Shown here piece by piece: positions 1 through 64,000 of a stretch of DNA of 64,000 bases. Made by a program: the position numbers and the translations under genes. The notes under the pieces were generated by a model. That model made no database searches and had not been told where the DNA came from. It was given only the letters and a program-made list of their open reading frames with translations. This DNA comes from an uncultured Bacilli bacterium (GTDB lineage: Bacteria > Bacillota_I > Bacilli_A > RFN20 > CAG-449), in NCBI GenBank assembly GCA_947591215.1, contig CANQCZ010000001.1, positions 27,399 to 91,398 of the forward strand, in the 5' to 3' direction. Position 1 is the first letter of the stretch; each line of letters begins with the position of its first letter.

Positions 1-132
1 GCCGTGGTAAGTAAAGGAAAGATCGTTGAAGAAGGGAGTCACAACGAACTTTTGAAACGAAACGGAATTTATAAACGATTGTATTTGGCACAATTTAAGA
101 GCGATTATTTACTAGATCTTAACTTAGAATAG
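1..132 (+). CDS. 3' end of an ABC exporter ATP-binding/permease protein (MsbA-like); the 5' part lies outside the window
   Basis: Frame 1 translates to AVVSKGKIVEEGSHNELLKRNGIYKRLYLAQF... with a stop at 130-132. This is a typical C-terminus of ABC exporter nucleotide-binding domains. Confidence 0.6.
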   Translation, partial: AVVSKGKIVEEGSHNELLKRNGIYKRLYLAQFKSDYLLDLNLE

Positions 133-286
133 ACCAAAATACTTACTCGATCAGTACTTAAAAAATCAATAATTTATTTGGAAATTCGTCTTTTAATAGA
201 TTTACTTATAGGTCTATTATTATCAATGATTTTATCTAGCGAAACACTATTGATAGTGATATGATTAAAAAGGAGGTATACAGAAG

Positions 287-595
287 ATGGAATGGACAAC
301 GAAAAAGACGAATCTCCCTTCAGTGATGATTTCTTTGGAGTATGATGATTTTGCTACAGTAGAAGTTGAAAAAAAGAAAATGAAAAACTCTTCGTTAATG
401 CAATATGTCATTAACGTCGAAATCAAGGATTTGTTTTGTGAAAGTTTCATAATCGATGATTTTCAAGAAGTCGGGAAAGCTTTAAAGGAAATCAGAAAGC
501 AAATTGAAATTCTTTACGACAATCTTGACGAATATGACGAAGAGGATTTGAATGATTGGTGCGAAGTATTTTCTGATACCATACAAGAATTTTAA
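287..595 (+). CDS. Acidic hypothetical protein (102 aa)
   Basis: ORF preceded by an AAAGGAGGT ribosome-binding site (270-278). Acidic C-terminus; no recognisable family. Confidence 0.5.
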   Translation: MEWTTKKTNLPSVMISLEYDDFATVEVEKKKMKNSSLMQYVINVEIKDLFCESFIIDDFQEVGKALKEIRKQIEILYDNLDEYDEEDLNDWCEVFSDTIQEF

Positions 596-613
596 AATTG
601 AGGAGAAAAAGAT

Positions 614-1249
614 ATGAAAATTTTTATCGATACTGCCAATATTGAAGAAATAAAAGCAGTCAAAGATTTAGGAATCGTTAAAGGTGTGACGACCAATCCG
701 TCTTTGATCGCTAAAGAAGGGCGTAATTTGGAAGATGTGATTAAGGAGATTGTATCCTTAATCGATGGTCCGATTTCCGCTGAAGTAAATGAAGGTTCAA
801 TTGATGAAATGGAAAAACAAGCGATCGCTTTATCGAAAATCGATCCTAATATTGTCATCAAGGTACCGATGACCTTAGATGGTATCGCTTTGGTTTCGCG
901 ACTTGCAAAACTCAGAATCAAAACTAATGTGACCTTAGTGTTTTCAGTACCGCAGGCATTGATGGCGTGCGAAGCTGGAGCTACATATATTTCGCCCTTT
1001 ATGGGAAGAGTGGACGATTTTGGTGAATCGGGCGCAGATTTAATCGAAGATATTATGACGATGATAGTAAATTATGGTTATGAAACTGAGGTTATCGCGG
1101 CTTCAATTCGTAATACCGCACATGTTAAAGAAGCAGCTTTAAGAGGAGCGGATATCGCTACTATCCCGTATAAAGTTTTGATGCAAATGGTTAAACATCC
1201 ATTGACCGATAAAGGCTTAGAAATATTTGCTAACGCTTCAAAAAAGTAA
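614..1249 (+). CDS. tal: Transaldolase / fructose-6-phosphate aldolase (short-form Tal/Fsa family)
   Basis: N-terminus [14 protein letters not shown]...GVTTNPSL and a 211-aa length are the hallmark of short transaldolases. RBS GAGGAG upstream. Confidence 0.85.
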
Positions 1250-1385
1250 TTTAAATATTAAGCACTTTTTATCTAGAACGCAAAGTTGTCAGTGAAAAGT
1301 GCTTTTTTATTGAGAAAATTAATTTAATACTAATTTTATTTTTGCATTTGTTTTTGTGGTGCATATAAATAAATGAGGTGAACTT

Positions 1386-1802
1386 ATGAGAGTAAGATAT
1401 CGTGATACTGATGTGAGTCTGCTTGGAAGACTGATGCGCTCGGAAGCTGTCGGTGAAGGAAAATTCGGAATGCAGTTAGTCGGAAATGTAGTTGTAAATC
1501 GTGTGGTTACTAGTTGTGACACATTTAAAAATATCAATAACATCTACGATGCGGTTTTTCAAAAAGGACAATTTGAAGGAACGCAGACTCCTTTGTTTTC
1601 GGCGCGAGCCACGGAAAAAGAGAAGCAAATGGCATTAAACGTTATCAAATATTGGAGAGCAGATCCTGCTTACGATGCGCTTTATTTCCAAAATCCGGGT
1701 AAAGGAAAAAATTGTAAGACTAATTTTTGGGGAGTCTTTGCCGGAAGATGGAAAAACCATTGTTTTTATGATCCGGAAAATCCTGAAAAATGTGGATTAT
1801 AG
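1386..1802 (+). CDS. Cell-wall hydrolase, SleB/CwlJ-type catalytic domain (Hydrolase_2), standalone 138 aa
   Basis: Motifs LLGRLMRSEA.GEG...VVNRV...IY...QFEG resemble the SleB C-terminal domain. RBS GAGGTG upstream. Confidence 0.65.
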   Translation: MRVRYRDTDVSLLGRLMRSEAVGEGKFGMQLVGNVVVNRVVTSCDTFKNINNIYDAVFQKGQFEGTQTPLFSARATEKEKQMALNVIKYWRADPAYDALYFQNPGKGKNCKTNFWGVFAGRWKNHCFYDPENPEKCGL

Positions 1803-1803
1803 T

Positions 1804-2619
1804 TTAATATTCTTTGATTCTATTTAATTTGTAGGAAGAGATAAGGCGATAGATGTCATCGTGAGTGTAGTGATACATCATCTCTGCCCAATAAAACCAT
1901 AATAGGTCAAGAATGGCAAAATAGTCATATAACTTTTGATAATTAAAAGATGAAGTGTCGTGCATACAATATTCATCGACAAAGGTTGTTATGGCTTTTT
2001 TTTCTAGAAGGTTATTTTCGCTTAAGAAACTAGCTATATCAAACATTGGATCATTATTCGAAGCATACTCATAATCAATAATGTAAGTTTTATTGCCATC
2101 AAAGAGGATGTTGCCTCCGACAAGATCGTTGTGACATAGAATTTTTGGAGCATTATTACTCCATTGTTTTGCTTTGTTGATGATTTTTTGAGCATAGTCT
2201 AGCGGCGGAATCAAAGATTTTTCTTGATAAATTTCAAGTCGATCGAAATATGAAAAATCGGTTTCAGAAACGATTTTTAAATTGTGCAAAGTTCTTATAG
2301 CTTTAGCTGCAAGACGAATGTGCTTTTTATCTTTAGAACTTTCGGCAAATGATTTGGCATTTTTGATAAAACGAGAAATTTTAATGCCGGATTCATCCAT
2401 ATATACCACATCTATCGAAAGAGGAAAAGTTTTGAGTTTGTCCTCGATTTTTTTCTCATTGACGTATGAATTAAAGGGTTGATGAAAATTTTTTGGAACC
2501 CTCATAATAAATTCTTCGTTAATCAAATAGTTATCGTTTGAAAGACCATTACGAAGATATTTCAAGGAGTAAACTTTTTGATTCATAATTTCTTCAAAAC
2601 GTTTGATTAAGTCTTGCAT
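1804..2619 (-). CDS. Choline/ethanolamine kinase-family phosphotransferase (APH fold)
   Basis: Brenner motif LCHNDLVGGNIL and IDYEYASNNDPMFDIASF, characteristic of LicA-type choline kinases. Confidence 0.7.
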   Translation of the reverse strand: MQDLIKRFEEIMNQKVYSLKYLRNGLSNDNYLINEEFIMRVPKNFHQPFNSYVNEKKIEDKLKTFPLSIDVVYMDESGIKISRFIKNAKSFAESSKDKKHIRLAAKAIRTLHNLKIVSETDFSYFDRLEIYQEKSLIPPLDYAQKIINKAKQWSNNAPKILCHNDLVGGNILFDGNKTYIIDYEYASNNDPMFDIASFLSENNLLEKKAITTFVDEYCMHDTSSFNYQKLYDYFAILDLLWFYWAEMMYHYTHDDIYRLISSYKLNRIKEY

Positions 2620-2694
2620 TTACTTCACCTAGGCTTAATTATAAGTTATTTGTGGCCTTTTTACATCAAAAAGTGCTATAATTTTACTCGAGGT

Positions 2695-3219
2695 ATGCAT
2701 ATGATTAATATCGTCTTATTTCAACCGGAAATTCCTCAAAACACCGGCAATATTTTTAGAACAGCGATGGCGATTAATGCGCGGTTGCATCTTATTAAGC
2801 CATTGGGTTTTTCTTTAGACGAAAAAAACCTTAAAAGGTCAGGAATGGACTATATCAAAGATGTCGAGTATCATGTTTATGAAAATCTAGAGGAATTTAT
2901 GGTAAAAAATCCAAACGCGGATATTTACTATATAACTCGTTACGCCAAAAGGAGTTATTCGGCATTTGATTTTTCTTCTCCGGTTCACGATTATTATTTT
3001 ATGTTTGGACGTGAATCGACTGGCATTCCTCATGAAGTATTAAGACAACACGAAGATCGCTTGTTACGAATCCCAATGGTTCCGTCTTCCCGCAGCTTGA
3101 ATCTTTCTAATTGCGTGGCTATCATCTGTTATGAAGCATTGCGGCAACAAAAATTTTTTGGACTTTCAACGATTGAAACTATCAAAGGTGAAAATTTCTT
3201 AGAGGAGGAAAGAAAATGA
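2695..3219 (+). CDS. trmL: tRNA 2'-O-methyltransferase TrmL (SpoU/TrmH family)
   Basis: MINIVLFQPEIPQNTGNI...GRESTG...LNLSN SpoU motifs and a length of about 170 aa. The start is likely ATG 2695 or 2701; the ORF track's upstream extension overlaps the convergent neighbour. Confidence 0.8.
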   Translation: MHMINIVLFQPEIPQNTGNIFRTAMAINARLHLIKPLGFSLDEKNLKRSGMDYIKDVEYHVYENLEEFMVKNPNADIYYITRYAKRSYSAFDFSSPVHDYYFMFGRESTGIPHEVLRQHEDRLLRIPMVPSSRSLNLSNCVAIICYEALRQQKFFGLSTIETIKGENFLEEERK

Positions 3220-3719
3220 AAAAAGCACTCATTCCATTATTCGCGATTACCTTGCTTAGCGGATGCATCAACAATTCAGCCAATTTGAATTATGAATCGA
3301 TCGATTATAAAACTTTTAATCAAAAGATCACCGTTTATCATAATAGTGAAATTCAATATCAAGATGTGACAATCGGCGAATATGAAAATAAAGTCAATAA
3401 CAAAGAAGATTTCGTGATTCTTTATTATGCTGAATCATGCAGTGCTTGTGAAGTTGCAAAAAAAGATTATTTAAATGGCTATCTTGCGGAAAAGGAATTT
3501 GCAATTTATCAAATAAACATCGAAATTCTTTCTAAAAATGAATTGATTCGCCTTTCAAATGTTACGGCAAATAGTAAATATCGTCCATATGATGATCAAG
3601 GCGGAGGTCCTTATACGCCTTATTTATATTTTTTCGTAGATGGTGAAGTTTTAGTTGGAGAACCGCATTTTACGAACTTTACGACTGCTTTAGAACAATT
3701 AATCGAAGTAAGCGAATGA
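3216..3719 (+). CDS. Thioredoxin-like lipoprotein (CxxC)
   Basis: Lipoprotein signal MKKALIPLFAITLLSGC and a CSAC motif (YYAESCSACEV). RBS GAGGAGG upstream. Confidence 0.6.
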   Translation: MKKALIPLFAITLLSGCINNSANLNYESIDYKTFNQKITVYHNSEIQYQDVTIGEYENKVNNKEDFVILYYAESCSACEVAKKDYLNGYLAEKEFAIYQINIEILSKNELIRLSNVTANSKYRPYDDQGGGPYTPYLYFFVDGEVLVGEPHFTNFTTALEQLIEVSE

Positions 3720-3720
3720 G

Positions 3721-5277
3721 TTATTTTAATTTTTTGAATAAATTAACGCTGCTTTCACGAATAGCGTGAATCGTAATCAAATCATATTTTAAAATGTTGA
3801 CGCGTCCGCGTGGAGACGCTTTTTTAACATCGCTTTTTATGGCATGCATCACGTCACCATCGCGAAAACCCGCAAAATAAATACTCGCTTCAGCGGCTAG
3901 AAGCAATGTTTCATTGTCCGGATTCAAATCAAAAACAATCACATGAGGCCCATGACGATCTTTGATATGAAAAAAATGATCGTCTTTATGAGCCATCGTA
4001 AAGGTTAGATGTTCGTTTTGTAGGGCGGTGAAACCTATACCGATCGTCGGTTGCTGTTCTCTTTTTAAAAGATGAATGTTTGGTTTTAAACTTTGATTAT
4101 GATGCTGTTTACGTTGCACTTTCAAATGTCTGTCTTGTTCCAATTCTTCCATTACTTCCAAGATGTCATCGTCGTTGCTATTCATGATTTCTGATTCTTT
4201 TTCTTCCCAGTAATCTAGTTCGTCTTCTGCCTTTTTTATTTGTTCGTCGATCATTGATAAACCGGTTTTAGCTTTACGATATAATTTGAAATAGCGTTCG
4301 GCATTTTGATATAAATTCAAACGAGGATCTAACTTTATTTCAATTTCTTCGATGTTGAGTAAAGAACTGCCATCAGTATATCGGTCGTAGTAAGTTAAAA
4401 GCAAAGTACCGAATTCATTGTAATGTAGATGTTTTTGATAAGTGATTCTTTCTTTTTGCAATGTTTGAATTTTTTTATTAAGCGACTTTTTTTTGTTTTT
4501 AATCAATTTCAAAAGATCGTGATAAGTGGTTCCTTTATGATCGGATTCCAATTTTTCTTCAATAATTGAAACGCTGTTTAAAGGGTCGATTTCTTTAAAA
4601 TTATCGTTATATTTATAAGCGACAATATCCTTACCGTCGAAATAAAAATTTTGACTTTGCTTGATAGCTTCGATGATTGCAGAAGAATCTTTACAATCGA
4701 TTAAATTTTCTTTTTCGTTTTTTGTAAGCATTAAAGAAAGAGGGTCTTCATTTTCATTGACTGGAGGAAAAGTATATTTAATTCCTCTCATCACGATTCG
4801 TTTAGCGGCTAAATCGGTTTTTTTCTTAGCATCGATAATCGTATCATCTTGATCTAAAATTAAAATATTTGCGCGATAAGGAATCAATTCGATAATTAAT
4901 TTCGATTTTATTTTTAAGAAAGATGGCATTGTTTTATTGATAATTAAAGTGATGATTCGATCGTTTGATAAAGCGTACATATCTTCGATAGTGCCGTGCT
5001 CGACATATTTTTTTAAAGAAAGGGTAAAAGCATCGCTGGGCATGATTAAATTATTTGCATTTTCTTTCGACAAAATAATCGGGAACCCGGGATTTAAGGA
5101 AATGATCAATTGTAAAATACTTTTATTATAACAATTAAAAGCGTAATCGTTGTTATCGATCGGTTGGATGGCGTTGATTTTAGCACCGATAAAAGAGGCG
5201 GCATATAATGTGGTTAATTTATTTAAGCAATAACATGAAATTGACATCAAATCACCATTTATTATTTTACTCTTCAA
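3721..5277 (-). CDS. rqcH: Ribosome quality-control factor RqcH (NFACT / fibronectin-binding protein A family)
   Basis: NFACT-N and NFACT-R-like sequence (…GAKINAIQPIDNNDYAFNCY…HGPHVIVF…RGRVNILKYDL). The start may be the internal ATG at 5247 rather than the TTG at 5277. Confidence 0.75.
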   Translation of the reverse strand: MKSKIINGDLMSISCYCLNKLTTLYAASFIGAKINAIQPIDNNDYAFNCYNKSILQLIISLNPGFPIILSKENANNLIMPSDAFTLSLKKYVEHGTIEDMYALSNDRIITLIINKTMPSFLKIKSKLIIELIPYRANILILDQDDTIIDAKKKTDLAAKRIVMRGIKYTFPPVNENEDPLSLMLTKNEKENLIDCKDSSAIIEAIKQSQNFYFDGKDIVAYKYNDNFKEIDPLNSVSIIEEKLESDHKGTTYHDLLKLIKNKKKSLNKKIQTLQKERITYQKHLHYNEFGTLLLTYYDRYTDGSSLLNIEEIEIKLDPRLNLYQNAERYFKLYRKAKTGLSMIDEQIKKAEDELDYWEEKESEIMNSNDDDILEVMEELEQDRHLKVQRKQHHNQSLKPNIHLLKREQQPTIGIGFTALQNEHLTFTMAHKDDHFFHIKDRHGPHVIVFDLNPDNETLLLAAEASIYFAGFRDGDVMHAIKSDVKKASPRGRVNILKYDLITIHAIRESSVNLFKKLK

Positions 5278-5375
5278 TCCTCATGAATAAAAGAAAAGAT
5301 TTCTAAAGAGCGATAGCGATTGATTTCTAAACTATTAAAAAGCTATAATATCTTGTGTATTTTAAGGAGATAAAA

Positions 5376-5945
5376 ATGAATCGTGGCTTATTGATTGTTC
5401 TTTCCGGCCCTTCTGGAGTGGGAAAAGGAACTGTCAGAAAAGAAGTGTTCAAAAATAAAAATCTAAATCTTGCTTATTCTATCTCGATGACTACTAGAAC
5501 CCCTAGAGCTCACGAAAAAGACGGAGAAGATTATTTTTTTGTAAGCGAAAAAACCTTCTTGGAAAATTTAAAAAAAGATAATTTTTTAGAACATGCGACA
5601 TTTGTCGGAAATTATTATGGGACACCGCGCAATTATGTTGAACAATTGCGTGACGAAGGGAAAAACGTCTTCTTGGAAATTGAAGTCGAAGGAGCTAAAC
5701 AAGTTTTAAGTAAATATCCTGACGATGAAGTGATTTCAATTTTCCTCTTACCACCATCTCTAGCGGAACTTGAAAAAAGAATCAGAGGACGGCGTAGCGA
5801 ACCGGAAGATATTATTCAAGAACGATTAGGAAAAGCCAAAAGAGAGATGGGATTAAAGAAAAATTACCAATATACCGTGCTTAATCGCAATGTTAAAGAA
5901 GCGGCTAGAGAAATCGTTAAAATCATTGAAAACCGAATTAAATAA
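5376..5945 (+). CDS. gmk: Guanylate kinase
   Basis: LSGPSGVGKGT P-loop. RBS AAGGAGA is 7 nt upstream of ATG 5376; the ORF track's earlier start has no RBS. Confidence 0.9.
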   Translation: MNRGLLIVLSGPSGVGKGTVRKEVFKNKNLNLAYSISMTTRTPRAHEKDGEDYFFVSEKTFLENLKKDNFLEHATFVGNYYGTPRNYVEQLRDEGKNVFLEIEVEGAKQVLSKYPDDEVISIFLLPPSLAELEKRIRGRRSEPEDIIQERLGKAKREMGLKKNYQYTVLNRNVKEAAREIVKIIENRIK

Positions 5946-5965
5946 TTAAAAAGGGGGCGACAATC

Positions 5966-8164
5966 TTGTTGATCTTAGAAGTTTTAATCGAATATGGAAC
6001 AGCAAGTTTAAATCGTCCTTTTTCTTATGCTTATTTGGGTGATTTGCCAATTTTTAAAGGAGTGCGGGTTTTAGTTCCTTTTGCTAGTAAAAAAATCATC
6101 GGCTTTGTCAATCAAGTTTATAAAGTTTCAGAAAATCTTGAAGAATATAAAAGAAAAGTAGGATTTGAAGTTAAAGAAATCATCAGTGTTATTGACGAAA
6201 AACCATTATTTGATGATGAATTATTAGAATTAGCCAATAAGATTTCCTCGTATTATTTATGCAGTTTGATTTCCGTTTATCAAACGATGTTACCGCCATC
6301 CCTTAAACCTAAAGTCTCTTCTTTGAGTAAACCGAAAATCGCTTATGAACTGATGGTTGAAATTATAAATGATTCTACGCTTGATCTTACTCCTAGACAA
6401 GCTTCCTTACTTTTAGAATTAAAATCATTGAATCAACCAATCAAGAAAAAAACGATAAAAACTACGGCTTTAAAAGGCTTGATTGAAAAAAAGAAAGTGC
6501 GAGTGTTTAAACAAGAAGTAACTAGGTTCCAATTAGATAATATCGATTATGAAGAAGAAAAAAAATTGAATGAAGAACAAAGTGATGCTGTAAAACAAAT
6601 TTTAGAATCTAATGATAAAGTGTTTCTTCTTGAAGGAGTGACGGGATCCGGTAAAACCGAAGTCTATTTGCATGTTGCCAAAGAAATCTTAAATCGCGGT
6701 CAAAGCGTTTTGATGCTTGTCCCGGAGATAGCATTAACCGCGAAAACAATACGCCAGTTTCAAGCGCGATTTAAAAATCTTGCCGTTTTACATAGCGATC
6801 TAAGCGATGGTGAAAAATATGACGAATATCGTCGGATTGCTAAAGGCGAAGTTAACTTAGTGATAGGGGCTAGAAGTGCGATTTTTGCGCCACTTCAAAA
6901 CTTAGGTCTTATCATTATTGATGAGGAACATTCTGAAACATACAAACAAGATAACGCTCCATTTTATCATGTAAACAAAGTTTCGTTAATGCGCAGTGAA
7001 ATTTGTCAGTGCAAAGTTGTGTTTGGATCCGCGACGCCATCTTTAGAAACTAGAGTGCGAGCAATGCGGGGAATTTATCACCATCTTCGTTTAACGCGGA
7101 GAATCAATAATCAAGATTTACCGCATGCAGAAATTGTCGATATGTTGAATCCGAAAAATATCGATCGTGAATCGGTGATTTTTTCTAAGATTCTTCGAGA
7201 AAAAATCAAAGATCGCTTACAAAAAAAAGAGCAAGTTATCCTTTTGGTGAATCGCCGCGGTTATTTTACATATATCTCTTGTCGAAAATGCGGACATGTA
7301 ATCAAATGTCCCGAATGCGATATCCCATTAACATATCATCATCAAGAGCAAATTTTAAAATGTCATCATTGCGGATATGAAAGAGAGATGAGCGAAGAAT
7401 GTCCTAAGTGTCATTCACCTTATCTTTCTAAAACCGGATTTGGAACCGAACGTGTCGAAAAAGAAGTGGCACGTTTATTTCCCGATGCAAAATGTGCACG
7501 GCTTGATAGTGATGTCGGAAGACTAAAAAATAACATAAAAAAAATACTTGATGAATTTAGCGAACAAAAAATCGATATTTTGATCGGTACTCAAATGATT
7601 GCCAAAGGACACGATTTTGAAAATGTCACTTTGGTAGGTGTTGTTTTGGCAGATTTGACACTAGCATTACCATCTTATCGAGCAGGTGAAAAAACTTTTG
7701 CTTTAATTACTCAAGCTATCGGAAGAGCGGGGCGCAAAGATAAAATGGGAGAAGCGATAATTCAAACTAATAATCCACGTAATTATGCGATTTATGATTC
7801 AAGCACACAAGATTACGAAAGATTTTTTAATGAAGAAATGATCCGTAGAAAATTGCATCAAGATCCGCCTTTTACATATTTGACGCTTTTAACACTAAGC
7901 GCGGTCAAAGAAGAAGTTTTGATGGAACGTGTTTATGATGTGATATCCTTTTTGGAAGTTAAATTTGAAAATAAAAAAGTTTTGATTGTCGGACCGAGCG
8001 AACCTTTTATTTTGCGCTTGAACGGACATTATCGACGAAACATTCTATTGAAGTATAAAACAGATAAAGAAGTTAAATCAGTTCTTGAAGAATTGAATGA
8101 GATAATTTCCAAAAGAAGCGATTGTACTTTATCGATTAACATCGATCCATACGATGACTACTAG
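5966..8164 (+). CDS. priA: Primosomal protein N' (PriA helicase)
   Basis: Walker A LLEGVTGSGKTEVYL, DEEH box, two Cys4 zinc clusters (CRKCGH…CPECD, CHHCGY…CPKC). RBS AAAGGGGG precedes a TTG start. Confidence 0.9.
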   Translation: MLILEVLIEYGTASLNRPFSYAYLGDLPIFKGVRVLVPFASKKIIGFVNQVYKVSENLEEYKRKVGFEVKEIISVIDEKPLFDDELLELANKISSYYLCSLISVYQTMLPPSLKPKVSSLSKPKIAYELMVEIINDSTLDLTPRQASLLLELKSLNQPIKKKTIKTTALKGLIEKKKVRVFKQEVTRFQLDNIDYEEEKKLNEEQSDAVKQILESNDKVFLLEGVTGSGKTEVYLHVAKEILNRGQSVLMLVPEIALTAKTIRQFQARFKNLAVLHSDLSDGEKYDEYRRIAKGEVNLVIGARSAIFAPLQNLGLIIIDEEHSETYKQDNAPFYHVNKVSLMRSEICQCKVVFGSATPSLETRVRAMRGIYHHLRLTRRINNQDLPHAEIVDMLNPKNIDRESVIFSKILREKIKDRLQKKEQVILLVNRRGYFTYISCRKCGHVIKCPECDIPLTYHHQEQILKCHHCGYEREMSEECPKCHSPYLSKTGFGTERVEKEVARLFPDAKCARLDSDVGRLKNNIKKILDEFSEQKIDILIGTQMIAKGHDFENVTLVGVVLADLTLALPSYRAGEKTFALITQAIGRAGRKDKMGEAIIQTNNPRNYAIYDSSTQDYERFFNEEMIRRKLHQDPPFTYLTLLTLSAVKEEVLMERVYDVISFLEVKFENKKVLIVGPSEPFILRLNGHYRRNILLKYKTDKEVKSVLEELNEIISKRSDCTLSINIDPYDDY

Positions 8165-8229
8165 AGATGATTTATTTTACTTGTAAAATAAGATAAATTG
8201 CACGATAATAAAAACAAGGAGATACTACC

Positions 8230-8766
8230 ATGATAAATGTTACGTTAAAAGGTATTGATATTTATCTTGCCGGAGAATTTGATCGTGAAATTCATAGCAA
8301 ATTAGCTTCATTATTTCATGTGCGCTCTGAAGATATCATTACTACGGCTTTGGAATCTTTAGTATTTCATCAAGGAGTCGACCAAACTACTTACCAATTG
8401 GTTATTAAATTTGAACTTCCAGAATGTTATCGACAATATGAAAAAGTAGTTGCGGATTATGTTTTATCTGCGAGCAAAGATTTTTCGGTACACACGCTTT
8501 GTTATTTTATATATGTGAAAGAAGAAAATATCTATGAACGCATCGATGAAGATTATCCGCGGTTTATGGATGAAAAAAATATCGTCGAATATGACGAAGA
8601 TGATTCAAATGAGAGTGAAGAACAGGAAGTCTTTACCGGAAACATCTTTCAAAATTTTGATAAACATAGTGAGCATAAACACCATCACTGTTGCGATGAT
8701 GAAAGTTGCGATTGTGAGCATGATTGCGATGATGACAATTGCGAATGCGATTGTAAACATCACTGA
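8230..8766 (+). CDS. Hypothetical protein with an extreme Cys/His/Asp-rich C-terminal tail (HKHHHCCDDESCDCEHDCDDDNCECDCKHH)
   Basis: RBS AAGGAG upstream. The N-terminal 120 aa are globular with no recognised family. It sits between priA and the rsmB-like gene, where def-fmt are found in Bacillus. Confidence 0.6.
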   Translation: MINVTLKGIDIYLAGEFDREIHSKLASLFHVRSEDIITTALESLVFHQGVDQTTYQLVIKFELPECYRQYEKVVADYVLSASKDFSVHTLCYFIYVKEENIYERIDEDYPRFMDEKNIVEYDEDDSNESEEQEVFTGNIFQNFDKHSEHKHHHCCDDESCDCEHDCDDDNCECDCKHH

Positions 8767-8783
8767 TTGATCAAAATAAGGAG

Positions 8784-10073
8784 TTGAGAAATATGCAATT
8801 TTTAAATGAAGCAGTTACTTATTTAGAGGCTATCAAAAACAAGGATATATCTTTCACTAACGTTATCAACAAAAAAATCAATACTTTAGCGTTAGATAGC
8901 GATGAACTCGATAAGCTCAAGGGAACTCTAAAAAGCGTTATAAATTGCTACCATTTCCTTTTTTGGGAAATAAATTCTCACTTCTTTGAAAAAGACGAGG
9001 CAGTTAAAGATGCACTTATCGTCAGTTTGGCAGCTCTTCGCTACGTAAAAAATGTCGATGAAAGTGCCGTAAAAGAATTTTTAACCGCTTATAAAGAAAA
9101 TAAAGGTCTTGATTTTGATGTCGATGAAGCTATGAATTTTTTATTAAGCATCAAGGCTGAGTCTACTCCAATACCGGAAAAATATGAAAAAGCCTTTGCC
9201 AAAAAGATGGCTTTGAAATACGCTTATCCCGAGTGGATTGTGCGAATGTTAATCAAACATTTTGGCATTAAGCACACTTTTAAATCTTTGGCCTCTTCGC
9301 GAAAAGCGGTAAAGTTATCTTTGAGCGTTAATCCACTTAAAACTAATGTTTTTGATATCGTTAACAACAATAGCGATTTCACACTTGGAAAATTAGGTTC
9401 ACTATCCATGCGTTATGGTGGTAAAACAAAGCTTATTGAATATGCGGCTTTCAAAGACAATGAGTATTTCATGATGGATGAATCCAATCAATTTGCCATC
9501 GATCAATTAGAACCTTTAGATGGCGAAGAAGTGTTTGTTTATGGTGATGCTAAAGGGCTTATGGCTTGCGATTTAGCGTTGATGATGAATGATATCGGAA
9601 GAATTAACACTTGTCTTACAAACATCAACGATTTGAATGTGACGCGCAATATGATTCGTCGTTTCGGTCTTCGCTCGATTTATGCTTTTGAAGAAGCGTC
9701 ACTTAATCTTTTGATTACTCATATAGAGCCTAATAGTTTAGATAAAATGCTTTTACTAGCGCCTTCTTCTGAATTAGGTTTAATCAGAAGAAGTCCGGAT
9801 ATTTTATTGACTTTAAAGCGAGAAGATTTAGATGGAATTATCGATAATCAAAGAAAATTATTGGAAGAAACCGCGCCGTTTATTAAAGATGAAGGTCTTC
9901 TTCTTTACATGGTCAAAACGATGAATAAAAAGGAATCGACTAAGATCATTGAAGAATTTTTGACTAACCATTCGGAATTCACTCTAGTAGACGAAAGACA
10001 AGTCTTCCCATACGAATACTTCTGCGATGGTTTCTACTATGCCAAGCTTAAAAAAACAGGAAAAAATGAATAA
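8784..10073 (+). CDS. RsmB/Sun-family protein that appears catalytically degenerate (NusB-like N-domain plus a decayed methyltransferase domain)
   Basis: Positional orthologue of rsmB, immediately upstream of rlmN. ...MLLLAPSSELGLIRRSPDI aligns to the DAPCSGTGVIRRHPD motif IV with Cys changed to Ser. ...LYMVKTMNKK aligns to motif VI (TCS) with the Cys lost. Confidence 0.65.
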   Translation: MRNMQFLNEAVTYLEAIKNKDISFTNVINKKINTLALDSDELDKLKGTLKSVINCYHFLFWEINSHFFEKDEAVKDALIVSLAALRYVKNVDESAVKEFLTAYKENKGLDFDVDEAMNFLLSIKAESTPIPEKYEKAFAKKMALKYAYPEWIVRMLIKHFGIKHTFKSLASSRKAVKLSLSVNPLKTNVFDIVNNNSDFTLGKLGSLSMRYGGKTKLIEYAAFKDNEYFMMDESNQFAIDQLEPLDGEEVFVYGDAKGLMACDLALMMNDIGRINTCLTNINDLNVTRNMIRRFGLRSIYAFEEASLNLLITHIEPNSLDKMLLLAPSSELGLIRRSPDILLTLKREDLDGIIDNQRKLLEETAPFIKDEGLLLYMVKTMNKKESTKIIEEFLTNHSEFTLVDERQVFPYEYFCDGFYYAKLKKTGKNE

Positions 10074-11107
10074 TGATAAATTTATATGGACTTACTTTGG
10101 AAAAGCTCGAGGAGCTGATGCTTCTTGAAGGACAAAAAAAATATCGTGCAACTCAATTGTTCACATGGATTTATGAAAAAAAAACGACTACTTTTGATGA
10201 AATGAGCGATGTCTCGAAAAGTTTTCGGGAAGTTTTAAAACAAAAATTTTGCTTGCTGAAACCGAAAGTTTTTTTGCGGCAAAATGCTAAAGACGGCACC
10301 ATCAAACTTCTTTTGGAAATGGCAGACGGCGCAAAAGTCGAAACAGTATTGATGCGTTACAATTATGGTAATGTGATTTGTGTGTCTTCACAGGTCGGAT
10401 GCAACATGGGCTGTTCTTTTTGTGCTTCGGGTTTACTTAAAAAAACTCGTAATTTGACCGTAGACGAAATGGTTGGAGAAGTGCTTTGTGTCAATGATAT
10501 TCTTTTTGAAGAAAACGGAGAACGGGTAACGCACATTGTGGTTATGGGAACCGGAGAGCCGTTTGATAATTATGAAAATGTTATCGATTTTATAAAAATC
10601 GTCAATAATCAGAAGGCTTTTGCAATCGGTGCGCGCCATATCACCGTTTCGACATGCGGCATTCCCGATAAAATCATTCGCTATGGTCAAGAAGGACTGC
10701 AGGTTAACTTAGCCATTTCACTCCACGCCCCTAACGATACTTTGCGTTCAAAATTGATGAAGATCAATCGTGCTTATCCTTTAAAAGTGCTCATTGAAGC
10801 GGTAAAGCAATATATTGCTGATGCTTCGCGGAGAGTGACGTATGAATATATTTTATTGGATGGGGTGAATGATTCTTTAGAAGATGCTGATGAATTGAGC
10901 GAATTAATAAAGCCGACGTTTGCTTATGTTAATTTGATTCCATACAATGAAGTTACCGAAAATGAATTTAAACGTTCCAAAAATGCTAAAGCTTTTATGG
11001 ATCGTTTAATAAAAAACGGGGTCAATTGTACAATCAGAAAAGAATTCGGTGCCGATATCGATGCTGCCTGTGGTCAACTTCGGGCTAAACAGGAGAAAAT
11101 CATATGA
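10073..11107 (+). CDS. rlmN: 23S rRNA m2A2503 / tRNA methyltransferase RlmN (radical SAM)
   Basis: CNMGCSFCASG radical-SAM cluster motif. Conserved position upstream of stp/prkC. Confidence 0.9.
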   Translation: MINLYGLTLEKLEELMLLEGQKKYRATQLFTWIYEKKTTTFDEMSDVSKSFREVLKQKFCLLKPKVFLRQNAKDGTIKLLLEMADGAKVETVLMRYNYGNVICVSSQVGCNMGCSFCASGLLKKTRNLTVDEMVGEVLCVNDILFEENGERVTHIVVMGTGEPFDNYENVIDFIKIVNNQKAFAIGARHITVSTCGIPDKIIRYGQEGLQVNLAISLHAPNDTLRSKLMKINRAYPLKVLIEAVKQYIADASRRVTYEYILLDGVNDSLEDADELSELIKPTFAYVNLIPYNEVTENEFKRSKNAKAFMDRLIKNGVNCTIRKEFGADIDAACGQLRAKQEKII

Positions 11108-11829
11108 AGTGCGTATTTAAAACGGATGTCGGAAAAATTCGCAAGGTAAATGAAGATCAAGCCGTGGTCAAAAAGAATGAAACAGGTGATATCTTGCTTT
11201 TGGTTTTAGATGGTATGGGTGGTCATCAATATGGAAAATTAGCTTCATCAAAAGCGGCAGAGTTTATTGCCAAAAAATTCGAAAAGAAAAAAATTTTTAA
11301 GAATAGTCTTGTAGCTTATCGATGGTTGAAAAATACCATAAAAAATGCCAATCAATTGATCAATAAAATGGGTGAAGAAAATCCGCTTTATCGTGATATG
11401 GGTACGACCGTAGTCGCCGGGTTAATTGTTAAAGATAAACTGGTGATGGCCAATGTCGGTGATTCAAGAATCTATGGAATCAAAGAAAACATCATCCAAT
11501 TGAGCGATGACGAAACCTATGTTCAGTTTTTATATAAAACCGGTAAAATCACTAAAGAGGAAATGAAAACACATCCTAAAAAGCATGTACTGACCAATGC
11601 CCTTGGCACTTATCCATGTATGACTATTCAAATGAAAGTATTTGATCTTAATTTCGACTATTTGTTGCTTTGTTCCGATGGACTTTATAACGAAGTAAAC
11701 GAAGAAAAAATTCTTAAAATATTAAAAGAAGCGGTACCTTTAGAGGAAAAATGCGAAAGATTGATTTCATTAGCCAATAAGTGTGGTGGCAAGGACAATA
11801 TAACGGTTGTTTTATGGGAGGCAAACTGA
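11104..11829 (+). CDS. stp: PP2C-family Ser/Thr phosphatase (Stp/PrpC)
   Basis: MKCVFKTDVGKIRKVNEDQ...LDGMGGH...DNITVV PP2C motifs. Overlaps its neighbours by ATGA. Confidence 0.85.
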   Translation: MKCVFKTDVGKIRKVNEDQAVVKKNETGDILLLVLDGMGGHQYGKLASSKAAEFIAKKFEKKKIFKNSLVAYRWLKNTIKNANQLINKMGEENPLYRDMGTTVVAGLIVKDKLVMANVGDSRIYGIKENIIQLSDDETYVQFLYKTGKITKEEMKTHPKKHVLTNALGTYPCMTIQMKVFDLNFDYLLLCSDGLYNEVNEEKILKILKEAVPLEEKCERLISLANKCGGKDNITVVLWEAN

Positions 11830-12707
11830 TGAAACTAGGCGATATTATTGATGAAAGATATAAGATTAAAACTATATTAGGCGAAGGCGGAATGGCGATT
11901 GTTTATGCGGCAGAAGATCTGATTTCAAAAAAAGATGTAGCAATCAAGATCATCAAAGAAGAAACGATGAAAAATCCGGTTAATTTGACGCGATTTGAAC
12001 GTGAAGCACGAGCGGCGGCAAGCTTAAATCACCAAAATATTGTTCGGGTCATCAATTTAGGGACTCATGAAGGGAGACCCTATATGGTGACCGAACTTGT
12101 CAAAGGTCAAACTTTAAAAGAAGCGTTGAACGTACGCGGCAAATTTTCTTCAATGGAAGCTTGCGATATCATGTATCAGTTGTGTTCCGCGGTTCTTCAT
12201 GCTCACGAACACGGAGTGATTCATCGTGATATCAAACCGCAAAATGTTTTCATTATGGCTGATGGAACTATTAAACTTGGGGATTTTGGCATTGCTACTT
12301 TTCAACATGATGCGCGAATTACTCGAAGCGAAGTAGTCGTTGGTTCCGTCCATTATTTGGCTCCGGAAATTTCTAAAGGTGAATCGCAAGCTTCGCCTCA
12401 ATCGGATGTTTATGCTTTAGGAATCACTTTTTTCGAACTTATTACGGGACGTGTTCCTTTTGACGATGAATCGGCGGTTACCGTGGCTTTAAAACATATA
12501 AAAGAGAAGTTTCCGTCACCGAAAAAATATAATCCTAAGACTCCGGCGGTTATTGAAAAAATAATTGAAAAAGCTTGCCGCAAAGATCCTTCCGATCGCT
12601 ATCAAAGTGCGTTTGAAATGCGCGTGGATATCGAAAGAATTTTGCGCAATCCTTCAATAATTCAAAAACAATCGTTCTTCAAACGATTATTTTCGCATAA
12701 AAAATAA
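11829..12707 (+). CDS. Ser/Thr protein kinase (PrkC-like kinase domain only; no TM or PASTA region)
   Basis: GEGGMAIVY...AIK, HRDIKPQN, DFG, APE Hanks motifs. ATG 11829 overlaps the stp stop (ATGA). The protein ends after the kinase domain (292 aa). Confidence 0.85.
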   Translation: MKLGDIIDERYKIKTILGEGGMAIVYAAEDLISKKDVAIKIIKEETMKNPVNLTRFEREARAAASLNHQNIVRVINLGTHEGRPYMVTELVKGQTLKEALNVRGKFSSMEACDIMYQLCSAVLHAHEHGVIHRDIKPQNVFIMADGTIKLGDFGIATFQHDARITRSEVVVGSVHYLAPEISKGESQASPQSDVYALGITFFELITGRVPFDDESAVTVALKHIKEKFPSPKKYNPKTPAVIEKIIEKACRKDPSDRYQSAFEMRVDIERILRNPSIIQKQSFFKRLFSHKK

Positions 12708-12709
12708 AA

Positions 12710-13567
12710 ATGGAAGGTAAAGTTTTAGCGGTAAGCGGTGGAATTTATCGCATCTTAAATAGTCAAAAAACGATCATTACTTGCAAACCACGAGGAATCT
12801 TTCGTCATCACAATAAAAAACCATTGGTTGGCGATCAAGTAATCCTTGATGATGAGAATATGATCGTTCAAATTAAGGAGCGGAAAAATGTCCTTATTCG
12901 TCCTACTATTGCCAATCTTGATTTTGCGTTTGTAGTGACATCTTTAAAAGAACCGGATTTTTCATCTTTGTTACTCGATAAGTTTCTATCGATGCTTTCT
13001 TTAAATAATGTTGAAACCGTGATTATTCTCAGCAAATATGATTTAGTTAAAGAAGATAATATCGCTATGATAGTGGATTCTTATCAATCGTTAGGTTATA
13101 AAGTAATACGATATAGCAAAAAGACGCAGGAAGGCCTAAAGGAAATAAAGGCGATGATGAAAGATAAAACCGTCGCTTTCATCGGGCAGACCGGAGTGGG
13201 AAAATCCAGTTTAATCAACCTTATTGATCCAAATTACAATCGAGCCGTGGGAGAATATTCCTTAGCTCTAGGTAGAGGTAAGCATCAGACTAAAGAAGTG
13301 GTGATTTTTCCTTACGGAGAAGGATATTTAGCGGATACGCCAGGTTTTTCTTCATTGGAATTACAATGCTTTAAAGAAGATTTGGCGAGATGCTTTCCAT
13401 CATTTTCTCATTATGTTAATGAATGTTATTTTACCGATTGTTTGCATCAAAATGAAAAGAACTGCAAAGTTAAAGAACATTTGCAAAGCGGAAAGATCTC
13501 AAAAGAACATTATCAAAATTACTTAACTTTACTTAAAGATTTACCATATAGAAAGGATCGTTATTAA
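12710..13567 (+). CDS. rsgA: Ribosome small-subunit biogenesis GTPase RsgA (YloQ/CpgA)
   Basis: Circularly permuted GTPase: G4 before G1 (GQTGVGKSSLIN) and a C-terminal Cys zinc cluster CYFTDCLHQNEKNC. Confidence 0.85.
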   Translation: MEGKVLAVSGGIYRILNSQKTIITCKPRGIFRHHNKKPLVGDQVILDDENMIVQIKERKNVLIRPTIANLDFAFVVTSLKEPDFSSLLLDKFLSMLSLNNVETVIILSKYDLVKEDNIAMIVDSYQSLGYKVIRYSKKTQEGLKEIKAMMKDKTVAFIGQTGVGKSSLINLIDPNYNRAVGEYSLALGRGKHQTKEVVIFPYGEGYLADTPGFSSLELQCFKEDLARCFPSFSHYVNECYFTDCLHQNEKNCKVKEHLQSGKISKEHYQNYLTLLKDLPYRKDRY

Positions 13568-14226
13568 TGAAAAGAAATATCGCTGTTGCTCCTTCAATTT
13601 TAGCGGCTGATTTCTGGAACTTAGAACAAGAAATCACCCGTGTCGCAGAGACTGAAGCTACTTATTTACATTTTGATGTAATGGATGGTCACTTTGTTAA
13701 CAACATCAGTTTTGGTGTTCCGGTTTTGAAAGCCATCGCCAAGAAACATCATTTGATTAATGATGTTCATTTGATGATTGAAAACGTCGCCCGATATTTA
13801 GATGCTTTTATGGACGCAGGAGCCGATATCATCACTTTTCATCTTGAGGCGGTTAATGAAGACGAGATTGAAAAATTAATTTTAAGAATTCACGAACGAG
13901 GATTAAAAGCAGGAATTTCATTGAAGCCCAAAACCGCTGTAAAAGAGATTTTACCATATTTAAATCAAATTGATTTGGTCCTTGTAATGTCGGTTGAACC
14001 GGGTTTTGGAGGTCAAAGTTTCATTGAAGAATCTTTGAATAAAATAAGTGAGTTAAGAGAATTCATCGATAATCACAACTTATCGTGTTTAATAGAAGTT
14101 GATGGTGGAATCAACGATATGACGGCTCCAAGGTGCATTCAACGCGGCGCAGATATATTAGTCAGCGGTTCGTACATCTTCGGTGCTAACAATATAAAAG
14201 AAAGCGTTAAAAAATTAATCAAATGA
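13567..14226 (+). CDS. rpe: Ribulose-phosphate 3-epimerase
   Basis: MKRNIAVAPSILAADF...HFDVMDGHFV...VDGG conserved Rpe motifs. Confidence 0.9.
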   Translation: MKRNIAVAPSILAADFWNLEQEITRVAETEATYLHFDVMDGHFVNNISFGVPVLKAIAKKHHLINDVHLMIENVARYLDAFMDAGADIITFHLEAVNEDEIEKLILRIHERGLKAGISLKPKTAVKEILPYLNQIDLVLVMSVEPGFGGQSFIEESLNKISELREFIDNHNLSCLIEVDGGINDMTAPRCIQRGADILVSGSYIFGANNIKESVKKLIK

Positions 14227-14837
14227 AAAGAGTAATTATTGTAACTGCTTTTTCAAGCGAGCGATTAATTGATCAATATCGTGACTTTCCTTTTATCGCG
14301 GTTGAAGGCGGTGTTGAAAAATTAACTAAAAAAGGTATTGTTCCTTTTAAAGTAATCGGGGATTTTGATAGTTATGATCTTTTGAACGTTTATCAAGTTG
14401 TAAAAAAAGATCGAGTTACGATATTGCCTTCAAATAAAGATTATTCAGATTCGGAGATGGCCATAACTTTAGCGCAAAAGTTAAATTTTGACGAAGTGAT
14501 AATCCTTAATGATTTTAAGGGTCGTTTTGACCATATTTATAGCCTTGTATTGTGCTTAAAAAAATATTATCCGCTTAAAATTTTTCTTGAAGATGATCAC
14601 AATCGTCTTCGTTATTGGCCTAATGGCGAATATCGATTAAAAAAGGAAAATTATCGTTATTTTGGAATTTTTGCTTTTCCAAAAGCTAACATCACTTTAT
14701 CTAGTGTCGCGTATCCTTTAAAAGAACGAGAAATAAATTTTGACGAAACCTTGGTCTTATCAAATGAAATCAAAGGAGAGTGGGCTTCTATAATTGTAGA
14801 AAGCGGCGGAGTCCTTTTGATAGAAAGCAGAGATTAA
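14223..14837 (+). CDS. Thiamine pyrophosphokinase
   Basis: KVIGDFDS motif and the conserved position after rpe. Confidence 0.75.
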   Translation: MKRVIIVTAFSSERLIDQYRDFPFIAVEGGVEKLTKKGIVPFKVIGDFDSYDLLNVYQVVKKDRVTILPSNKDYSDSEMAITLAQKLNFDEVIILNDFKGRFDHIYSLVLCLKKYYPLKIFLEDDHNRLRYWPNGEYRLKKENYRYFGIFAFPKANITLSSVAYPLKEREINFDETLVLSNEIKGEWASIIVESGGVLLIESRD

Positions 14838-14839
14838 CT

Positions 14840-15484
14840 ATGGTTATTTTATTTAATGGTATTGTAACTTGTCTAATTTTAGTTTCGATGATGCTTATTG
14901 GAATTCTTAATTATCGTCAAACGGAAAAGAAAAATTTTAATTTTTTGAGATGTTTTCCTTTTGAATTACAAAACAATCCAGGATTTCATTTTAATTTTGT
15001 TTATCGAATGGTAATGGCGCTTTTTTCCGGAAGTGTAGTCTTATTTGCTTTTAACGTGTTTGTTTTTCCGCTTGTGATTAAACAAGCTTATGTGGAAGCA
15101 GTGCTTATCGTTTTGACTGTGCTTTTTTGGATGGCAACTTTTATGGTCGATTTTCGCCAATATCGTTTGCATTTTATCGCCAGCAGTTGCTATATGGTGT
15201 TACAATTGTTTGATTTTCTTTTTTTAGGATACTATGTCCTTATTGATCCATATCATATTTTTGATATTTCATTGGCGGTTGTATCTTTTGCTATCGGGGG
15301 CTTTTTACTGATTATTCTTATCGTTCCTTTGTTGAGTGAATGGTGGAAGCTTGAAAGAAACAAAGAAGGAGATACAGAAACACTGAACAGAAAAAAATAT
15401 AATCTTTATGCGATAAGCGAATGGATATATTTTATTTTTACGGAAATATTTATTGTGATTTTGACGATTTATAGTTTGGTATAA
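14840..15484 (+). CDS. Polytopic membrane protein, unknown function (5-6 TM)
   Basis: ATG 14840 follows the thiamine pyrophosphokinase stop. Highly hydrophobic. Followed by a bidirectional terminator. Confidence 0.5.
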   Translation: MVILFNGIVTCLILVSMMLIGILNYRQTEKKNFNFLRCFPFELQNNPGFHFNFVYRMVMALFSGSVVLFAFNVFVFPLVIKQAYVEAVLIVLTVLFWMATFMVDFRQYRLHFIASSCYMVLQLFDFLFLGYYVLIDPYHIFDISLAVVSFAIGGFLLIILIVPLLSEWWKLERNKEGDTETLNRKKYNLYAISEWIYFIFTEIFIVILTIYSLV

Positions 15485-15486
15485 AA

Positions 15487-15512
15487 AAAGTTAGCCGATC
15501 GCTAACTTTTTA
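15487..15512. terminator. Bidirectional rho-independent terminator between the membrane-protein gene and rpmB
   Basis: A-run, then AGTTAGC-CGATC-GCTAACT hairpin, then T-run. Confidence 0.7.
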
Positions 15513-15522
15513 AATTACTTAA

Positions 15523-15717
15523 TTATTGAGCCTTTTGTGTTTTGTTTAGGGTCTTAATCGCGCGGGCAGACATTCTAACTGTCATGACGCGGCCGTCAAC
15601 TTCGACTTTAACGCGCTGTAAGTTAACATTCCATCTCCGGCGGGTCGCGATTAAGGAGTGGGAGCGCTTATTGCCACTAAGTGGTCCTTTTCCAGTAACT
15701 GGACAAACTCTTGACAT
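15523..15717 (-). CDS. rpmB: 50S ribosomal protein L28
   Basis: MSRVCPVTGKGPLSGNKRSHS...NLQ. is the L28 signature. RBS AGGAGG upstream. Confidence 0.9.
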   Translation of the reverse strand: MSRVCPVTGKGPLSGNKRSHSLIATRRRWNVNLQRVKVEVDGRVMTVRMSARAIKTLNKTQKAQ

Positions 15718-16040
15718 TCTTCATACCTCCTTAAAATTTGATACGTCAGTTTCGCATACTTTGATAGTTTATCATTAAATATTTTATTATGCAAATCTTT
15801 TCAATTAACTTTTCTAAATAATCGCCAAAAAATTGATTTATTGAAAAAGATGATTAAATAAATGCTTTTTAAAGTTATAGAAATTTTATAATTAAATTGA
15901 CAAATGACATATAATACTAATAAAATAAATTTGCGTGTAAGCTTTTAATAAGAATTTATGCTTTTAAAAGACCATGCTTTCAACTCAATACGTTTTTAAG
16001 AGTGGGAAAACCCGCTCTTTGTTTTTTAGGAGGATATAGA

Positions 16041-16511
16041 TTGAACGAATTCTTAGAAAAAATAAAAAGAGAAATCGAGCCTTTAATCGAGCAAGAGAAC
16101 TTAAAGCTTGATTATCTTAATTATGTAAAAAGAGGCAAAGATTTTTACTTGGAAGTATATGTTGAAAGCGATGATCGGACGGTTGATTTTGATGAAATTG
16201 TAAAAATCAGTGGGATTATTTCTTCTAAACTGGATGAGATCGATTTAATTAAAGATAGTTATTATCTTGATGTTTCCACTTCGGGAGCTGAAAAAGAAAT
16301 TAAAGATCTAAGCAAATTACCACAATATCTAAACCGGTATATGCGGTTTAAACTTCAAAATCCGGTTGCAGGACAAAATCTTTTAGAAGGTGTTTTGGTG
16401 GCTATCGACGATGAGCGATTGACCATCGAATATAAAGTTAAAGCACGAACTAAAAAAGCAGTAATTGAATTAAAGAACATTTTAAAAGCTAATTTGGCTG
16501 TAAAACTATAG
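16041..16511 (+). CDS. rimP: Ribosome maturation factor RimP
   Basis: RimP-like sequence directly upstream of nusA. RBS AGGAGGA is 8 nt before the in-frame TTG at 16041; the ORF track's ATG 16002 lacks an RBS. Confidence 0.8.
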   Translation: MNEFLEKIKREIEPLIEQENLKLDYLNYVKRGKDFYLEVYVESDDRTVDFDEIVKISGIISSKLDEIDLIKDSYYLDVSTSGAEKEIKDLSKLPQYLNRYMRFKLQNPVAGQNLLEGVLVAIDDERLTIEYKVKARTKKAVIELKNILKANLAVKL

Positions 16512-16525
16512 GAGGAAAAAATAAA

Positions 16526-18136
16526 ATGTTAGATGTCAAAGGATTCCTTAGCGCTATTTCTTCTTTAGAAGATGCCGGAATTCCAAAAGAGGTGACTCTC
16601 AACGCTTTAAAAGAGTCGTTTGAAAGTATCATTAAAAAGAAAAATTACGAAGATTCAGTGGTAAAAGTCGACATTTTACCGGAAGAAGGTCGCATCGATA
16701 TCTTTAATATCAAAAAGGTTGTTGAAGATGTCGAAGACGATAATCTTGAAATTTCTTTAGAAGATGCTTTGCTTGTCGATCCAAATACTAAGGTCGGTGA
16801 AGAAGTTGCTCTTAGAATCGAAGTCGATTCTTTTTCTAAAGCCGATGCGATCAAATTCCAATCGATTTTTAAGCAAAAGATTAAAGAAGCCGAAAAAGCA
16901 CAAACTTATGCTCAATTTATCGATAAAAAAGGTGAATTAATCACCGGGTATGTTGAAAAAATAGAGCAACGCTATACGATTTTGTCGATTAATAACAAGA
17001 CTTCTGTCAGTTTAGCCGACAATCATAAAATCGGTGATGAAACTTTCACGATCGGACAACCGGTACGACTTTATTTAGCGGAAGTTAATTCATCATCTTC
17101 CGGACCGCATCTATTTGTTTCGCGCTCGGACCCGGGATTTTTAAGAAGATTATTTGAAGAAGAAATTCATGATATATACGATGGAACTGTCGTCATTAAA
17201 GATATCGCTCGTGAAGCCGGCGAAAGAAGTAAAGTTTCGGTATATAGCAACGATCCCAATGTTGATCCGATCGGTTCTTGTATTGGACAAGGCGGTACAA
17301 AGATACAGAAGATTTGTTCACAGCTCAATCATGAAAAGATCGATATCGTTGCTTACCATCATCATCCGGGACTTTTTATTGCGGAAGCATTAAAACCTGC
17401 TCAAGTGATCGGTGTTGAAATCAATGAAAAAGAGCACAGCGCAGTTGCAGTCGTCAATAACGGCGAATTGCGAGTTGCAATCGGTAAAAAAGGTGTTAAT
17501 GCACGCTTGACCGTCAAACTTACCGGATGGAAAGTTGACATCAAAGAATTAGATGATGCATTAGCTTCAAATATCCATTATAAAACTATCGACAATATGG
17601 AAACTGAAGAAAAAATTATGATTTTTGATGAGCAACTGAAAGCTAAAGAGCAAAAAATTGAAGTGATTGAAGAAAAAGAACAAGTTCAAGGGGCAGAAAA
17701 TGAAGAAGCAGTCGCTCCTGAAGTTGAAGATTTCGCGGTGGTTGAAGAAGAACAAGAATCGGAAGAAGAAACGCCAAGTGAAAAGATTGAACAACAAAAT
17801 GAAGAAGAAAAACCATTTGTTTTAAAACCGGTACAACCTTCATTCTCTCTTGCTGATTTTGAAAAGGAGATTGAAGAAGAAAAGAAACGTAAAAATTCGC
17901 AAACTCCTAGAAATTTCAAGAAAAACACCAAAAAAGAAGAACCTGTGGAAGAAAAACCTGAAGAAGTCGTCAAAAAAGTCGATCCAAGCAAATATATGGA
18001 CATTTACACTGAAGACGAATTGAAGGCCATGGAAGAAGAAGAGGAAGAAGAATCCTTATATGAAGACGAAGAAATCGATTACGATGAATTCGCAGATTTC
18101 TATGAAGACGATAAAGTGACAAACAGAAAGAGGTGA
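16526..18136 (+). CDS. nusA: Transcription elongation factor NusA with an unusual acidic (Glu-rich) C-terminal extension of about 180 aa
   Basis: NusA N-terminal, S1 and KH (GIGSCIGQGG...) domains. The sequence then continues with EEKEQVQGAENEEAVAPEVEDF...EEEEEEES... instead of AR1/AR2 repeats. Confidence 0.9.
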   Translation: MLDVKGFLSAISSLEDAGIPKEVTLNALKESFESIIKKKNYEDSVVKVDILPEEGRIDIFNIKKVVEDVEDDNLEISLEDALLVDPNTKVGEEVALRIEVDSFSKADAIKFQSIFKQKIKEAEKAQTYAQFIDKKGELITGYVEKIEQRYTILSINNKTSVSLADNHKIGDETFTIGQPVRLYLAEVNSSSSGPHLFVSRSDPGFLRRLFEEEIHDIYDGTVVIKDIAREAGERSKVSVYSNDPNVDPIGSCIGQGGTKIQKICSQLNHEKIDIVAYHHHPGLFIAEALKPAQVIGVEINEKEHSAVAVVNNGELRVAIGKKGVNARLTVKLTGWKVDIKELDDALASNIHYKTIDNMETEEKIMIFDEQLKAKEQKIEVIEEKEQVQGAENEEAVAPEVEDFAVVEEEQESEEETPSEKIEQQNEEEKPFVLKPVQPSFSLADFEKEIEEEKKRKNSQTPRNFKKNTKKEEPVEEKPEEVVKKVDPSKYMDIYTEDELKAMEEEEEEESLYEDEEIDYDEFADFYEDDKVTNRKR

Positions 18137-18143
18137 TTGATCG

Positions 18144-18410
18144 ATGAAAAAAATCCCACTCCGAAAATGTGTGGCGACGCAAGAACAATTACCGAAAAGT
18201 GAATTGATTCGCATCGTTAAAAACAACGAGGGTCAAGTCTTTATCGATCCGACCTCTAAAGCCAATGGTCGCGGTGCTTACTTAAAAAAAAGTTTAGAGG
18301 CAATTGAATTAGCACAAAAACGAAAAGCGTTAGACCGGGCTTTAGGCGTTAAAATTGATGATGAGTTATACGAGAGGTTAAAACTTTATGTTAACTCAAG
18401 CAAAAATTGA
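18144..18410 (+). CDS. ylxR: YlxR/RnpM (DUF448) RNA-binding protein
   Basis: KIPLRKCVATQE...GRGAYL DUF448 signature and the conserved nusA-ylxR-ylxQ-infB order. Confidence 0.8.
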   Translation: MKKIPLRKCVATQEQLPKSELIRIVKNNEGQVFIDPTSKANGRGAYLKKSLEAIELAQKRKALDRALGVKIDDELYERLKLYVNSSKN

Positions 18411-18699
18411 CGCTTTAATCGGTTTTGCGATTAAAGCCCGACGCATTGCTTTAGGAGAAACTATTCTGATTAAAGCTCGCGAAGGAAAATGTCGTTTAGT
18501 CCTCTTGGCTAATGATGCATCGGAAGGTACACAAAAAAAATTCTTAGACAAATTAGGGTATTATCAATGTTCAACGCTTACGTACGGAACTAAAGAATCT
18601 CTGGGAAACTTGCTTAATAAAGAGGCGGTTTCGGCACTTGCGATCTTGGATAACAACATCGCTAAACAAATTGAAAAAATTGCAAAGGTGGGTGATTAA
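18388..18699 (+). CDS. ylxQ: L7Ae-family RNA-binding protein YlxQ
   Basis: KARRIALGE...LVLLANDASE L7Ae fold motifs. Conserved position before infB. Confidence 0.75.
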   Translation: MLTQAKIDALIGFAIKARRIALGETILIKAREGKCRLVLLANDASEGTQKKFLDKLGYYQCSTLTYGTKESLGNLLNKEAVSALAILDNNIAKQIEKIAKVGD

Positions 18700-18701
18700 A
18701 A

Positions 18702-20579
18702 ATGGCAAAAAAGAACAATTATGGTAACAAAAAAAATCAAGGCAATCAACAACGTGTCTCCAATTTGCCACACTACAACAACAATAAGAAGAACAAGGCT
18801 CCTTCAAACGTAATTACAGGAGGTGTTTTTCATTACTCCGGTATGATGACCGTGAGCGAATTAGCAAAAGAGTTGGGACTCAATGCGACTGATATCATCA
18901 AGTATCTCTTTATGGAAAGAAAATTGATGACGAATCTCAACACTACCCTCGATGATGAACTGATCGGAGAGGTTTGCTTGAATTGGAATTTTGACTTTAA
19001 AAAAGAAAAAATCGTCGATTTCGAAAACTTTGAAGAGTTGGAAATTGTCGACGATGCTAATGATCTTGTCGAAAGACCGCCGATTGTCGTAATCATGGGA
19101 CATGTCGATCATGGTAAAACAACTTTGATCGATACCATCAGGGATTCGCATATCGCCGAAGGTGAAGTGGGTTTAATCACGCAACAAATCGGGGCGTATC
19201 AAAAAGACGTCAATGGTAAAAAAATCACATTCTTAGATACTCCAGGACACGAAGCCTTTACGGCTATGCGCGCTAGAGGAGCTTCGATTACCGATATCGC
19301 GATCATCGTGGTTGCCGCAGACGATGGAGTCATGCCTCAAACTAAAGAGGCAATCGATCATGCTCGGGCGGCCGGTGTCAAAATCATCGTTTGTATCAAC
19401 AAGATCGATAAACCGACTGCAGATGTCGAAAGAGTGAAGGCCGAATTGGCTCAAGAAAATATCATCTCCGAAGAGTGGGGTGGCGATATCATTTTCAAGG
19501 AAATTTCCGCCAAGAAAAAGATCGGAATCGACGACCTTTTGGAAACGATTCTTTTAGTAAGCGAAATCGAGGAATACAAGGCTAATCCTAAACGTTACGC
19601 TTTAGGCACAGTCATCGAAGCTTCGCTTGATCGTAACGAAGGACCTAAAGCGACGGTTTTAGTGCAAAACGGAACTTTGAATGTCGGAGATTCGGTGGTG
19701 GTAGGCACTGCTTTCTGTAAAGTTCGAAAGATGGTCAACGAATACAAAAAATCGCTTAAAAGTGCCGGACCTTCGACACCAGTTGTCATTACCGGACTTG
19801 ATGAAGTGCCGATTGCCGGCGATCGTTTCATGGCTTATAGCAATGAAAAAATCGCACGTGAAGTGGCTGAAAAGCGTAAACTTAAGGCTCGTAGTCAATC
19901 GATGAAAAATTCAGCGGCTCTATCGCTTGAAGATCTTTACAGTCAAATTCACGAAGGGGAAATTTCAAAGATTAACATTGTTCTTCGCGCTGACTTACAG
20001 GGTTCGGTAGAAGCGGTAAAATCAGCCTTAGAAAAAATTTCAATCGAAGGTGTAAAAATAAATATCATAAGAGCGACGGCCGGTGCCATCACCGAAAGCG
20101 ATGTTTTACTTGCGTCGGCATCGCAAGCTATCATCTATGGTTTTAATGTACGACCGGATGCTAAAGTCAGAGCTAAAGCTCAAGAAGAAAAGGTTGAGAT
20201 TCGTTTGCATAGTATCATCTACGCCTTGATAGAAGAAATCGAAGCGGCGATGAAAGGTAAACTGAAACCAATCGAAAAAGAGGTCGTTTTAGGACAAGCT
20301 GAAGTGAGAAATCTTATCAAAATTTCAAAAGTTGGTGTAATTGCCGGATCCTATGTAACTGAAGGAATCATCAAACGCGATTGCCTTGTACGACTAATAA
20401 GAGATGGTGTTGTCATCTACACCGGTAAACTAGGAAGCCTTCGTCGCTTTAAGGATGATGTAAGTAAAGTTAACCAAGGCTTTGAGTGTGGTTTAACGAT
20501 CGCCGATTACAATGATTTAAAAGAAGGAGACATTGTTGAAGCGTATGAATTACAAGAGGTGAAAGCTGATGGCCAATAA
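18702..20579 (+). CDS. infB: Translation initiation factor IF-2 (short N-terminus form, 625 aa)
   Basis: [13 protein letters not shown]1, DTPGH, NKID G-domain motifs. Confidence 0.9.
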
Positions 20580-20907
20580 ACATCAAAGAGTTGCCAGCTT
20601 AATTCAGAAAAACATTTCAGATATCATTCTTTTTGAAATGAAGAGTCCGTTGATGAAATTAGTATCCGTTAATTATTGTACGGTCACTAACGATTATTCG
20701 TACGCCAAAATTTATGTTTCTCATCTTAAAGAATCCGAGACGGATAAAGTGGTGGAAGTTTTGAATAAAAGCAAAGGTTTAATCAGATCCTTGCTCAGTA
20801 AAAAAATGGATATTTATAAAGTCCCGGAACTTCAATTCTATAAAGATGATACTTATGAAAAAGGTCAAAGAATTGAAGCGATAATCGCAGATATAAATAA
20901 AAAATAA
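20569..20907 (+). CDS. rbfA: Ribosome-binding factor A
   Basis: 112-aa protein directly after infB (overlap). KH-like RbfA-length protein. Confidence 0.8.
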   Translation: MANKHQRVASLIQKNISDIILFEMKSPLMKLVSVNYCTVTNDYSYAKIYVSHLKESETDKVVEVLNKSKGLIRSLLSKKMDIYKVPELQFYKDDTYEKGQRIEAIIADINKK

Positions 20908-20913
20908 ATAATT

Positions 20914-20950
20914 ATAAAAAAAATAGCGATCCATGTGATCGCTATTTTTA
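20914..20950. terminator. Bidirectional rho-independent terminator (end of the infB-rbfA operon and of the convergent ABC gene)
   Basis: AAAAAAA, then ATAGCGATC-CATGT-GATCGCTAT (9-bp stem), then TTTTTA. Confidence 0.8.
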
Positions 20951-20957
20951 TGGATTT

Positions 20958-23459
20958 TTATTCGCTTCTTAAGGCGATTACCGGATCTCTTTTGGCAGCT
21001 ACTCGAGCTGGGAATAAACCAGAGACGATGGTAAGAAGCACTGAAATAACAATCAGTCCTAATCCGTGAAGAGGATTTAAAGCCGCTAAAGAGTCGATTT
21101 CAACTAAACTGTATAATAGAGAATTTATCGGGAACGACAAGAGTAATGTTGCTCCAACACCGATTACCCCGGCTAATAAACCGATGATGAAGGTCTCGGC
21201 ATTGAAAACGCGCGAAATATCTTTTTTGCGAGCACCGATACTTCTTAAAATACCGATCTCTTTAGTCCGTTCTAGAACTGAAATGTAAGTGATGATTCCA
21301 ATCATAATGCTTGAAACAATGAGAGAAATTGAAGTAAAAGCGATAAGTACATAAGATATCGAATTAATCATCGTGTTGATGGAACCGATGAAAATATCCA
21401 TGATATCGGAATAGTAAATTTTTTTAACTTCATCGGTTTGCGCTTCGTTGAAAGCATCAAGATAGGCTTTGATTTCTGCTTTATCATTGAATGACCGCGG
21501 ATATATTGAAACTGAATCGGGTGTGGAAACATTGCCCAATAATGTCAGATTATTTTGATATTGTTCTTCAATACTCACGCTCGTCCCTTGCGCATTGGGA
21601 TATTCTTCAAATTTTGCCCCGGAGAAAATATCGATAGTAGGATTAGCGATTTGATCTTTGACTATTTGTGAATTACGTTGGGTCTCAATCAGTTCTTTAA
21701 TTAGATCTTTATGGTAACCGAGAGTCGAATTCAAGGCTCCAGAAGTGGTGTCTTCTTTGAGTCTCACGATTCCTACAATCTTCAGTTCTTTACCGGAATT
21801 AAAGGTATTTTGATCAATCATCGTCACCCCATCCATCATTTGCATATCTTTGCTTTGATAGTGGTTATCACCTATTTTAGCGTATAAATTATCGTTATCA
21901 ATTAGACGATAGACACCGTTCTTTTTAATATCTTCAAAAGTAAATTTTTGAGTGCGCTCTTCAGGAGCTTTTTGGAATTCTTCGGCTCCGATTAAGCCTA
22001 ATTGGTATAGAGTAACGTCGCTTATTTGATTGTATCGATCGACGATCAAGACTAATTCATCGGATTTTGTCGGCAGATGACCACCGGTATCGGCATCTAA
22101 AATATCATATTGATCTTCGAGAAGTTCACTGCTATCGATAACTTGCCCCCAAACATCACCATAAAGCGATGAGAAAGTCGAAATAAAAGTATTTGAGGAA
22201 CTTTGTAAACCCAAAGAAGTCTCCATTTTCAAACATAGTTCACGGCCCATATAATCGACCTTTTTATAAATGTTTAAAGGGAAATTATAAGTATAATCGA
22301 TAGAATAATAAAGCTTAGGATCAATTTTATTTATTACATTTTCAATGTATTCATTGGTCAATTCATTTTGTTTGGTCAGCAATTCAGTTTGAGTCGAGAC
22401 GCTATTGACATAGATTTCTTTGGCGGTGGGGAATTTCTCGCGATGATTTCCTTCTTGAAGTTGTTTTCTTATCGCGTCGAAATCGATGGTCGCTTTGGAA
22501 ATGGTTATCGGGTAAGCTGAAAGAGTGTCGGCTTGCAACTTATCGACATATCCTTGAAATCCGGAAGATAAAGCCAAAATTAAAGCGATACCGATAATAC
22601 CGATAGAACCGGCAAAAGCGGTAAGAATGGTCCTGGCTTTTTTAGTTAATAAATTTTTAAAAGAGAGCGATAAAGCCGTAAGAAATGACATTGAAGTTTT
22701 GTTTTTAACTTTGATTTCTTTATCTGGTTTCTGATTGCTTTTTTCAAAGAAATGCTTTGCTTGCTCTTTCAATTCCTCTTCAGTCAAAGGGCGAGTGTCA
22801 TCGGTAATATTTCCATCTAAGAAACGAATGATTCTTGAGGAATATTGTTCAGCCAAAGAAGGATTGTGAGTAACCATAATCACTAATTTTTCTTTGCTGA
22901 TTTCTTTTAAAATCTTCATGACTTGATGACTGGTTTCGGTATCTAGAGCACCGGTTGGTTCATCTGCCAAAATAATTTCAGGATTGTTGACGATGGCTCT
23001 TGCAATAGCGACACGTTGCATTTGACCACCGCTCATTTGATTCGGCTTTTTTCGATATAGACCTTTAAGCCCGACTTTGTCAAGCGCTTCTTTAGCGCGA
23101 CGCCGACGTTCTTTTTTGGAAATGCCAGATAGTGTTAACGCCATTTCGACATTGCTTAAAACAGTTTGATGAGATTTTAAATTGTAATTTTGAAATACAA
23201 ATCCGATCGATTGGTTACGATAAGTATCCCAAGAGGAATCTTTATATTCTTTGGTGGAAATACCATTGATAAATAGATCGCCTTCAGTGTATTTGTCAAG
23301 CCCACCGATAATGTTTAAAAGGGTGGTTTTACCACATCCTGAAGGTCCAAGAATAGACACAAATTCACTATCTCTAAACTGCATGCTGATATTGTTTAAG
23401 GCAACTACTTTGGTATCACCGGTTTCATAAACTTTAGTGATATTTTTAAGTTTTAACAT
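20958..23459 (-). CDS. Fused ABC transporter ATPase-permease with a large extracytoplasmic domain (MacB/FtsX-type)
   Basis: N-terminal nucleotide-binding domain (GPSGCGKTT, LSGGQMQRVAIARA, ILADEPTGALD), then a TM helix, a roughly 400-aa extracellular domain and C-terminal FtsX-like 3-4 TM. The likely start is ATG 23459 (MLKLKNITKVY) with RBS AAAGGAGGA. Confidence 0.8.
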   Translation of the reverse strand: MLKLKNITKVYETGDTKVVALNNISMQFRDSEFVSILGPSGCGKTTLLNIIGGLDKYTEGDLFINGISTKEYKDSSWDTYRNQSIGFVFQNYNLKSHQTVLSNVEMALTLSGISKKERRRRAKEALDKVGLKGLYRKKPNQMSGGQMQRVAIARAIVNNPEIILADEPTGALDTETSHQVMKILKEISKEKLVIMVTHNPSLAEQYSSRIIRFLDGNITDDTRPLTEEELKEQAKHFFEKSNQKPDKEIKVKNKTSMSFLTALSLSFKNLLTKKARTILTAFAGSIGIIGIALILALSSGFQGYVDKLQADTLSAYPITISKATIDFDAIRKQLQEGNHREKFPTAKEIYVNSVSTQTELLTKQNELTNEYIENVINKIDPKLYYSIDYTYNFPLNIYKKVDYMGRELCLKMETSLGLQSSSNTFISTFSSLYGDVWGQVIDSSELLEDQYDILDADTGGHLPTKSDELVLIVDRYNQISDVTLYQLGLIGAEEFQKAPEERTQKFTFEDIKKNGVYRLIDNDNLYAKIGDNHYQSKDMQMMDGVTMIDQNTFNSGKELKIVGIVRLKEDTTSGALNSTLGYHKDLIKELIETQRNSQIVKDQIANPTIDIFSGAKFEEYPNAQGTSVSIEEQYQNNLTLLGNVSTPDSVSIYPRSFNDKAEIKAYLDAFNEAQTDEVKKIYYSDIMDIFIGSINTMINSISYVLIAFTSISLIVSSIMIGIITYISVLERTKEIGILRSIGARKKDISRVFNAETFIIGLLAGVIGVGATLLLSFPINSLLYSLVEIDSLAALNPLHGLGLIVISVLLTIVSGLFPARVAAKRDPVIALRSE

Positions 23460-23472
23460 AAATCCTCCTTTC

Positions 23473-24291
23473 TTAGATGACAGAGCATCCATTTAATATT
23501 TTTTTAAGAACGTAAGCGACTCCATCTTCATCGTTAGTAAATTCACTAACTACATCTGCTTTGAGTTTTATATCGTCTTCGGCATTTTTCATGGCAATTC
23601 CGATTCCAAAATGTTCGATCATCTCTAAATCGTTTGAAGCATCACCGATAGTGATGACTTGTTGTTTTGGAATATTATAGTATGTCGCAATTTTTTGTAA
23701 AGCATTAGCTTTATTTGTCGATTCAAAGTAAATTTCCGAGAAACAATTCCAATCTCCAGACCAAAAGCGACATTTCAATCCCTGATGTGATTCGATGGCT
23801 TTTTGAATAATATCGTTATATTTTAAATCGACTGTTTGAATAATCATCGTCATCGGATCTTGATTTAAGGTTTCTTCAATTTCACCATAGATTACGTTCA
23901 TTCCGTCATGAATAAAAAAGTCATTAAGGAATTCATCTTCTTGAATCAACCAAATTTCATGATTGGTCTCACACATCACATTGACGATTTTATCGCGTCC
24001 GATATCTTTTATGATCTCTTTAATAATATGACGAGGAAAGCTTAAGGCGTAACTGGAAAATTTGGGATCTTGAGAATGAATATAAGCACCATTATAACAA
24101 ATTACGGGAGTATTTAAATCCAACATTTCATAATATTTTTTGATAGCTCTAAAAGGACGTCCGGAAGCGATGACGATTATGTGTCCTTGACGTTGAAGAT
24201 CTTTTATAGTTTCGATAGTGTGCGCGGATATGGTTTTATCGCTTTTCAATAAAGTACCATCCATATCGATTGCAATAAGATATTGATTCAT
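23473..24291 (-). CDS. HAD-superfamily Cof-type phosphatase
   Basis: IAIDMDGTLL (motif I), ...GDASNDLEM (motif IV). RBS GGAGGA upstream. Co-oriented with, and 13 nt from, the ABC gene. Confidence 0.8.
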   Translation of the reverse strand: MNQYLIAIDMDGTLLKSDKTISAHTIETIKDLQRQGHIIVIASGRPFRAIKKYYEMLDLNTPVICYNGAYIHSQDPKFSSYALSFPRHIIKEIIKDIGRDKIVNVMCETNHEIWLIQEDEFLNDFFIHDGMNVIYGEIEETLNQDPMTMIIQTVDLKYNDIIQKAIESHQGLKCRFWSGDWNCFSEIYFESTNKANALQKIATYYNIPKQQVITIGDASNDLEMIEHFGIGIAMKNAEDDIKLKADVVSEFTNDEDGVAYVLKKILNGCSVI

Positions 24292-24349
24292 TGAATCCTC
24301 CGTATCATAAAACTGTATGACTATTTGTAGAATAATAATGGTGATAGAG

Positions 24350-24595
24350 ATGTTTTATCGCATTTTAATCTTTTGTTTAGGATTGTTTTCAGTAGTGATG
24401 GGAATCACATTTTGTGTCATCTATTGCGGTTTGTTTAACCTCGGTTTTGATTTGAATATGTATTTCACTTTCATATTCTATCATTTTGAACCCTATTTAA
24501 TACCGATAGGAATCATTCTTCTGATTTTTTCTTTAGGGTTTGATAATCTTTGGTCAAGTTTTATAAAACGCCGTAAAGACCGATGGCACGCTTGA
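24350..24595 (+). CDS. Possible small hydrophobic protein (about 82 aa, 2-3 TM); weak call
   Basis: ORF with a weak GGTGA RBS. Its 3' end overlaps the convergent trpS by 35 nt, and its composition is low-complexity and hydrophobic. Confidence 0.2.
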   Translation: MFYRILIFCLGLFSVVMGITFCVIYCGLFNLGFDLNMYFTFIFYHFEPYLIPIGIILLIFSLGFDNLWSSFIKRRKDRWHA

Positions 24596-25547
24596 CATCG
24601 TTTAAAGTTTTCGAAGATAGTTCCCTTGCCTTAATGGCACCGAATTTAAGCACTTTATCGATGAGATCGCTATTGATGATTTCGTAATAGCGTTTTTGAA
24701 ATGCTCCTAAAATATCGACGGTAACATCCGCGACGGCTTTTTTGAAGGTGCCATAATTAGCACCGACAAATTCTTTCTCGGCTTCTTCAATGGAAATTTC
24801 TTTTAAAGAAGCGTAGATCGTCAAAAGGTTAGAAATACCGGGCTTGTTTTCTCGATCAAAGTTTACTTCACAACCGGTATCTGTTTTAGCTTGCATGATT
24901 TTTTTACGAATGACCGCTAAATCGTCCTTTAAGAAAATGTCGCCTTTAGGATCGGATTTGGACATTTTTTTAGTAGGATCGCTCAAGGACATAATTCGAG
25001 CGCCGACTTTAGAAATCACCGGTTCAGGTTTGACTAATATTTCACCATAAATGTGATTGAAACGTTCGACGATATCGCGAGTTAACTCGACATGTTGCTT
25101 TTGATCTTCGCCAACCGGAATCTTTTTGGCTTGATATAAGACGATATCGCTAGCCATCAAAACTGGATAAGTGAATAAACCAAGACCGATGTTTTTTTCG
25201 TTCAACGACCGCGATTTATCTTTAAATTGCGTCATTCTCGATAATTCGCCCATATGAACATAATTTCCTAAAATGGTCGCTAGTTCAGCGTGAGCGGGAA
25301 CCTGCGATTGCAAAAAAATCGTGCATTTTTCAGGGTCTAACCCGGCAGCAAGATAAAAGGCACAAATATCGCGAGTATTAGTGTATAAAACTTGAGGATC
25401 AATCGGCAAGGTTAAAGCGTGATAATCGGCGATAAAAATCAAAACATCGTTATCTTCTTGATACTTCGGAAAGTTCTTTAAAGCTCCGATATAGTTGCCT
25501 AATGTTAACTGTCCCGTAGGTTTAATAGCACTTAAAACTTTATCCAT
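24561..25547 (-). CDS. trpS: Tryptophan--tRNA ligase
   Basis: Class I motifs: the HIGH-equivalent TGQLTLGNYIGA and KMSKS. RBS AAAGGA is 8 nt upstream. Confidence 0.9.
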   Translation of the reverse strand: MDKVLSAIKPTGQLTLGNYIGALKNFPKYQEDNDVLIFIADYHALTLPIDPQVLYTNTRDICAFYLAAGLDPEKCTIFLQSQVPAHAELATILGNYVHMGELSRMTQFKDKSRSLNEKNIGLGLFTYPVLMASDIVLYQAKKIPVGEDQKQHVELTRDIVERFNHIYGEILVKPEPVISKVGARIMSLSDPTKKMSKSDPKGDIFLKDDLAVIRKKIMQAKTDTGCEVNFDRENKPGISNLLTIYASLKEISIEEAEKEFVGANYGTFKKAVADVTVDILGAFQKRYYEIINSDLIDKVLKFGAIKARELSSKTLNDVKRAIGLYGVL

Positions 25548-25652
25548 AAATGTAATCCTTTCATCATGCTTAGTATTTTAAAATAATTGATATGTATTTT
25601 CAATAAATCAATGTACTTTATAAGATGAATTTATCAATTAATTTATTTTCTT

Positions 25653-25672
25653 CTAGATGTTAACACATCTAG
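25653..25672. promoter_or_regulatory. Perfect 20-bp palindrome CTAGATGTTAACACATCTAG in the divergent trpS/spx-like intergenic region (candidate operator)
   Basis: Its reverse complement equals itself. It lies between a TTGAAA-17-TAAAAT promoter for trpS (minus strand) and the RBS of the spx-like gene. Neither gene ends here, so it is not a terminator. Confidence 0.45.
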
Positions 25673-25704
25673 TATTTTACAATATAGGTAGAGGTTGATA
25701 TTAA

Positions 25705-26139
25705 ATGCTTAAGATTTTTATTTCTCCATCATGCTCATCGTGTCGTAAAGTCAAACAATGGTTAGACGAACAAAAAATCAGTTATCAAGAACGCAATATA
25801 TTTTCAAGTGCCTTGAACGAGAAAGAGTTAAAAGATATTTTATATAAATCTGAAAATGGCACTGAAGATATCATTTCGACAAGAAGTAAAGTTTGTCGTG
25901 AAAAAAATATCGATTTTGATGAAATGACTATTTCTGAATTAATCGAATTTATTAAATCAAACCCCTCAATATTAAAACGCCCGATCATCGTTGATGATAG
26001 GCGCATTCAAGTTGGATATGATGAAGAAGAAATCCGTAGCTTTATTCCAGAAGCAAGGCGGATTGCAAAAATCAATTGTTCTAGAGAAAATTGTCCGACC
26101 TACGATGTGTGTGAACATCGTAAAATCAGCGAAGAATAA
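25705..26139 (+). CDS. spx: Spx/ArsC-family redox-sensitive transcriptional regulator with a Cys-rich C-terminal extension
   Basis: N-terminal CxxC (SPSCSSCRK) typical of Spx. At 144 aa it carries an extra tail NCSRENCPTYDVCEH. Confidence 0.7.
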   Translation: MLKIFISPSCSSCRKVKQWLDEQKISYQERNIFSSALNEKELKDILYKSENGTEDIISTRSKVCREKNIDFDEMTISELIEFIKSNPSILKRPIIVDDRRIQVGYDEEEIRSFIPEARRIAKINCSRENCPTYDVCEHRKISEE

Positions 26140-26718
26140 TTATTTTTTCAAAGCATCGATCGCACGAGCTTGCTTAGAAACACGATTAAAAGTAAATTCT
26201 TTAATTCCGATTTCATTAAGCAATTCTTTAATTAATTCTTCGGCGCCGGCCATCGAGGTATGTTCCATTTCTAGTTCATAATCGACTTGGTTCGAATAAG
26301 CATTGCGATCTAGTGAGAGAAGACCATCTTTGTAATTCAATTCGATTCTTTCGGTTTGTAATGAAGCGATGATTTTTAATTGATCGACAGCGATTCCTAA
26401 AATTTCAAGGAAGTTTTTAATCGGTCCTTCAGGAAATACACCTCGTTTATCAAGAGCGTCGTATTCTCTCCATGAAATCGTTTGATTTTTTTCAAGTAGT
26501 CCTTCACTCAACGGAGTTTTTAACGTTAAATTAAATTCTTCATTTTCGCGAATCCGTAAGGCGATGCCGTTCTTCTTTAAAATGCGTGATTCACTGTCGA
26601 TGTAGAAATTGGTTTGCCGTACACGACGATAACGTTCGAGATGCAAATGGTTGATAACTTTTTCGTAATCCTCTTCCGAAAGTAAAACTTTTGCTTCAAT
26701 CTCAATATTAGAACTCAT
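26140..26718 (-). CDS. CYTH-domain protein (triphosphate tunnel metalloenzyme, YjbK-like)
   Basis: EIEAKVLL ExExK motif at the N-terminus and a 192-aa length. The spx-CYTH-nadK neighbourhood mirrors the B. subtilis yjb region. Confidence 0.7.
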   Translation of the reverse strand: MSSNIEIEAKVLLSEEDYEKVINHLHLERYRRVRQTNFYIDSESRILKKNGIALRIRENEEFNLTLKTPLSEGLLEKNQTISWREYDALDKRGVFPEGPIKNFLEILGIAVDQLKIIASLQTERIELNYKDGLLSLDRNAYSNQVDYELEMEHTSMAGAEELIKELLNEIGIKEFTFNRVSKQARAIDALKK

Positions 26719-26801
26719 AATGATTCTCCTTGTTTTTATTTATAATTTATCCGCTACTATGATACAATATTTATGCTAATTTTGCTAGAAGGAGATTGCG
26801 T

Positions 26802-27578
26802 ATGCGATATTTTATCTTTAGTAAAAACGATAAGCGTTCATCGGAAACAAAAAAAATTTTGAATGATAATCTTTTAAAATTGGAATTTGAAGAAGATGAA
26901 AACAATCCCGAAGTTGTATTTACTATCGGTGGCGATGGGACGATTTTAAGAGCAATTCATAAATATATTAATAAATTGGAACAAGTATCTTTTGTTGGCA
27001 TTCATAGTGGAAAGCTCGGCTTCTATTGCGACTATACAATCGACGAAATCGATGCTCTGGTCGATGATTTAAAACGACAAGATTATAAAATCGAAAAGAT
27101 CCATTTGCTTCAAGCACAAGTGGAAAATGAGATTTATTACGGACTTAACGAAATTCGAATTGAAAGTCCTTTTACAACATTTAGATGCCTTATTAAAATC
27201 GATAATCAAAACTTTGAACATTTTAGAGGCAATGGATTAAACTTTGCTACGACCTTCGGTTCAACGGCTTACAATCGATCATTGGGTGGTCCGGTCATTG
27301 AAAATAACCTTGAATGCATCGTGATGCAAGAAGTCGCGGGAATTAATCATAATATCTATCATTCGCTTAATTCACCTTTAGTGCTCGAAAAATCGCATCA
27401 AATTACACTAGAAGGTTCTTTCAAAAGAGCGGTTATCGGTTTTGATCATCGCTATCATGAATTAGATGATAGCGTCAATTCGATGACGATTTCATTAAGT
27501 GAACGATGTGTTCAGTTTATTAGGATACGCCAAGTTGCTTATTTTGAAAGACTTAAGCGTTCATTTATTACGGATTAG
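26802..27578 (+). CDS. nadK: NAD kinase
   Basis: GGDGT motif (VVFTIGGDGTILRA) and NE/DG regions. RBS AAGGAGA is 6 nt before ATG 26802. Confidence 0.85.
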   Translation: MRYFIFSKNDKRSSETKKILNDNLLKLEFEEDENNPEVVFTIGGDGTILRAIHKYINKLEQVSFVGIHSGKLGFYCDYTIDEIDALVDDLKRQDYKIEKIHLLQAQVENEIYYGLNEIRIESPFTTFRCLIKIDNQNFEHFRGNGLNFATTFGSTAYNRSLGGPVIENNLECIVMQEVAGINHNIYHSLNSPLVLEKSHQITLEGSFKRAVIGFDHRYHELDDSVNSMTISLSERCVQFIRIRQVAYFERLKRSFITD

Positions 27579-27587
27579 GAGAAATTT

Positions 27588-27923
27588 ATGGAAATTTACT
27601 ATTATATTTTTGGTGTCTTATTAACGGCAATCATCCTCGGTTGTTGTATCTTTTTGGTAATCAGAAGCAAAAAGAAAACGGAAGTTAAAGAGCAAGCTAA
27701 TCTTTATGTAGAATTTCTGAAACTACTTGGTGGTCAAGATAATATCGTCGAAGTTGAAGCCAAAGGTTCTAGGTTGAATCTGGTGTTGAAAGATTACTCG
27801 TTAATGGATGAAAAAAAATTAAAGGAACTCGGAGTCTCTTCAATCATTAAAATGACCAAAAAAGTGACATTAGTTGTCGGAAATATGGCTGAAGAACTCG
27901 CTTGTAAATTGAAAACAAAATAA
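27588..27923 (+). CDS. Membrane-anchored protein with a PTS-EIIB-like domain that lacks the phospho-Cys
   Basis: N-terminal TM helix, then LLGGQDNIVEVEAKGSRLNLVLKD. This resembles the glucose-family EIIB motif (LGGKENI...C.TRLR), but the Cys position is Gly/Ser. Confidence 0.55.
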   Translation: MEIYYYIFGVLLTAIILGCCIFLVIRSKKKTEVKEQANLYVEFLKLLGGQDNIVEVEAKGSRLNLVLKDYSLMDEKKLKELGVSSIIKMTKKVTLVVGNMAEELACKLKTK

Positions 27924-27950
27924 AAATTTCATCGTGAGATGAAATTTTTT
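27922..27950. terminator. Bidirectional terminator between convergent genes
   Basis: AAATTTCATC-GTGA-GATGAAATTT 10-bp stem flanked by A/T runs. Confidence 0.75.
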
Positions 27951-28290
27951 AATTTTGGGGAGTCGTTTGATACATCGGTCCGGCTGGAGTGACACTGTTG
28001 ATATAAGTTGGTGGATAATATGTATTGTTTACCGGATAAGGGTAAGGTGGATATGGCTGATAATAAATCGGTTGTTGATATGGATATGGTTGAGGACCAC
28101 CATAGTAATTTCCGCCACCTTTAGGTGGAGCAAATAAACCGCCGATTAAAAGACCACCGACAAAAGGCAATAAAATTCCTCCGACTCGATTAGTTGAATT
28201 CTCGGTAGTAGTCATCGGATATGTAGAACGATAGAAATAATTATTCATTTCTTCGCTTGACCATGGATAACGATAGAAATTCTGGGTCAT
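27949..28290 (-). CDS. Small Pro/Tyr/Gly-rich membrane-anchored protein
   Basis: One TM segment (GGILLPFVGGLLIGGLF), then low-complexity YPYQQPIYYQPYPPYPYP. Its AGGAGG RBS lies inside the upstream terminator hairpin. Confidence 0.5.
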   Translation of the reverse strand: MTQNFYRYPWSSEEMNNYFYRSTYPMTTTENSTNRVGGILLPFVGGLLIGGLFAPPKGGGNYYGGPQPYPYQQPIYYQPYPPYPYPVNNTYYPPTYINSVTPAGPMYQTTPQN

Positions 28291-28320
28291 ATAAAAACCT
28301 CCTAGACTTAGTCTATGAGG
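28291..28320 (-). terminator. Rho-independent terminator of the rnj-maf operon; its 3' arm contains the RBS (AGGAGG) of the downstream small gene
   Basis: On the minus strand: CCUCAUAGAC-UAA-GUCUAGGAGG (9 bp plus 1 mismatch), then UUUUUAU, then AUG. Confidence 0.6.
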
Positions 28321-28324
28321 TTTT

Positions 28325-28876
28325 TTAGGCGTTTTTTAGGCGAATACCTATTTTAAGTAAATCTTCTTTAAGTTCTTCAAGCGGAAGGCCGACAACATTG
28401 GTGTAACTACCTTCAATTTTGGCAATTAAGTTAAATCCGTCTTGAATTCCGTAAGCGCCGGCTTTATCAAGAGGAGATCCGGTAGCGACATATTCATCAA
28501 TTAAAGATTGAGATAATGAGTTGAAATAAACATCGGTTACGACCTTTTTAGTAATCTGTATTTTAGACTCTTCACACAAGATCGTATAGTAAGTAATTAC
28601 TTGATGCTTTCGTGATGATAAAGTATTTAAAATTCTTTTAGCATCCTCATTGTCCTTGGGTTTTCCAATCGCTTGATTATCAAGTATCACGATAGTATCG
28701 GCGGCAATGATTAAATCGTGAGGATGGTTATGAGCAATTTTTTGCGCCTTTAAAAGCGATAACTTATCTAAAGGTAAACCATTTTCATCGATCAAAGAGG
28801 GAATCACTTCAAATTCATCGATTAATTCCTTTAATAATTGATACCTTCGCGGCGATTTAGAGGCTAAGATAATCAT
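28325..28876 (-). CDS. maf: Maf-family nucleoside triphosphate pyrophosphatase
   Basis: MIILASKSPRRYQLL N-terminus and a length of about 185 aa. Overlaps the rnj stop. Confidence 0.8.
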   Translation of the reverse strand: MIILASKSPRRYQLLKELIDEFEVIPSLIDENGLPLDKLSLLKAQKIAHNHPHDLIIAADTIVILDNQAIGKPKDNEDAKRILNTLSSRKHQVITYYTILCEESKIQITKKVVTDVYFNSLSQSLIDEYVATGSPLDKAGAYGIQDGFNLIAKIEGSYTNVVGLPLEELKEDLLKIGIRLKNA

Positions 28877-30576
28877 TTTGTTGCCTCGACGCGATTCATG
28901 ATAATGGGGATAATCATCGGATGCCGTCTGGTGTGAATATAAAGGTAACGAAGAAGCGTATTTCTGATCGTGTTTTTTATTTCTCCGAAAGTGACTTTAT
29001 TTGTTTCCATCAATTGATTCAATTCGCGTTCGACTTCTTCTCCGGCGTGTTTTAACAATGTGGCGGAACTGCTGTCCAAAGACAAAAAACCTTTTGAAAT
29101 TACTTGAGGTTTTTTCACTATTGAATTGTTCCTAGAATCGATTGAAACAAAGATAGCGACCATACCGTCATTCGATAGAACATTCCTATCGCGAATCACT
29201 GCGGTGGAAAGACCGGTGATATCTTTTCCATCGATATAAATATCGTCGGTTTGAATACGTCGTCCTTCAGTTATTTGATGATTTTTTAAGAGCAAGGTAT
29301 CACCATTAGCTAAAACAAAGGTATGATCTTTCGGTATACCTAATGTTTGCGCTAATTCGGCGTGAAGACGCAACATACGGTATTCACCATGTGCCGGCAT
29401 GAAATAATGCGGTTTAAATAACTTAATCATCAAGCGCAATTCTTGCTTAGAAGGGTGACCGGAAGCATGCAAATTCGAAAAAATCGAATTGGTTAAGACA
29501 TTGGCACCAATTCTAGTCAATTGATTTACGACACGATTGATAGAGGCCGTATTGCCCGGGATCGGTGAAGAGGAGAAGACGACAGTATCGCCCGGCATTA
29601 TTTTGATAAAGTTATGTTCGCCATTAGCAATCCGCGATAAAGCCGCCATCGATTCACCTTGGGAACCGGTACAAAGAATTACCAGTTCTTCATTTTTGAT
29701 ATTTTTAATTTGATCTGGTGAGACGATAGCGCTATCGGGAATGTGGATATAACCATAATGTCGGGCCATCGTTATGGTTGATTCCATCGATCTTCCTAAA
29801 ATGATTATTTTACGCTTGTAAGTAACACATGCTTCGACGATTTGTTGAATGCGGGAAATATTGCTGGAGAAAGTTGAAATTACCAATCTTCCCGTAGCTT
29901 TGGCAAATATTTCATTAATCGAGTTAATTACCGATTTTTCTGATTGAGTATAGCCTTCTTTTTCGGCGTTAGTGGAATCGGAAAGCAATAAATCGACTCC
30001 TTCTTCTCCAAGACGCGCAATTTTCGATAAAGAAATATCGGCGCCGATTGGAGTCAAATCGATTTTAAAATCACCGGTGGTAACGATTCGACCTTGCGAG
30101 GTGTCAACACAAATGCCATAGGAATCGGGAATGGAGTGAGTCACATGGAAAAATTGAACTTTGAATGTTCCCACTTCAATATTCGAGGATTCGTCATATT
30201 CAACGATCGTCACTCTTTCTTTTATATTATTTTCTTGCAGTTTATGTCTAATCATCGCTGCCGCTAACTTTGGAGCGTAGATAATAGGAACGTAGACCGT
30301 TTGAATTAAGAAAGGAATACCACCAATATGATCTTCGTGTCCATGAGTAATAAATAAGGCTTTGATTTTACTTCTGACATTTTTTAAATGAGTATAATCA
30401 GGAATCACATAGTTGACGCCAAGAATATTTTCTTCGGGAAACATAACTCCAGCGTCGATAATGATTAGATTATTTTCATCTTCAATACAATAAGTGTTTT
30501 TTCCGACTTCACCTAAACCACCTAAAGCATAAATCAAAACAGACTTAGAGGTGTTTTGCGAATCTTGTTTATCCAT
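28873..30576 (-). CDS. rnj: Ribonuclease J (metallo-beta-lactamase / beta-CASP)
   Basis: HGHEDHIGG motif, beta-CASP region and a 567-aa length. Confidence 0.9.
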   Translation of the reverse strand: MDKQDSQNTSKSVLIYALGGLGEVGKNTYCIEDENNLIIIDAGVMFPEENILGVNYVIPDYTHLKNVRSKIKALFITHGHEDHIGGIPFLIQTVYVPIIYAPKLAAAMIRHKLQENNIKERVTIVEYDESSNIEVGTFKVQFFHVTHSIPDSYGICVDTSQGRIVTTGDFKIDLTPIGADISLSKIARLGEEGVDLLLSDSTNAEKEGYTQSEKSVINSINEIFAKATGRLVISTFSSNISRIQQIVEACVTYKRKIIILGRSMESTITMARHYGYIHIPDSAIVSPDQIKNIKNEELVILCTGSQGESMAALSRIANGEHNFIKIMPGDTVVFSSSPIPGNTASINRVVNQLTRIGANVLTNSIFSNLHASGHPSKQELRLMIKLFKPHYFMPAHGEYRMLRLHAELAQTLGIPKDHTFVLANGDTLLLKNHQITEGRRIQTDDIYIDGKDITGLSTAVIRDRNVLSNDGMVAIFVSIDSRNNSIVKKPQVISKGFLSLDSSSATLLKHAGEEVERELNQLMETNKVTFGEIKNTIRNTLLRYLYIHTRRHPMIIPIIMNRVEATK

Positions 30577-30761
30577 ATTAAGTCATCTCCATAAACTTTC
30601 ATCAATATTGTTATAGCTCTAAAATCGATTGCTATTATAAAACGAAATAAATAAATTGTAAAGCAAAATAATGATTACTTCTTGTTAAAATATTTCATAG
30701 ATTAAGAGATAGTAAAATTTAATTATTATTATTTTACGCATAATTAAAAAAATTAGACGTC

Positions 30762-31301
30762 TTAAATTAATACCGCGTTGCCTTTGCGTTTAAAGCGATC
30801 GTTACGATCGATTCGATCGTAATACAAAATTCCATCCAAATGATCGATCTCGTGCTGTAAGACGATCGCATCATATCCTTTAGCGTCGATTTCGATTTGC
30901 TTATCTTGAAGTAAATCGTAAGCACTCACTTTGATTTTGTAGGATCGATAGACATATCCTTTATGATCGTCAGGAACCGAAAGACATCCTTCGCCATTAC
31001 TTAAGGCGACCTCTTTCAGTGAGTTTTGAATAATTTTCGGATTGACTAAACAATATTCGATTTTTTTATCATCGTAGGTATATGAAATGGCAATCATTCT
31101 TTTATTGATTCCAACTTGTGGGGCCGCAAGTCCGACACCGGAACGGATTTTGTGTTTTTCACAATATTCTTCATTTGAGGATTTCCGCAAATAATCAAGC
31201 ATTTCAAGCAAAACCTTTTTCTCGTCCTCCTTCAAAGGAAGGTCACAAGGGAAAGATTTTTTTCGCAACGATTTTACTTTATCGGTAACAATTTTAAGCA
31301 T
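30762..31301 (-). CDS. def: Peptide deformylase
   Basis: GVGLAAPQVG, EGCLSVP, HEIDHLDG motifs. Confidence 0.9.
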   Translation of the reverse strand: MLKIVTDKVKSLRKKSFPCDLPLKEDEKKVLLEMLDYLRKSSNEEYCEKHKIRSGVGLAAPQVGINKRMIAISYTYDDKKIEYCLVNPKIIQNSLKEVALSNGEGCLSVPDDHKGYVYRSYKIKVSAYDLLQDKQIEIDAKGYDAIVLQHEIDHLDGILYYDRIDRNDRFKRKGNAVLI

Positions 31302-31395
31302 CGTAATTACCTCTTCTATCTAAGTTTAAAAAATCTTGCTCCCTTTGTCAAAACAAAAACTATCCTTTCTTTTTATAAAATAAAAGAAGCGGGTT

Positions 31396-31608
31396 TTAGT
31401 AACCCGCTCCTTGGCATCCACAGCCACATCCGTTTGATCCTAGAAATGTTTGTCCTTGATTGCTGGAACATCCGCAACCGATGATGACTAAAAGTATGAA
31501 GAGAACAAGGATGATGGCAAAGACTCCACCCCAGCCGTTACTAGAACCGGAAGAAGGATACGCATATCCGCCTTGTGGATAACCGTAATTTTGACCGTAA
31601 TAGTACAT
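31396..31608 (-). CDS. Tiny Gly/Tyr-rich membrane protein (YjcZ-like family)
   Basis: MYYYGQNYGYPQGGYAYP…FAIILVLFILLVIIG is the pattern of small YjcZ-type Firmicutes proteins. A Cys-Gly-rich tail follows. The terminator hairpin GCGGGTT-TTAGT-AACCCGC overlaps the stop. Confidence 0.55.
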   Translation of the reverse strand: MYYYGQNYGYPQGGYAYPSSGSSNGWGGVFAIILVLFILLVIIGCGCSSNQGQTFLGSNGCGCGCQGAGY

Positions 31609-31737
31609 AGAGCACCTCCTAACTAGTCTATTGTATGAGAATTATTTTTAAATGTCTCAAAATTTACAAATTTGATATTTTTCTACAGGGTTAGTTTACT
31701 TTTAACTAACATATCATATTCTATAAAGGTGATTGAA

Positions 31738-32106
31738 ATGAATAAATTTGAAGAATTTAAAGCATTCGCCCATACAAAACCCTTTTTAAAGGAACGTGTA
31801 AGTCGCCATGAAACAACATGGCAAGAGTTATACGAAAGATACGATATTTATGGAGAAGATGATGAAGTTTTTAAAGAAAAACCACCTGAGGATACCTCTT
31901 CTAAGAAGGAAGAAAAAGACACTAAAGACGGTGGTTTAGGTTCTCTTTTTGACGTCATCGCTTCATTTGATGCCGATAAGATCAGCGAAGGGTTGAATGG
32001 TATGAAAAAAATTCTCAATGTACTAGCGGAAGTCACCGCTTCTGATGAGCCAAGCGTGATGTCTAAAAGAAAAATGACACGGCCGTATTCGAGGGATGAT
32101 GATTAA
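31738..32106 (+). CDS. Hypothetical protein (YlbD-like by position)
   Basis: RBS AAAGGTGA before ATG 31738. Acidic 122-aa protein upstream of YlbE/YlbF-like genes. Confidence 0.45.
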   Translation: MNKFEEFKAFAHTKPFLKERVSRHETTWQELYERYDIYGEDDEVFKEKPPEDTSSKKEEKDTKDGGLGSLFDVIASFDADKISEGLNGMKKILNVLAEVTASDEPSVMSKRKMTRPYSRDDD

Positions 32107-32315
32107 TGAGAAGTGAGATTATAATGGCATTGGATAAAGATGTTGATTATTATGTTTTCATGAGAGAAAACCCCAAGTGGTATCGGATCTTAAGCCGCGA
32201 TCCAACTCAGTTAAAAGCTTTTTTTGAAGAATACAAATTAGTTCGTAGAAAACGTGTCGTCGATCGCATCGAAGATATTTCAATGATGGTTAATTTGGCA
32301 AAAGAGTTAATGTAA
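32106..32315 (+). CDS. Small protein, YlbE-like
   Basis: 69 aa, overlapping its neighbours by start/stop. Synteny with the ylbD-ylbE-ylbF arrangement. Confidence 0.45.
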   Translation: MRSEIIMALDKDVDYYVFMRENPKWYRILSRDPTQLKAFFEEYKLVRRKRVVDRIEDISMMVNLAKELM

Positions 32316-32345
32316 CAAAATCGAGGATTATGATATACTTTAAAT

Positions 32346-32699
32346 ATGCAACAAGATGATTTAGAAAATAAAATCGAAGCGATAGCGCACGAAATAAAAA
32401 ACATGGATGAAAGAAAAAAACTTGTGGAACTTTCCACTAAAATGGAAAATGATCCGGAAGTGATAAAGCTTTCATTAATTTTTCAAAATGCCCAAGAAAA
32501 TTATAATTTTGTTTTAAAGCATTTTAAAGAGGATAGCGAAGAAGTAAAAAAAGCCCAAAAAAGCCTTTACGAAGCTAAAAAAAATTTAGATGAACATCCG
32601 TTAGTAAGAGAGTATAACGCTTTTTATGTCGCATCCAACGAACCTTTAAGATATTTAGAACTAAATTTGATTTATAAATTAAATTCAAAAAAATTATGA
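32346..32699 (+). CDS. YheA/YmcA/YlbF-family regulatory protein
   Basis: 117-aa helical protein (…KLVELSTKMENDPEVIKL…YNAFY…) matching the Com_YlbF family pattern. Confidence 0.6.
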   Translation: MQQDDLENKIEAIAHEIKNMDERKKLVELSTKMENDPEVIKLSLIFQNAQENYNFVLKHFKEDSEEVKKAQKSLYEAKKNLDEHPLVREYNAFYVASNEPLRYLELNLIYKLNSKKL

Positions 32700-33093
32700 A
32701 ATACTTCGTAGGAAGTATTTTTAATTTGCTCAGAAAATGGTATTCGAAAGTGAAAAGGGGAATGGGAGTTCAATCAAATAATGTGGTATTGTTTTTTAGA
32801 AGTTTTTTCCTTAAATTCTTTTCAAAAAATAGTAAATATATCTTTAATAGATACATCGTTTTCAAGCTTTTTAGCATAATAACAATTATTAAGTTTTCTT
32901 ACTCATTATAAAATGCTTCTTTACCATAAAAAGAAGCTATTTTAATTGTAATCTAAAAATTGAATGCTAATTCAAGTTCTTATCGATTGTTAAATCGATT
33001 TTGTTCTATAAAAATTTTTACAATTTATTTGTTGCGCCGGCAATTCTATTGATAATAAATTATTGATGTGTATTGTTATTAGGGAAATTAAAT

Positions 33094-33369
33094 ATGATAA
33101 AAAGAGGGAATATAGCAAATTTAGAAAAATTTTCTAATCAAAATATTTTTAAAATTTCTTATGTATTAAAGGTAGTAGATTATGCAACGGGAACGATTTA
33201 TTATTCCGAGTTTTATTATGCTTATGTAAGTAAACAAATAATTACAATGGAAAAAATTTCGGAGCGATTAAATATATCGAATAATACTTTAAAGCAACAC
33301 ATAAAGAAAATTAATAGCATTATAAATGCCGTAGAAACAATTACAGATGATGATTTTATAAAAATATAA
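33094..33369 (+). CDS. Small hypothetical protein with a helix-turn-helix-like segment
   Basis: …MEKISERLNISNNTLKQHIKKIN… resembles an HTH. First gene of the AT-rich island. Confidence 0.4.
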   Translation: MIKRGNIANLEKFSNQNIFKISYVLKVVDYATGTIYYSEFYYAYVSKQIITMEKISERLNISNNTLKQHIKKINSIINAVETITDDDFIKI

Positions 33370-33401
33370 TAAATTTCAAATTTATCATATTTTTGCTTAT
33401 G

Positions 33402-33428
33402 TTACCAGCCCGATTTTATGGCTGGTAA
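33402..33428 (+). terminator. Possible terminator hairpin
   Basis: TTACCAGCC-CGATTTTAT-GGCTGGTAA 9-bp stem. The downstream U-run is weak. Confidence 0.35.
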
Positions 33429-33476
33429 ATAGTATTTAATATTGCTTATCATAAAAGTGTCGAAAGGAGTCGGAAA

Positions 33477-33938
33477 ATGAATCTTGAGGAATTGCAAGAC
33501 TTTAAATTTTATTTATCATTAAGCTTTGTGATAGTGTTATCATCTATACTTACTATCATTACGGTGGAAATTATAAAGCTAATTCTTAAAAAGAAAAAAA
33601 TAATCACCGAAGAAACAGACGCAGATAAAAAAGACCAGTTACTAATTAAAATCGGTCGATTTGTAGCGCTTCTAATTTATACCATAGTATATCTTATAAA
33701 AGAATTTCTTCTTAAGCATGATCTCATATTCAATGAAGCGTTATTTATCGGACTTCTTTCTGGAGGTGCAGTTACCTTAACAGTTGCTAAAGGATTATAT
33801 ACATCCTTTAGACAAAGTCAAAAAAAGAAAAAGGTGTTCGATAAATTAACTGAAGCGGAAAGTAAGTTAGAAGCTTTACAAAAAGAAGCGCTTGAAAAGC
33901 AAACGAAGATAATATTAACCAGAAAGGAGAGGAACTAA
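33477..33938 (+). CDS. Membrane protein (3 TM) with a C-terminal Lys-rich coiled coil; holin-like architecture
   Basis: RBS AAAGGAG upstream. TM segments, then …KVFDKLTEAESKLEALQKEALEKQTK. Confidence 0.5.
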   Translation: MNLEELQDFKFYLSLSFVIVLSSILTIITVEIIKLILKKKKIITEETDADKKDQLLIKIGRFVALLIYTIVYLIKEFLLKHDLIFNEALFIGLLSGGAVTLTVAKGLYTSFRQSQKKKKVFDKLTEAESKLEALQKEALEKQTKIILTRKERN

Positions 33939-33939
33939 C

Positions 33940-34605
33940 GTGAAATTATTAATGTCATCAATTATTGTACCTAAAATACAACTCCAATATATAAGGGATA
34001 GCAATAAAATTTTTAGAGTAATATCTGAAAGCATTGATCCATTATTTAAACAATTGTTATCTGATAAAAGTATTCGTGTGCAAGTATGGTTGGAACGTGA
34101 AGTTAGAAAATTATCTAATTCAAGAATAAAAAGAAGTTGGGTTCATTCATGCGATATGTCAAATAAAAGACCGACCAAGTTATTTACTAACGGAGAGTAT
34201 AATTATGGTGGTGGCAATGGCTGGGGTTGGAAAGGTAATGATGTGCCATCTTATACAACAACGAATGGAATTGTACCAACTGAATTTGAGGTCACATTAT
34301 CAGATATACAAAATGATTTATTAGTTATAAAGTTTCCTGTAGTTGATATATTTAGCAATATTTTAAAAAAGAAAAAAAGTGGCACATCCGCTAAAGATGG
34401 TGATTTGATTGAGGATTTAGCAATTATATCTAGAGGACGAGCCACGTACCAAATTATAAGAGCTAAATTAGTAGTTAATTATGCTGGTAAAGTCATAATG
34501 AGTGAACCAAGTAATTCGATTATGCTTGGGATTCATAGGAAAAAAGACGCTGTCTTTGATTCGAAAAACTTAGAAAGTTTTATAAAGATCGGAAGGTTCA
34601 TTTAG
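33940..34605 (+). CDS. Hypothetical protein (221 aa)
   Basis: GTG start 6 nt after RBS AAAGGAGAGG, adjacent to the previous stop. No recognised family. Confidence 0.5.
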   Translation: MKLLMSSIIVPKIQLQYIRDSNKIFRVISESIDPLFKQLLSDKSIRVQVWLEREVRKLSNSRIKRSWVHSCDMSNKRPTKLFTNGEYNYGGGNGWGWKGNDVPSYTTTNGIVPTEFEVTLSDIQNDLLVIKFPVVDIFSNILKKKKSGTSAKDGDLIEDLAIISRGRATYQIIRAKLVVNYAGKVIMSEPSNSIMLGIHRKKDAVFDSKNLESFIKIGRFI

Positions 34606-34727
34606 TATAAAGAACATTGATTGTTTGTCCATTAGCTCTAATTATTACTATATTCAAGATAGTTTTAATTTTGATATTTGGCAACCTGTCTAAGCCATGG
34701 TGTGAAACGTTCTAATTCTTATACTAT

Positions 34728-34750
34728 AAATCGGAGTTTAAATCCGATTT
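34728..34750 (+). promoter_or_regulatory. Hairpin immediately upstream of the rhs-operon RBS
   Basis: AAATCGGA-GTTTAAA-TCCGATTT stem-loop, 25 nt before ATG 34776. Possible terminator or attenuator separating the upstream three-gene module. Confidence 0.3.
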
Positions 34751-34775
34751 TTAATATTAAGAAAGGAAAATAAAA

Positions 34776-36323
34776 ATGAAATCATTTACACTTAAAGACA
34801 AAACAAATAAAAACATTAATATTGAAACAGCGAAGTTGGATATTGAAAATTCACGTCAAGAAGATATTTCGAAGCGTACGTTATTTGCTAAGCATTTTAT
34901 TAACGATGATGGAACTTACACTATGGAAGTAAGTCCATTCCCAATTCATTATTACGATACTAAAACTAAATCTTATGAAGAGATTGATAATACCCTTGAA
35001 GAATCTAATGGTAAGTTCTCAATTAAAAAAAATAAGATGAAATTATCATTTAATAAAGAAATTAGCGATGATGCTCCATTGTTTAATATCGAAAAAAAAG
35101 GACATCGTTTTCAACTTTTTTATCTTGGTAAAAAAGAGAAGGTTGGAAATAAAGTTTTAAGAAAAGTAAAAGGGAAAACTAAACGTTTTACAAAACAGAT
35201 AAGTAACTTAACTTATGAAGAAATTGAACCAAAAATCGATTTAGAATATAGCGTTCAATACAATAGAATTAAAGAAAACATTATTATTAAAGAACGGCAA
35301 GAAAGCTATGAATTTTCTTTTTTAGTAAATGTAGGGACATTAACTGTCAGTTTAAAAAAAGATGATTCATGTATTGAATTAGTAGATGCACATCAAGAGG
35401 TTCAATATATAATTCCCTCACCGATCATGTTTGATCAAAATAATAATTCTTCTACCGATTTAGGATATGAAATCGAAATAAGTGAAGATGGTAATCTTAT
35501 TTTCACCTTAAAAGCAGATGCTGATTGGATCAATTCTAATGAACGGGCTTTTCCCGTCGTTATTGATCCGCAAGTTGTGATAACAATTGATGATAATAAT
35601 ATCACAAAACATTTTCAGATAAAAAATAATGTTGCTTCAGTAGCGGGTACCAAGGGATATATAGATAATTCATCGTCATCGAATGCATATTTAATTGCTA
35701 TTGATGTAAGTAGTCTCTTATCGACAAAAATATCTTATGCTGAACTGATTTTTGAAAATGCTAATACTATGCCAAATAGTGCGTCGATACAGGCAAAGTA
35801 CTACAATATTAATAATGATGAAGTAAATAGTTCTTCTTTTACGATTAATACATCTAAGGAAAGCAATTTTACAAGTTTCACAGGACCAACATCAGGAAAA
35901 GCCTCACTTATTATGCCGGGAGCTTTAAATAAATGGATAAGCGAAAAAAAACAAATTGGAGCATTATTATTTAGATCGACAGGTTTATATGCTGGTTCAT
36001 ACACTTTTTATCCACCGACATTAAGTATTAAATATACTTTACAAATTTCAGCTCCTAGTTTTTATATCAATTTGAAAAATGATTGTATTACAGAAATCGT
36101 TACTGGCGCTGACGTCGGATTAAGATACGCTGCTAGAGAAAAAGGAGTTTTAACTACTTATGTCGATCAAACAAGTAGTAAAGTTTATCAAATTTTAAAT
36201 ATACAAGACAGGATTTATACGCGAAGAAATAATAACGATTTAGATAATTGGAACGAGTGGGAAAAACATAGTTTACGGGCTAAATTACAAAATGGTAATT
36301 TGTATTTAACAGATGAAGATTAA
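34776..36323 (+). CDS. Hypothetical 515-aa protein co-oriented with, and 15 nt upstream of, the Rhs gene (putative Rhs partner/accessory protein)
   Basis: RBS GAAAGGAAAA upstream. No signal peptide. Beta-rich, Asn/Ser-rich sequence. Tight linkage to rhs suggests an operon. Confidence 0.55.
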   Translation: MKSFTLKDKTNKNINIETAKLDIENSRQEDISKRTLFAKHFINDDGTYTMEVSPFPIHYYDTKTKSYEEIDNTLEESNGKFSIKKNKMKLSFNKEISDDAPLFNIEKKGHRFQLFYLGKKEKVGNKVLRKVKGKTKRFTKQISNLTYEEIEPKIDLEYSVQYNRIKENIIIKERQESYEFSFLVNVGTLTVSLKKDDSCIELVDAHQEVQYIIPSPIMFDQNNNSSTDLGYEIEISEDGNLIFTLKADADWINSNERAFPVVIDPQVVITIDDNNITKHFQIKNNVASVAGTKGYIDNSSSSNAYLIAIDVSSLLSTKISYAELIFENANTMPNSASIQAKYYNINNDEVNSSSFTINTSKESNFTSFTGPTSGKASLIMPGALNKWISEKKQIGALLFRSTGLYAGSYTFYPPTLSIKYTLQISAPSFYINLKNDCITEIVTGADVGLRYAAREKGVLTTYVDQTSSKVYQILNIQDRIYTRRNNNDLDNWNEWEKHSLRAKLQNGNLYLTDED

Positions 36324-36338
36324 TGGAGAAAATAAATA

Positions 36339-39300
36339 ATGGACAAGGATTTTCAAGATATTGAGAGAGTTTTTTATAATGGTAATGAAGTTGAAAGAGT
36401 ATTTTATAATGGTCAAGAAATAGTGAAAAACATCTATTATCGTTTTTCTAATGAAAAAAGCCGCATTGGACAAACTGAATTAAGTTATCAATGTGGGGTA
36501 GGAGAGGCAAAAGTAAATGTTTATACAGGACGCCTATCTTTAATTCATCCGGATATTAATATAGGCGCGGGTAATTTTGAAATCGGGATATCTCATATTT
36601 ACAATAGTTCTTGGTCAACTAAATTTGATAATGTGATGGGAAATGGTTGGAAACTTAATTTACAGCAATATTGTTATCCATATGATGATAACGATGAAGA
36701 AAGACTTCTTGGTTATGAAAAAGGAGATTATGTTTATATAGATGCTGAAGGTTATAAACATCGTTTCGTTATATATAAAGAAAAAGATGGTGTAGCATAT
36801 TATTACGATGATGCAAAAAATAATTTAATCTTAAAGAAAATATCAGAAAGCAAATTAGAGATCAGCAATCCAACAGGCTCTACATTATGCTTTAACAAAG
36901 ATGGTCAATTATATTCTATTGTTTCTCCATACAATACAACTATTGTTAAACATATTGAATACAAGGATGGTAAAATAGATTCTGTATATGATAAACGTAA
37001 CTCAAATCGAGTGCTTTATTTTAAGTATAATAAAGAGGATTTACTAAGTGAAATTAGTTGTGAAGAAAATTCAATTATATTAAAGACATTACATTATTTT
37101 TATGATTCAGATAATAATCTTATTAGAATCACTAAGCAAGTTAATACATCTACTAAGACGGTAGCTTTTTTTAGCTATGATTCAAATGATTTAATTCATA
37201 TAATGGATGGAGAAGATAATTCGGCAATATTATTCTCATATAAAAATTTCGATGATAAATATGTAACTAATGTTAAAATCGGCACAGGTAAAAAAACATT
37301 TTCAAATTCTTCAAAAATTGATTTAAAAGAAATTAAAAATGAAACAAAGTTTGATTATGAATCGACCTCTAATACTTTAGTGACGACTGAAAAGGGAATC
37401 ACATATCTTTATCAATTTAATAAACGTGGATTTACTTCAGCAATTTTTGAAAAAGATGGTCATAATTTACGTACTTTAACAAAGGAAAATGGTTGGTCAT
37501 TAAGCAATGGTAATCAAACTACCTCAATCAATGGAAAACATAGTGAAATTGTATATGGTGAAACTTACTTATTAACTAAAGAAAAATTGTACAATTTTCT
37601 AAATATATTTGCTGGTGCAACTAATTATTCTTATGTTGAAAATTATACGTTATCATTTTGGATTAAATTGAAATCAGTAGTATATAATGATGTTTTGGCA
37701 AGATTAAAGATTATTACTGTTCCAGCTCTTCAAGAAGTAACCTTAAATTTTAAAAGTAGGATTGATCATACAGCTTATGATGTGTGGCAACATGTGACTA
37801 TCCCGATTGATTTCCAATTATTCGAAGCTAATTATGATAATTCTGTGGACTATAGTGAATCTGGAATTCAAAATGAAGTCCCTAAATTAAAGGAAAACAT
37901 AAATGAAATGCGAATTAGCTTAGAAGGTATTCCATTGGATTCCTCTTTTGAAATTGCAGATATTCAAATAGCGGTTGGATCTCAAAATCATTTAGTTATA
38001 GCTGGAAAAAATTTTGAAGATGCCGATTATATTTATTGTTATATTGGTAATAAGTGTGAAAAGAAGGCTATTAATTCAAACTTTTTTATGACTTTGCAAG
38101 ATGTCATTTTAACATATCTTAATATGCATAAATGCGCAAATGAAAATGATAAATTTGATATGGTTGCTTGCGATGGAACAAAAGTAATCGAGGTAAACGC
38201 TATATCGTTTACAACACCTAAATTTAATGAATGTAAGTTTAAATTTTTAGATGATGGTAAACCAAATTTCTATTTAGTATGTAAAAATCGTAGAGCTCAA
38301 AGTCAATGGTTAGTAACCGAAACTGATTTTACATTTCGCAATGATTATATCGAGCAAAGAACTTCGGTTGATGTGATAGAAAAATATTATATTTGTATTG
38401 ATGAAAATAGCAAATCTAGAAATTATAGCTGGTATTTTTACAATGGTTTATTAAAAGCTCAAAAAGACGCATATGGAGTAATCACTGAAAATAAATATGA
38501 TGATTATGGAAATCTTATTGAAATAGTTATTTACAATGAAAATGATTCAAATAAACTAATTAGAACTATTACATTTGATGAATTTCAACTTAATGATTCG
38601 AAATTAAGTAAAGTTCAATATCAAATAAATGACAATGGCGTTTTAAGTAAACAAACTTTTAATTTACCATTTTTTCAATTGGATTCTGAGACTGTATTTA
38701 ATGGTGATACGACTTTATATGAAAAATGCTACATATATGATGATATTTTTGGTGACAAATTAACTAAAATATCTGTAAAAAGCGATTTGAAAAAGATTGA
38801 TACGTATTTTAAATATACTGATGAAGGATATTTAAATGATATTTCTGATGATTCTAAAAATCATTATCAGTTTGAGTATGATATTTTTGGAGACATTACC
38901 TCATATAACTTGATTGATGAAGATAATAATGTTACTGAATTATTGCAAAAAGAAAATATAAACTATGATAATCATTTCGAGGCCATTATCGAAAAATATC
39001 CATCGGATAATTCATCATTCACTAGAGAGTATTTGTATGATCAATATAATAGACTTACATCGATTCGCGAAAATGAAGAACATATTAAATTTGATTATGA
39101 ATCAAACGAAGAAAGCCGGATGTTGGCTCAAGTAGAATATATTGATGACCCGTATACAAAACAAAAAAATGTTATTAAGTATGATTCAAATACTGGATTA
39201 TATACGTATAGTACAATTAATGAAGAGAGTAGTACTAGTAATCAAGGTTTATCAATCGTTCAAATTGGACAAAATAAAACAAAATATATATTATGTGATG

Positions 39301-41066
39301 GAGAAAACAAAACTGAGCGAATCAGTGAATTTATTTATGATGATAATGAAGAAATAGAAAACAAAATATATCTTAACCCACGTCTTGCAAAGACTAAAGA
39401 TTACCTAGTCGATAATGAATCTGAAGAATTTAATTTTTCGTATGAATGGGATGGATTAGGTAGATTAAAAAAACAACAATATTCTGATGAAACTAAATTT
39501 TATGAATATTCCTATAATGATTGTGGAAGAATCAATAAAGTTGAATTTCATTTTAATGAGAATAATTTTGTTTTTCAATATACATACGATTCTATAGGTA
39601 ATATAAAAACTATCAAGGAAAATATCAATAATGATAATAAAATAGAATATACTTATGATTCATTTAATCAATTATTATCAGAAGTTAATTCAAAATTAGG
39701 TATTAATAATAAATATACTTATGATTCTAAAGGAAGATTATATGAAATTAATATAAATAATTCTACAAAGAAAATTTTCAATTACCATAGTAAAGGTAGG
39801 CTAATAGAACTACAATCCGGTAATACGACCTATAAGTATACCTATACATCAAATGGTAATTTAGAAAAAATATATATAAATCAACTAGATACGCTAGATA
39901 CATTAGAGCATGTATTGATATGGGAAAGACATAGTTTACTTAAAGAATACGATAAAAATCAGTATTTCTATAATTATCAAGGAATAAGATATAAAAAGAT
40001 TGTTAATGGAATAACTAAATTCTATTATCTAAGTGGTGAAAAAATTTTAGGTGAAGATTGGTCAAATGGAATTAAAATACGTTATTTCTATGATGCAAAT
40101 GGTATTGCAGGTTTTACATATAAAGGAAAAACATATCATTACATAAAAGATATACAACAAAATATCAGAGCAATTCAAAAAGAATGTGATATAATATGTA
40201 CATACGAATATGATGCTTATGGGAATTGTTATACAGCAACTTATGAAGACATTGATGATATTGCCACCATAAATCCATTTAGATATCGTGGATACTATTT
40301 TGATGTGGAGACAGGACTATATTATTGCAACTCTAGGTATTATTCACCAGAACTATGTAGATGGCTTACACCTGATTCAATTGAATATTTAGACCCTGAA
40401 TCTATTAATGGCTTAAATCTATATTGTTATTGTTATAATAATCCAGTAATGTACGCAGATCCTAGTGGACATTTACCAGAATGGGCTTGGAAATTAATTA
40501 TTGGTACAAGTTTCATTTTAGTTGGTGCATTGGTTACAGCAGCTACTGCAGGAGCAGGAGCAACTTTTTGGGCAACCTTTGGTTCAGCATTATTAACATC
40601 AACTATTCAAACTGGAATAAGTGCTGCTGTTAGTGCTAGCCTTGGTTTTATTGTTGGAGGTATTTCCACTGGTACGTTGGAAGGTGCTTTTACTGGAATG
40701 ATTGATGGTACGGTTGATGGTTATATGTGGGGAGGTATTATTTCTGGCGGTTCGCAAATTCTAAGTGGTTTAATGAAAGTTGGAAATGGTATATCTTCTG
40801 GTAGGATTGAGGCATTGTATAAGTCTGAAAATTCAACAACATTATTTAATTATAATAATGCTGCTGGAAAGAGTAAATTCAGAATAGATGTCGCTAAAGG
40901 TAAAGTTAAATATCCCGGTGGCAAAACAGGTTTCTTGAGTGGGAAAGAACTATATGGGTTACATTACCATTTTGGTAAAACTAATTCTCTAAGGGAACTA
41001 CATAGATTCTTTACTCCTGGTGTTGTTAATGGATTTATTTCTTCTTTGTTAGATTATTTATTTTAA
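36339..41066 (+). CDS. Rhs/YD-repeat polymorphic toxin: Rhs core ending in …YCYNNPVMYADPSGH, then a roughly 197-aa variable C-terminal toxin domain
   Basis: Multiple YD repeats (YTYDSIGNI, YTYDSFNQL, YTYDSKGRLYE, YEYDAYGNCY), the RHS repeat-associated core (…FRYRGYYFDVETGLYYCNSRYYSPELCRWLTPDSI…) and a DPxG-type cleavage motif (ADPSGH) at aa 1373-1378. The sequence downstream of that point is unrelated among the five copies. Confidence 0.9.
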   Translation: MDKDFQDIERVFYNGNEVERVFYNGQEIVKNIYYRFSNEKSRIGQTELSYQCGVGEAKVNVYTGRLSLIHPDINIGAGNFEIGISHIYNSSWSTKFDNVMGNGWKLNLQQYCYPYDDNDEERLLGYEKGDYVYIDAEGYKHRFVIYKEKDGVAYYYDDAKNNLILKKISESKLEISNPTGSTLCFNKDGQLYSIVSPYNTTIVKHIEYKDGKIDSVYDKRNSNRVLYFKYNKEDLLSEISCEENSIILKTLHYFYDSDNNLIRITKQVNTSTKTVAFFSYDSNDLIHIMDGEDNSAILFSYKNFDDKYVTNVKIGTGKKTFSNSSKIDLKEIKNETKFDYESTSNTLVTTEKGITYLYQFNKRGFTSAIFEKDGHNLRTLTKENGWSLSNGNQTTSINGKHSEIVYGETYLLTKEKLYNFLNIFAGATNYSYVENYTLSFWIKLKSVVYNDVLARLKIITVPALQEVTLNFKSRIDHTAYDVWQHVTIPIDFQLFEANYDNSVDYSESGIQNEVPKLKENINEMRISLEGIPLDSSFEIADIQIAVGSQNHLVIAGKNFEDADYIYCYIGNKCEKKAINSNFFMTLQDVILTYLNMHKCANENDKFDMVACDGTKVIEVNAISFTTPKFNECKFKFLDDGKPNFYLVCKNRRAQSQWLVTETDFTFRNDYIEQRTSVDVIEKYYICIDENSKSRNYSWYFYNGLLKAQKDAYGVITENKYDDYGNLIEIVIYNENDSNKLIRTITFDEFQLNDSKLSKVQYQINDNGVLSKQTFNLPFFQLDSETVFNGDTTLYEKCYIYDDIFGDKLTKISVKSDLKKIDTYFKYTDEGYLNDISDDSKNHYQFEYDIFGDITSYNLIDEDNNVTELLQKENINYDNHFEAIIEKYPSDNSSFTREYLYDQYNRLTSIRENEEHIKFDYESNEESRMLAQVEYIDDPYTKQKNVIKYDSNTGLYTYSTINEESSTSNQGLSIVQIGQNKTKYILCDGENKTERISEFIYDDNEEIENKIYLNPRLAKTKDYLVDNESEEFNFSYEWDGLGRLKKQQYSDETKFYEYSYNDCGRINKVEFHFNENNFVFQYTYDSIGNIKTIKENINNDNKIEYTYDSFNQLLSEVNSKLGINNKYTYDSKGRLYEININNSTKKIFNYHSKGRLIELQSGNTTYKYTYTSNGNLEKIYINQLDTLDTLEHVLIWERHSLLKEYDKNQYFYNYQGIRYKKIVNGITKFYYLSGEKILGEDWSNGIKIRYFYDANGIAGFTYKGKTYHYIKDIQQNIRAIQKECDIICTYEYDAYGNCYTATYEDIDDIATINPFRYRGYYFDVETGLYYCNSRYYSPELCRWLTPDSIEYLDPESINGLNLYCYCYNNPVMYADPSGHLPEWAWKLIIGTSFILVGALVTAATAGAGATFWATFGSALLTSTIQTGISAAVSASLGFIVGGISTGTLEGAFTGMIDGTVDGYMWGGIISGGSQILSGLMKVGNGISSGRIEALYKSENSTTLFNYNNAAGKSKFRIDVAKGKVKYPGGKTGFLSGKELYGLHYHFGKTNSLRELHRFFTPGVVNGFISSLLDYLF
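40308..40472 (+). repeat. rhs core-end repeat, master copy (inside rhs)
   Basis: About 162 nt encoding ETGLYYCNSRYYSPELCRWLTPDSIEYLDPESINGLNLYCYCYNNPVMYADPSGH. It is repeated four more times downstream at about 93 % identity. Confidence 0.9.
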
Positions 41067-41081
41067 TTATTGGGTGATATT

Positions 41082-41417
41082 ATGAGAATTGAATCTTTAA
41101 AGCAACTTTATGAGATAATATTAAAAAAAATGCCGAGTTATAAGATAGTGTTAAATGAAAGCAATTTAATTATTGAAAATTCGGCGAATCACTTTATTAA
41201 AATAGTTTTTAACCATGGTTTCTTTGATGTTTATATTGATAATTTTCATTATTATGATGTTGATACGTGGGATATAGAAGACACTATCGAGTCTATTATG
41301 ACAGAAGAATACATTTTATTTAAGAATAATACAGTTTATACTTTATCGCAAAAACAATACGAAAAAGTTATAAAAAAAGATAAGAAGGCATGTATAATTA
41401 AATTTAATAATGATTAA
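41082..41417 (+). CDS. Candidate immunity protein for the main Rhs C-terminal toxin
   Basis: Small ORF starting 16 nt after the rhs stop and co-oriented. No family recognised. Position is typical of Rhs immunity genes. Confidence 0.5.
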   Translation: MRIESLKQLYEIILKKMPSYKIVLNESNLIIENSANHFIKIVFNHGFFDVYIDNFHYYDVDTWDIEDTIESIMTEEYILFKNNTVYTLSQKQYEKVIKKDKKACIIKFNND

Positions 41418-41616
41418 TATTTATGATGTGTCATTTCCTTATAAAATAGAAAAAATCAATAGTGGATGGGTTTATTGTAGGTAGGTTCTATGGTAGAGCA
41501 ATTAAAAAGAGTTTTAAATAGTGTTAAAGAAGAGATAAAAGTGAAAATTTCATTTGGGATAAAGAAAAAATAATTTCTGTTGCGAAACCTAAAAATGGAA
41601 GAATTATAGTCCAGTC

Positions 41617-41931
41617 GAAACAGGACTATATTATTGCAATTCTAGATATTATTCACCAGAACTTTGTAGATGGTTAACACCTGATTCCATTGATTATTTA
41701 GACCCTAAATCTATTAATGGATTAAATCTATATTGTTATTGTTATAATAATCCAGTAATGTACGCTGATCCTAGTGGACATTTTGTGATAACACTGATTG
41801 CAGGTTTAACAATATCGTTTTTAATAGGTGCTATATCGAGTACAATTAGTCAATATGTTCAATATGGTGAAGTAAACTGTCTTCAAGCAGGAGTTGATGG
41901 ATTGTTTGCTTTAGCAAAAAATAGAAAATAG
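41617..41931 (+). other. Orphan rhs C-terminal cassette 2: core-end repeat (41617-41781) fused to a short, probably truncated 50-aa C-terminal domain. No in-frame start upstream of the internal Met.
   Basis: In-frame stop at 41590-92. Then ETGLYYCNSRYYSPELCRWLTPDSIDYLDPKSINGLNLYCYCYNNPVMYADPSGH, followed by FVITLIAGLTISFLIGAISS…AKNRK and a stop at 41929-31. Confidence 0.7.
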
Positions 41932-41980
41932 TGAAAGACTTTCACGAGCAAAATAATTTTATAAAAGGAGGATGTTAAGT

Positions 41981-42430
41981 ATGAAAATATATTATAAATT
42001 AAGTGATAATTATAATCCAAATTATATAGTAAAATATGATGATAACTCTTTTGGAGCTTATGGAGTGTATTTTGATTTTCAAGTTGTATTAACATCAGCT
42101 GGTTCAGTTATTTTAAATTTTGATCTTTATTCAAAGAGATGTGAATCATGTGAAGGATATCTAGCAATTAAAATTAATAAGAAAACTAAATACGAAAATA
42201 TAGATATTGAAAATTATAGTAATGGTGAATTATTAATTGAACTAGATGATTTTGAAAAAGAGGTACCTATGTGTGAATACTTATTAGACGGTAAGTTTAA
42301 ATATGATATTAACAAATCACGAATTTGCATAGGTAATATTAATAGTAACGAAGTTATTATGTTTGGCAAAGGTCAATATGCATCCTTTCAAAATGGCAAA
42401 TTAATTGGTGTAATTATAGATTTAAAATAA
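41981..42430 (+). CDS. Candidate immunity protein of cassette 2
   Basis: RBS AAAGGAGG is 9 nt before ATG 41981. 150 aa, contains CESCEGY. Follows the orphan C-terminal domain. Confidence 0.5.
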   Translation: MKIYYKLSDNYNPNYIVKYDDNSFGAYGVYFDFQVVLTSAGSVILNFDLYSKRCESCEGYLAIKINKKTKYENIDIENYSNGELLIELDDFEKEVPMCEYLLDGKFKYDINKSRICIGNINSNEVIMFGKGQYASFQNGKLIGVIIDLK

Positions 42431-42470
42431 ATAGCAAATTACTTTCACAAGCACAATATGTAAGTTTACT

Positions 42471-43196
42471 GAAACAGGACTATATTATTGCAACTCTAGG
42501 TATTATTCACCAGAACTATGTAGATGGCTAACACCTGATTCAATTGATTATTTAGACCCTAAATCTATTAATGGCTTAAATTTATATTGTTATTGTTATA
42601 ATAATCCTATAATGTACGCAGATCCTAGTGGGCATTTTGGAATATTAGCATTGATTGCAATAACTGGATTTTCAATGCTAATAGGTGGAGCTGTTCAGCT
42701 GATATCAAATGCGATGGCTGGTAAAACTGGAAGTGAATTATGGCACGGAGTTGCAGGAGCGACCTTAGGAACTGGTGCTAATGCCTTAGCATTGTGGTTG
42801 TCACCATTTACGGGCGGAGCATCATTAGCTTTTGCTACAGTAATATCGGCTGGCATTCAAACTGGTGTTGATACGCTTGAAACAATCATCAGAGGTGAAA
42901 AAAATAAATGGATGGCAAACTATTGCTGATTTTGGTATTAATTTTGCAACAATATTTGCAGGCAACTATATAGGTAGCAAATTAATTTCAATAAATTAAG
43001 GATGGTTTCAACCTAAAAAGTTTTTGAGTGTTTTTACAAAATCATATGGTCAAAAAATCTTATTGCAATCATCAATAGGTGCTGGACTATCTGGAATAGT
43101 AAACTTAATAAAAAAATTTGATTTTAATAGACTTGAGTTGAAAGACTTTATTCCAAACATACCTGTTCCAATGATTCCAAATATTTTCGGAGATTA
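42471..43196 (+). pseudogene. Orphan rhs C-terminal cassette 3, disrupted by two frameshifts
   Basis: Core-end repeat 42471-42635 (…MYADPSGH), then a Gly/Ala-rich hydrophobic region. The reading frame breaks at about 42929 (…MANYC stop) and continues in the +1 frame (WQTIADFGINFATIFAGNYIGSKLISIN) and then another frame (GWFQPKKF…PNIFGD stop 43196). Confidence 0.65.
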
Positions 43197-43211
43197 AGGA
43201 GATTAAAAATT

Positions 43212-43598
43212 ATGATTATAAAAGATAAATTAATAAAAGAATATCCATTAACTAAAAAAATAGATTGCTTTTTTGAATGTTTTGAAGTTATAAAAAGAAG
43301 ATATGTTATTTTCTATGATGAAAAAATTAATAAAGAAAATATTAAATCTTTACTTGATGTATTTAATGAAAATACAAATAATAATTTTTCTAAGAAAAAA
43401 ACATTAATTGTTGTTGCATGTACTAATGAACAGTTTAATAAAGAAGATTTATTATTTTTTAATGGTGTAGATACATTTATTGTATATTATTTAATAAATG
43501 AAAATACAAATGAAATTTATTTTAATGATCAAAAGATGTTGTGGTTTAGTATAGATTGGAAAAAAATAATTAAAAAATTTAATGAAATATTAAAATAA
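43212..43598 (+). CDS. Candidate immunity protein of cassette 3
   Basis: RBS AAGGAG upstream. 128-aa Lys/Asn-rich protein with no family. Confidence 0.5.
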   Translation: MIIKDKLIKEYPLTKKIDCFFECFEVIKRRYVIFYDEKINKENIKSLLDVFNENTNNNFSKKKTLIVVACTNEQFNKEDLLFFNGVDTFIVYYLINENTNEIYFNDQKMLWFSIDWKKIIKKFNEILK

Positions 43599-44019
43599 TT
43601 ATCAAATTACTTTCACAAGCAAAATAATTTTATCAAAGATAACGCTATTAACAATTTTATTCATTTAAAACAAATAATTAGAGATATGCTCATAAAAATA
43701 TTAAATATAAACAAAAGAAATAATAATATGATAAAATATAGATGTCTAGTTCTATGCTTTATTTTACGAGAGGTAAAATGAAACAAAAAGAATTATATAA
43801 GACAGCAATATATAACTAGAACTACTGGTATTGCAGCAAAAGCTTTAAAACTATTAGGTCAAAATTTAGTTAAACAATAGAATAAAATGGTTATTGACCA
43901 AGTAGGGAAAAATTTTAGGAAAGCATTATCATTTGGTGGAATAGCATTATTATTTGGAACTGTTTTGGTAAAAGATTACTATACGACTGGATTAATGATA
44001 ATTTCTAGGGGGACTTAAT

Positions 44020-44493
44020 ATGTTAGATAATATTTTGATTATAACAATTTTATTTTCTATAGTATTAAGTTTTTTAATAGTTAAAGTTTGGCGAAAAAAA
44101 CACTTTGTAAAATCGTTATACATTGATCAAGGCGTTTCAATAACATTTTATGTCATTGCGCTTGCTTTCACAATTGTCTTACTAACAATATATTACATAC
44201 AAGCATATAATTGGTTGTTTTTGCTAATGCTATTATTATATGATTTATGTTCATTATTTATATTTTGCATTTTAACAACTACTTGTATTTATTTAAAAGA
44301 TAACGTTGTGATTAAAAAAAATATTTTTATTACAAAAAAAATATTGCTTAATAAAGAAACGAAAATAATCGAAAAAGCAACCAAAACAATTATTAAATCT
44401 AAAAATAAATCCATTTCTATTAGTTCAAGACATTTAAATGGAAGTATAAGAAGGTTTATATATGATATTAAGATAATAATTAATGAGTCATAA
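44020..44493 (+). CDS. Membrane protein (4 TM), possible orphan membrane immunity protein
   Basis: RBS AGGGGGA upstream. Hydrophobic. Sits between cassettes 3 and 4. Confidence 0.45.
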   Translation: MLDNILIITILFSIVLSFLIVKVWRKKHFVKSLYIDQGVSITFYVIALAFTIVLLTIYYIQAYNWLFLLMLLLYDLCSLFIFCILTTTCIYLKDNVVIKKNIFITKKILLNKETKIIEKATKTIIKSKNKSISISSRHLNGSIRRFIYDIKIIINES

Positions 44494-44535
44494 TAAGATA
44501 ATAAAGTCGAATAGCATTATATTAGATTTTTTTAC

Positions 44536-45191
44536 GTTACTATTCACTAGAACTATGTAGATGGATTACACCTGATTCAATTGATTATTTAGATCCAGAA
44601 TCTATTAATGGCTTAAATCTATATTGTTATTGTTATAATAATCCAGTAATGTACGCTGATCCTAGTGGACATTTTGCAATTAGTTTAACATTACTTGGAT
44701 TAATTGTTGGAGCCGTGGTTGGAGCAACAATAGGAGGAATCGCTGCTTATAATATTGCAAAGGATCATGGTGCTGAAGGATGGGAATTATTTGGATGGAC
44801 TATGGCAGGTATAGTTGGAGGAGGTATAATTGGTGGCGCTTTAGGTGCGGGAATTGGAGCGATTGTTACAAAAGTGACTGGAGTTATAGGTTTATCAATA
44901 ACGAAATATTCTATTATACCAATTAAAGGTACAACAATTTTAGGAGATATGCCTGGATATATTGGAGCAGCACAAGCAACGGGTTTAGGATATTATTTAA
45001 TTTCAAATAAATTGTGGGAAAACTTAGATGCAACTCAACGCTGGCTTAACAATATGCAATATATTAAAGATGCTAATACATTAGGATCTCAATTTGCGTT
45101 GGTTCCTGATTTTGTGGTTAAAGCAGGCACAACATTATGGCAGGAAATACAATATTTAATTGAAAACGGCATTCCTTGGATATTATTCTAA
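44536..45191 (+). other. Orphan rhs C-terminal cassette 4: 5'-truncated core-end repeat (44536-44672, starting at RYYSLELCRW) plus a roughly 170-aa C-terminal domain
   Basis: …NPVMYADPSGH, then FAISLTLLGLIVGAVVGATIGGIAAYNIA… (Gly-zipper hydrophobic segment), then a variable domain. Upstream in-frame stop; the only Met is the internal MYADPSGH. Confidence 0.7.
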
Positions 45192-45218
45192 AAACAATTT
45201 GGAGGGTAAGTAATAATT

Positions 45219-45518
45219 ATGTATAATAATTTACTTTATAAGACATTTGATAAAAAATATAAAGAAAAATACAATAAATTTTTATTGTTGTGTAATAAAT
45301 ATAATGCAAAAATTATTAAATTTGATTATTACAAAAAAGTATTTGGAAATTTTGTAATTGAGATAGAATATAACGAAAAACATCACATAATTATAACGGA
45401 TAGAGGAGACATAATTTTTAATGGAAAATATATATGTGATAACTCGTATCTTAGTACAGGACAAGACACATTTAATAAATTACTTGAGATGATAGAAAAA
45501 AATCTGTTTAACAAATAA
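45219..45518 (+). CDS. Candidate immunity protein of cassette 4
   Basis: RBS GGAGGG upstream. 99 aa. Confidence 0.5.
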   Translation: MYNNLLYKTFDKKYKEKYNKFLLLCNKYNAKIIKFDYYKKVFGNFVIEIEYNEKHHIIITDRGDIIFNGKYICDNSYLSTGQDTFNKLLEMIEKNLFNK

Positions 45519-45685
45519 ATCACATATTGGTAAAATAAAAATTTTGATTATAGAAATCTAAATTTAAAAAACAACAAAAATAATTTAAAAAAATGAATAG
45601 TTAGCAAATTACTTTCACAAGCAAAATAATTTTATTAAAATTAACTTTATTAACAAATTTATTAGTTAAAATAAAAATTAATTAT

Positions 45686-46510
45686 GATGTTGAAACAGGA
45701 CTATACTATTGCAACTCTAGGTACTATTCACCAGAATTTTGTAGATGGATTACACCTGATTCAATTGAATATTTAGACCCTGAAAGTATTAATGGCTTAA
45801 ATCTATATTGTTATTGTTATAATAATCCTATAATGTACGCAAATCCTAGTGGACATGCTCCTTGGTGGAGTTGGGCATTATCAGGATTACAATTAGTAGC
45901 AGGAGTTGCATTATGCTTTGTTCCAGGCATGCAAGGATTAGGTGTTTCATTAGCAATTGGCGGTGCAACTGGATTAATTATGAATGTGTTAGAGCCACAA
46001 TTAGCTCAAGCAATTGGAGGAGTAGGATCTATGGCAAATGGCTATGGCGCCATTTCTACAGGTATTAGTTTGATGAGCTTAGGTGGATGGGTAGTAGTTG
46101 CTGGTTTGTGCTTAACAGTAATTGGTTTTGGAACAATGGCTTTTGGTGCAAACGAGGTTATAGATGCTATGACTGATACAAATTACATTCAAAAGTGGAC
46201 TGGTATGAGTGATTCGGCATATGCTTGGTCATATTTGGGATTAAACTTTGCATCAAGCATCGGTCAAGCAGCAGGTAATGTGTATCGTTTACATGCTACA
46301 AGAGAAATAAGATTTAATCATAGTGGCACTGAAATTAGAGGATATAGATATCGTGATAGAAAAGGTAATCCATTCTTTGATTTTGATTATCCACATAAAG
46401 ATATACCTTATAATCATTGGCATGGATGGGATGGGCCTAGATTAACTAATAGAACAGGAGATCATTGGAGTTACTTAAGATTAATTTTGTGGATGTTAGG
46501 AGGAATGTAA
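45686..46510 (+). other. Orphan rhs C-terminal cassette 5: core-end repeat (45686-45856) plus a roughly 217-aa C-terminal domain
   Basis: …NYDVETGLYYCNSRYYSPEFCRWITPDSIEYLDPESINGLNLYCYCYNNPIMYANPSGH, then APWWSWALSGLQLVAGVALCFVPG… (hydrophobic Gly-rich segment), then a His/Trp-rich domain (…HWHGWDGP…). Confidence 0.7.
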
Positions 46511-46864
46511 ATGAAATTAAAACGTAAATTTAAACATAATTATGGTAGTGACATACTAAATGAAGCTTATGAAAAACTTTTTAATGGAGAACATATGTCC
46601 TATGAGGAATTTGTAATTATGCTTTCAACAAATGATGAACTATATTTTTATTATATTGAAAAAGATGGTGAAAAAGAATATCAAGTTGAACATTGGGGTG
46701 ATGGCACTGTATATATGTGTGTTACTAGATATGAAGATGGTAAAAAGATTCTAGAAAGAAATGAAAAATTTAATTCTATTATTGAACTATTAAATGATTT
46801 TAGAATTGAAGGTAAAAGCATATACGAAATATGGCCAGATGTTATGTTTGCAAAGTCAAGATAA
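46511..46864 (+). CDS. Candidate immunity protein of cassette 5
   Basis: RBS AGGAGGA is 7 nt upstream. ATG immediately follows the cassette-5 stop (TAAATG). Confidence 0.55.
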   Translation: MKLKRKFKHNYGSDILNEAYEKLFNGEHMSYEEFVIMLSTNDELYFYYIEKDGEKEYQVEHWGDGTVYMCVTRYEDGKKILERNEKFNSIIELLNDFRIEGKSIYEIWPDVMFAKSR

Positions 46865-46991
46865 CAAAATAATTATGTTTTAACACAAACTTGCAGGGGT
46901 GTGTCTATTCAATGGAAAATCTTTTATCAGCTCATTAATGATAATCATATATGGTTAAAATGGTTTAGTTATTATTTATAGGAGAAATCAA

Positions 46992-47402
46992 ATGGAATTC
47001 GTTATTTATAAAGAAAATTTTGTTGAAGAATTTCACAAAAACTTTTTACCATTATTTTCAATTAAAAAATTAAAAAAATTAAATTGTTATGCTCCTAACC
47101 ATGGCTATTTATGGAATGCTTGTGAACATAATCTAGTTGAAAATTTAAAGGGCAAAGATGCAATGTTAGCATATGATAATATTGATAAGACAGGTGCAAT
47201 AGAATTTCAATATGATAATGGATTTATGGGTGATGATATTTCAAAACCACTTTCAAAAGAAAATGATAATTCAATAAAAATTCAAAATAATGGTTTGATT
47301 GAATTTTATGTAATTGGTTTAAATTTCTCATGGTGTTATATTGTGACACACGAGCCAGATGGTTGTGGTCCATATTTTATTATTAATAAAAATAAAAGTT
47401 GA
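46992..47402 (+). CDS. Hypothetical protein (136 aa), possible orphan immunity gene
   Basis: RBS AGGAGAAA upstream. Last gene of the AT-rich island. Confidence 0.45.
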   Translation: MEFVIYKENFVEEFHKNFLPLFSIKKLKKLNCYAPNHGYLWNACEHNLVENLKGKDAMLAYDNIDKTGAIEFQYDNGFMGDDISKPLSKENDNSIKIQNNGLIEFYVIGLNFSWCYIVTHEPDGCGPYFIINKNKS

Positions 47403-47422
47403 ATTAAATTATTTAGAATATA

Positions 47423-50400
47423 TTATATTCTTACAAAAGTGAAATTATTGACGATTAGTGCTTGAGAGACCTCTATTTTAAGATTGTGCTTGCCGTAAAA
47501 ATGCAAGGCGGCACCTTTGACATTGACATTATCGTCTTTAGGAATTTCTAGAATATCGATAAGAGATCCTTTATCATCAAATAGTTTAATATATAAATTT
47601 TCATCGGTAGGATTGATAACATTTAATGCTAAGTGATAAGTTGTATTTTCTTTAAAATACAAACAGAAAGAATATGATATCATTCCGTTATCATTTTGAA
47701 TTGTTTGGGCTTCAGTAAATGATATCGTGCTTTCAGCATCTAGTCTTTCATGAATTGTTCCCGATTTATAAGGATCGACACGACAAATGGTGTGAGGTGC
47801 GACACTGATAGTCGAAATTGCATTTCCATCCTTATAAAATGTCACATCTTTTATTGTAGATGATAAGTTGTTAATGATTGAAACAGTTTCACCATCTTTT
47901 GTATAAGTCGATGAGGGTAATCCGCTAGAATAGATTTCTTTAGATCTAGTGCCTAGGGATTTAAAAGCGTGAATCAAGTAATAGACATTGAATAATTCAG
48001 TGGAATTTTGAATCTCGTCTAATCTTGTTTGGAGCCGCTCTAAGGCGCTATCAGGATCAAAAAGGGCAAGAATTACCCAATAGATATGCTGATACCCATC
48101 TTCGGCTTGATGTCCGGTCCAATTTTCTTCTTCTTTGATGTAATCTTCATAAAGCGAAGCTAGTTTTTCTTTTTCAGTTTCTCCAAGAGCATAAGAACTT
48201 AAATATTCACCTCCGGGCAAAAGGTGAATTCCGTAAATGTAAGTAGGGTCACCATTGAAGAAGGTACCGTAGAAGTTACTTCCACCGTAAATTTGACCGA
48301 CGCCGTGATAAGGATAATCATCGCTGTAAGAGTCCTCATCATAGTTAAACCAGTATTGTTTAATGCTTGATAATTCTGTGACATAACAATATATCGCAGC
48401 ATCTTGCATTTCTTGATTGTCGGTCACTTGACTATAAAGATAAGCGGCTTGATATGAATTCAAAGCCTCGGAAGCCGATTCTTGATTGTTGCCACCATCT
48501 GAATCAGCATAACCTCCAGCCCAAGAATGACCGGCATAATAATCAAAGTTGCGGAAATCACAAAAAGTTGATGTATCATCGGTATAGTTGAGATAATCGA
48601 GAATTAAAAAATCCGCCATCGGTTGATAATCTTGCTTGAAGGTTTCATCAAAACTGAAGCATACCATCGTAGCAAAAGCAAAATACCCGTACGTGAAATG
48701 ATGATCGGCAATCGCAGTATTGGCGCCAAATTCACTGGCGCGATAATATAAAGTGCCCCATTCATTGTCGTAATAAAAATAATATCGATCATTTGGCCCA
48801 GAATAAGTGTACCAATCACTTAAAATGTTCTTGAGACGTTCTAAATATTGATTTCGTAAATCGATATAACCTAAATTATCGGCAATCAAAATACCATTAG
48901 CTAACGGATGTAAACTTTTACCTTGCCAATAGGCATCTTCTCCTAAAAGATTGTTTTGAGTATCACGTAAAAGCTTTTCAAGATATTGGCGCATAATGTC
49001 TTTTGAATATGTCGTATCGAAGGGTTCGTCGGGAATTGCCGCGATTCCGTAAAATTGATCGGTGGTCACAAATGAACTACCTTCAACCACATGAAGATCG
49101 CCACGGACCGATTTGTAAAAAACATCAGAGTACAAAGTGGTGGCTTTTTTTCTTTGATGCGGCAACATCACTACTTTTGATTCTTGATGTAAGTCGCTTT
49201 GAAAATAATCGTGATAATAATAAGTGGTAGTCACTTTAGAAGTGTCATCTACTTTGTAATTGACGGTGCTTCTTAAAATGGCATCCAATGAAGATCGATA
49301 ATAACTTTCAATATCACTGCCACTTTCTAATGGACATATCGACAAATAATTATTTTGAAGGTCAATTGAAAGTCCACCTTCCTCACGGGTAAAAGTAGCC
49401 ATTTTGGAAGTAGAAATCAAATATTGGCGATCTTCGTAAACTTCTTGTTGCAGTCCATTGTTATTTTTATAACCGGTAAGAGAAGAAAGGGAGATAACAG
49501 CGTATAAAGTTTCAACACTTTCGCCATTATTAAGGATTCTAGTTCCATCGCTCACGATAGCGTCATCTTTGAAAGTGATTTTCGCTTTTTTATCTGCGAA
49601 AAAGGAACTGATAAAAGGCGAACCTTGTGAAAAATAATTGACCATTTTATCAGCAGTGGTATCTGAAAAAGAAACTCCGAAAGTCATATCCGAATCATCA
49701 ATTAAAGCAGTGGAAGTTTCTTGAAGTTCGCAATTTGGAAATAGCGTCAAATCGATCGTATTTGTGACCGTTTGACTACGATTGTAAGTCGTCTCGAAAT
49801 AACCTTCGCCGGGATAAGAGATTCCTAATCCGTTTGAAGTATATTTTACTCTTAAAGGATATAAGTACATCGCATGACCGAAATTGTTGATTAACAATGA
49901 TTGATAAATTCCGTTTGACGGAACGGCTCCGTCTTTTTGACGATCGTCATAAGCGATGTAACGGGCGGTAGGAAAGTAAATGTCATCTTTGGCGTAACTG
50001 CCTTTCCCTAAAGTCGTAGTCGAGATTGTTGGAAGATCTTTGATATTAAAAGAATATGGTTTTGTCAAAGGATTGATTGAATGAACGACGATACTTTCTA
50101 AGCGATGGCGATACATGGAATTTTTTGAATACTCTGTAATTTTAATAAAACGGGTATTGCAAGAAAGACTGACATTTTGTAAAGCCGTGGCTCCATGCAG
50201 TTCTCGATAACGCAAAGTATATTTGATACCATCTTCCGATACTTCGATATCGTAAATTTTTCCGTAGTTGGTTTCAAACAAAAGGTCGATTTCACCGACG
50301 TCTTTAACGCTTCCAAGATCGATAATTAAACTATCTTGTTGTTCGTCTCGATAATCGCTAGCCCAAAAATTCCCGTAGTTGTTTTTGGCAAGTTCCGGAC

Positions 50401-51631
50401 GATGTTCTTCTTTAAACGATGAAGCGGAAAAAACACATCCGTCAAGAGACACTTCTTCATCATTGTTATAAATTTTTATTTCTGATACTCGGTAACAATA
50501 AGATTTTAAAGGTCGAGATATGAATTCATAACGTACCTTAGTGAAACTTGAAAGAGCAAAATTGACATTGCTTCCGTTACCGAGATAAACTTCGTGATAA
50601 GCATTGTTTGAAAAAAGTGAAATGCGGTAGCTAGAAGGACCAAGATCATAGAAAGAAGTGTTGATTCTTGTAGCGGACACGGAAGTATTAAAATCTAATT
50701 CTAAGTACTGCTCATCAGCGATCACTTTTTCATCGAATAAATCAGGGTACATGTTTTTGGGAATCGCTAAACCGCGTTTCCCATATATTTCAATTTCATA
50801 GATTGAAAAACCATAGGCGCTATACGATTTGTCCATCAGACAAAATCGAACATAACGACCTTTTCCGTTGATGGTTTGATCATCGATTCTTGCCCCGTAA
50901 CTTCCTTCAAAAGAAGCTAAATCCGTAAACGATCGATTATCTTCAGACACAGCAATCGTGTAGTGTTTACTAGAAGCATTTTCCCAGTTGATTACGATTC
51001 TTTCAAATGAAAGAGAGGCGCCTAAGTCGATTGTGACATAGGATATATCTTCTTCCCATGGACTTTCATAACGCGTGGCGCTATCACCGTCAACTAAAAA
51101 ACTTGGAGAATTATTATCACGATAAGTTCCGTATGCTTTAGCACCGGTTGAAATTACATAAGCCGTGTCGGATTCATAAATATACGGCTCTTCTTTTTTA
51201 CCATATTGATCATCTTTTATTACTGTAACTTTTCGAGTTTTACTAGTAACTTTTCCTTCGTCTTCTAAAGTATATTTAATTTCATAGATACCGGGAGTAC
51301 CATAATCGATATTGCCGCTTACCTTGATTTTAGGCGTGATATCTTCACCTTGAACACTAAAACCTTTTATATCTTTTAACGGCGAGAAAAAAACGCCTTG
51401 CATGATCGAGATATCATCAATATTGGTGATTATCGGTTTTTCTTCCAGTGTAGGTGAACTAGTACTAGAAGTACTAGAGGAGGCATTATCACTTGAAGCT
51501 TCACTACCTGTAGAAGATGACACGTCATTGTTTGATGAGTGATTGAAGAAGGAGAAACAAATTCCTACAGATAGAGCGATAATCACTGCTAAAGAAGAGA
51601 AAATTATCGATTTTCGCAAGGTGTTTTTCAT
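47423..51631 (-). CDS. Secreted GH81-family endo-beta-1,3-glucanase with N-terminal F5/8 type C (discoidin/CBM32-like) modules, 1402 aa
   Basis: Signal/anchor MKNTLRKSIIFSSLAVIIALSVG. F5/8 type C pattern (…DGDSATRYESPWEEDISYVTIDLG…YEIEIYG). GH81 signatures IADHHFTYGYF (DHHFHYGY box), RNFDYYAGHSWAGG and QESASEAL (ESxSEA catalytic Glu pair). Confidence 0.8.
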   Translation of the reverse strand: MKNTLRKSIIFSSLAVIIALSVGICFSFFNHSSNNDVSSSTGSEASSDNASSSTSSTSSPTLEEKPIITNIDDISIMQGVFFSPLKDIKGFSVQGEDITPKIKVSGNIDYGTPGIYEIKYTLEDEGKVTSKTRKVTVIKDDQYGKKEEPYIYESDTAYVISTGAKAYGTYRDNNSPSFLVDGDSATRYESPWEEDISYVTIDLGASLSFERIVINWENASSKHYTIAVSEDNRSFTDLASFEGSYGARIDDQTINGKGRYVRFCLMDKSYSAYGFSIYEIEIYGKRGLAIPKNMYPDLFDEKVIADEQYLELDFNTSVSATRINTSFYDLGPSSYRISLFSNNAYHEVYLGNGSNVNFALSSFTKVRYEFISRPLKSYCYRVSEIKIYNNDEEVSLDGCVFSASSFKEEHRPELAKNNYGNFWASDYRDEQQDSLIIDLGSVKDVGEIDLLFETNYGKIYDIEVSEDGIKYTLRYRELHGATALQNVSLSCNTRFIKITEYSKNSMYRHRLESIVVHSINPLTKPYSFNIKDLPTISTTTLGKGSYAKDDIYFPTARYIAYDDRQKDGAVPSNGIYQSLLINNFGHAMYLYPLRVKYTSNGLGISYPGEGYFETTYNRSQTVTNTIDLTLFPNCELQETSTALIDDSDMTFGVSFSDTTADKMVNYFSQGSPFISSFFADKKAKITFKDDAIVSDGTRILNNGESVETLYAVISLSSLTGYKNNNGLQQEVYEDRQYLISTSKMATFTREEGGLSIDLQNNYLSICPLESGSDIESYYRSSLDAILRSTVNYKVDDTSKVTTTYYYHDYFQSDLHQESKVVMLPHQRKKATTLYSDVFYKSVRGDLHVVEGSSFVTTDQFYGIAAIPDEPFDTTYSKDIMRQYLEKLLRDTQNNLLGEDAYWQGKSLHPLANGILIADNLGYIDLRNQYLERLKNILSDWYTYSGPNDRYYFYYDNEWGTLYYRASEFGANTAIADHHFTYGYFAFATMVCFSFDETFKQDYQPMADFLILDYLNYTDDTSTFCDFRNFDYYAGHSWAGGYADSDGGNNQESASEALNSYQAAYLYSQVTDNQEMQDAAIYCYVTELSSIKQYWFNYDEDSYSDDYPYHGVGQIYGGSNFYGTFFNGDPTYIYGIHLLPGGEYLSSYALGETEKEKLASLYEDYIKEEENWTGHQAEDGYQHIYWVILALFDPDSALERLQTRLDEIQNSTELFNVYYLIHAFKSLGTRSKEIYSSGLPSSTYTKDGETVSIINNLSSTIKDVTFYKDGNAISTISVAPHTICRVDPYKSGTIHERLDAESTISFTEAQTIQNDNGMISYSFCLYFKENTTYHLALNVINPTDENLYIKLFDDKGSLIDILEIPKDDNVNVKGAALHFYGKHNLKIEVSQALIVNNFTFVRI

Positions 51632-51640
51632 AAAACCAAA

Positions 51641-53779
51641 TTATTCTTCAGCGACAGTATAAGCAAAACTATCGGTCAATGGATAAAAATAAGAATCTTC
51701 ACGATCGCTATTTTCAACGGCAATCAATTTGACGCTAAAGCGATATGAACCACTTGAAAGACCTAAATCTTTTAAAGCTTTTTCAATATCTTTTTTATAG
51801 GTAAATTGAGTTCCGTTACGATAATCAACGATAAAGGATCCTAAAGCTTTTTCTTCTGTGGCTTCGGTTTCATCATCGTTAAAAATATAAACTTCCATAT
51901 GATCTACAAAAGCAGCTTCAGGGTTAACACCATCCTTAAATATTTCCCATGGCCATATTAATCGACCGGTTTCACTATCAATTGAAATCTCGCCATAATT
52001 ATTTAAATGATAATCGACTTCATAAGTATAACTGCCATCGAGAATCACAAAGTCGCTTGAAGCATATAAACTATCTTCGCTTGCCACAAAACGCATTGCC
52101 ATTTTGATTTCGTGGGCTCCTTTAACATTATGGTCTTTTAATACTGTGAGGATATCGTCTTTGTCAATAAACCCGCTTTCAACAACCTCCATGATGGCTA
52201 TGGTTTCGGTTTCTTCACCGACAAATTCCAATTCGGCATCGTAAAGTCTGATTTCCAAATAAGCGACATCGCCGTTTTTCCATTCTTGATTTGCGGTAAT
52301 TAATTCCCAGCGGTAATCCAAATCACCATTATCCATAATGTTTGGTTGTGTACTATCGATTTCTAGCGGTGAAGAAAGTTTTAATTCTTCAATTGTAATC
52401 GACTTAGTTCCCGAGAAGGCTTCGTTAGTAACTTTACTGGTTCTTCCATCAGCGGTAACAAGTTCAATCATCAAGCGATATTCGATGGTTTGATTGGTGT
52501 AACCGGCTTCGCCTAATGCGCGATATAAAGCCTTTTGATCGATCGGTTGTCCGGTTTCAAAACTGGCAAGCGGCATTCCATAAAGCATGACTTGTCCGTT
52601 TTCAAAAGCGACATCATCATTACGATAAATCGTGGCTCTCCAATGATCGCGAAGGGCGAGAGCATCATTGCCGATAAAGCCGAAATTATCGTCTACTCCG
52701 ACAGCGCGACCATCGACCGGTTCAAGATATAAAGCGTCGGTTACTTTTTCATTACCATAGAAAATTTCAACGTCTTGTTGAATATTGGTGTAATAAAAAC
52801 CGTCTTCTCCGTTTAACGGAACTGATACATTGTTGAGTTTGACTTCAGGAGCTGCCTCAGACAATTTATCGCCTAAAATGTTTTCGCCATAAGCGTAAAT
52901 AAATAGGTGACCGACAGCATCTTGATCGTAAATTATTTGATGTTCAACACTTGAATTGATCACGATTTTTAACGCGTTGACTACTTCATCGACAGTGTTG
53001 TCTAATAATGATTCATAGTAATCTTTAGCATCGTTAATCAAAGTTTCGCGTTCCCCATCGGCCGCTTTAGTAACGTTAGAGACTAAAAGGGCAAAATATT
53101 CGCCGTCTTTTTTGCAAAGCAGATCGTAAGAATCTTTGACTTCTTCTAAAAGTTTATCGATATCTGAAAGAAGTTCATAGGCGCTTTTGGCTTCGTTAAT
53201 GAGAGTGAGCGAATCTTCTGAAACATTGCCGATTGATGCGACTTTTTCAACAAAAGCAGCGGCATTTTGCTTGTTTGCACCATGAATGTAAGTAACAGCT
53301 TGACTATAGGAAGATATTAAATGCTCTTCCGTTTCGTTAACACGAACTTCGAAAGTATTTTCGCCGTTTGTCAATAGGGAAGTGTCACTTAATATTTCAT
53401 AGTTATTCGATGTAACATCTTTCGTTTGTTCGCTATTGATGCGAATGCGATATCCATTTGTCGCACCGGTAACGGCATCCCATGTAAGCACATCGTCTTC
53501 GATTTTTACATTAGTCGGAATGTCAAAAGCAACACGAGTCGAACTACTGTGACTTTCAGAATCAGTACTGCTGGTTTGTTCGTTGCCGACGCTAGAAGTA
53601 GAAGCATCGATACTGGACTCTGAAGAGGTAATTTCAGGTTGTTCAGAAGTTTCATTGCTTGAAACCTGACTTGAAGGTTCTTCTTGAGATCCGCTAGAAG
53701 AAGGTTGCGGTTCGTTATTGGCACATCCGGCAATAGCTAAAAGGCCAATAAGCAATAAGGATAATTGACTTTTCTTCAT
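51641..53779 (-). CDS. Surface lipoprotein with a Ser/Thr-rich linker, unknown function (same operon as GH81)
   Basis: RBS AAAGGAG. Lipobox LLAIAGC after MKKSQLSLLLIG. Long S/T/E-rich low-complexity linker, then about 600 aa of globular sequence. Confidence 0.65.
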   Translation of the reverse strand: MKKSQLSLLLIGLLAIAGCANNEPQPSSSGSQEEPSSQVSSNETSEQPEITSSESSIDASTSSVGNEQTSSTDSESHSSSTRVAFDIPTNVKIEDDVLTWDAVTGATNGYRIRINSEQTKDVTSNNYEILSDTSLLTNGENTFEVRVNETEEHLISSYSQAVTYIHGANKQNAAAFVEKVASIGNVSEDSLTLINEAKSAYELLSDIDKLLEEVKDSYDLLCKKDGEYFALLVSNVTKAADGERETLINDAKDYYESLLDNTVDEVVNALKIVINSSVEHQIIYDQDAVGHLFIYAYGENILGDKLSEAAPEVKLNNVSVPLNGEDGFYYTNIQQDVEIFYGNEKVTDALYLEPVDGRAVGVDDNFGFIGNDALALRDHWRATIYRNDDVAFENGQVMLYGMPLASFETGQPIDQKALYRALGEAGYTNQTIEYRLMIELVTADGRTSKVTNEAFSGTKSITIEELKLSSPLEIDSTQPNIMDNGDLDYRWELITANQEWKNGDVAYLEIRLYDAELEFVGEETETIAIMEVVESGFIDKDDILTVLKDHNVKGAHEIKMAMRFVASEDSLYASSDFVILDGSYTYEVDYHLNNYGEISIDSETGRLIWPWEIFKDGVNPEAAFVDHMEVYIFNDDETEATEEKALGSFIVDYRNGTQFTYKKDIEKALKDLGLSSGSYRFSVKLIAVENSDREDSYFYPLTDSFAYTVAEE

Positions 53780-53795
53780 ATTAACTCCTTTTTTG

Positions 53796-53811
53796 TGGAA
53801 ATCGATTTCCA
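53796..53811. promoter_or_regulatory. LacI-type operator, perfect 16-bp palindrome TGGAAATCGATTTCCA, abutting the RBS of the lipoprotein/GH81 operon
   Basis: Self-complementary with a central CG. Two near-identical copies occur at 57201-57216 and 57368-57383, each directly 5' of an RBS. Confidence 0.6.
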
Positions 53812-53903
53812 TACACATTTATATTAACATAAAGCGCTTACAATGTCAAAAATAAAAAAAGGCAAATGCAGGCTTTTTAAATCGAAGTTAAGTGATAAGA
53901 AAA

Positions 53904-54923
53904 TCAATGACTTGGTTTATCGATCGAAGGGGTAAAAATCAACTCGGATTGAATGACCTTAATGCTTTTGGTTTTGTCATGACCTTTATTGTCAATTTGA
54001 TCGATCAATTCTTGCGCCAGTTGTTTGCCTAATAAATCGGTGTTTTGTTTAACCGTGGTAATCGAAGGGTGAATCGATCTTCCGATATCGGTGCCATCAA
54101 AACCGACGACGGAAATATCGTTTGGAACATTTAAACCCATTTCATCTATCGCGGCTAATCCGCCTAAAGAAGAATAATCGTCGGGATATAGGATCGCGGT
54201 TGGAGGATTGCTTTGTTTTAAAATTTTTAAAGTGGCCTCGTGATTGGCATTGACGTTATAATAACCGGTTTCAACAATCATATTGTCATTAAAAGGAATC
54301 GAGTTTTTACTTAAAGCATCTTTAAAACCTCTGATTCTTTCATCGGTGACAATATTTTTTTCGCCGTGTAAAAACACGATATTTTGATGTCCGAGTTCGA
54401 TTAATTTTTTGGTTAATTCAAAGTATTTTTCATAAGAATCGCTAGTTACACCGCATATTTTAGTTCCGATATAGTCAAATCCGACTTTTGGAATTGAAGA
54501 AAGCATCAGCAATTCTTTTACTTCTTCTTTATAATAATTTCCAAAAATCAAAATACCGTCAACTCTTCTTTTTTCGATGTGGCTTAAATAAGAATAAGTT
54601 CCATCTTTGGATTTTGTCTTAGTGAGCAATATTAAATCATAGCCTTCTTTTTGAATTACTTCTTGAAAAGAATTCAATATGTTCATTAAAAGCAATTGAT
54701 TAGTGCCAACGCGGCCGTCTAAAGCGAAGATCACACCGATTGAGTATGATTTTGAAGTACGCAAAGAGCGCGCTGCAGTATTGGGATGGTAACCCATCTC
54801 TTTGGCAACAGCGATAATTTTTTTCTTAGATGCTTCATTGACTCCGTTGTAATTATTTAATGCTTTGCTTACAGTAGCCGGAGCGAAGCCGCTTTTTTTT
54901 GCAATGTCATAAATTGTAGCCAT
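53904..54923 (-). CDS. LacI-family transcriptional regulator
   Basis: N-terminal HTH MATIYDIAKKSGFAPATVSKALNNYNGV…TAARSLRT plus a periplasmic-binding-protein-type sugar-binding domain. Confidence 0.85.
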   Translation of the reverse strand: MATIYDIAKKSGFAPATVSKALNNYNGVNEASKKKIIAVAKEMGYHPNTAARSLRTSKSYSIGVIFALDGRVGTNQLLLMNILNSFQEVIQKEGYDLILLTKTKSKDGTYSYLSHIEKRRVDGILIFGNYYKEEVKELLMLSSIPKVGFDYIGTKICGVTSDSYEKYFELTKKLIELGHQNIVFLHGEKNIVTDERIRGFKDALSKNSIPFNDNMIVETGYYNVNANHEATLKILKQSNPPTAILYPDDYSSLGGLAAIDEMGLNVPNDISVVGFDGTDIGRSIHPSITTVKQNTDLLGKQLAQELIDQIDNKGHDKTKSIKVIQSELIFTPSIDKPSH

Positions 54924-55039
54924 GTAAACTTAACTCCCAAGCATAATTGCTTAATTCATCGCTAATTTAGAATGTTATCATAATCAGTTAATGTTTTTCA
55001 ATAACTCTGTATTGTAAAAAGTTGAACATAGGAACAAAA

Positions 55040-55067
55040 ATCCTTTTAAGGAGAGCCTTAAAAGGAT
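55040..55067. terminator. Bidirectional rho-independent terminator
   Basis: ATCCTTTTAAGG-AGAG-CCTTAAAAGGAT 12-bp stem with T-runs on both sides. Ends the minus-strand operon upstream of lacI. Confidence 0.8.
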
Positions 55068-55075
55068 TAGTATTT

Positions 55076-55303
55076 TTAAACTATTTCTCCCCAATCAAAT
55101 GAGTCATCTTCATTATTTTGTTTGCTTTCAAAAGTATTTTTATTACTTGAAGAAGATTCTTCTTCACTTTGAAGAGAACTAAAATGTTCATTGGAAGTAA
55201 CGTTAGATTCTAAGCTAGTCGTTTGATTAGGTTTTGAATCGTTATTGGTACAACCAAACAATAAAACTGCTGTTAATATCGAAAAAATAACTAGTTTTTT
55301 CAT
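55076..55303 (-). CDS. Small lipoprotein (75 aa)
   Basis: MKKLVIFSILTAVLLFGC lipobox. Ser/Asn-rich. Overlaps the upstream gene stop (ATGA). Confidence 0.5.
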   Translation of the reverse strand: MKKLVIFSILTAVLLFGCTNNDSKPNQTTSLESNVTSNEHFSSLQSEEESSSSNKNTFESKQNNEDDSFDWGEIV

Positions 55304-57030
55304 TCTGCTCTAGATAAAGCTCCATTTTCATAATTATAAGTTATCGTTTGATATTGAAGATCATTGACTTTTAAAGTAATTTCATAAGTTCCGTCTAAAA
55401 TACCAATTAAAGTGAAAGAGAAGAAGTAATAATTACCTTCAGTATCTTCAGCCATAATATCATCGGCATTTAATGTAACGTCTAATACTCCATTTAAACT
55501 TGTTGTAAGAGTTTTATAGTAATTATTGATTGAAACTTTCCGTGGACCAAATGTTTTATCACCTTTATAAGTTAACTCTAATACTACATCATCAGAATAA
55601 GTGTTTACATCTTCGATTCTAGCAAGACCAATAAAACGAATGGCTTTAGCATTATCACTTTTGCCTACTTGAGCACCATATAATAAATGATCTGAAGGTG
55701 TAAATGCTTCAATTTCGTATAAGTTATAACCCCAATCGCCGTAAACTTCTTCCCTAGCTTCGACGGTTTGTAACAATACATATCTTGCTAAAATAGGTTG
55801 ATCTAAACTTATGTTATCGGTATGAATTGCTTCTTCACATTTTACATTTTGAAATAAAGTCCAATCACTCCAAGTTTCACTCGAATCAGTAATATATTCA
55901 AAAGATTCAAGATCATCTATTTGGTTTGTAGAGACAAAAATATTATATTCAGTTGGACAAGCTCTTTCCCAATAAATATTCATTTTATCTAAAGCATATA
56001 TCTGATCAAGATCCCAAATATAATAAGTGTCTTTTTGTTGATTTTCTTTTATTTGAAATCCATCAGTAGTTGTACCATTAGTATAAACTTTTGGATCAGT
56101 AGGATTTGTCGTAGAATAAACCTCTTTATTAAAAAGTACATTGTTACCACTTGTTGAATTTTTATCGATACTTGAAAGATATTCAAGACGATAATATCCA
56201 TTGTATTCAGAACTCTTATCATTAGTTAAAGGAATAAAATTTTCATGATTTCTAAAAGAGAATTGCAATTTGTAAGTACCACTTGTTTCAATGTTTATTA
56301 TAGCAAATTCTCTTCTTTTCTCAAAATCCTTTTCCTTATTGCCATCTTCTTGTGTACTTAATAAATATAATCTAAATTCACCTTTGGAGAACTTATATTC
56401 TATGGAGTAGATTTCATCATCTAACTTGAGCATTGTGTTTGCATCAAAGTCCCAATTTTTTTCTGTCGCTCCACCAAATATATAAACATTGTAATCTTTT
56501 GAATTAATATATTCTATATTATAAGTATAACTAATTTCTTCTCCTGCAAGATTAGTAACGATATAATAGTCACTATTTAAATAACCTTCTACTTTAGCAA
56601 GATATCGGATAGCGACTTTTACAGTACTGGATGAAGGATAATTTGCGGATTTTAAAGCCCCTATAATATCACCAGGAAGAACATTACCTTGATTTTCTCG
56701 AACTATTGTGGCATATGTACCATCTTCTGAAAAGGTTTCACTTGCAAGAAAAAATTTGATTTCTAACGAAGCAATATCTTTTACTAAAATTTCTGTATCA
56801 CCGTATTTTTTGTATACACTAGTTAAATATTCATAAGCAAGTTCTAGTTCACCATTTTCATGGAATCCTTGATTGGGTGATGGCGTAGCAACCACGTTTG
56901 GTGTTGATAATTTTTCTTTTTCTTCAGCGGCTTCCACAATAGGAATATTATCACCATTGTACTTTGAGTTGAGAGTCAACATTCCCATTGATGAAAAAGC
57001 AATAAGTAAAGTTACTAATAATCTTTTCAT
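55300..57030 (-). CDS. Secreted protein with a C-terminal F5/8 type C (discoidin) domain
   Basis: Signal peptide MKRLLVTLLIAFSSMGML. …WSDWTLFQ…ARYVLLQTVE…GYNLYEIEAF discoidin pattern. RBS AGGAGGA. Confidence 0.65.
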   Translation of the reverse strand: MKRLLVTLLIAFSSMGMLTLNSKYNGDNIPIVEAAEEKEKLSTPNVVATPSPNQGFHENGELELAYEYLTSVYKKYGDTEILVKDIASLEIKFFLASETFSEDGTYATIVRENQGNVLPGDIIGALKSANYPSSSTVKVAIRYLAKVEGYLNSDYYIVTNLAGEEISYTYNIEYINSKDYNVYIFGGATEKNWDFDANTMLKLDDEIYSIEYKFSKGEFRLYLLSTQEDGNKEKDFEKRREFAIINIETSGTYKLQFSFRNHENFIPLTNDKSSEYNGYYRLEYLSSIDKNSTSGNNVLFNKEVYSTTNPTDPKVYTNGTTTDGFQIKENQQKDTYYIWDLDQIYALDKMNIYWERACPTEYNIFVSTNQIDDLESFEYITDSSETWSDWTLFQNVKCEEAIHTDNISLDQPILARYVLLQTVEAREEVYGDWGYNLYEIEAFTPSDHLLYGAQVGKSDNAKAIRFIGLARIEDVNTYSDDVVLELTYKGDKTFGPRKVSINNYYKTLTTSLNGVLDVTLNADDIMAEDTEGNYYFFSFTLIGILDGTYEITLKVNDLQYQTITYNYENGALSRAE

Positions 57031-57042
57031 TTTCTTTTCCTC

Positions 57043-57186
57043 CTAGTTAGTTGATTCAAATACTTCGCCCCAGAAGTCATCCCAATTATAGATGTCTCCT
57101 TCACCTTTATCTAAAAGCGAGGCGAGAATAATATCGTTAATGCAGATATTATCGATTTTAAGAGTAGGTTTTTGATAAGTCTTCAT
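57043..57186 (-). CDS. Small ORF (47 aa) with a strong RBS, first gene of the minus-strand operon
   Basis: GGGAGGT is 6 nt before the ATG. MKTYQKPTLKIDNICINDIILASLLDKGEGDIYNWDDFWGEVFESTN. Its stop overlaps the RBS of the next gene. Too short for the ORF track. Confidence 0.4.
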   Translation of the reverse strand: MKTYQKPTLKIDNICINDIILASLLDKGEGDIYNWDDFWGEVFESTN

Positions 57187-57200
57187 CTAATTACCTCCCA

Positions 57201-57216
57201 TGGAAAACGATTTCCA
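57201..57216. promoter_or_regulatory. LacI-type operator copy 2, TGGAAAACGATTTCCA
   Basis: 15/16 match to the palindrome at 53796. Lies just 5' of the RBS of the 57186 operon (minus strand). Confidence 0.55.
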
Positions 57217-57367
57217 TATTTACCATAAGTATACTGACAAAGTTAATCGTATGTCAACAACAAGAAGAAATTATTTTTTACAAAGTAAGCGATTACAATG
57301 GCAATGAAACCGATTTCATTTTATTATTGACAATTTTTGTTCTTCATTATATGATTAACATAGATAA

Positions 57368-57383
57368 AGGAAATCGATTTCTA
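57368..57383. promoter_or_regulatory. LacI-type operator copy 3, AGGAAATCGATTTCTA
   Basis: 14/16 match. Lies 7 nt 5' of RBS AAAGGAG of the ABC substrate-binding protein gene. Confidence 0.5.
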
Positions 57384-57407
57384 TCAAACGAAAGGAGATA
57401 TCTTAAA

Positions 57408-58844
57408 ATGAAGAAGTTGAAACTAATTCCATTTTTGGCACTGGCGGTCGCTACGACATTGACTGCTTGTGGTGGTGGAAGAGAACGTCCACGTGAAGGC
57501 GGCTTCCTCAGCATCGTCGCTTATAATGGTGGCTACGGTGATGAATGGTTACAAGCAATTGCCCAAGAATTTACTAATCAAACCGGAACCAGAGTCGAAT
57601 TTGAAACGGACTCTTTGATTCTTGAAAAGATCGACGAACAATTGACCGGCGTTAGCAATTACGATATTTACATGTCACATGGTCTCAATTGGCAAAACTA
57701 CGCTTCGCGTGGTTTATTAGCTAATCTTGATGATTTATATGACACGGTCGTCGATGAAAGCACCGGTAAAAAATTTGTGGATCGTTTTTCTAACGGAGCG
57801 CCTGAATTGAGTCGTTATAAAAATGAAAACGGGGAAGAACATTATTATAAAGTTAACTGGACTCAAGGTGCCGGAGGATTGGTTTATAACTCTTCAATGT
57901 TTGAAAAATATGGTTGGGAAGTACCGACCACCTATGATGAATTGGTTACGTTATGTTCAAAGATAGTTTCGGATACTAATGGAACGGTAACACCGTTTGT
58001 TTGGGCCGGCGGTCCAAATTCCAGAGACTACTATTGGGATTATGTAATATATGAATGGTGGGCTGAACTAGAAGGGGTTGAAAACTTCAATAAGTGGATG
58101 ACTTTCCAAAGCGATGACGGAACTTATAGTAATAGTTATGAAAACTTCAATCCCGATGGTCGTGGCGCTAACTTTAAAAAAGCATTTAAAATGTGGCACG
58201 ATTTAATCGCAAAAAATCCACAATACTCAAATAGTGAACCATATGGTACCAGTTTATCGACCGCACAAACTGATTTCTATTTGGAAAAGGCGGCCATGAT
58301 TCCATATGGACAATGGGCCAAAAGAGAAATTCAACAGATGTTAAAAGCCGATTTCACATTCGACGTTAAGTTTATGAGAACACCACGCGTCAGTGCTGAA
58401 AGCGATTATTATAATTTCATGGTCGGATTTGGAGATTCGATTCTTATTCCGGAAAATTCACCAAGCAAAGATCTCGCTAAGGAATTTATCCTTTTCTTAC
58501 AGACCGAATGGGCTTGTAAAAAATTCGTCGAATTGTCGGAAGGACCATTCCTTGCCTTCGATTACAGTTCCTTCGACATGAGCGATTTAGCGGCGAAAGA
58601 TAAATACATCGCTTCGATGATTGAAATATTGGGCGATTCTGTGAACATTTCTAATGCGACTAATTCGCCATTAGTTATCGCTAATGGTGATACTGATGTC
58701 TGCTGCTGGATCAATAATACCCGTTATTACAATGATGCGATGCTTGATCCGGTTGCCTACAGCGTTGATCGAGTAATGAACGACGTATACAATGCCGCTA
58801 AAGGATCTTGGGCTCGTTTCTGTAACGCAGCGATGGTGAGTTAA
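57408..58844 (+). CDS. ABC transporter extracellular solute-binding lipoprotein (family 1, carbohydrate)
   Basis: MKKLKLIPFLALAVATTLTACGGG lipobox, about 480 aa. RBS AAAGGAGA. Confidence 0.8.
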   Translation: MKKLKLIPFLALAVATTLTACGGGRERPREGGFLSIVAYNGGYGDEWLQAIAQEFTNQTGTRVEFETDSLILEKIDEQLTGVSNYDIYMSHGLNWQNYASRGLLANLDDLYDTVVDESTGKKFVDRFSNGAPELSRYKNENGEEHYYKVNWTQGAGGLVYNSSMFEKYGWEVPTTYDELVTLCSKIVSDTNGTVTPFVWAGGPNSRDYYWDYVIYEWWAELEGVENFNKWMTFQSDDGTYSNSYENFNPDGRGANFKKAFKMWHDLIAKNPQYSNSEPYGTSLSTAQTDFYLEKAAMIPYGQWAKREIQQMLKADFTFDVKFMRTPRVSAESDYYNFMVGFGDSILIPENSPSKDLAKEFILFLQTEWACKKFVELSEGPFLAFDYSSFDMSDLAAKDKYIASMIEILGDSVNISNATNSPLVIANGDTDVCCWINNTRYYNDAMLDPVAYSVDRVMNDVYNAAKGSWARFCNAAMVS

Positions 58845-58845
58845 T

Positions 58846-59778
58846 ATGAGCAGTGTCTTTGTAAAAAAAGAAAATGGAGTAAATGAAAAACGCAAGCGCA
58901 AATTTCCGCGTACTGCGTTTTTCGTTATTTTAATGCTGGCTTATCCGGTATTCCATTTTTGCTTGATGTGGTTTGGAGTAAACATCAATTCTATTCTATT
59001 GACGTTTCAATGGGTGCGAAATTCGCGTCTCGAATGGGTTCCGATGAATCAGTTGTTCTATAACTATAATAATTTATTTCAAGAATTTTCGGATCCTGTT
59101 ATATCAAATATGTATAAAGCGAGTTTAGTATACTTTGTCTTAAACTGCTTGATTACTTTGCCGATATCTTTATTATTTGCGTATTTTATCTTTAAAAAAA
59201 TATATGCAGCCGGTGCTTTTAAGGTCATCTTCTACTTGCCTTCGATTCTTCCGATCGTGGCTTTGACGCTCGTGTACAAAACCGCTTTTGAAAACAATGG
59301 ATTTTTAACTCCGATTTTCAACTTTTTCGGGCTTAAAAGTTCCACTTTCTTCATGGGTGATACGGCTCAATGGATGGTATGGATTTTCTGCTTTTGGACC
59401 GGTATTGGATACAATGTTATGATGCTTACTGCCGGAATGGCAAGAATTCCTCGGGATATTTTGGAGTCTTCTAAAATGGACGGAGTTCCGCCTTTAAAAG
59501 AGTTCGTCCATGTTATTATTCCGTTAACTTGGCCGACGATTACCACACTATTTATTTTCGGCATGATGGGTGTCTTTGGTACTTATTTACAACCGATGTT
59601 ATTGACGGCGGGGCAAAACAACACTAATACAATCGGATTACAAATTTTCCGTGAATCGACTAACGTCGCTAAAAACCATCCAGCGACGATTGGGTTATTT
59701 TGTACCATTATCGGTACCCCGATCGTGCTTGGAACTAGAGCTTTGCTCAATCACTTCTTTAAGGAGGTGAATTTCTAA
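58846..59778 (+). CDS. ABC sugar transporter permease (MalF/UgpA-type)
   Basis: 6 TM and an EAA-loop region …SSKMDGVPPLKEFVHVIIPL. Confidence 0.8.
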   Translation: MSSVFVKKENGVNEKRKRKFPRTAFFVILMLAYPVFHFCLMWFGVNINSILLTFQWVRNSRLEWVPMNQLFYNYNNLFQEFSDPVISNMYKASLVYFVLNCLITLPISLLFAYFIFKKIYAAGAFKVIFYLPSILPIVALTLVYKTAFENNGFLTPIFNFFGLKSSTFFMGDTAQWMVWIFCFWTGIGYNVMMLTAGMARIPRDILESSKMDGVPPLKEFVHVIIPLTWPTITTLFIFGMMGVFGTYLQPMLLTAGQNNTNTIGLQIFRESTNVAKNHPATIGLFCTIIGTPIVLGTRALLNHFFKEVNF

Positions 59779-60722
59779 TGTCTATCTCAACATTTTTTAA
59801 ACAAAAAGTCAAAGCCAAGAAAAATGCAATTCGCCAAAGCGATTATGAACGTAAAAACGATTTGCTTTATAAACGACATCGCGGCGAGAAAATTTTATTC
59901 GTATTTATGTTCATCATTTTCTTGTTCTTTGCAATCACTTATATTTATCCGTTTATTTGGGTTTTCTACAATTCTTTTAAAACGCGGATCAATTACGCTC
60001 AAGATTACATAGGTTTACCGACTTCGTGGACATTTGACAATTTCTTAGAAGCATTCACTTATTCGAGTTCGGAAACGCATTACTTCAATATTTTCCAAAT
60101 GCTCGGAATGTCTGTTCTTATTTGTTCGCTTGGCACTCTAGTGACAGTGTTTGTTTCAAGCTGTGCGGCCTATGTCGTTGCTAAATACGAATTTCCGGGT
60201 CGGAATGTCATTTTTTCAGTCGTCATTTTCTCGATGATAATTCCCATCGTCGGTTCGTTACCAAGTCAAATTCAATTGATGAAAAATCTCGGTTTGGACG
60301 GAACGATAATCGGCGTTATCTTCTTGTATAGCGGCGGTTTTGGAATGAATTTCATGCTGTTGTATTCATTCTTTAAGAATTTGTCGTGGACTTATGTAGA
60401 AGCGGCAAAAATCGATGGAGCATCCGATTTTAAAATCTTCTTCTCGATTATATTGCCGATGGCTAAAGGTCCAATCATTGCGATATCGGTAATTACCTTG
60501 ATTGGACAATGGAACGATTACATGACTCCGATGATTTATTTGCCGGATATGCCGACCATCGCTGTCGGTTTAAGGCTCCTTGCCGATCAAATGCAGCAAG
60601 AAGGGAACTACGTCTTGTTATTTTCAACGATAACTTTGGCGATTATTCCGATAATTTTAATGTTCTGTTTCTTTTCGAAAACGATTATGGAAAACACCTC
60701 AGTCGGTGGTTTGAAAGGTTAA
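59778..60722 (+). CDS. ABC sugar transporter permease (MalG/UgpE-type)
   Basis: EAA motif EAAKIDGASDFKIFFSIILPMAKGP. RBS AAGGAGG. Confidence 0.8.
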   Translation: MSISTFFKQKVKAKKNAIRQSDYERKNDLLYKRHRGEKILFVFMFIIFLFFAITYIYPFIWVFYNSFKTRINYAQDYIGLPTSWTFDNFLEAFTYSSSETHYFNIFQMLGMSVLICSLGTLVTVFVSSCAAYVVAKYEFPGRNVIFSVVIFSMIIPIVGSLPSQIQLMKNLGLDGTIIGVIFLYSGGFGMNFMLLYSFFKNLSWTYVEAAKIDGASDFKIFFSIILPMAKGPIIAISVITLIGQWNDYMTPMIYLPDMPTIAVGLRLLADQMQQEGNYVLLFSTITLAIIPIILMFCFFSKTIMENTSVGGLKG

Positions 60723-60741
60723 TAATAAAGGAGATAAAAAT

Positions 60742-62166
60742 ATGAAAACCTCAAAATTGATGATTCTATCCTTAAGTTTACTCTTAGTCGGAGTGACAAC
60801 CTTAAGCGGTTGTTCGCAAGGCAACAACGATGATGTTGACGAAAATAAAATTACACTTTCGATTTCAGGACCGACTTCAGTACAAGTCGGGGCCTCGATA
60901 AGATTAGTAATCGATATTACAAACGATGATAATCGTGACGGCTATACGATTGCTAGCAGCGATGATTCAGTGGCAACTGTCGATCAAAACGGAATCGTGA
61001 CCGGTGTTAAAGTTGGTACGGTTCAAATTACCGTCACTTCCAGAGCTGATGAAACGGTTATTAAAACATATATGGTCGATGTCATTGAATCGACGATTCC
61101 GACTCTCGATATCGAAGTTAACGTTGATAGTCCGTCTATAGTCGGACAAAAACCGATATTTACCGCGAAATTGCATAATCCTCAAAACTTCGATGTTAAA
61201 TATCATTGGTCAAATGAGTATGAAAAAGGGACTTTTATCGGTAATGGCGGAAGCGAACAAGAGTTTCATCCGACTTTAGCCGGAACCGAGATCATTCATC
61301 TTGAAGCGGAAGTGGGACCATATGTGTTAAGAGCACAAAAAAGCATCTATATCCGCGAAGATTATTCTACCGGATGGCAAGAGATCGGCACCAAAGCCGA
61401 ATTCCTGGCAGCGTTTAAAAATCGTGGTTCAGAACCGCTTGAAACTAAATATTATTTGACAAGCGACATCGATTTAGAAGGTGAAACCTTTGTGAGCAAT
61501 AACACCGTTTTTGCGGGTGTTTTGGATGGTCGCGGATACAAAGTTTATAATTTCAAAATCGAAAGTTCTGCAAGCGGTCATGCAAATGCCGGACTATTTT
61601 CGAAAATCACGATGCACCATGGACATCAAATTCCTCATTTTGGACAAAGTGGTATTGTTCGTAATCTCGGACTTGAATGTGAGATTCCGGAAAATGGCTC
61701 TGGATGGGGAACGGGAGCCTTGACGGCCGGTTGTGACGGATTGATTGAAAATTGTTACTTTAAAGTCAATCATTCGTTTGATACGGGAAAATGGGCCACT
61801 GAAGAAAACAATTATTATGTTCCTTTCTGTTCCGCGATCGCGGGTAATTTAGATGGCACTATTCGTGATGTCGTCGTTGAAATTGCCGATACCGAAGGCA
61901 AAAGCACAATTTATTCAGATGTCGCTTATCCAAATGGCGGTGACACTTTAATGACTAAACAAAACGCTAAAGTGACGAATCTTTACACCAATCAAGGCGC
62001 TTCGAATATCGGTGGTCAAGCTTACGAATATGGGGCACCGATCAAGGATTTAAGCACATACCATATCAATCTGAATTATGCCTCAACTAAAGCTTCCGAT
62101 TATAGCTTAAACGAAACTATTTGGAACTTAACCGATAATCAGATGCCGTCTTTAAAAAATATTTAA
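60742..62166 (+). CDS. Surface lipoprotein with a Big_2 (bacterial Ig-like) domain and a Cys-containing beta-rich domain
   Basis: Lipobox LSGC. …ASSDDSVATVDQNGIVTGVKVGTVQITV (Big_2). The C-terminal region is paralogous to the next gene (G.VRN…C…G…AG.C.G.IEN). Confidence 0.6.
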   Translation: MKTSKLMILSLSLLLVGVTTLSGCSQGNNDDVDENKITLSISGPTSVQVGASIRLVIDITNDDNRDGYTIASSDDSVATVDQNGIVTGVKVGTVQITVTSRADETVIKTYMVDVIESTIPTLDIEVNVDSPSIVGQKPIFTAKLHNPQNFDVKYHWSNEYEKGTFIGNGGSEQEFHPTLAGTEIIHLEAEVGPYVLRAQKSIYIREDYSTGWQEIGTKAEFLAAFKNRGSEPLETKYYLTSDIDLEGETFVSNNTVFAGVLDGRGYKVYNFKIESSASGHANAGLFSKITMHHGHQIPHFGQSGIVRNLGLECEIPENGSGWGTGALTAGCDGLIENCYFKVNHSFDTGKWATEENNYYVPFCSAIAGNLDGTIRDVVVEIADTEGKSTIYSDVAYPNGGDTLMTKQNAKVTNLYTNQGASNIGGQAYEYGAPIKDLSTYHINLNYASTKASDYSLNETIWNLTDNQMPSLKNI

Positions 62167-62188
62167 TGAAATTTAAGGACAAAAGAAT

Positions 62189-63544
62189 ATGAAGAAGAAA
62201 ATAATAACATCGCTATTATTAGCGGTATCAATGGTAAGTGGATGTGGTGCTTTAAGCGCGTGTGCTTCAAGCCCCAAAAATGTGTATTTAGAAAAGGGCG
62301 ATCGCTATTTTACGAAAACTCCTTATGTCGATCTTTCTAACATTCCCGAAAAGATTTCTTTTAAAGTGGATATTGAGGAAAATATTCTTGATATTTCAAT
62401 CGGAAGAATCTTAATTTACGAAGAAGATTTTGATTATCGAGACGGAATTCTTTCAATCAATAGCGATGTGCTGAAAGATGAAAACGGAAAGCTTTTAATC
62501 GCTTCCGGAGACAATCGCTTTGGCATTCGGGTTGAAGGAAGAATGATTTACCAAGATTGTTTTATGGTCGACAAGGTCATTAACACACCTGACGATTTAC
62601 AAGACATCAACAATCGTCCTATGGGTTCTTATATTTTAGGTAAAGATATCGATTTATCCGGGGTTTCTAATTTCGAACCTTTAGGATATTCAGAAAGTGA
62701 TTCTCACTACAATCAAGAATTCGGCGGTATCTTCGATGGTAATGGATTTGCAATTAAAAACATTTCAACCAAATATTCCTTGCACCCCGAAAGCACCGAA
62801 GAACAATATCATGGTCGTGGATACGTTTTTGAAGATGAATCTCATCGCGAAGGCACTGAATTTGGAGTATTCCAAAATATCGGACCTAGCGGTGTTGTGC
62901 GCAACGTTTCTTTCATGAATTGCGATATTGTCGGAAAGACGATAGTAGGGGTGGTTGCCGGAACTTGCAATGGCATTATTGAAAATGTCTTTGTTGACAA
63001 AGATTGTTCGGCGATTGCTTCGACTCACTTCTATGATGACGATTGCAATGTCGGCGGGATTGTCGGACTTCAAGGAAGCGGGGAAATACGGAACGTCATA
63101 AGTCTTGCCAAAGCGGAAATTTTACCGCAGTTTACCGATTTTGACGATGAAAGTTACGATAATCCTGAAACTGAAGATGTCGTTGAAGTTTCACACATTT
63201 TTTATAACGGTGAAAAGGGATGGACAGATTCAAACGGATTGATTACTACCGGTGTCTATGCCGGAATCGGCAAAAGCTGGGCGACAGCGTCAAATTGCGT
63301 TGCTTTAGCCTTCAATGAAGGTTCATATGGCATAAGACCATTTGGTCAAACGCATTTAGCGGCCAATAACTTTAATGGAAACAGCGGCAATGAAGATATG
63401 GGTCATTTCATCAATTGTGTGGTTAAAACCGAAGACGAAATGAAAAGCAGTAGCCTTTATTCCTCTTTCTCCACTGAAATATGGAATATTGTCGAGGGTG
63501 GAATTCCAACTTTCAGAAATCCATATCCGACAGCTATTTATTAA
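62189..63544 (+). CDS. Surface lipoprotein, paralogue of the preceding gene
   Basis: Lipobox VSGCGALSAC. Shared motifs FGG.FDG.G…N, GVVRNVSFMNCDIVG…VAGTCNGIIENV. Confidence 0.6.
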   Translation: MKKKIITSLLLAVSMVSGCGALSACASSPKNVYLEKGDRYFTKTPYVDLSNIPEKISFKVDIEENILDISIGRILIYEEDFDYRDGILSINSDVLKDENGKLLIASGDNRFGIRVEGRMIYQDCFMVDKVINTPDDLQDINNRPMGSYILGKDIDLSGVSNFEPLGYSESDSHYNQEFGGIFDGNGFAIKNISTKYSLHPESTEEQYHGRGYVFEDESHREGTEFGVFQNIGPSGVVRNVSFMNCDIVGKTIVGVVAGTCNGIIENVFVDKDCSAIASTHFYDDDCNVGGIVGLQGSGEIRNVISLAKAEILPQFTDFDDESYDNPETEDVVEVSHIFYNGEKGWTDSNGLITTGVYAGIGKSWATASNCVALAFNEGSYGIRPFGQTHLAANNFNGNSGNEDMGHFINCVVKTEDEMKSSSLYSSFSTEIWNIVEGGIPTFRNPYPTAIY

Positions 63545-63572
63545 TTTTTTAGAAGTTTAAAGGAGATACGAC

Positions 63573-64000
63573 ATGGTCAAGTACTATTTTACCGGGGAAA
63601 CATTTGTGATTGAAGATTATCAAAACGCTAAAACGTTTTCATCTTTTTTTCCTGCGGTCAGCGGAGTAGATGGAAAGCCGATGTGGACTTTTTATTGCTC
63701 TCGCGGTCAAGCTATTTCTTCTTTCGGAGTCAATTCCAAGTCGACGCCGATTATTCCTTTCGATAGTGCGACATTAGCCTATCAAAATATCAATTTAAAA
63801 GCCTTTAGGACTTTCTTAAAAATCAACGGAAAGTATTTTGAGCCTTTTGCTTCACTTGATAATCACAAAACCAAAATGGCGATCGATAAAGCTAAACTCA
63901 CCATTGAAACCATCGAAAAAAATGTCCGTGTTACAATTAGTTATAGCAACGTGCCACATCGTCCTTATAGTGGACTTATAAGAAAAGTAACGATTGAAAA
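63573..64000 (+). CDS. 5' part of a cytoplasmic protein, possibly a glycoside hydrolase/phosphorylase for the imported oligosaccharides (truncated by the window end)
   Basis: RBS AAAGGAGA. No signal peptide. The functional guess rests on operon context only. Confidence 0.35.
   Translation, partial: MVKYYFTGETFVIEDYQNAKTFSSFFPAVSGVDGKPMWTFYCSRGQAISSFGVNSKSTPIIPFDSATLAYQNINLKAFRTFLKINGKYFEPFASLDNHKTKMAIDKAKLTIETIEKNVRVTISYSNVPHRPYSGLIRKVTIE

What the first reader, a model, noticed from the sequence alone, without database searches (positions are those of the whole stretch)
8784..10073. Positional rsmB orthologue that has lost both catalytic cysteines
The gene occupies the priA-…-rsmB-rlmN-stp-prkC-rsgA-rpe slot and retains the NusB-like N-domain and the overall methyltransferase domain layout. 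Motif IV reads LAPSS instead of DAPCS, motif VI reads KTM instead of TCS, and the SAM-binding motif I is degenerate. This predicts an RNA-binding but methylation-dead protein. The def-fmt pair usually found between priA and rsmB is also absent here; def lies at 30762 and no fmt is in the window.
Basis: partly seen in the sequence, partly recalled or inferred. Interest (0 to 1): 0.55.

Follow-up and report, generated by a model that had tools for sequence, protein, structure and literature searches.

The report
Catalytically dead RsmB methyltransferase homologue
The gene in the usual rsmB slot of this uncultured gut bacterium keeps the full RsmB fold but has lost every residue needed to bind the methyl donor and methylate RNA, and it belongs to a large, conserved, undescribed clade of such "dead" RsmB proteins that always sit next to the same small partner gene.

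Summary
The ORF at 8784-10073 (probable true start ATG 8793, 426 aa) sits in gmk-priA-orf178-[this gene]-rlmN-stp-prkC-rsgA-rpe-tpk. An AlphaFold model matches E. coli RsmB over its whole length (TM 0.82).

Sequence, profile and profile-profile alignments all replace both catalytic cysteines (C325->S, C375->K), the motif IV Asp (->L), the motif II Asp (->L) and the motif I loop AAPGGK (->GDAKGLM).

It is not a decaying pseudogene. dN/dS against two close relatives is 0.06-0.12, the same as its neighbours.

It is not a one-off. A profile search found at least 132 cluster representatives (50% identity clusters) with the same losses. They group together in a tree. Every source organism name recovered (six clusters) is an uncultured Bacilli or Erysipelotrichaceae MAG.

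In all 21 family loci (19 of them distinct) a small gene lies upstream: tautomerase-fold, DUF1904-like, with an acidic tail. It lies directly upstream in 18 of them. It occupies the place of def-fmt and is absent from 58 canonical rsmB loci.

Methylation-dead: about 0.9 confidence. The proposed role, a non-catalytic ribosome-biogenesis factor acting with the small partner, is inference. RNA binding is unproven, because the NusB-like domain has lost its signature motif and its positive charge.

Verdict: new variant of a known kind; moderate interest.

The parts
8793..10073 (+). RsmB-like pseudo-methyltransferase CDS ('rsmBx', 426 aa). The ORF can be extended to TTG 8784, but ATG 8793 is the likely start.
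   Evidence: PF01189 scores 66.7 bits (gathering cutoff 27). The NCBIfam RsmB equivalog NF011494 aligns residues 7-422 but scores only 148.6 bits against a cutoff of 319. The AF2 model has pLDDT 92.7 and matches E. coli RsmB 1sqg with TM 0.82. dN/dS is 0.06-0.12.
8778..8783 (+). Shine-Dalgarno AAGGAG, 9 nt upstream of ATG 8793
   Evidence: Read directly from the sequence. Homologues start at the equivalent Met.
9540..9566 (+). Remnant of motif I (SAM-binding loop): Y250-G-D-A-K-G-L-M-A258. Active enzymes have (D)xCAAPGGK(T/S) here.
   Evidence: D252, A256, P257, G258 and K260 are invariant in 43/43 active relatives. In 132 dead homologues these positions are variable, and none keeps D252 or K260.
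9756..9770 (+). Remnant of motif IV: L322-A-P-S325-S326, in place of D-A-P-C-S
   Evidence: The Asp and Cys are invariant in active relatives. In the dead clade the Cys position is S 92, N 31, C 8, D 1.
9912..9920 (+). Remnant of motif VI: V374-K375-T376, in place of T-C-(T/S). The nucleophile Cys is replaced by Lys.
   Evidence: 0 of 132 dead homologues keep this Cys. The position is variable (P, N, Y, F, D, T, K and others).
8230..8766 (+). orf178, the co-conserved small partner gene. Its N-terminal ~110 residues have a tautomerase/MIF-type DUF1904-like fold without Pro1. A disordered acidic tail follows. The Cys/His-rich end of the tail is shared only with the closest relatives and, in part, L007.
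   Evidence: There is no Pfam or NCBIfam hit for the window copy. Homologues give weak PF08921 hits in 10 of 14. In the AF2 model residues 1-110 are confident, and Foldseek's top hits are 4m1a (DUF1904) and 1u9d. The gene is present in all 21 family loci that include upstream DNA and in 0 of 58 canonical rsmB loci.
10073..11107 (+). rlmN. Its start overlaps the rsmBx stop codon (TAATG at 10071-10075), as in translationally coupled genes.
   Evidence: TIGR00048 E 2.2e-123. The overlap is read from the sequence.
5966..8164 (+). priA, the upstream anchor of the conserved slot. In other Bacillota, def-fmt follows priA; here orf178 does.
   Evidence: Comparison locus L026 (Alkalibacterium) has priA-fmt-rsmB-stp-prkC.
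30762..31301 (-). def (peptide deformylase), located away from the priA-rsmB slot
   Evidence: PF01327 E 2.7e-43.

Best explanation
The gene is the positional orthologue of rsmB. It has become a pseudoenzyme. It keeps the three-domain RsmB fold but can neither bind S-adenosylmethionine nor carry out the two-cysteine m5C chemistry, so it does not methylate C967 of 16S rRNA. These points are shown at the sequence, profile and model level.

It is nevertheless kept under purifying selection across a large clade of uncultured gut Bacilli. It stays inside the ribosome-biogenesis operon, with its stop codon overlapping the rlmN start, and always has the same small acidic tautomerase-fold protein (orf178) upstream, directly so in 18 of 21 loci.

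The most likely role is inferred, not shown. I propose a methylation-independent ribosome-biogenesis factor that still docks on 16S rRNA or the nascent 30S head. Docking would use the conserved C-terminal half of the methyltransferase fold and the newly basic central domain. It would act as a chaperone, placeholder or checkpoint, and orf178 would be its partner or regulator. This is the non-catalytic role already demonstrated for its eukaryotic relatives Nop2/NSUN1 and NSUN4.
For: Loss of chemistry:
- Alignments to 2yxl, 1ixk, 2frx and 1sqf, a 175-sequence alignment and hhalign all agree.
- D252, A256, P257, G258, K260, D322, C325 and C375 are invariant in 43/43 active relatives, and D277 is D or E in all 43. 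All of these are replaced in the window protein.
- 0 of 132 dead homologues keep D252, K260, D322 or C375.
- No cysteine is conserved anywhere in the family.

Fold kept: AF2 pLDDT 92.7 and pTM 0.88. Foldseek gives TM 0.82 to E. coli RsmB over its full length.

Still functional:
- dN/dS is 0.12 and 0.06 against L005 and L006. Neighbouring genes give 0.01-0.14.
- Intact full-length ORFs persist at 20-44% identity in 14 GTDB species loci and 5 further metagenome loci with the same synteny.

Pattern of constraint: the dead/live conservation ratio is 0.59 in the SAM-binding half and 0.66 in the N-terminal domain. It is 0.89 in the central domain and 0.85 in the C-terminal half. S326, R332, P335, D/E336, G368, Y372, T376 and E381 (132/132) are retained.

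Order of loss fits known biochemistry: 8 sequences keep only the motif IV (release) Cys, and none keeps only the nucleophile Cys. Release-Cys mutants are often deleterious for growth (PMC4510066).

Precedent: the presence of Nop2, not its catalysis, is what pre-rRNA processing requires (PMC4510066). NOP2/NSUN1 has non-catalytic functions (PMC9561284). NSUN4 has a dual role (PMC3916286).

Operon: the rsmBx stop overlaps the rlmN start (TAATG). No intrinsic terminator with more than 5 stem pairs was found on the + strand between gmk and tpk.
Against: No RNA-binding or ribosome-binding evidence exists.

The NusB-like domain is proposed to bind RNA in RsmB (my own knowledge of the E. coli Fmu work, not checked here). 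In this clade it has lost its FVNGVLR signature and its positive charge (+4.7 to -2.9; window -6). The whole protein is acidic (pI 5.6).

The gene evolves faster than rlmN, prkC and priA (35-44% identity against 52-78%).

In most Mollicutes rsmB is simply lost without replacement (PMC4014445), so a non-catalytic role for RsmB is not universal.

Conservation of the C-terminal half could reflect fold stability or a protein-protein interface rather than RNA contacts.

I could not inspect model coordinates to see whether the SAM pocket is physically occluded.
Confidence: 0.55

Rival explanations
1. The protein is a prozyme-type partner. The dead RsmB no longer acts on its own. It binds and activates or targets another enzyme, either the intact RsmF-type m5C methyltransferase of the same lineage or the co-transcribed RlmN. 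Other dead methyltransferase paralogues work this way (TbPRMT1 prozyme; METTL14 with METTL3).
For: An intact RsmF-like gene lies 5-8 kb downstream in 5 of 14 related loci. It has AAAPGGK, DAPCSGSG and YSTCS motifs, a PUA domain, and PF01189 at 162 bits. The rsmBx stop overlaps the rlmN start. The best-conserved parts of the dead clade could form a protein interface. The prozyme precedent is in bioRxiv 10.1101/776112.
Against: No RsmF-like gene lies in the 64-kb window or next to the gene in the closest relatives. As far as I know RsmB, RsmF and RlmN act as monomers without partners (own knowledge). The dead gene is the positional orthologue of rsmB, not a recent duplicate of RsmF.
Confidence: 0.12
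2. The protein has a new, non-ribosomal function built around the orf178-rsmBx pair. The RsmB scaffold would have been recruited as a binding module for the acidic-tailed tautomerase-fold protein or for some other ligand. Its place in the operon would then be historical.
For: The two genes co-occur strictly in 21 loci (19 distinct). orf178 is absent from 58 canonical loci. Charge is redistributed: the central domain goes from -2.7 to +4.8, and orf178 has net charge -28 with a conserved EIYTGNIF motif in a disordered tail. RNA-binding hallmarks of the N-terminal domain are lost.
Against: The operon context (rlmN, rsgA and, close downstream, rimP-nusA-infB) is kept over deep divergence. The motif IV-VIII half that surrounds the target base in active enzymes is the best conserved part. 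The former SAM pocket region shows no conservation, so no new conserved ligand pocket is evident there.
Confidence: 0.2
3. The protein is still an active methyltransferase that uses non-canonical residues, for example a relocated nucleophile or another cofactor.
For: Some pseudoenzymes have 'migrated' catalytic residues (review PMC10211241). Eight clade members keep the motif IV Cys.
Against: No Cys is conserved anywhere in the family (invariant columns). The whole SAM-binding half shows no conserved residue across the clade. The Asp residues that hold the SAM ribose and amino group are replaced by hydrophobic residues.
Confidence: 0.03
4. The gene is a pseudogene in slow decay, or an annotation or assembly artefact, with no function.
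For: It evolves faster than most neighbours. NCBI labels its relatives 'hypothetical protein'.
Against: dN/dS is 0.06-0.12. An identical protein is encoded on four independent metagenome contigs. Full-length intact ORFs persist in 132 or more diverged representatives. The AF2 model is confident.
Confidence: 0.02

Closest known systems
RsmB / Fmu / Sun (16S rRNA m5C967 methyltransferase; E. coli PDB 1sqf/1sqg; B. subtilis YloM)
   Same: Same genomic slot (priA ... rsmB-rlmN-stp-prkC-rsgA-rpe). Same three-domain fold (TM 0.82 to 1sqg). The Pfam RsmB/F domain is detected. Shared motifs include YPEW...G, LIRR.PD, G.L.Y, T, KE and DGFYYAKL.
   Different: It lacks the motif I SAM loop, the motif II and IV Asp residues and both catalytic Cys residues. 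It falls far below every NCBIfam RsmB equivalog cutoff. The NusB signature and the positive charge of the N-terminal domain are lost. It is preceded by orf178 instead of def-fmt.
Nop2/NSUN1 and NSUN4 (eukaryotic and mitochondrial RsmB-family proteins with catalysis-independent roles in ribosome assembly)
   Same: They belong to the same protein family (Foldseek hits to Nop2 in pre-60S particles and to NSUN4). They show that the scaffold can be needed in ribosome biogenesis independently of methylation (PMC4510066, PMC9561284, PMC3916286).
   Different: Those proteins still carry intact catalytic sites and do methylate. Here the catalytic apparatus has been erased by evolution. The target subunit and the partners differ.
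Dead-paralogue methyltransferase pseudoenzymes (TbPRMT1 prozyme; METTL14)
   Same: A methyltransferase fold is retained under selection without cofactor or catalytic residues.
   Different: Those are paralogues that heterodimerise with an active copy. This gene is the positional orthologue itself, and no active partner is known.
DUF1904 / tautomerase-MIF superfamily (PDB 4m1a, 1u9d), for the partner orf178
   Same: Duplicated beta-alpha-beta fold of about 110 residues (Foldseek E 5.5e-07; weak PF08921 hits).
   Different: There is no N-terminal Pro1 (the protein starts Met-Ile/Val). It carries a ~70-residue acidic disordered tail with a conserved IYTGNIF motif. It is fixed next to the dead rsmB.

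Membership tests
RsmB (16S rRNA m5C967 methyltransferase) | Three-domain architecture: N-terminal NusB-like helical domain, central domain and Rossmann methyltransferase domain | tested here: met
   AF2 model pLDDT 92.7. Foldseek gives TMq 0.82 to 1sqg over 443 columns and 0.76 to 2yxl. NF011494 aligns residues 7-422 to profile positions 9-443.
RsmB (16S rRNA m5C967 methyltransferase) | Score above the curated equivalog HMM cutoffs | tested here: not met
   NF011494 148.6 bits against 319. TIGR00563 115.9 against 269. NF008149 95.7 against 375. Only the general domain model PF01189 passes (66.7 against 27).
RsmB (16S rRNA m5C967 methyltransferase) | SAM-binding residues: motif I (D)xCAAPGGK, motif II Asp, motif IV Asp | tested here: not met
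   The window has V-Y-G-D-A-K-G-L-M, Leu and Leu at these positions. Active relatives are invariant, except that motif II is D or E.
RsmB (16S rRNA m5C967 methyltransferase) | Motif IV Pro-Cys (release cysteine, E. coli C325) | tested here: not met
   Ser325.
RsmB (16S rRNA m5C967 methyltransferase) | Motif VI Thr-Cys (nucleophilic cysteine, E. coli C375) | tested here: not met
   Val374-Lys375.
RsmB (16S rRNA m5C967 methyltransferase) | Conserved genomic position in Bacillota (after priA[-def-fmt], before rlmN-stp-prkC-rsgA-rpe) | tested here: met
   The comparison locus is L026.
RsmB (16S rRNA m5C967 methyltransferase) | Forms m5C967 in 16S rRNA | not testable with these tools
   This needs biochemistry or rRNA modification mapping. 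The window contains no rRNA gene.
Pseudoenzyme (catalytically dead homologue kept by selection) | Clear homology to an enzyme family, with the catalytic and cofactor residues lost | tested here: met
Pseudoenzyme (catalytically dead homologue kept by selection) | Purifying selection and long-term retention | tested here: met
   dN/dS 0.06-0.12. 132 diverged full-length representatives. Conserved synteny in 19 distinct loci.
NusB-like RNA-binding domain (Pfam PF01029) | Detected by the Pfam model; FVNGVLR-type signature; basic surface | tested here: not met
   PF01029 is not reported for the window protein at E <= 0.01, although it is precomputed for the active relatives. The signature aligns to AMNFLLS. 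Net charge is -6, against +4.7 in active relatives. Only the helical fold is retained.
DUF1904 / tautomerase superfamily (partner orf178) | beta-alpha-beta tautomerase fold; catalytic N-terminal Pro1 in the enzymatic members | tested here: inconclusive
   The fold is met (Foldseek 4m1a E 5.5e-07). PF08921 is hit only weakly, in 10 of 14 homologues, and not by the window copy. Pro1 is absent.

The most novel reading that the evidence does not exclude
The dead RsmB and its constant neighbour orf178 form a previously unrecognised two-protein, methylation-independent module of small-subunit biogenesis or translation-initiation control. The module arose once, in the ancestor of a large clade of uncultured gut Bacilli, when def-fmt left the priA-rsmB slot. 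The pseudoenzyme would still recognise the h31 region or 30S head. The acidic tail of orf178 would gate that binding by mimicking nucleic acid.
Probability: 0.2. Interest if true: 0.7.

Novelty: new variant of a known kind. Interest (0 to 1): 0.52.

Why it matters
It would be a bacterial case in which an rRNA methyltransferase has been turned by evolution into a pure scaffold and kept for a long time. For the eukaryotic relatives (Nop2, NSUN4), mutant studies show that the protein matters more than the methyl group. Here nature has done the separation-of-function experiment, which gives a clean system for asking what RsmB-family proteins do apart from methylation.

It also has a practical side. 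IMG-type pipelines annotate these proteins as '16S rRNA (cytosine967-C5)-methyltransferase'. Inferences about rRNA modification in these gut lineages (the RFN20-like Bacilli to which the named relative CAG:449 belongs) would then be wrong.

The strictly co-occurring DUF1904-like gene also gives a first functional lead for that domain of unknown function.

Tried and rejected
- Pseudogene or artefact: rejected on dN/dS, on identical copies in four independent contigs, and on 132 or more intact homologues.
- Relocated catalytic cysteine: rejected. No Cys column is conserved in the family.
- orf178 as a degenerate Def or Fmt remnant: rejected. Its predicted fold is tautomerase/MIF-like, not deformylase or formyltransferase.
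- A second m5C methyltransferase or an fmt inside the window: none found by tblastn or motif regex.
- Broadening the taxonomic picture with an alignment query of the word-indexed protein search: it added almost nothing, because only 8000 candidates were scored.
- Foldseek against afdb50, which would have given organism names: the library was not available.
- Rfam and tRNA scans of the window: empty, so the 16S target site could not be inspected.
- Promoter and terminator scan of 5.2-16.1 kb: counts are not above the shuffled expectation. It shows only that no + strand terminator-like site inside the operon has more than 5 stem pairs.
- Literature searches for a described dead RsmB clade and for DUF1904 function: nothing relevant found.
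- Extra genes between orf178 and rsmBx (L015, L016, L018) or between priA and orf178 (L013) in related loci: those checked, in L015 and L013, are unrelated, for example a ketopantoate reductase.
Full report
**1. What is in the sequence**

The ORF listed at 8784-10073 on the plus strand is real. The TTG at 8784 is a mechanical extension. An in-frame ATG at 8793 lies 9 nt downstream of an AAGGAG Shine-Dalgarno site (8778-8783). It gives a 426-aa product that starts exactly where all homologues start.

- gmk, 5355-5945
- priA, 5966-8164
- an unannotatable 178-aa ORF (orf178), 8230-8766
- the RsmB-like gene
- rlmN, 10073-11107
- a PP2C phosphatase (stp), 11104-11829
- a Ser/Thr kinase of only ~300 aa without PASTA repeats, 11781-12707
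- rsgA, rpe and thiamine pyrophosphokinase
- further downstream, rimP-nusA-infB

The rsmB-like stop codon overlaps the rlmN start (TAATG). No + strand terminator-like site between gmk and tpk has more than 5 stem pairs.

**2. Homology and fold**

The protein passes the general RsmB/F domain model (PF01189, 66.7 bits against a cutoff of 27). It aligns end to end with the NCBIfam RsmB equivalog models but falls far below their cutoffs (148.6 against 319; 115.9 against 269).

An AlphaFold2 model built on 33 sequences is confident (pLDDT 92.7, pTM 0.88). Its best Foldseek matches in the PDB are P. horikoshii PH0851 and E. coli Fmu/RsmB (1sqg: TM 0.82, 443 aligned columns, 18% identity). Nop2 in pre-60S particles, RsmF, NSUN6 and NSUN4 follow. 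The whole three-domain RsmB architecture is therefore retained, including the N-terminal helical domain.

**3. The catalytic apparatus is gone**

Three independent kinds of alignment agree:
- pairwise HMMER alignments to four crystal-structure sequences
- a 175-sequence MAFFT alignment anchored on E. coli numbering
- an hhalign profile-profile comparison of 132 'dead' against 44 'live' sequences (probability 100%, E 3.6e-67, 416 columns)

By coincidence the window numbering equals the E. coli numbering in this region. The substitutions are:

| Motif | Active enzymes | Window protein |
|---|---|---|
| I | D252-x-C-A-A-P-G-G-K260 | V-Y-G-D-A-K-G-L-M |
| II | D277 | Leu |
| IV | D322-A-P-C325-S | L-A-P-S-S |
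| VI | T374-C375-(T/S) | V-K-T |

The conclusion is unaffected.

In 43 active relatives every one of these residues is invariant, except D277, which is Asp or Glu. In the 132 dead homologues none keeps D252, K260, D322 or C375, and the positions are variable. No cysteine column is conserved anywhere in the family.

**4. It is a functional gene, not a wreck**

An identical protein is encoded on four independent metagenome contigs. Against two MAGs at 96% protein identity (rabbit-gut 'uncultured Bacilli bacterium', L005 and L006), Nei-Gojobori dN/dS is 0.12 and 0.06. This lies within the range of its nine neighbours (0.01-0.14).

Fourteen species-level genomes carry orthologues at 35-96% identity with identical synteny. 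Among them is 'Firmicutes bacterium CAG:449', a name used for a family of the order RFN20 (PMC10868615). The gene evolves faster than rlmN, prkC or priA (35-44% against 52-78% identity) and about as fast as stp, rpe and tpk.

**5. It is one member of a large, unnamed clade**

A full HMMER search of 1.84 billion cluster representatives with the family profile gave 485 hits below E 1e-30.

I pooled the near-full-length (380 aa or longer) hits among the top 150 with the homologues found and the window protein, 175 sequences in all. Of these:
- 124 lack both cysteines
- 8 keep only the motif IV cysteine
- 43 are intact, 11 of them the intact RsmBs from the first homologue search
- none keeps only the motif VI nucleophile

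That asymmetry fits the known biochemistry. Losing the release cysteine while keeping the nucleophile traps the enzyme on RNA (my own knowledge) and is often deleterious for growth (PMC4510066). In a neighbour-joining tree all cysteine-less sequences form one contiguous group, separate from the intact ones. This is consistent with a single origin, but it is only a distance tree.

Every name recovered for clade members is a MAG label: 'hypothetical protein [Bacilli bacterium]' or '[Erysipelotrichaceae bacterium]'. IMG calls several of them 16S rRNA m5C967 methyltransferase. I found no description of such a clade in the searchable literature. In classical Mollicutes rsmB is simply lost in most groups (PMC4014445).

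**6. Where constraint remains**

Across the 132 dead sequences the region of motifs I-III shows no consensus at all. Relative to active relatives, conservation is retained as follows:

| Region | Residues | Dead/live ratio |
|---|---|---|
| N-terminal (NusB-like) domain | 1-134 | 0.66 |
| Central domain | 135-230 | 0.89 |
| Methyltransferase, SAM-binding half | 231-315 | 0.59 |
| Methyltransferase, C-terminal half | 316-426 | 0.85 |

Retained residues include S326, R332, P335, D/E336, G368, Y372, T376 and E381 (132/132) and the C-terminal YYA.L.K motif. This is the side of the fold that surrounds the target base in active m5C RNA methyltransferases (my own knowledge).

The NusB-like domain behaves differently. 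It has lost the FVNGVLR signature. It is not detected by Pfam PF01029. Its mean net charge has changed from +4.7 to -2.9, and is -6 here. The central domain has gone the other way, from -2.7 to +4.8, and is +8 here. If the protein binds RNA at all, it probably does not do so in the ancestral way. 'RNA-binding' is a hypothesis, not a finding.

**7. The partner gene**

orf178 has no Pfam or NCBIfam hit itself. A homologue of it lies upstream of the dead rsmB in every family locus that includes upstream DNA, including the most distant pairs (23-30% identity; L077-L083). It lies directly upstream in 18 of the 21; L015, L016 and L018 carry about 2.7 kb of unrelated genes in between. That makes 21 loci, 19 of them distinct. 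An HMM of the family finds nothing in 58 loci with canonical rsmB.

Ten of 14 homologues give weak DUF1904 hits. An AlphaFold model (residues 1-110 confident, 122-178 disordered) matches DUF1904 structures 4m1a and 1u9d and then MIF and cis-CaaD. That is the tautomerase superfamily fold. The catalytic N-terminal proline of tautomerases is absent.

The tail is strongly acidic (net -19) and carries a conserved EIYTGNIF motif. Only the closest relatives and, in part, L007 share the Cys/His-rich end.

In canonical Bacillota the space between priA and rsmB holds def-fmt or fmt; L026 has priA-fmt-rsmB. Here def sits at 30762-31301 on the minus strand, and no fmt is detectable in the window. A related genome has fmt about 8 kb upstream (L012). 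Because def is present, fmt is expected elsewhere in this genome: def can be inactivated only when fmt is too (PMC4014445).

**8. Other m5C methyltransferases**

Five related loci carry an intact RsmF-type gene 5-8 kb downstream on the other strand. It has AAAPGGK, DAPCSGSG and YSTCS motifs, a PUA domain and PF01189 at 162 bits. None lies in the window or beside the gene in the closest relatives. Whether this genome holds an intact rsmB or rsmF elsewhere cannot be tested with these tools.

**9. Interpretation**

Shown:
- the gene is the positional rsmB orthologue with the RsmB fold
- the SAM-binding and catalytic residues are erased
- the gene is under purifying selection
- it belongs to a large clade
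- it is strictly linked to orf178

Inferred:
- it is methylation-dead (confidence about 0.9)
- it has a retained non-catalytic function (confidence about 0.9)

Most likely mechanism (confidence about 0.45-0.55): a methylation-independent ribosome-biogenesis factor acting on 16S rRNA or the nascent 30S subunit, with orf178 as partner or regulator. The analogy is to the catalysis-independent roles of Nop2/NSUN1 and NSUN4 (PMC4510066, PMC9561284, PMC3916286).

Rivals are a prozyme-type partner of RsmF or RlmN, a new non-ribosomal function of the orf178-rsmBx pair, residual non-canonical activity, and plain decay. The last two are effectively excluded.

**10. Verdict**

The finding is larger than reported, because it is a clade with a conserved partner and not a single gene. 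It remains a variant of a known theme: a pseudoenzyme derived from an rRNA methyltransferase. Interest is moderate.

Noticed in passing
window 8230-8766 (+): orf178 is a small protein with a DUF1904/tautomerase-type fold but no Pro1. It has a ~70-residue acidic disordered tail, and in this lineage the tail ends in a Cys/His/Asp-rich stretch (HKHHHCCDDESCDCEHDCDDDNCECDCKHH). It lies upstream of the dead rsmB in all 21 family loci examined (directly upstream in 18) and is absent from 58 canonical rsmB loci.
   Followed up: yes
L009 17015-18310 (-), L013 18587-19912 (-), L015 16532-17827 (-), L016 16533-17828 (-), L018 16541-17827 (-): An intact RsmF-type m5C methyltransferase (all catalytic motifs, PUA domain) lies 5-8 kb downstream of the dead rsmB in five related genomes. 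There is no counterpart in the 64-kb window or beside the gene in the closest relatives L005 and L006.
   Followed up: partly
window 11781-12707 (+): The PrkC/Stk1-type Ser/Thr kinase is only ~300 aa. The kinase domain is present, but the transmembrane segment and PASTA repeats of the canonical enzyme are missing (NF033483 matched only over profile positions 2-274 of 563). The relatives have the same short form.
   Followed up: no
window ~32000-48000, especially 36339-41066 (+): A low-GC stretch (25-30% against ~35% elsewhere) with strong positive GC skew encodes a 1575-aa RHS-repeat/DUF6531 protein followed by many small ORFs. It looks like a polymorphic-toxin locus with immunity or orphan cassettes.
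   Followed up: no
L012 812-1750 (+): The only fmt found in any of the related loci lies about 8 kb upstream of the dead rsmB, on the far side of a rearranged spoU/NFACT block. This shows that fmt was displaced from the priA-rsmB slot rather than lost in that genome.
   Followed up: partly
L081 5585-6877, L083 5941-7215 and proteins P0075, P0085, P0089, P0097, P0109, P0140, P0165, P0184: A subset of the dead clade still has the motif IV cysteine (for example IPNCSKFD) but lacks motif I and the motif VI cysteine. No sequence shows the reverse pattern. This suggests an order of loss.
   Followed up: partly
window 47423-51631 (-): A 1402-aa surface protein carries a GH81 (endo-beta-1,3-glucanase) domain, two F5/8 type C domains and an Ig-like domain. 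It suggests beta-glucan degradation by this gut bacterium.
   Followed up: no
L015 7255-9907, L013 6944-9292: In some relatives unrelated genes have been inserted between orf178 and the dead rsmB, or between priA and orf178. They include a ketopantoate reductase and large ORFs of 525-782 aa with no Pfam hit. The pair is therefore not always strictly adjacent.
   Followed up: partly

Follow-up and report, generated by a model that had tools for sequence, protein, structure and literature searches.

A WapA-like Rhs toxin locus with a separately encoded N-terminal subunit and a candidate holin-like export protein in an uncultured Bacilli bacterium

In a 64,000-nucleotide stretch of DNA from an uncultured Bacilli bacterium (the window), two adjacent genes, located 15 nt apart and in the same frame, encode a 515-aa protein (34776..36323) and a 1575-aa Rhs protein (36339..41066); the size of the partner and its distance from the Rhs gene agree with an earlier note on this DNA. 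The 515-aa protein is homologous to the N-terminal module that is fused to Rhs in related loci, encoded here as a separate protein. A separate glycan-binding subunit, combined with holin-like export of a WapA-type Rhs protein by a membrane protein with three transmembrane (TM) segments, is the best explanation of the locus, which we hold with slightly better than even confidence. The locus contains:

33073..33369, + strand: small HTH regulator, a 98-aa ORF whose probable start, the ATG at 33094, would give a protein of about 91 aa, with Pfam HTH_11/HTH_10 matches
33477..33938, + strand: three-TM membrane protein of 153 aa with holin-like topology, first gene of the operon
33940..34605, + strand: soluble accessory protein of 221 aa with a GTG start
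34606..34775, + strand: spacer or leader between the genes of the 221-aa and 515-aa proteins
34776..34859, + strand: 515-aa protein, aa 1-28, hydrophilic N-terminus MKSFTLKDK...
34860..35579, + strand: 515-aa protein, aa 29-268, conserved N-module with invariant PVVIDP at its end
36048..36323, + strand: 515-aa protein, aa 425-515, C-terminal extension specific to the split type
36324..36338, + strand: 15-nt spacer between the 515-aa and Rhs genes, with two in-frame TAA stops and a GGAG ribosome-binding site
36339..36422, + strand: Rhs, aa 1-28, three tandem decapeptides MDKDFQDI / ERVFYNGNEV / ERVFYNGQEI
36510..36767, + strand: Rhs, aa 58-143, DUF6531, the N-terminal lid of the Rhs shell (Pfam PF20148, E 9.6e-6)
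36768..40472, + strand: Rhs/YD-repeat shell and Rhs-associated core (aa 1291-1378), by RHS_repeat, TIGR03696 and NF041261
40476..41066, + strand: C-terminal toxin region of Rhs, from hydropathy and divergence from locus L019
41070..41417, + strand: putative cognate immunity protein of 115 aa, from its position directly after the toxin and the architecture of Rhs loci
42612..46864, + strand: three putative orphan toxin-tip cassettes starting with MYA[DN]PSGH (tips 42612-42929, 44649-45191 and 45833-46510)

Regulation is represented by the HTH protein, homologues of which (87-95 aa) were found upstream of the three-TM gene in loci L002, L005, L008/L014, L016, L018 and L019; identity with the homologue L008_87 is 44%. 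The gene of the 221-aa protein, separated from the three-TM gene by 1 nt and coupled to it, is present in split-type loci only, and no hydrolase fold was found in its product. The leader contains a terminator-like hairpin (34728-34750, terminator scan) followed by a T-run; an equivalent hairpin with a T-run, differing in stem sequence, is present in L001, L002, L004, L012 and L013, and the leader has no Rfam match. The spacer before the Rhs gene reads TAA TGG AGA AAA TAA ATA and is 15 nt long in all split loci with both gene ends intact, with the exception of L001 (10 nt); the partner gene of L002, in which a late stop occurs, is broken near its end. Downstream of the toxin, no Pfam or NCBIfam family was assigned to the 115-aa putative immunity protein, and small putative immunity genes alternate with the three putative orphan tips; a faint Gly-zipper match was obtained in these cassettes. 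The host is a gut spore-former, and YjcZ and YlbD sporulation or coat genes adjoin the island; these genes belong to the ordinary chromosomal surroundings of the low-GC island, not to the island itself.

The Rhs shell is represented by RHS_repeat (PF05593, E 1.3e-10), with TIGR01643 also matching (Pfam, NCBIfam), and the Rhs-associated core at aa 1291-1378 by TIGR03696 (E 5e-22). The aspartyl-protease cleavage motif DPSGH at aa 1374 precedes the variable C-terminal toxin, composed of a Gly-rich hydrophobic segment (aa ~1382-1470) and a domain of ~100 aa, to which no Pfam or NCBIfam family could be assigned. After aa 1444 the sequence departs from the otherwise 93%-identical Rhs of L019. Residues 57-66, AKVNVYTGRL, are similar to PINLNTGNF, the reported N-terminal autocleavage site of Streptococcus suis WapA (PMC12704120), and, judging from motif comparison, may correspond to it. 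The DUF6531 lid, the YD shell, the Rhs core with the DPxGH motif, and the variable C-terminal toxin, with its putative immunity gene and probably the orphan tips, are shared with WapA-type Rhs proteins (Bacillus subtilis WapA; S. suis WapA-CT1, PMC12704120), as is an N-terminal region of an unnamed beta domain and a DNRLRE/CBM96 domain, which precedes DUF6531 in those proteins and is supplied here in trans by the 515-aa protein. In contrast to WapA-type proteins, this locus has no signal peptide, LysM or other wall-binding repeats, or sortase; the N-module is a separate polypeptide, and the gene of the 221-aa protein is an additional accessory.

The absence of a signal peptide, LXG/WXG100, PAAR or wall anchor from the Rhs protein and of a signal peptide from its partner, pointed out in the earlier note, was borne out by Pfam and NCBIfam searches, hydropathy and the lack of room upstream of the ATGs; LXG/WXG100 and PAAR are absent from the partner too, and TM anchors from both. 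In the Kyte-Doolittle scan, no hydrophobic segment was found in the 515-aa and 221-aa proteins or in the hydrophilic N-terminus of Rhs, in which the sole hydrophobic segment (aa 1382-1411) lies inside the C-terminal toxin region. Upstream of the ATG, the open frame extends by just 5 codons in the 515-aa gene and by 1 codon in the Rhs gene, which leaves no possibility of a hidden signal peptide. No LXG, WXG100, PAAR, LysM or other wall-binding domain was detected in the cassette proteins (Pfam and NCBIfam, E<=0.1), and none of the large ORFs of the window was recognised as a component of a T7SS, PAAR or LXG system. The N-termini of 13 signal-less proteins, either partners or fused Rhs, share the motif M-K-K/x-[IFV]-x-[LV]-[KS].

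For the 515-aa protein, 39 database homologues were found. Those closest to it over the full length measure 490-548 aa, are 33-57% identical and have no signal peptide, while more distant ones share aa 29-270 and carry clear Sec signal peptides and CBM96, RicinB or C39-like domains. Residues 74-272 are 38% identical to aa 66-259 of the Rhs protein of L008, in which the DUF6531 region follows, and Rhs/HINT toxins annotated as 'DNRLRE domain-containing' in Bacillus, Paenibacillus and Streptococcus are likewise homologous to it in their N-terminal parts. The suggestion of the earlier note that the partner is a separately encoded N-terminal carrier is thus upheld by this homology to the N-terminal region fused to Rhs in related loci, and homology search together with fold places the protein in a related family, not in an unrelated well-known one. 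The N-module (aa 29-268) has a beta-supersandwich, galactose-mutarotase-like fold, and the protein also carries a CBM96 beta-jelly-roll fold. CBM96/DNRLRE is a chondroitin-sulfate-binding module (PDB 8wab; PF24517), the jelly roll of which is present here, although the sequence models of the family, PF24517 (Pfam) and DNRLRE (NCBIfam), are not matched at E<=0.1. AF2 pLDDT is below 50 for aa 1-24, and the C-terminal extension, modelled alone, is also of low pLDDT.

Two other roles proposed earlier for the partner, plug and chaperone, were not supported. The region DUF6531 was described as the lid closing the Rhs column in the study of S. suis WapA (PMC12704120); a plug is not supported because this lid belongs to the Rhs protein itself (aa 58-143), not to the partner. 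A chaperone is not supported because the partner has a glycan-binding type of fold and is related to extracellular proteins exported via Sec. The arrangement is similar to Tc toxins TcB-TcC and to T6SS Rhs proteins with PAAR, VgrG and Eag chaperones, in which Rhs consists of two polypeptides or is aided by an adaptor and a partner encoded upstream sets delivery; unlike those partners, the 515-aa protein lacks YD repeats, a beta-propeller, SpvB and PAAR and represents neither half of the cocoon nor a TM-helix chaperone. No PAAR, SpvB or TcdB_mid match was obtained in the Pfam search.

The split form was found in seven loci (the window, L019, L001, L002, L004/5, L012 and L013), or six apart from the near-identical L019, and the cassette of three-TM, 221-aa, 515-aa and Rhs genes is conserved in all seven. 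According to HMM searches of the fetched loci, three additions are present in all split loci, namely, the gene of the 221-aa protein, the C-terminal extension of the partner and the N-terminal repeats of Rhs, and all three are absent from every fused and Sec-type locus. The extension of ~90 aa (P.YY.NLKN..ITE ... G[IV]LTT ... K[VI]YQ ... W.EW ... LYL[TSN]D) is conserved in all split-type partners, which alone are matched by its HMM; nothing equivalent is present in L008 and L010, the fused Rhs proteins inspected residue by residue, and in that of L008 the CBM96-like region passes straight into DUF6531. The imperfect duplication described earlier at the N-terminus of Rhs is real, its positions being 3 nt off those first given: ERVFYNGNEV is encoded at 36363-36392 and ERVFYNGQEI at 36393-36422, with identity of 24/30 nt and 8/10 aa. 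It is, however, not a recent local duplication, but units 2 and 3 of a conserved triple decapeptide with the consensus phi-x-Y-N-G-x-x-phi, present at the N-terminus of 7/7 split-type Rhs proteins examined. The YNG decapeptide occurs nowhere else in six-frame translations of all fetched loci and is absent from fused Rhs. Because the extension, the decapeptide and the gene of the 221-aa protein co-occur strictly in split loci, this phyletic pattern suggests that the extension and the decapeptides may form a non-covalent docking interface.

In fused-type loci, the module forms the N-terminus of giant signal-less Rhs proteins, the complete ones being ~1,900-2,200 aa in length and mostly 2111-2175 aa, and the regulator is an ECF sigma factor, whereas this locus has the HTH protein. 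In Bacillus, Paenibacillus and on Streptococcus plasmids, the module is fused to Rhs/HINT toxins, and those N-termini of the Bacillus and Paenibacillus fusions that were read begin with Sec signal peptides. The split might be regarded as an artefact of assembly or as a case of pseudogenization, in which a nonsense mutation has interrupted a fused wapA-like gene and left the 515-aa ORF as a non-functional remnant; the common frame of two ORFs 15 nt apart, splits of other such genes at arbitrary positions (P0028/L006, L016, L023) and the late stop in the partner gene of L002 are in line with this. This reading is effectively refuted by the same split point, with its own ribosome-binding site and ATG, in seven loci with partners 33-57% identical, by the intactness of both ORFs, and by the strict co-occurrence of split-specific sequence additions with the accessory gene.

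The export route, held in the earlier note not to be evident from sequence, is indeed not evident as far as known signals are concerned, but the conserved genes of the three-TM protein (33477-33938) and the 221-aa protein (33940-34605) lie upstream in the same cassette. Their products are obvious export candidates, the three-TM protein being the best one. According to hydropathy and charge, it consists of an acidic N-terminus, TM1 (~aa 12-33), a Lys-rich loop with 8 K/R, TM2 (~59-80), TM3 (~88-108) and a Lys/Glu-rich C-terminal tail of 45 aa with 13 K/R and 7 D/E; small size, three TMs, a predicted N-out/C-in orientation and the charged C-tail correspond to holin traits. The protein is 61-67% identical across split loci and belongs to a small, isolated family of 45 clusters at 50% identity among 1.84 billion representatives. 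In all bacterial loci examined, its gene directly precedes the signal-less Rhs cassette, with stop and start often overlapping or abutting, and it is missing from the five Sec-type loci. Two distant members, P0134 (E 5e-20) and P0148 (E 1e-8), come from myovirus contigs that carry genes for Gp23 capsid, gp13/adaptor, sheath and tube; their genes are located in the structural module, after or before those for neck, sheath and tube on one side and the major capsid gene on the other, not beside a recognisable lysis gene. No endolysin or peptidoglycan hydrolase was recognised in the cassette or beside these phage homologues.

No significant Pfam, NCBIfam or PHROG family was found for the three-TM protein, the only matches being below threshold (SieB and phrog_1299 'holin', best E 0.005-0.06); hhalign with the phiCD119 holin gives a probability of 0.15%, and the family has no match in INPHARED or IMG/VR. 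A weak NCBIfam match (E 7.3e-5), in which the window protein aligns with the last TMs of SecDF, is consistent with Sec-assisted export, in which the three-TM protein would be a SecYEG accessory like the 'SecF-like' protein of S. suis and the hydrophilic N-terminus (MKKIVVS..., MKSFTLK...) a cryptic signal for crossing in the unfolded state. The position of the gene also favours it: the locus resembles the srtB / secF-like / wapA locus of S. suis in encoding a small polytopic membrane protein just upstream, and export of S. suis WapA requires the cognate protein encoded immediately upstream of wapA (PMC12704120). The N-terminal motif kept in the 13 signal-less proteins points in the same direction. 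However, substrates in S. suis retain a classical signal peptide (PMC12704120), while a hydrophobic H-region is completely lacking here; SecDF is matched by 3/33 family members, the family profile finds no SecDF chain in PDB, and the distant relatives are phage-encoded. Unlike the S. suis case, no homology is detectable to the Streptococcus plasmid counterpart of the SecF-like protein, the 208-aa homologue of the srtB-wapA plasmid locus (hhalign 0.2%). Sec-assisted export is therefore unlikely.

Alternatively, export may depend on a system located elsewhere in the genome, for instance T7SSb or a phage-tail-like particle, with the three-TM and 221-aa proteins serving another purpose, e.g. regulation, surface anchoring or self-protection. 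Just 64 kb of the genome is visible, and the signal-less Listeria Rhs protein LrhA is a predicted T7SS substrate, as cited in PMC12704120. Against this, the cassette has no LXG/WXG100 helical domain or small helical partner genes (Pfam, NCBIfam), the large ORFs of the window have housekeeping or glycan-related functions and include no EssC/FtsK-like or tail genes, and the invariant coupled pairing of three-TM and Rhs genes and the mutual exclusion with Sec signals are left unexplained; we consider this reading improbable. Export may also be absent, the cytoplasmic complex being freed by autolysis or mother-cell lysis or put on the spore surface. Coat and exosporium proteins do not need a signal peptide, and the host is a spore-former with the sporulation or coat genes mentioned above next to the island. 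This is quite improbable: those genes are ordinary neighbours outside the island, the dedicated three-TM gene is unexplained, and so are the Sec signals, and hence the extracellular location on vegetative cells, of homologous modules elsewhere.

Precedents for holin-like export of large toxins that lack a signal are TcdE with TcdA and TcdB of Clostridioides difficile, TcsE with TcsL of Paeniclostridium sordellii, and T10SS of Yersinia entomophaga, which releases Tc toxins, of which TcC is an Rhs protein (PMC3369941, PMC8878733, PMC10847048). Similar to these loci, a signal-less large toxin is encoded here together with a small phage-related three-TM protein with a charged C-tail and a dedicated regulator. 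In contrast to TcdE-type and other described holins, the three-TM protein shows no sequence relation to them, and no endolysin or spanin gene is present in the cassette; the cargo of this candidate exporter is an interbacterial Rhs toxin instead of glucosylating or Tc toxins. The most likely route of export would be holin-like and TcdE/T10SS-like.

According to the proposed holin-like model, the locus would represent a WapA-type (Gram-positive) Rhs polymorphic toxin, the extracellular glycan-binding N-module of which, a beta-supersandwich with a CBM96/DNRLRE-like jelly roll, has become the separate 515-aa subunit. By docking to the Rhs cocoon filled with toxin, this binding subunit would restore an equivalent of the fused protein, possibly with the 221-aa protein as an assembly or targeting factor. 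The Sec signal peptide would have been replaced in this clade by the dedicated 153-aa three-TM protein, first in the operon, which may act as a holin, like TcdE for large clostridial toxins or T10SS holins for Tc toxins, so that the pre-folded signal-less complex would leave the cytoplasm non-lytically or via lysis of a subpopulation. Outside the cell, the putative glycan-binding subunit would bind the surface of the producer or target, and the Rhs cocoon would deliver the C-terminal toxin, from which the downstream immunity protein would shield the producer.

The locus may thus represent a previously undescribed route of Rhs export in gut spore-forming Bacilli, in which a phage-derived three-TM family replaces the Sec signal and split systems add the 221-aa accessory protein and a YNG-docked detachable glycan-binding subunit; this wider proposal is tentative, at somewhat less than even confidence. 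If true, secretion of the holin/T10SS type, described for clostridial glucosylating toxins and Tc toxins, would also serve Rhs proteins used by Gram-positive bacteria as interbacterial weapons.

The toxin genes lie in an island extending from about 32.9 to 47.4 kb, with a GC content of about 25–30% versus 35–40% in the flanks. To the left lie housekeeping and sporulation genes of the chromosome (RNase J, peptide deformylase, Maf, YjcZ, YlbD and YlbF). Directly left of the island, at 31396–32699, genes for a YjcZ-family sporulation protein (minus strand), a YlbD coat-protein-like protein and a YlbF-like protein were found; the host is therefore a spore-forming member of the Bacillota. A bidirectional terminator-like hairpin at 32915–32937 coincides with the island boundary. 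On the right, the toxin island is adjoined by a glycan-degradation locus at 47423–53818 (minus strand); it encodes a GH81 enzyme of 1402 aa, which also has F5/8 type C and Ig-like domains, and next to it a protein of 725 aa for which no Pfam family was found. The following genes were located in the island.

Genes of the toxin island (window coordinates)
33073–33369, plus strand: small HTH protein
33477–33938, plus strand: 153-aa membrane protein (three-TM protein)
33940–34605, plus strand: 221-aa protein
34776–36323, plus strand: 515-aa protein
36339–41066, plus strand: 1575-aa Rhs protein
41070–41417, plus strand: 115-aa putative immunity protein
41972–47402, plus strand: region of three orphan toxin tips (at 42612, 44649 and 45833), each starting with MYA[DN]PSGH

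In each orphan tip, MYA[DN]PSGH is followed by a Gly-rich hydrophobic segment, and small putative immunity ORFs are present in between; none of the tip toxin domains was assigned by Pfam or NCBIfam. The closest public relative is L019, from a rabbit-gut MAG of an uncultured Bacilli bacterium, in which the 153-aa and 515-aa proteins are 100% identical to those of the window. Further carriers are labelled as uncultured Bacilli or Bacillales, ‘Mollicutes’ UMGS1395 and Coprobacillus.

Identification of the 1575-aa product as an Rhs protein is firm: it contains RHS_repeat, DUF6531 (aa 58–143), the Rhs-associated core (aa 1291–1378) and DPSGH at aa 1374. The Rhs proteins of the window (36339–41066) and of the near-identical strain with L019 (12863–17605) are 93% identical over aa 1–1444 and unrelated thereafter, a classic case of C-terminal toxin displacement, with the switch point within the hydrophobic pre-toxin segment, not at DPSGH.

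The earlier note had described the 515-aa and Rhs ORFs with a 15-nt spacer and a tandem ERVFYNGNEV/ERVFYNGQEI, and all of these are present. The spacer reads TAA TGG AGA AAA TAA ATA and contains GGAG; the repeat copies occupy 36363–36392 and 36393–36422, with 24 of 30 nt identical. In the 515-aa protein and the Rhs protein alike, no signal peptide, no membrane anchor (TM), no LXG/WXG100 or PAAR and no domain for wall binding was found, the absence of signal peptides being judged from hydropathy and inspection. Both reading frames are too short upstream for an unannotated N-terminal extension, and the lack of an evident export signal is therefore confirmed.

No significant matches to Pfam, NCBIfam or PHROGs were obtained for the 515-aa, 221-aa and 153-aa proteins. 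A database search yielded 39 relatives of the 515-aa protein. Four are full-length (490–548 aa, 33–57% identical) and also have no signal peptides; the remaining relatives share only aa ~29–270, begin with textbook Sec signal peptides and run on into CBM96 (PF24517), RicinB, C39-like or BACON domains. In one relative, P0028, the shared module is followed by Rhs repeats. The N-module was also detected by tblastn in 78 plasmid records, nearly all annotated as ‘DNRLRE domain-containing protein’, ‘polymorphic toxin-type HINT domain-containing protein’ or ‘YD repeat-containing protein’; both plasmid proteins inspected, from B. mycoides (2197 aa) and P. urinalis (1722 aa), start with a Sec signal peptide.

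The 515-aa protein is composed of a hydrophilic tag (residues 1–28), a supersandwich (29–268), a CBM96-like jelly roll (270–422) and an extra, poorly modelled region of ~90 aa (425–515). Apart from residues 425–515, the same layout is known from S. suis WapA, namely, from its N-terminal ‘NCWB’ fragment, in which an unknown N-domain is followed by DNRLRE and then LysM (PMC12704120).

Three types of locus were seen in context look-ups and confirmed by HMM searches over all loci (fetched loci bear L numbers).

Types of Rhs loci
Split type (window, L019, L001, L002, L004/5, L012, L013): three-TM protein, 221-aa protein, partner of ~500 aa, Rhs protein
Fused type (L008/9/15, L010, L011, L014, L016, L017, L018): three-TM gene directly before a signal-less giant Rhs
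Sec type (L006/7, L021, L022, L023, L024): all without a three-TM gene; signal peptide seen on reading L006/7, L021 and L022

The sample is small and partly redundant: the window is near-identical to L019, L004 and L005 encode identical proteins with L013 as a close relative, and L008, L009 and L015 do not differ, or hardly differ, in sequence and have L014 as a close relative. L020, listed among the fused loci, is without the N-module.

The fused giant Rhs proteins, about 1,900–2,200 aa where complete, have a module similar to the 515-aa protein at the N-terminus. Residues 74–272 of the 515-aa protein are 38% identical to aa 66–259 of the L008 Rhs protein, in which DUF6531 comes next at aa 420–510. 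This homology supports the suggestion of the earlier note that the upstream protein could be a separately encoded N-terminal carrier. Its alternative role as a plug is rejected, since the DUF6531 lid lies within the Rhs protein itself. The locus is shown to encode a WapA-type Rhs toxin with the glycan-binding N-module as a separate conserved subunit, and the assignment of the 515-aa protein as this subunit is very probably correct.

All split loci have the same split point, an own ribosome-binding site and ATG, and a 10–15-nt spacer; since these are kept among partners only 33–57% identical, a pseudogene or assembly artefact is ruled out. The partner and Rhs genes share a reading frame and are 15 nt apart in the window (36321–36341; also in the near-identical L019), L004 (2915–2935), L012 (12825–12845) and L013 (2936–2956), and one or two in-frame stops separate the ORFs. 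The shared frame and spacer are probably a relic of an ancestral fusion or a constraint of ribosome-binding-site spacing. Exceptions are L001, with 10 nt, and L002, where the partner gene is broken: at 7700–7900, it has a premature stop ~25 codons short of the conserved ...LYLTDED end, which points either to decay of this copy or to an error in the assembly. A Streptococcus plasmid, L023 (NZ_CP135437), has at 453–11380 the srtB/membrane protein/wapA arrangement described for S. suis, with wapA annotated as two overlapping ORFs (DNRLRE protein, 1035 aa; Rhs, 2171 aa); accordingly, splits of wapA at other positions exist in isolate genomes.

The extra segments of the split proteins have no counterpart in the two fused sequences inspected, L008 and L010: in L008, the CBM96-like region directly abuts DUF6531, and L010 has no such segment. 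Hence, two stretches are peculiar to split loci: the C-terminal 90 aa of the partner and the N-terminal 40 aa of Rhs. The latter include three decapeptides in a row, the first of the form M-x-phi-x-(Y/F)-(N/K)-(N/Q)-x-x-phi and the other two of the form x-phi-x-Y-N-(G/N)-x-x-phi; this triple repeat stands at the start of 7/7 split-type Rhs proteins and nowhere else in six-frame translations of every fetched locus. The ERVFYNG repeat of the earlier note is thus real, although not a recent tandem duplication, because it belongs to this triple repeat conserved in divergent orthologues. There is about an even chance that the C-terminal extension of the partner and the YNG decapeptides form a non-covalent docking interface re-creating the fused protein. 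In addition, AKVNVYTGRL (Rhs aa 57–66) resembles PINLNTGNF, the mapped N-terminal autocleavage site of S. suis WapA (PMC12704120); going by this likeness, the putative docking peptide may be removed from the cocoon once assembly is complete.

Three segments of the 153-aa protein are hydrophobic; the loop joining TM1 and TM2 is Lys-rich, the 45-residue tail is Lys/Glu-rich, and N-out/C-in topology is predicted by the positive-inside rule. It is 61–67% identical between loci and better conserved than the cargo; the family is tiny, with 34 clusters when identity is set at 90% and 45 when it is set at 50%, out of 1.84 billion representatives. Its gene lies immediately before the Rhs cassette in every bacterial locus examined, often with overlapping or abutting stop and start codons, and is absent from all Sec-type loci. 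In this modest sample, some twelve independent loci against five, each locus has exactly one of the two, a signal peptide or the three-TM protein. The three-TM protein is dedicated to the cassette and found only where the signal peptide is absent. An exception on the side of the module is P0015, a signal-less N-module relative (L003, 6432–7892) with the N-terminus MGIIKLKK... and a DUF3990 C-terminus: its gene lies on an element that carries an integrase and has neither an Rhs nor a three-TM gene close by, showing that a signal-less module can also occur apart from the three-TM protein.

The two most distant members placed, P0134 (E 5e-20) and P0148 (E 1e-8), are encoded in myovirus contigs; the three-TM family therefore has phage relatives. 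In myovirus-like contigs, the genes of distant homologues of 198–214 aa (L025 8001–8645; L026 3976–4572; L027 1012–1608) lie between the gene of a Gp23-type major capsid protein and genes of neck, sheath and tube proteins, with no recognisable lysin adjacent. Homologues of the 221-aa and 515-aa proteins were not found in the phage contigs, and tblastn searches with the three-TM protein and a phage homologue gave no matches in plasmids, INPHARED phages or IMG/VR.

An accessory of the Sec system would be another role for the three-TM protein, and SecDF-like matches do occur, although sporadically, in 3 of 33 family members. Against it, the cargo has no hydrophobic signal, and the 208-aa ‘SecF-like’ membrane protein of the Streptococcus srtB–wapA locus is unrelated (hhalign 0.2%). 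TcdE and T10SS holins offer another comparison: TcdE/TcsE and T10SS holins release signal-less large toxins, including Tc toxins, the TcC component of which is an Rhs protein (PMC3369941, PMC8878733, PMC10847048). Identity with TcdE/phiCD119-type holins was rejected by hhalign, and no described holin family was matched; an endolysin gene is absent, and the phage copies lie outside any recognisable lysis cassette. Holin-like export of the toxin by the three-TM protein is tentatively proposed, at somewhat less than an even chance.

The signal-less cargo proteins share an N-terminal motif (MKKIVVS..., MKKIILS..., MNKIVLK..., MKSFTLK...) followed by a Lys/Glu-rich stretch. The motif may serve as a tag for recognition, or it may be what is left of the n-region after loss of a signal peptide.

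Upstream of the fused three-TM gene, visible in L008/L014, L010, L011 and L017 (in L016, only a fragment of the S8 peptidase), there are genes for a one-TM anti-sigma-like protein (199–209 aa) and a signal-peptide-bearing S8 subtilisin-like peptidase (~540 aa), at 6789–9847 in L008/L014, 7096–9884 in L010/L011 and 782–3026 in L017. The gene of an ECF sigma factor is located farther upstream in L008/L014, L010 and L011, and was not detected in L017. The S8 peptidase may process exported Rhs.

In the split type, the place of these genes is taken by the 221-aa gene, restricted to split loci according to HMM searches over all loci. The predicted structure of its product is a beta-sandwich with the invariant motifs KRSWVHS.D, Y.YGGG.GWGW and TTNG.VPTE.E in low-confidence loops; neither its profile nor the three-TM profile matched PDB sequences. 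The gene is translationally coupled to the three-TM gene and divided from the 515-Rhs unit by a spacer (34606–34775); from this arrangement, it may act together with the membrane protein, as a possible adaptor for split cargo. The spacer contains conserved TTGAT and GGTCTAA boxes and a terminator-like hairpin (34728–34750) with a T-run, ~25 nt upstream of the 515-aa start codon. An equivalent hairpin occurs in every split-type locus (L001, L002, L004, L012 and L013 equivalents) with differing stems (CGGA/TCCG, CGGT/ACCG, CTGGGAT/ATCCCAG, CTGGA/TCCAG). Leader and spacer regions matched no Rfam family, and the RNAalifold result on the spacer was weak, with hairpins misaligned. The hairpin may be an attenuator or leader setting the ratio of the three-TM and 221-aa proteins to the 515-aa and Rhs proteins.

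The functional readings of the three-TM protein, 221-aa protein and docking segments all derive from gene context and phyletic pattern. In the proposed mechanism, the binding subunit would dock onto the Rhs N-terminal tag, and the three-TM protein would let the toxin leave the cytoplasm much as TcdE/TcsE or T10SS holins do with theirs. Once released, the supersandwich/CBM96 subunit would bind a surface glycan, and the cocoon would deliver the C-terminal toxin, which starts with the Gly-rich hydrophobic segment.

The locus has the defining features of the Rhs toxin family, with a putative immunity gene, and lacks those of Sec/WapA export, T6SS and Tc architectures and, within the 64-kb window, of T7SS; the three-TM protein fits none of the described holin families. 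The toxin and its N-module are already known. Three features appear to be undescribed, namely, the division into two proteins with docking parts of their own, the accessory protein of 221 aa and the coupling of the three-TM family to signal-less Rhs: the full text of open-access papers and preprints contained no description of a Gram-positive Rhs toxin linked to a holin-like protein, and Rhs is absent from a 2022 review of holin-mediated secretion.

The exit of very large Rhs/WapA toxins from Gram-positive cells is an open question, and even for forms with a Sec signal, the passage of proteins above 300 kDa is unexplained (PMC12704120). The clade represents a natural comparison of one toxin architecture in three versions: fused with a Sec signal, fused without a signal, and split without a signal. 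The occurrence of one small membrane protein family exactly parallels the loss of the signal peptide, making export directly testable genetically, and three uncharacterised families are nominated as machinery parts: those of the three-TM and 221-aa proteins, and the docking extension together with the YNG tag. If the holin-like route is true, release systems of phage origin would be connected with competition between bacteria of the gut microbiota, and in the split glycan-binding subunit there would be a module for receptor binding that could be swapped or engineered.

Follow-up and report, generated by a model that had tools for sequence, protein, structure and literature searches.

There are precedents for toxins with hydrophobic or helical elements that act at membranes. 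Tde1, a T6SS DNase of Agrobacterium, depends on a glycine zipper to permeabilize the cytoplasmic membrane of its prey and to enter the cell (PMC10240207). Tse5 brings a hydrophobic cargo to membranes in its Rhs shell (PMC10684867), and the C-terminal domain (CTD) of the B. inaquosorum teneurin-like protein (BiTLP) is a hydrophobic cargo of a YD shell that is delivered to the membrane (PMC13018210). According to one proposal, the transmembrane (TM) helices of prePAAR/TMD effectors insert in the membrane of the target cell and bring the toxin domain to its other side (PMC7773334). In ABP toxins, the toxin domain is proposed to enter the membrane by means of a new N-terminal helix ahead of it, and toxin entry into Gram-positive cells has been called a major open question (PMC13460014).

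We analyzed a window of 64,000 nucleotides from an uncultured Bacilli bacterium (GCA_947591215.1 CANQCZ010000001.1:27399-91398; positions are counted from its first letter) that encodes a 1575-aa Rhs/YD-repeat toxin (36339..41066, + strand; the CTs, cassettes and immunity candidates described below are on the same strand). A Pfam scan identified RHS_repeat (E = 1.3e-10) and DUF6531, and NCBIfam Rhs_assc_core (TIGR03696) covers residues 1291-1378 (E = 3.8e-22). With YD/RHS repeats and an Rhs-associated core ending in a PxxxxDPxG motif, the protein belongs to the Rhs/YD-repeat polymorphic toxins. The core ends at residue 1378 with DPSGH (40458..40472), the presumed autoproteolysis motif, and the C-terminal domain (CT) starts at 40473. 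From what is known of the Rhs family, cleavage would be expected at DPSGH. The Pfam scan found no PAAR domain in this protein, and its first 120 residues contain neither a signal peptide nor a TM-like segment. The 515-aa protein encoded upstream likewise has no signal peptide or TM segment. We rejected the reading of the 515-aa ORF and Rhs as one gene split by a nonsense mutation, as there are two in-frame stops at the junction; a GGAG ribosome-binding site before the ATG also counts against it. No secretion system is visible within the window, and a 3-TM protein at 33477-33938 considered as a holin was dropped, as it had no support from Pfam, NCBIfam or PHROGs.

The core end (…NNPxMYAxPSGH) occurs in five in-frame copies, with [DN]PSGH at 40458, 41767, 42621, 44658 and 45842. 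Around each motif is one copy of a 200-nt direct repeat (five copies, 75-88% identical; 40297-40496 in Rhs and 41606-41805 in cassette 2), and the repeats stop ~8 codons into the CT. A small ORF lies downstream of each CT in the window. The locus is thus a cassette array, with a variable CT, an adjacent immunity gene and orphan CT/immunity cassettes that share the core-end homology tract.

A preliminary description of this DNA proposed that the CTs start with TM-like glycine-zipper stretches, and both hydropathy and a shuffle-controlled test of glycine periodicity (given below) uphold this. In all five copies, the core end is directly followed by a TM-grade hydrophobic helix and then by a nearly uncharged stretch rich in Gly/Ala/Ser/Thr. 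A 19-residue Kyte-Doolittle window (KD19) of at least 1.6 (maxima 2.08-2.29) begins no more than 5 residues from the motif in 5/5 copies, where TM calls here and throughout are by Kyte-Doolittle hydropathy only, not by a trained predictor. Over the first 80 CT residues, G/A/S/T account for 44-56% and charged residues for 1-7%, cassette 2 (49 aa) excepted. A comparable hydrophobic window within 12 residues occurs at 3.6% of positions in the window's other long ORFs, and the chance of five out of five from this background is ~6e-8. As the preliminary description put it, the segments have the same character but different sequence: they share 14-27% pairwise identity, with no BLASTP match below E = 0.35. 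The CTs that it listed do carry the feature, but the list was incomplete (cassette 2 also has a hydrophobic start), and its length of ~80 aa is not fixed: in the main CT and cassette 4, this leader spans ~100 and ~75 aa, respectively, and in cassette 5 it reaches ~100-150 aa. Behind the leader lies a small polar domain of ~60-95 aa, the putative toxin part. AF2 models of the leaders are confident, self-contained helical hairpins or bundles.

No significant family was found when all window CTs were scanned against Pfam and NCBIfam, and PDB sequence searches with single CTs and with profiles matched the Rhs core only. Neither a Pfam or NCBIfam model nor a solved structure is available for the leaders, and the C-domains in the window belong to no recognized catalytic family. 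PT-TG (Pfam PF14449) did not match the five window CTs at E <= 1. The Pfam glycine-zipper families (Gly-zipper_Omp, Gly-zipper_YMGG and Gly-zipper_OmpA) did not reach their gathering scores in these CTs, including cassette 4 with 15.8 bits against a cut-off of 25.

The main CT leader (40473..40781; maximum KD19 2.08) has a Trp-rich start (LPEWAWK) and then three long uncharged helices, modeled by AF2 at residues 8-31, 35-71 and 74-108 with pLDDT ~90; its conserved motif is DGYMWGG..GGSQILSG. The polar C-domain of ~94 aa (40782..41063) has an invariant His (H169, alignment A3), a low AF2 confidence and no relative in Pfam, NCBIfam or PDB, and Foldseek with the main CT model found nothing below E = 0.38. 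The adjacent immunity candidate (41070..41417) is soluble, with no TM-like segment and no family match. Cassette 2 retains a CT remnant of 49 aa (41782..41931) that starts with a hydrophobic helix (maximum KD19 2.29), followed by a soluble immunity candidate (41972..42430). The CT of cassette 3 (42636..43197) has the hydrophobic start previously noted (KD19 2.14), to which we add the correction that it is frameshifted near 42900: residues 147-291 of P0020 match frame 3 and residues 290-378 match frame 1. Intact homologs of cassette 3 have a CT of 182 aa. Its immunity candidate (43212..43598) is soluble, without TM segments, and ORFs 46-61% identical to it lie behind the same CT type in four related loci (L057, L039, L006 and L028).

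Downstream of cassette 3 is an orphan, immunity-like multi-TM protein of 157 aa (44020..44493), with TM-like segments at residues 1-26 and 35-92 and no family match. The cassette 4 leader (44673..44900) comprises a helix, an AYNxxxxGxxGWELFG loop and a glycine-zipper helix. Its polar C-domain (44901..45191) is found elsewhere only in P0078, and the other carriers of this leader have different C-domains. The immunity candidate (45219..45518) is soluble. In cassette 5, the leader (45857..46297) has a Trp-rich start (APWWSW) and consists of 5-6 bundled helices, of which the first four are uncharged; AF2 places helices across residues 3-147 (pLDDT 89.8), and G97, N99, E100, Y122, Y126, G128, N130 and S133 are invariant. 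The small beta-rich C-domain of ~70 aa (46298..46510) has invariant H187 and H189 and a weak fold match to the PT7 DNase 8owu_B (E = 0.39, prob 0.84), and is followed by a soluble immunity candidate (46511..46864). In total, TM-like segments are absent from 5/5 cassette-linked immunity candidates in the window.

The preliminary description had held that absence from homologous loci would speak against the feature, but it is widespread there. Among 148 non-redundant CTs of the Bacillota Rhs clade, carried by related gut bacteria, 121 (82%), from >60 genomes, have a TM-grade segment that starts no more than 12 residues from the cleavage motif. The same feature was found in 0/9 E. coli Rhs CTs. 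The length of the clade CTs is narrowly distributed (interquartile range 175-199 aa). Relative to composition-preserving shuffles, Gly-Gly spacings of 4, 8 and 12 are overrepresented in the 148 CTs (observed/expected 1.52, 1.39 and 1.27; z = 13.1, 9.4 and 6.2), and spacings of 2 and 3 are underrepresented; for the window CTs alone, z is ~2.2-2.4. The segments thus contain (G/A/S)xxxG repeats within TM-grade hydrophobic sequence, the glycine-zipper motif. Trp is enriched in the first 10 residues (8.5% versus 2.3% overall). The PT-TG profile matched 0/148 clade CTs at E <= 0.001 and the Gly-zipper_YMGG model matched 1/148 (E = 5e-05), and the glycine-zipper family score of the CT in locus L029 was 16.3 bits against a cut-off of 27. 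A profile search with the cassette 4 leader recovered ~188 protein clusters (50% identity), essentially all with the leader directly behind an Rhs core end.

Leaders and toxin domains are exchanged independently of each other, with 43 leader clusters versus 98 C-domain clusters. Cassette 5 is similar to P0088, P0107 and L014 over residues 51-155 only, L014 and L034 have only the last ~78 residues in common (114-191 vs 112-189), and the similarity of cassette 4 to P0096 and L034 is limited to residues 1-48. One Ntox37-like domain was found behind two different leaders, and one leader was found on different toxin domains. We based modularity on these pairwise breakpoints, as the largest single-linkage BLAST grouping (“N cluster 0”) is probably inflated by shared composition. 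Recognized domains behind leaders are a TNT NADase in P0116, Ntox37 in L034 and PT-HINT with Tox-REase-7 in L029. This mosaicism and the leaders before these domains agree with the earlier suggestion of a separate module ahead of the variable toxin part.

From these sequence properties, we propose that the leader is a pre-toxin membrane-insertion or translocation module that the Rhs shell shields until delivery, a reading to which we assign a probability of about one half. Each CT would have two parts, a cassette-specific pre-toxin leader of ~75-150 aa and then a small polar toxin domain. Autoproteolysis at DPSGH would make the leader the new N-terminus of the cargo, and the cleaved cargo may stay hidden inside the shell. 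Upon delivery to a neighboring single-membrane (Gram-positive type) cell, the leader would exit the shell and insert in the cytoplasmic membrane, where it may either tether the toxin domain or carry it across to a cytoplasmic target. In the producer, the soluble immunity protein would neutralize the toxin domain. The position of the leader ahead of the toxin is that assigned to pre-toxin domains (PMC3113570), and its occurrence before enzymes active in the cytoplasm (TNT NADase, Ntox37, PT-HINT with Tox-REase-7) counts for entry. So do the five soluble immunity candidates of the window and the association of soluble immunity with polar C-domains in related loci (13/27, vs 4/23 for CTs that are hydrophobic throughout). 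An even number of membrane helices in the leader would leave the toxin outside the cell. Moreover, TM segments or lipoprotein-type signal peptides are present in ~2/3 of the ORFs that lie downstream in related loci, and thus the toxin cannot be transferred into the cytoplasm in every case.

In an alternative, the toxin would be the hydrophobic glycine-zipper part, pore-forming or membrane-depolarizing like Tse5-CT, TspA, EsxX, CdiA-CT ionophores and the BiTLP CTD, and the polar tail would be accessory. In its favor, 19/23 CTs of related loci that are hydrophobic throughout pair with membrane-bound or exported immunity proteins. It is also favored by the glycine-zipper periodicity, which is typical of depolarizing toxins (PMC12744356, PMC11630599), by a Bacillus YD-shell protein whose hydrophobic CTD permeabilizes E. 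coli from outside (PMC13018210), and by the orphan multi-TM gene at 44020-44493. We nevertheless consider it unlikely here: the five cassette-linked candidates are all soluble, the polar C-domains have invariant His residues, and the same leaders occur on TNT, Ntox37, REase and many unrelated C-domains, which is unexpected if the leader alone killed and set immunity specificity. In relatives that combine a wholly hydrophobic CT with membrane-bound immunity, the segment itself is probably a pore-forming toxin.

The segment could instead serve the Rhs shell as a packing, retention or exit element (“PreT”) that lines the cocoon, aids autoproteolysis or keeps the cargo unfolded. It lies directly behind the cleavage site, the bounded CT length suits such a role, and a comparable one has been put forward for the N-terminal portion of the WapA CT in S. 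suis (PMC12704120). The near-restriction of the cassette 4 leader to Rhs core ends points the same way, and restriction of the leader to Rhs proteins fits a shell-tied role equally well. This reading is doubtful, as E. coli Rhs CTs manage without the segment, and five leaders as divergent as these would each need to fit one shell after cassette exchange. TM-grade hydrophobicity, GxxxG spacing and a Trp-rich start are traits of membrane proteins rather than of packing elements, and AF2 shows the leaders as self-contained bundles.

Far less probable is a role in the producer, as an internal membrane anchor or export signal. The lack of signal peptides and TM segments in Rhs and the 515-aa protein, and of a visible secretion system, could suggest this, but the segment starts ~1380 residues in and, if solved Rhs and Tc structures are a guide, would be enclosed in the shell; moreover, the immunity proteins are cytoplasmic and leaders are present in orphan cassettes without any export context. 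Finally, an artefact of chance or composition could be suspected from the high Gly/Ala content, and single-linkage clustering may exaggerate how closely such sequences are related; this reading is effectively refuted by the chance estimate for the window, the recurrence across the clade, periodicity above that of shuffled sequence and the conservation of polar positions within leaders.

A recurrent, shuffled, membrane-helix-like leader exactly at the N-terminus that autoproteolysis would make offers a concrete, testable hypothesis for toxin entry. Several uncatalogued domain families can now be defined, including the cassette 4 and cassette 5 types, and these would improve the annotation of Rhs cassettes in gut metagenomes. 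If leaders translocate cargo, they could be used for protein delivery into Gram-positive bacteria. We tentatively raise the possibility that YD-shell toxins of gut Bacillota, wall-less relatives included, hold a large uncatalogued repertoire of self-inserting glycine-zipper “entry” leaders. Such leaders might take small enzymatic toxins through the cytoplasmic membrane of single-membrane targets with no need for a specialized receptor or injection machine, and the Rhs shell would be the chaperone that makes hydrophobic cargo transportable.

The leaders resemble parts of several known systems. Like the TM helices of prePAAR/TMD T6SS effectors (RhsA of P. protegens, Tse6), theirs lie inside the effector, but prePAAR effectors have N-terminal TMDs beside PAAR and need Eag chaperones, whereas the hydrophobic region here begins only after residue 1378, inside the cleaved CT, with the shell as presumed shield. 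In ABP toxins of Gram-positive bacteria, as proposed here, proteolysis frees a C-terminal fragment with a new N-terminal helix; that helix is single, cationic and amphipathic, and is released by a separate protease with no shell, in contrast to the uncharged TM-like glycine zippers of the leaders. Tde1 also has GxxxG repeats ahead of an enzymatic toxin, but is a Gram-negative T6SS cargo with an adaptor and no Rhs shell, and its much shorter zipper has no sequence relationship to the leaders. Pre-toxin domains (PT-TG, PT-VENN) and CdiA-CT cytoplasm-entry domains likewise lie between scaffold and toxin and are exchanged independently of the toxin; the CTs here share with CdiA-CTs an N-terminal sub-domain that assorts in this way, and the order leader, PT-HINT, nuclease in L029 is the order described for pre-toxin domains (PMC3113570). 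Pre-toxin domains are soluble and helical, whereas the leaders are TM-grade hydrophobic glycine zippers with no PT-TG or VENN match, and the CdiA/two-partner-secretion context with its VENN boundary is replaced here by an Rhs scaffold with a DPSGH boundary. Tse5-CT and the BiTLP CTD are each described as a single membrane-damaging toxin, and the membrane-protein immunity of the Tse5 type was not found among the five cassette-linked candidates; here a shuffled leader is combined with polar domains and soluble immunity. As in these two systems, a hydrophobic CT would be carried in an Rhs/YD shell, and the A5 profile alignment continues past the core end for ~40 positions, reaching the first part of the BiTLP CT (9pt5_A).

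The Rhs/YD-repeat protein encoded in the window (1575 aa; 36339-41066; Pfam RHS_repeat and DUF6531) lies in a low-GC island (~27% GC vs. 36%) that is flanked, on a low-GC Bacillota chromosome, by housekeeping genes including those for PriA, NusA, IF-2, RNase J and deformylase. By NCBIfam, the Rhs-associated core domain stops precisely at residue 1378, the DPSGH motif (40458-40472), after which the C-terminal domain (CT) begins. The last ~55 core codons and ~8 CT codons comprise a 200-nt direct repeat with four further copies downstream (75-88% identical). Each copy starts a distinct CT that is followed by a small ORF, and the series is a classic array of orphan CT/immunity cassettes. The cassette 2 CT (41782-41931) ends after only 49 aa and cassette 3 (42636-43197) has a frameshift near 42900, judged against intact 182-aa homologues; thus, part of the orphan cassettes are decaying. 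At the array end, a DUF4275 protein (E = 6e-9; 46992-47402) may represent another orphan immunity gene. An ENA metagenome contig (L085) samples a 98%-identical strain over 40141-44672, in which 41757-42470 (the cassette 2 region) is swapped for other sequence and the main CT is frameshifted, indicating recent cassette turnover between strains.

The gene just upstream of the Rhs gene encodes a 515-aa protein (34776-36338), and both proteins are without a signal peptide or transmembrane (TM) segment. The two genes are separate, as their junction reads TAA, followed by a GGAG ribosome-binding site and an ATG; at the related loci L014 and L045, a homologous N-terminal domain and the Rhs protein are fused in a single ORF of ~1900 aa. 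The island starts (33477-34605) with a gene whose 153-aa product combines three TM-like segments with a charged coiled-coil tail, and a 221-aa ORF directly abuts the 3′ end of this gene. Neither protein has a match in Pfam, NCBIfam or PHROGs, and a holin-like release role is only a guess. No T7SS genes were found within the window.

The preliminary description had proposed that the Rhs CTs begin with a Gly/Ala-rich hydrophobic segment, here called the leader. This is borne out in all five CTs, including that of cassette 2, which had not been listed; the suggested length of ~80 aa holds only approximately. Based on hydropathy only (Kyte-Doolittle, the basis of all TM-grade calls), a 19-residue window average of at least 1.6 begins no more than five residues after DPSGH in every copy, with maxima of 2.08-2.29. 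The first 80 CT residues are 44-56% Gly/Ala/Ser/Thr and 1-7% charged, and each CT is polar thereafter. Of positions in the window's other long ORFs, only 3.6% have such a segment starting within the next 12 residues, and the probability of five out of five by chance is therefore ~6e-8. As also described, the leaders are alike in character and unlike in sequence: they are pairwise 14-27% identical, with no significant BLASTP match among them. The DNA homology tract stops ahead of the leaders, so they are part of the variable portion of each cassette.

We used only the core end to search 5.8 billion proteins, which kept the matches free of selection by CT, and took the best 120 of 1626. A one-genome-per-species scan provided 80 loci from gut/rumen Clostridia, Bacilli, Christensenellaceae, Oscillospiraceae, Anaeroplasma, Acholeplasmataceae, Haloplasma and a few others. 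With the window, these yielded 148 non-redundant CTs of at least 120 aa, a sample of best-scoring matches from one clade. Absence of the leader from homologous loci would count against the finding; instead, a TM-grade segment starts within 12 residues of the motif in 121 of these CTs (82%) and within 30 residues in 129. On average across the 148 CTs, Gly makes up 14-21% of residues 11-100, Ala 10-18% and charged residues 5-14%, and the sequence beyond is polar. The feature is absent from the nine distinct E. coli Rhs CTs used as a control (maximum 19-residue average <1.2, charged residues 16-29%). Within the first 100 residues, Gly-Gly spacings of 4, 8 and 12 are in excess relative to shuffles (ratios of 1.52, 1.39 and 1.27; z = 13.1, 9.4 and 6.2) and spacings of 2 and 3 are depleted; thus, “glycine zipper” describes the leaders accurately. 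Trp is ~4-fold enriched in the first ten residues (e.g., LPEWAW, APWWSW and MPEWLKW), which would be compatible with aromatic anchoring at a membrane interface. CT length is narrow (median 191 aa, interquartile range 175-199), suggesting that it is limited by how much the Rhs shell can hold.

Two other arrangements occur in the clade. A minority of CTs (proteins P0013, P0030 and P0073, and L013:12486-12986) have the reversed order, with a polar toxin domain, PNWQEGF-like repeats and a lone TM helix at the extreme C-terminus. An alternative recurrent start, HFWDxVFDxxFIxWxIYDL…DWKNWVALGxDIxFAxxPFVPG, is amphipathic and not TM-grade (L006:11955-12479, L018:4481-5035, L039:5400-5966, L050:1381-1929, P0001 and P0052). 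It has no match to PT-TG and may represent another kind of pre-toxin module, a soluble one.

Clustering by BLAST grouped the first 85 CT residues into 43 clusters and the last 85 into 98. As sequence evidence for modularity, explicit breakpoints are more convincing than these counts. The similarity of cassette 5 to P0088, P0107 and L014 is confined to residues ~51-155 (47-58% identity), with unrelated sequence beyond, and cassette 4 has only residues 1-48 in common with P0096 and L034 (57-64% identity). The leaders of L014 and L034 are unrelated, and their final ~78 residues, an Ntox37-like domain, are 52% identical. Thus, one toxin domain occurs behind two leaders and one leader precedes several toxin domains, in agreement with the earlier suggestion of a module separate from the variable toxin part. 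Recognized enzymes behind leaders include a TNT NADase (P0116) and Ntox37 (L034), and in L029 a glycine-zipper leader is followed by PT-HINT and then Tox-REase-7. Comparative genomics gives pre-toxin domains this same slot, ahead of the toxin domain (PMC3113570). Pfam and NCBIfam have no model for any of the leaders, and PT-TG was not found. A cassette 4 leader profile had 188 matches (E ≤ 0.001) among 1.84 billion cluster representatives; in long proteins these lie 170-200 residues from the C-terminus, in nearly all cases with the Rhs core end directly before. The main CT family (14 relatives) and the cassette 5 CT family (61) likewise have no members outside Rhs proteins and orphan cassettes.

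AlphaFold2, given the family alignment, predicts three long helices for the main leader (residues 8-31, 35-71 and 74-108; pLDDT ~90), and the polar domain behind it is modeled with low confidence. The cassette 5 model (pLDDT 89.8, pTM 0.77) has a bundle of five to six helices (residues 3-147), the first four of them uncharged, and then a ~70-aa beta-rich domain (46298-46510) with invariant H187 and H189. Invariant polar residues (N99, E100, N130 and S133) also occur in the cassette 5 leader, which is thus a genuine domain and more than a hydrophobic stretch. Fold searches returned generic helical bundles only, apart from a weak Foldseek match (E = 0.39, probability 0.84) of the beta-rich domain to the 76-aa metal-dependent DNase PT7 (8owu_B; bioRxiv 10.1101/2021.10.19.465003). 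By this model comparison, the domain may be a small nuclease.

We infer, with a probability of about one half, that the leader inserts in the target membrane and anchors the toxin domain or carries it across. After autoproteolysis at DPSGH, the cargo would begin with the leader as its new N-terminus and would remain within the Rhs shell, where its otherwise aggregation-prone helices would be shielded. Upon delivery to a single-membrane cell, the Trp-rich start and the glycine-zipper helices would enter the cytoplasmic membrane and would either tether the small toxin domain at that membrane or move it to the other side.

Candidate immunity proteins bear on the possibility that the leader is itself the toxin. 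None of the five cassette-linked small ORFs of the window has a TM-like segment; of the 66 downstream ORFs at related loci, which were called mechanically, 42 encode TM segments or lipoprotein-type signal peptides. This division follows the type of CT: CTs that are hydrophobic throughout have a membrane-bound or exported candidate in 19 of 23 cases, and those with a polar C-terminal part have a soluble one in 13 of 27. The clade therefore has toxins of three kinds: likely pore-formers, ones with a probable site of action on the membrane's outer face, and ones neutralized in the cytoplasm, to which the three intact CTs of the window belong. The leader as toxin is likely for the fully hydrophobic relatives; in the window it is possible but doubtful, given the soluble immunity proteins, the conserved His-bearing C-terminal domains and the mosaicism. 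An orphan multi-TM protein of 157 aa without its own CT is encoded between cassettes 3 and 4 (44020-44493) and looks like a membrane immunity protein left by a lost pore-forming cassette.

A packing or exit role in the shell would match the leader's restriction to Rhs proteins. We consider this unlikely, as it agrees poorly with the lack of a leader in E. coli Rhs and with sequence features of the membrane type, and five dissimilar leaders would have to serve one shell. A producer-side anchor or export signal is very improbable, and a chance or compositional artefact can be set aside.

Insertion of the leader into the target membrane has precedents. The Tde1 glycine zipper is required for crossing the prey membrane (PMC10240207), the Tse5 shell brings hydrophobic cargo to membranes (PMC10684867), a Bacillus YD-shell protein has a hydrophobic, membrane-permeabilizing C-terminal domain (PMC13018210), and ABP toxins have a cleaved helix and then the toxin (PMC13460014). 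Pre-toxin or entry modules, membrane-active glycine-zipper segments and single hydrophobic Rhs cargos are already known. In full-text searches of the literature we found no description of clade-wide, TM-like glycine-zipper leaders at the start of Bacillota Rhs CTs, shuffled among toxins, and no curated models exist for them. The leaders bear on two questions that the literature calls open: the means by which Rhs cargo exits the shell and arrives in the cytoplasm (PMC11606950), and those by which toxins gain entry to Gram-positive cells (PMC13460014).
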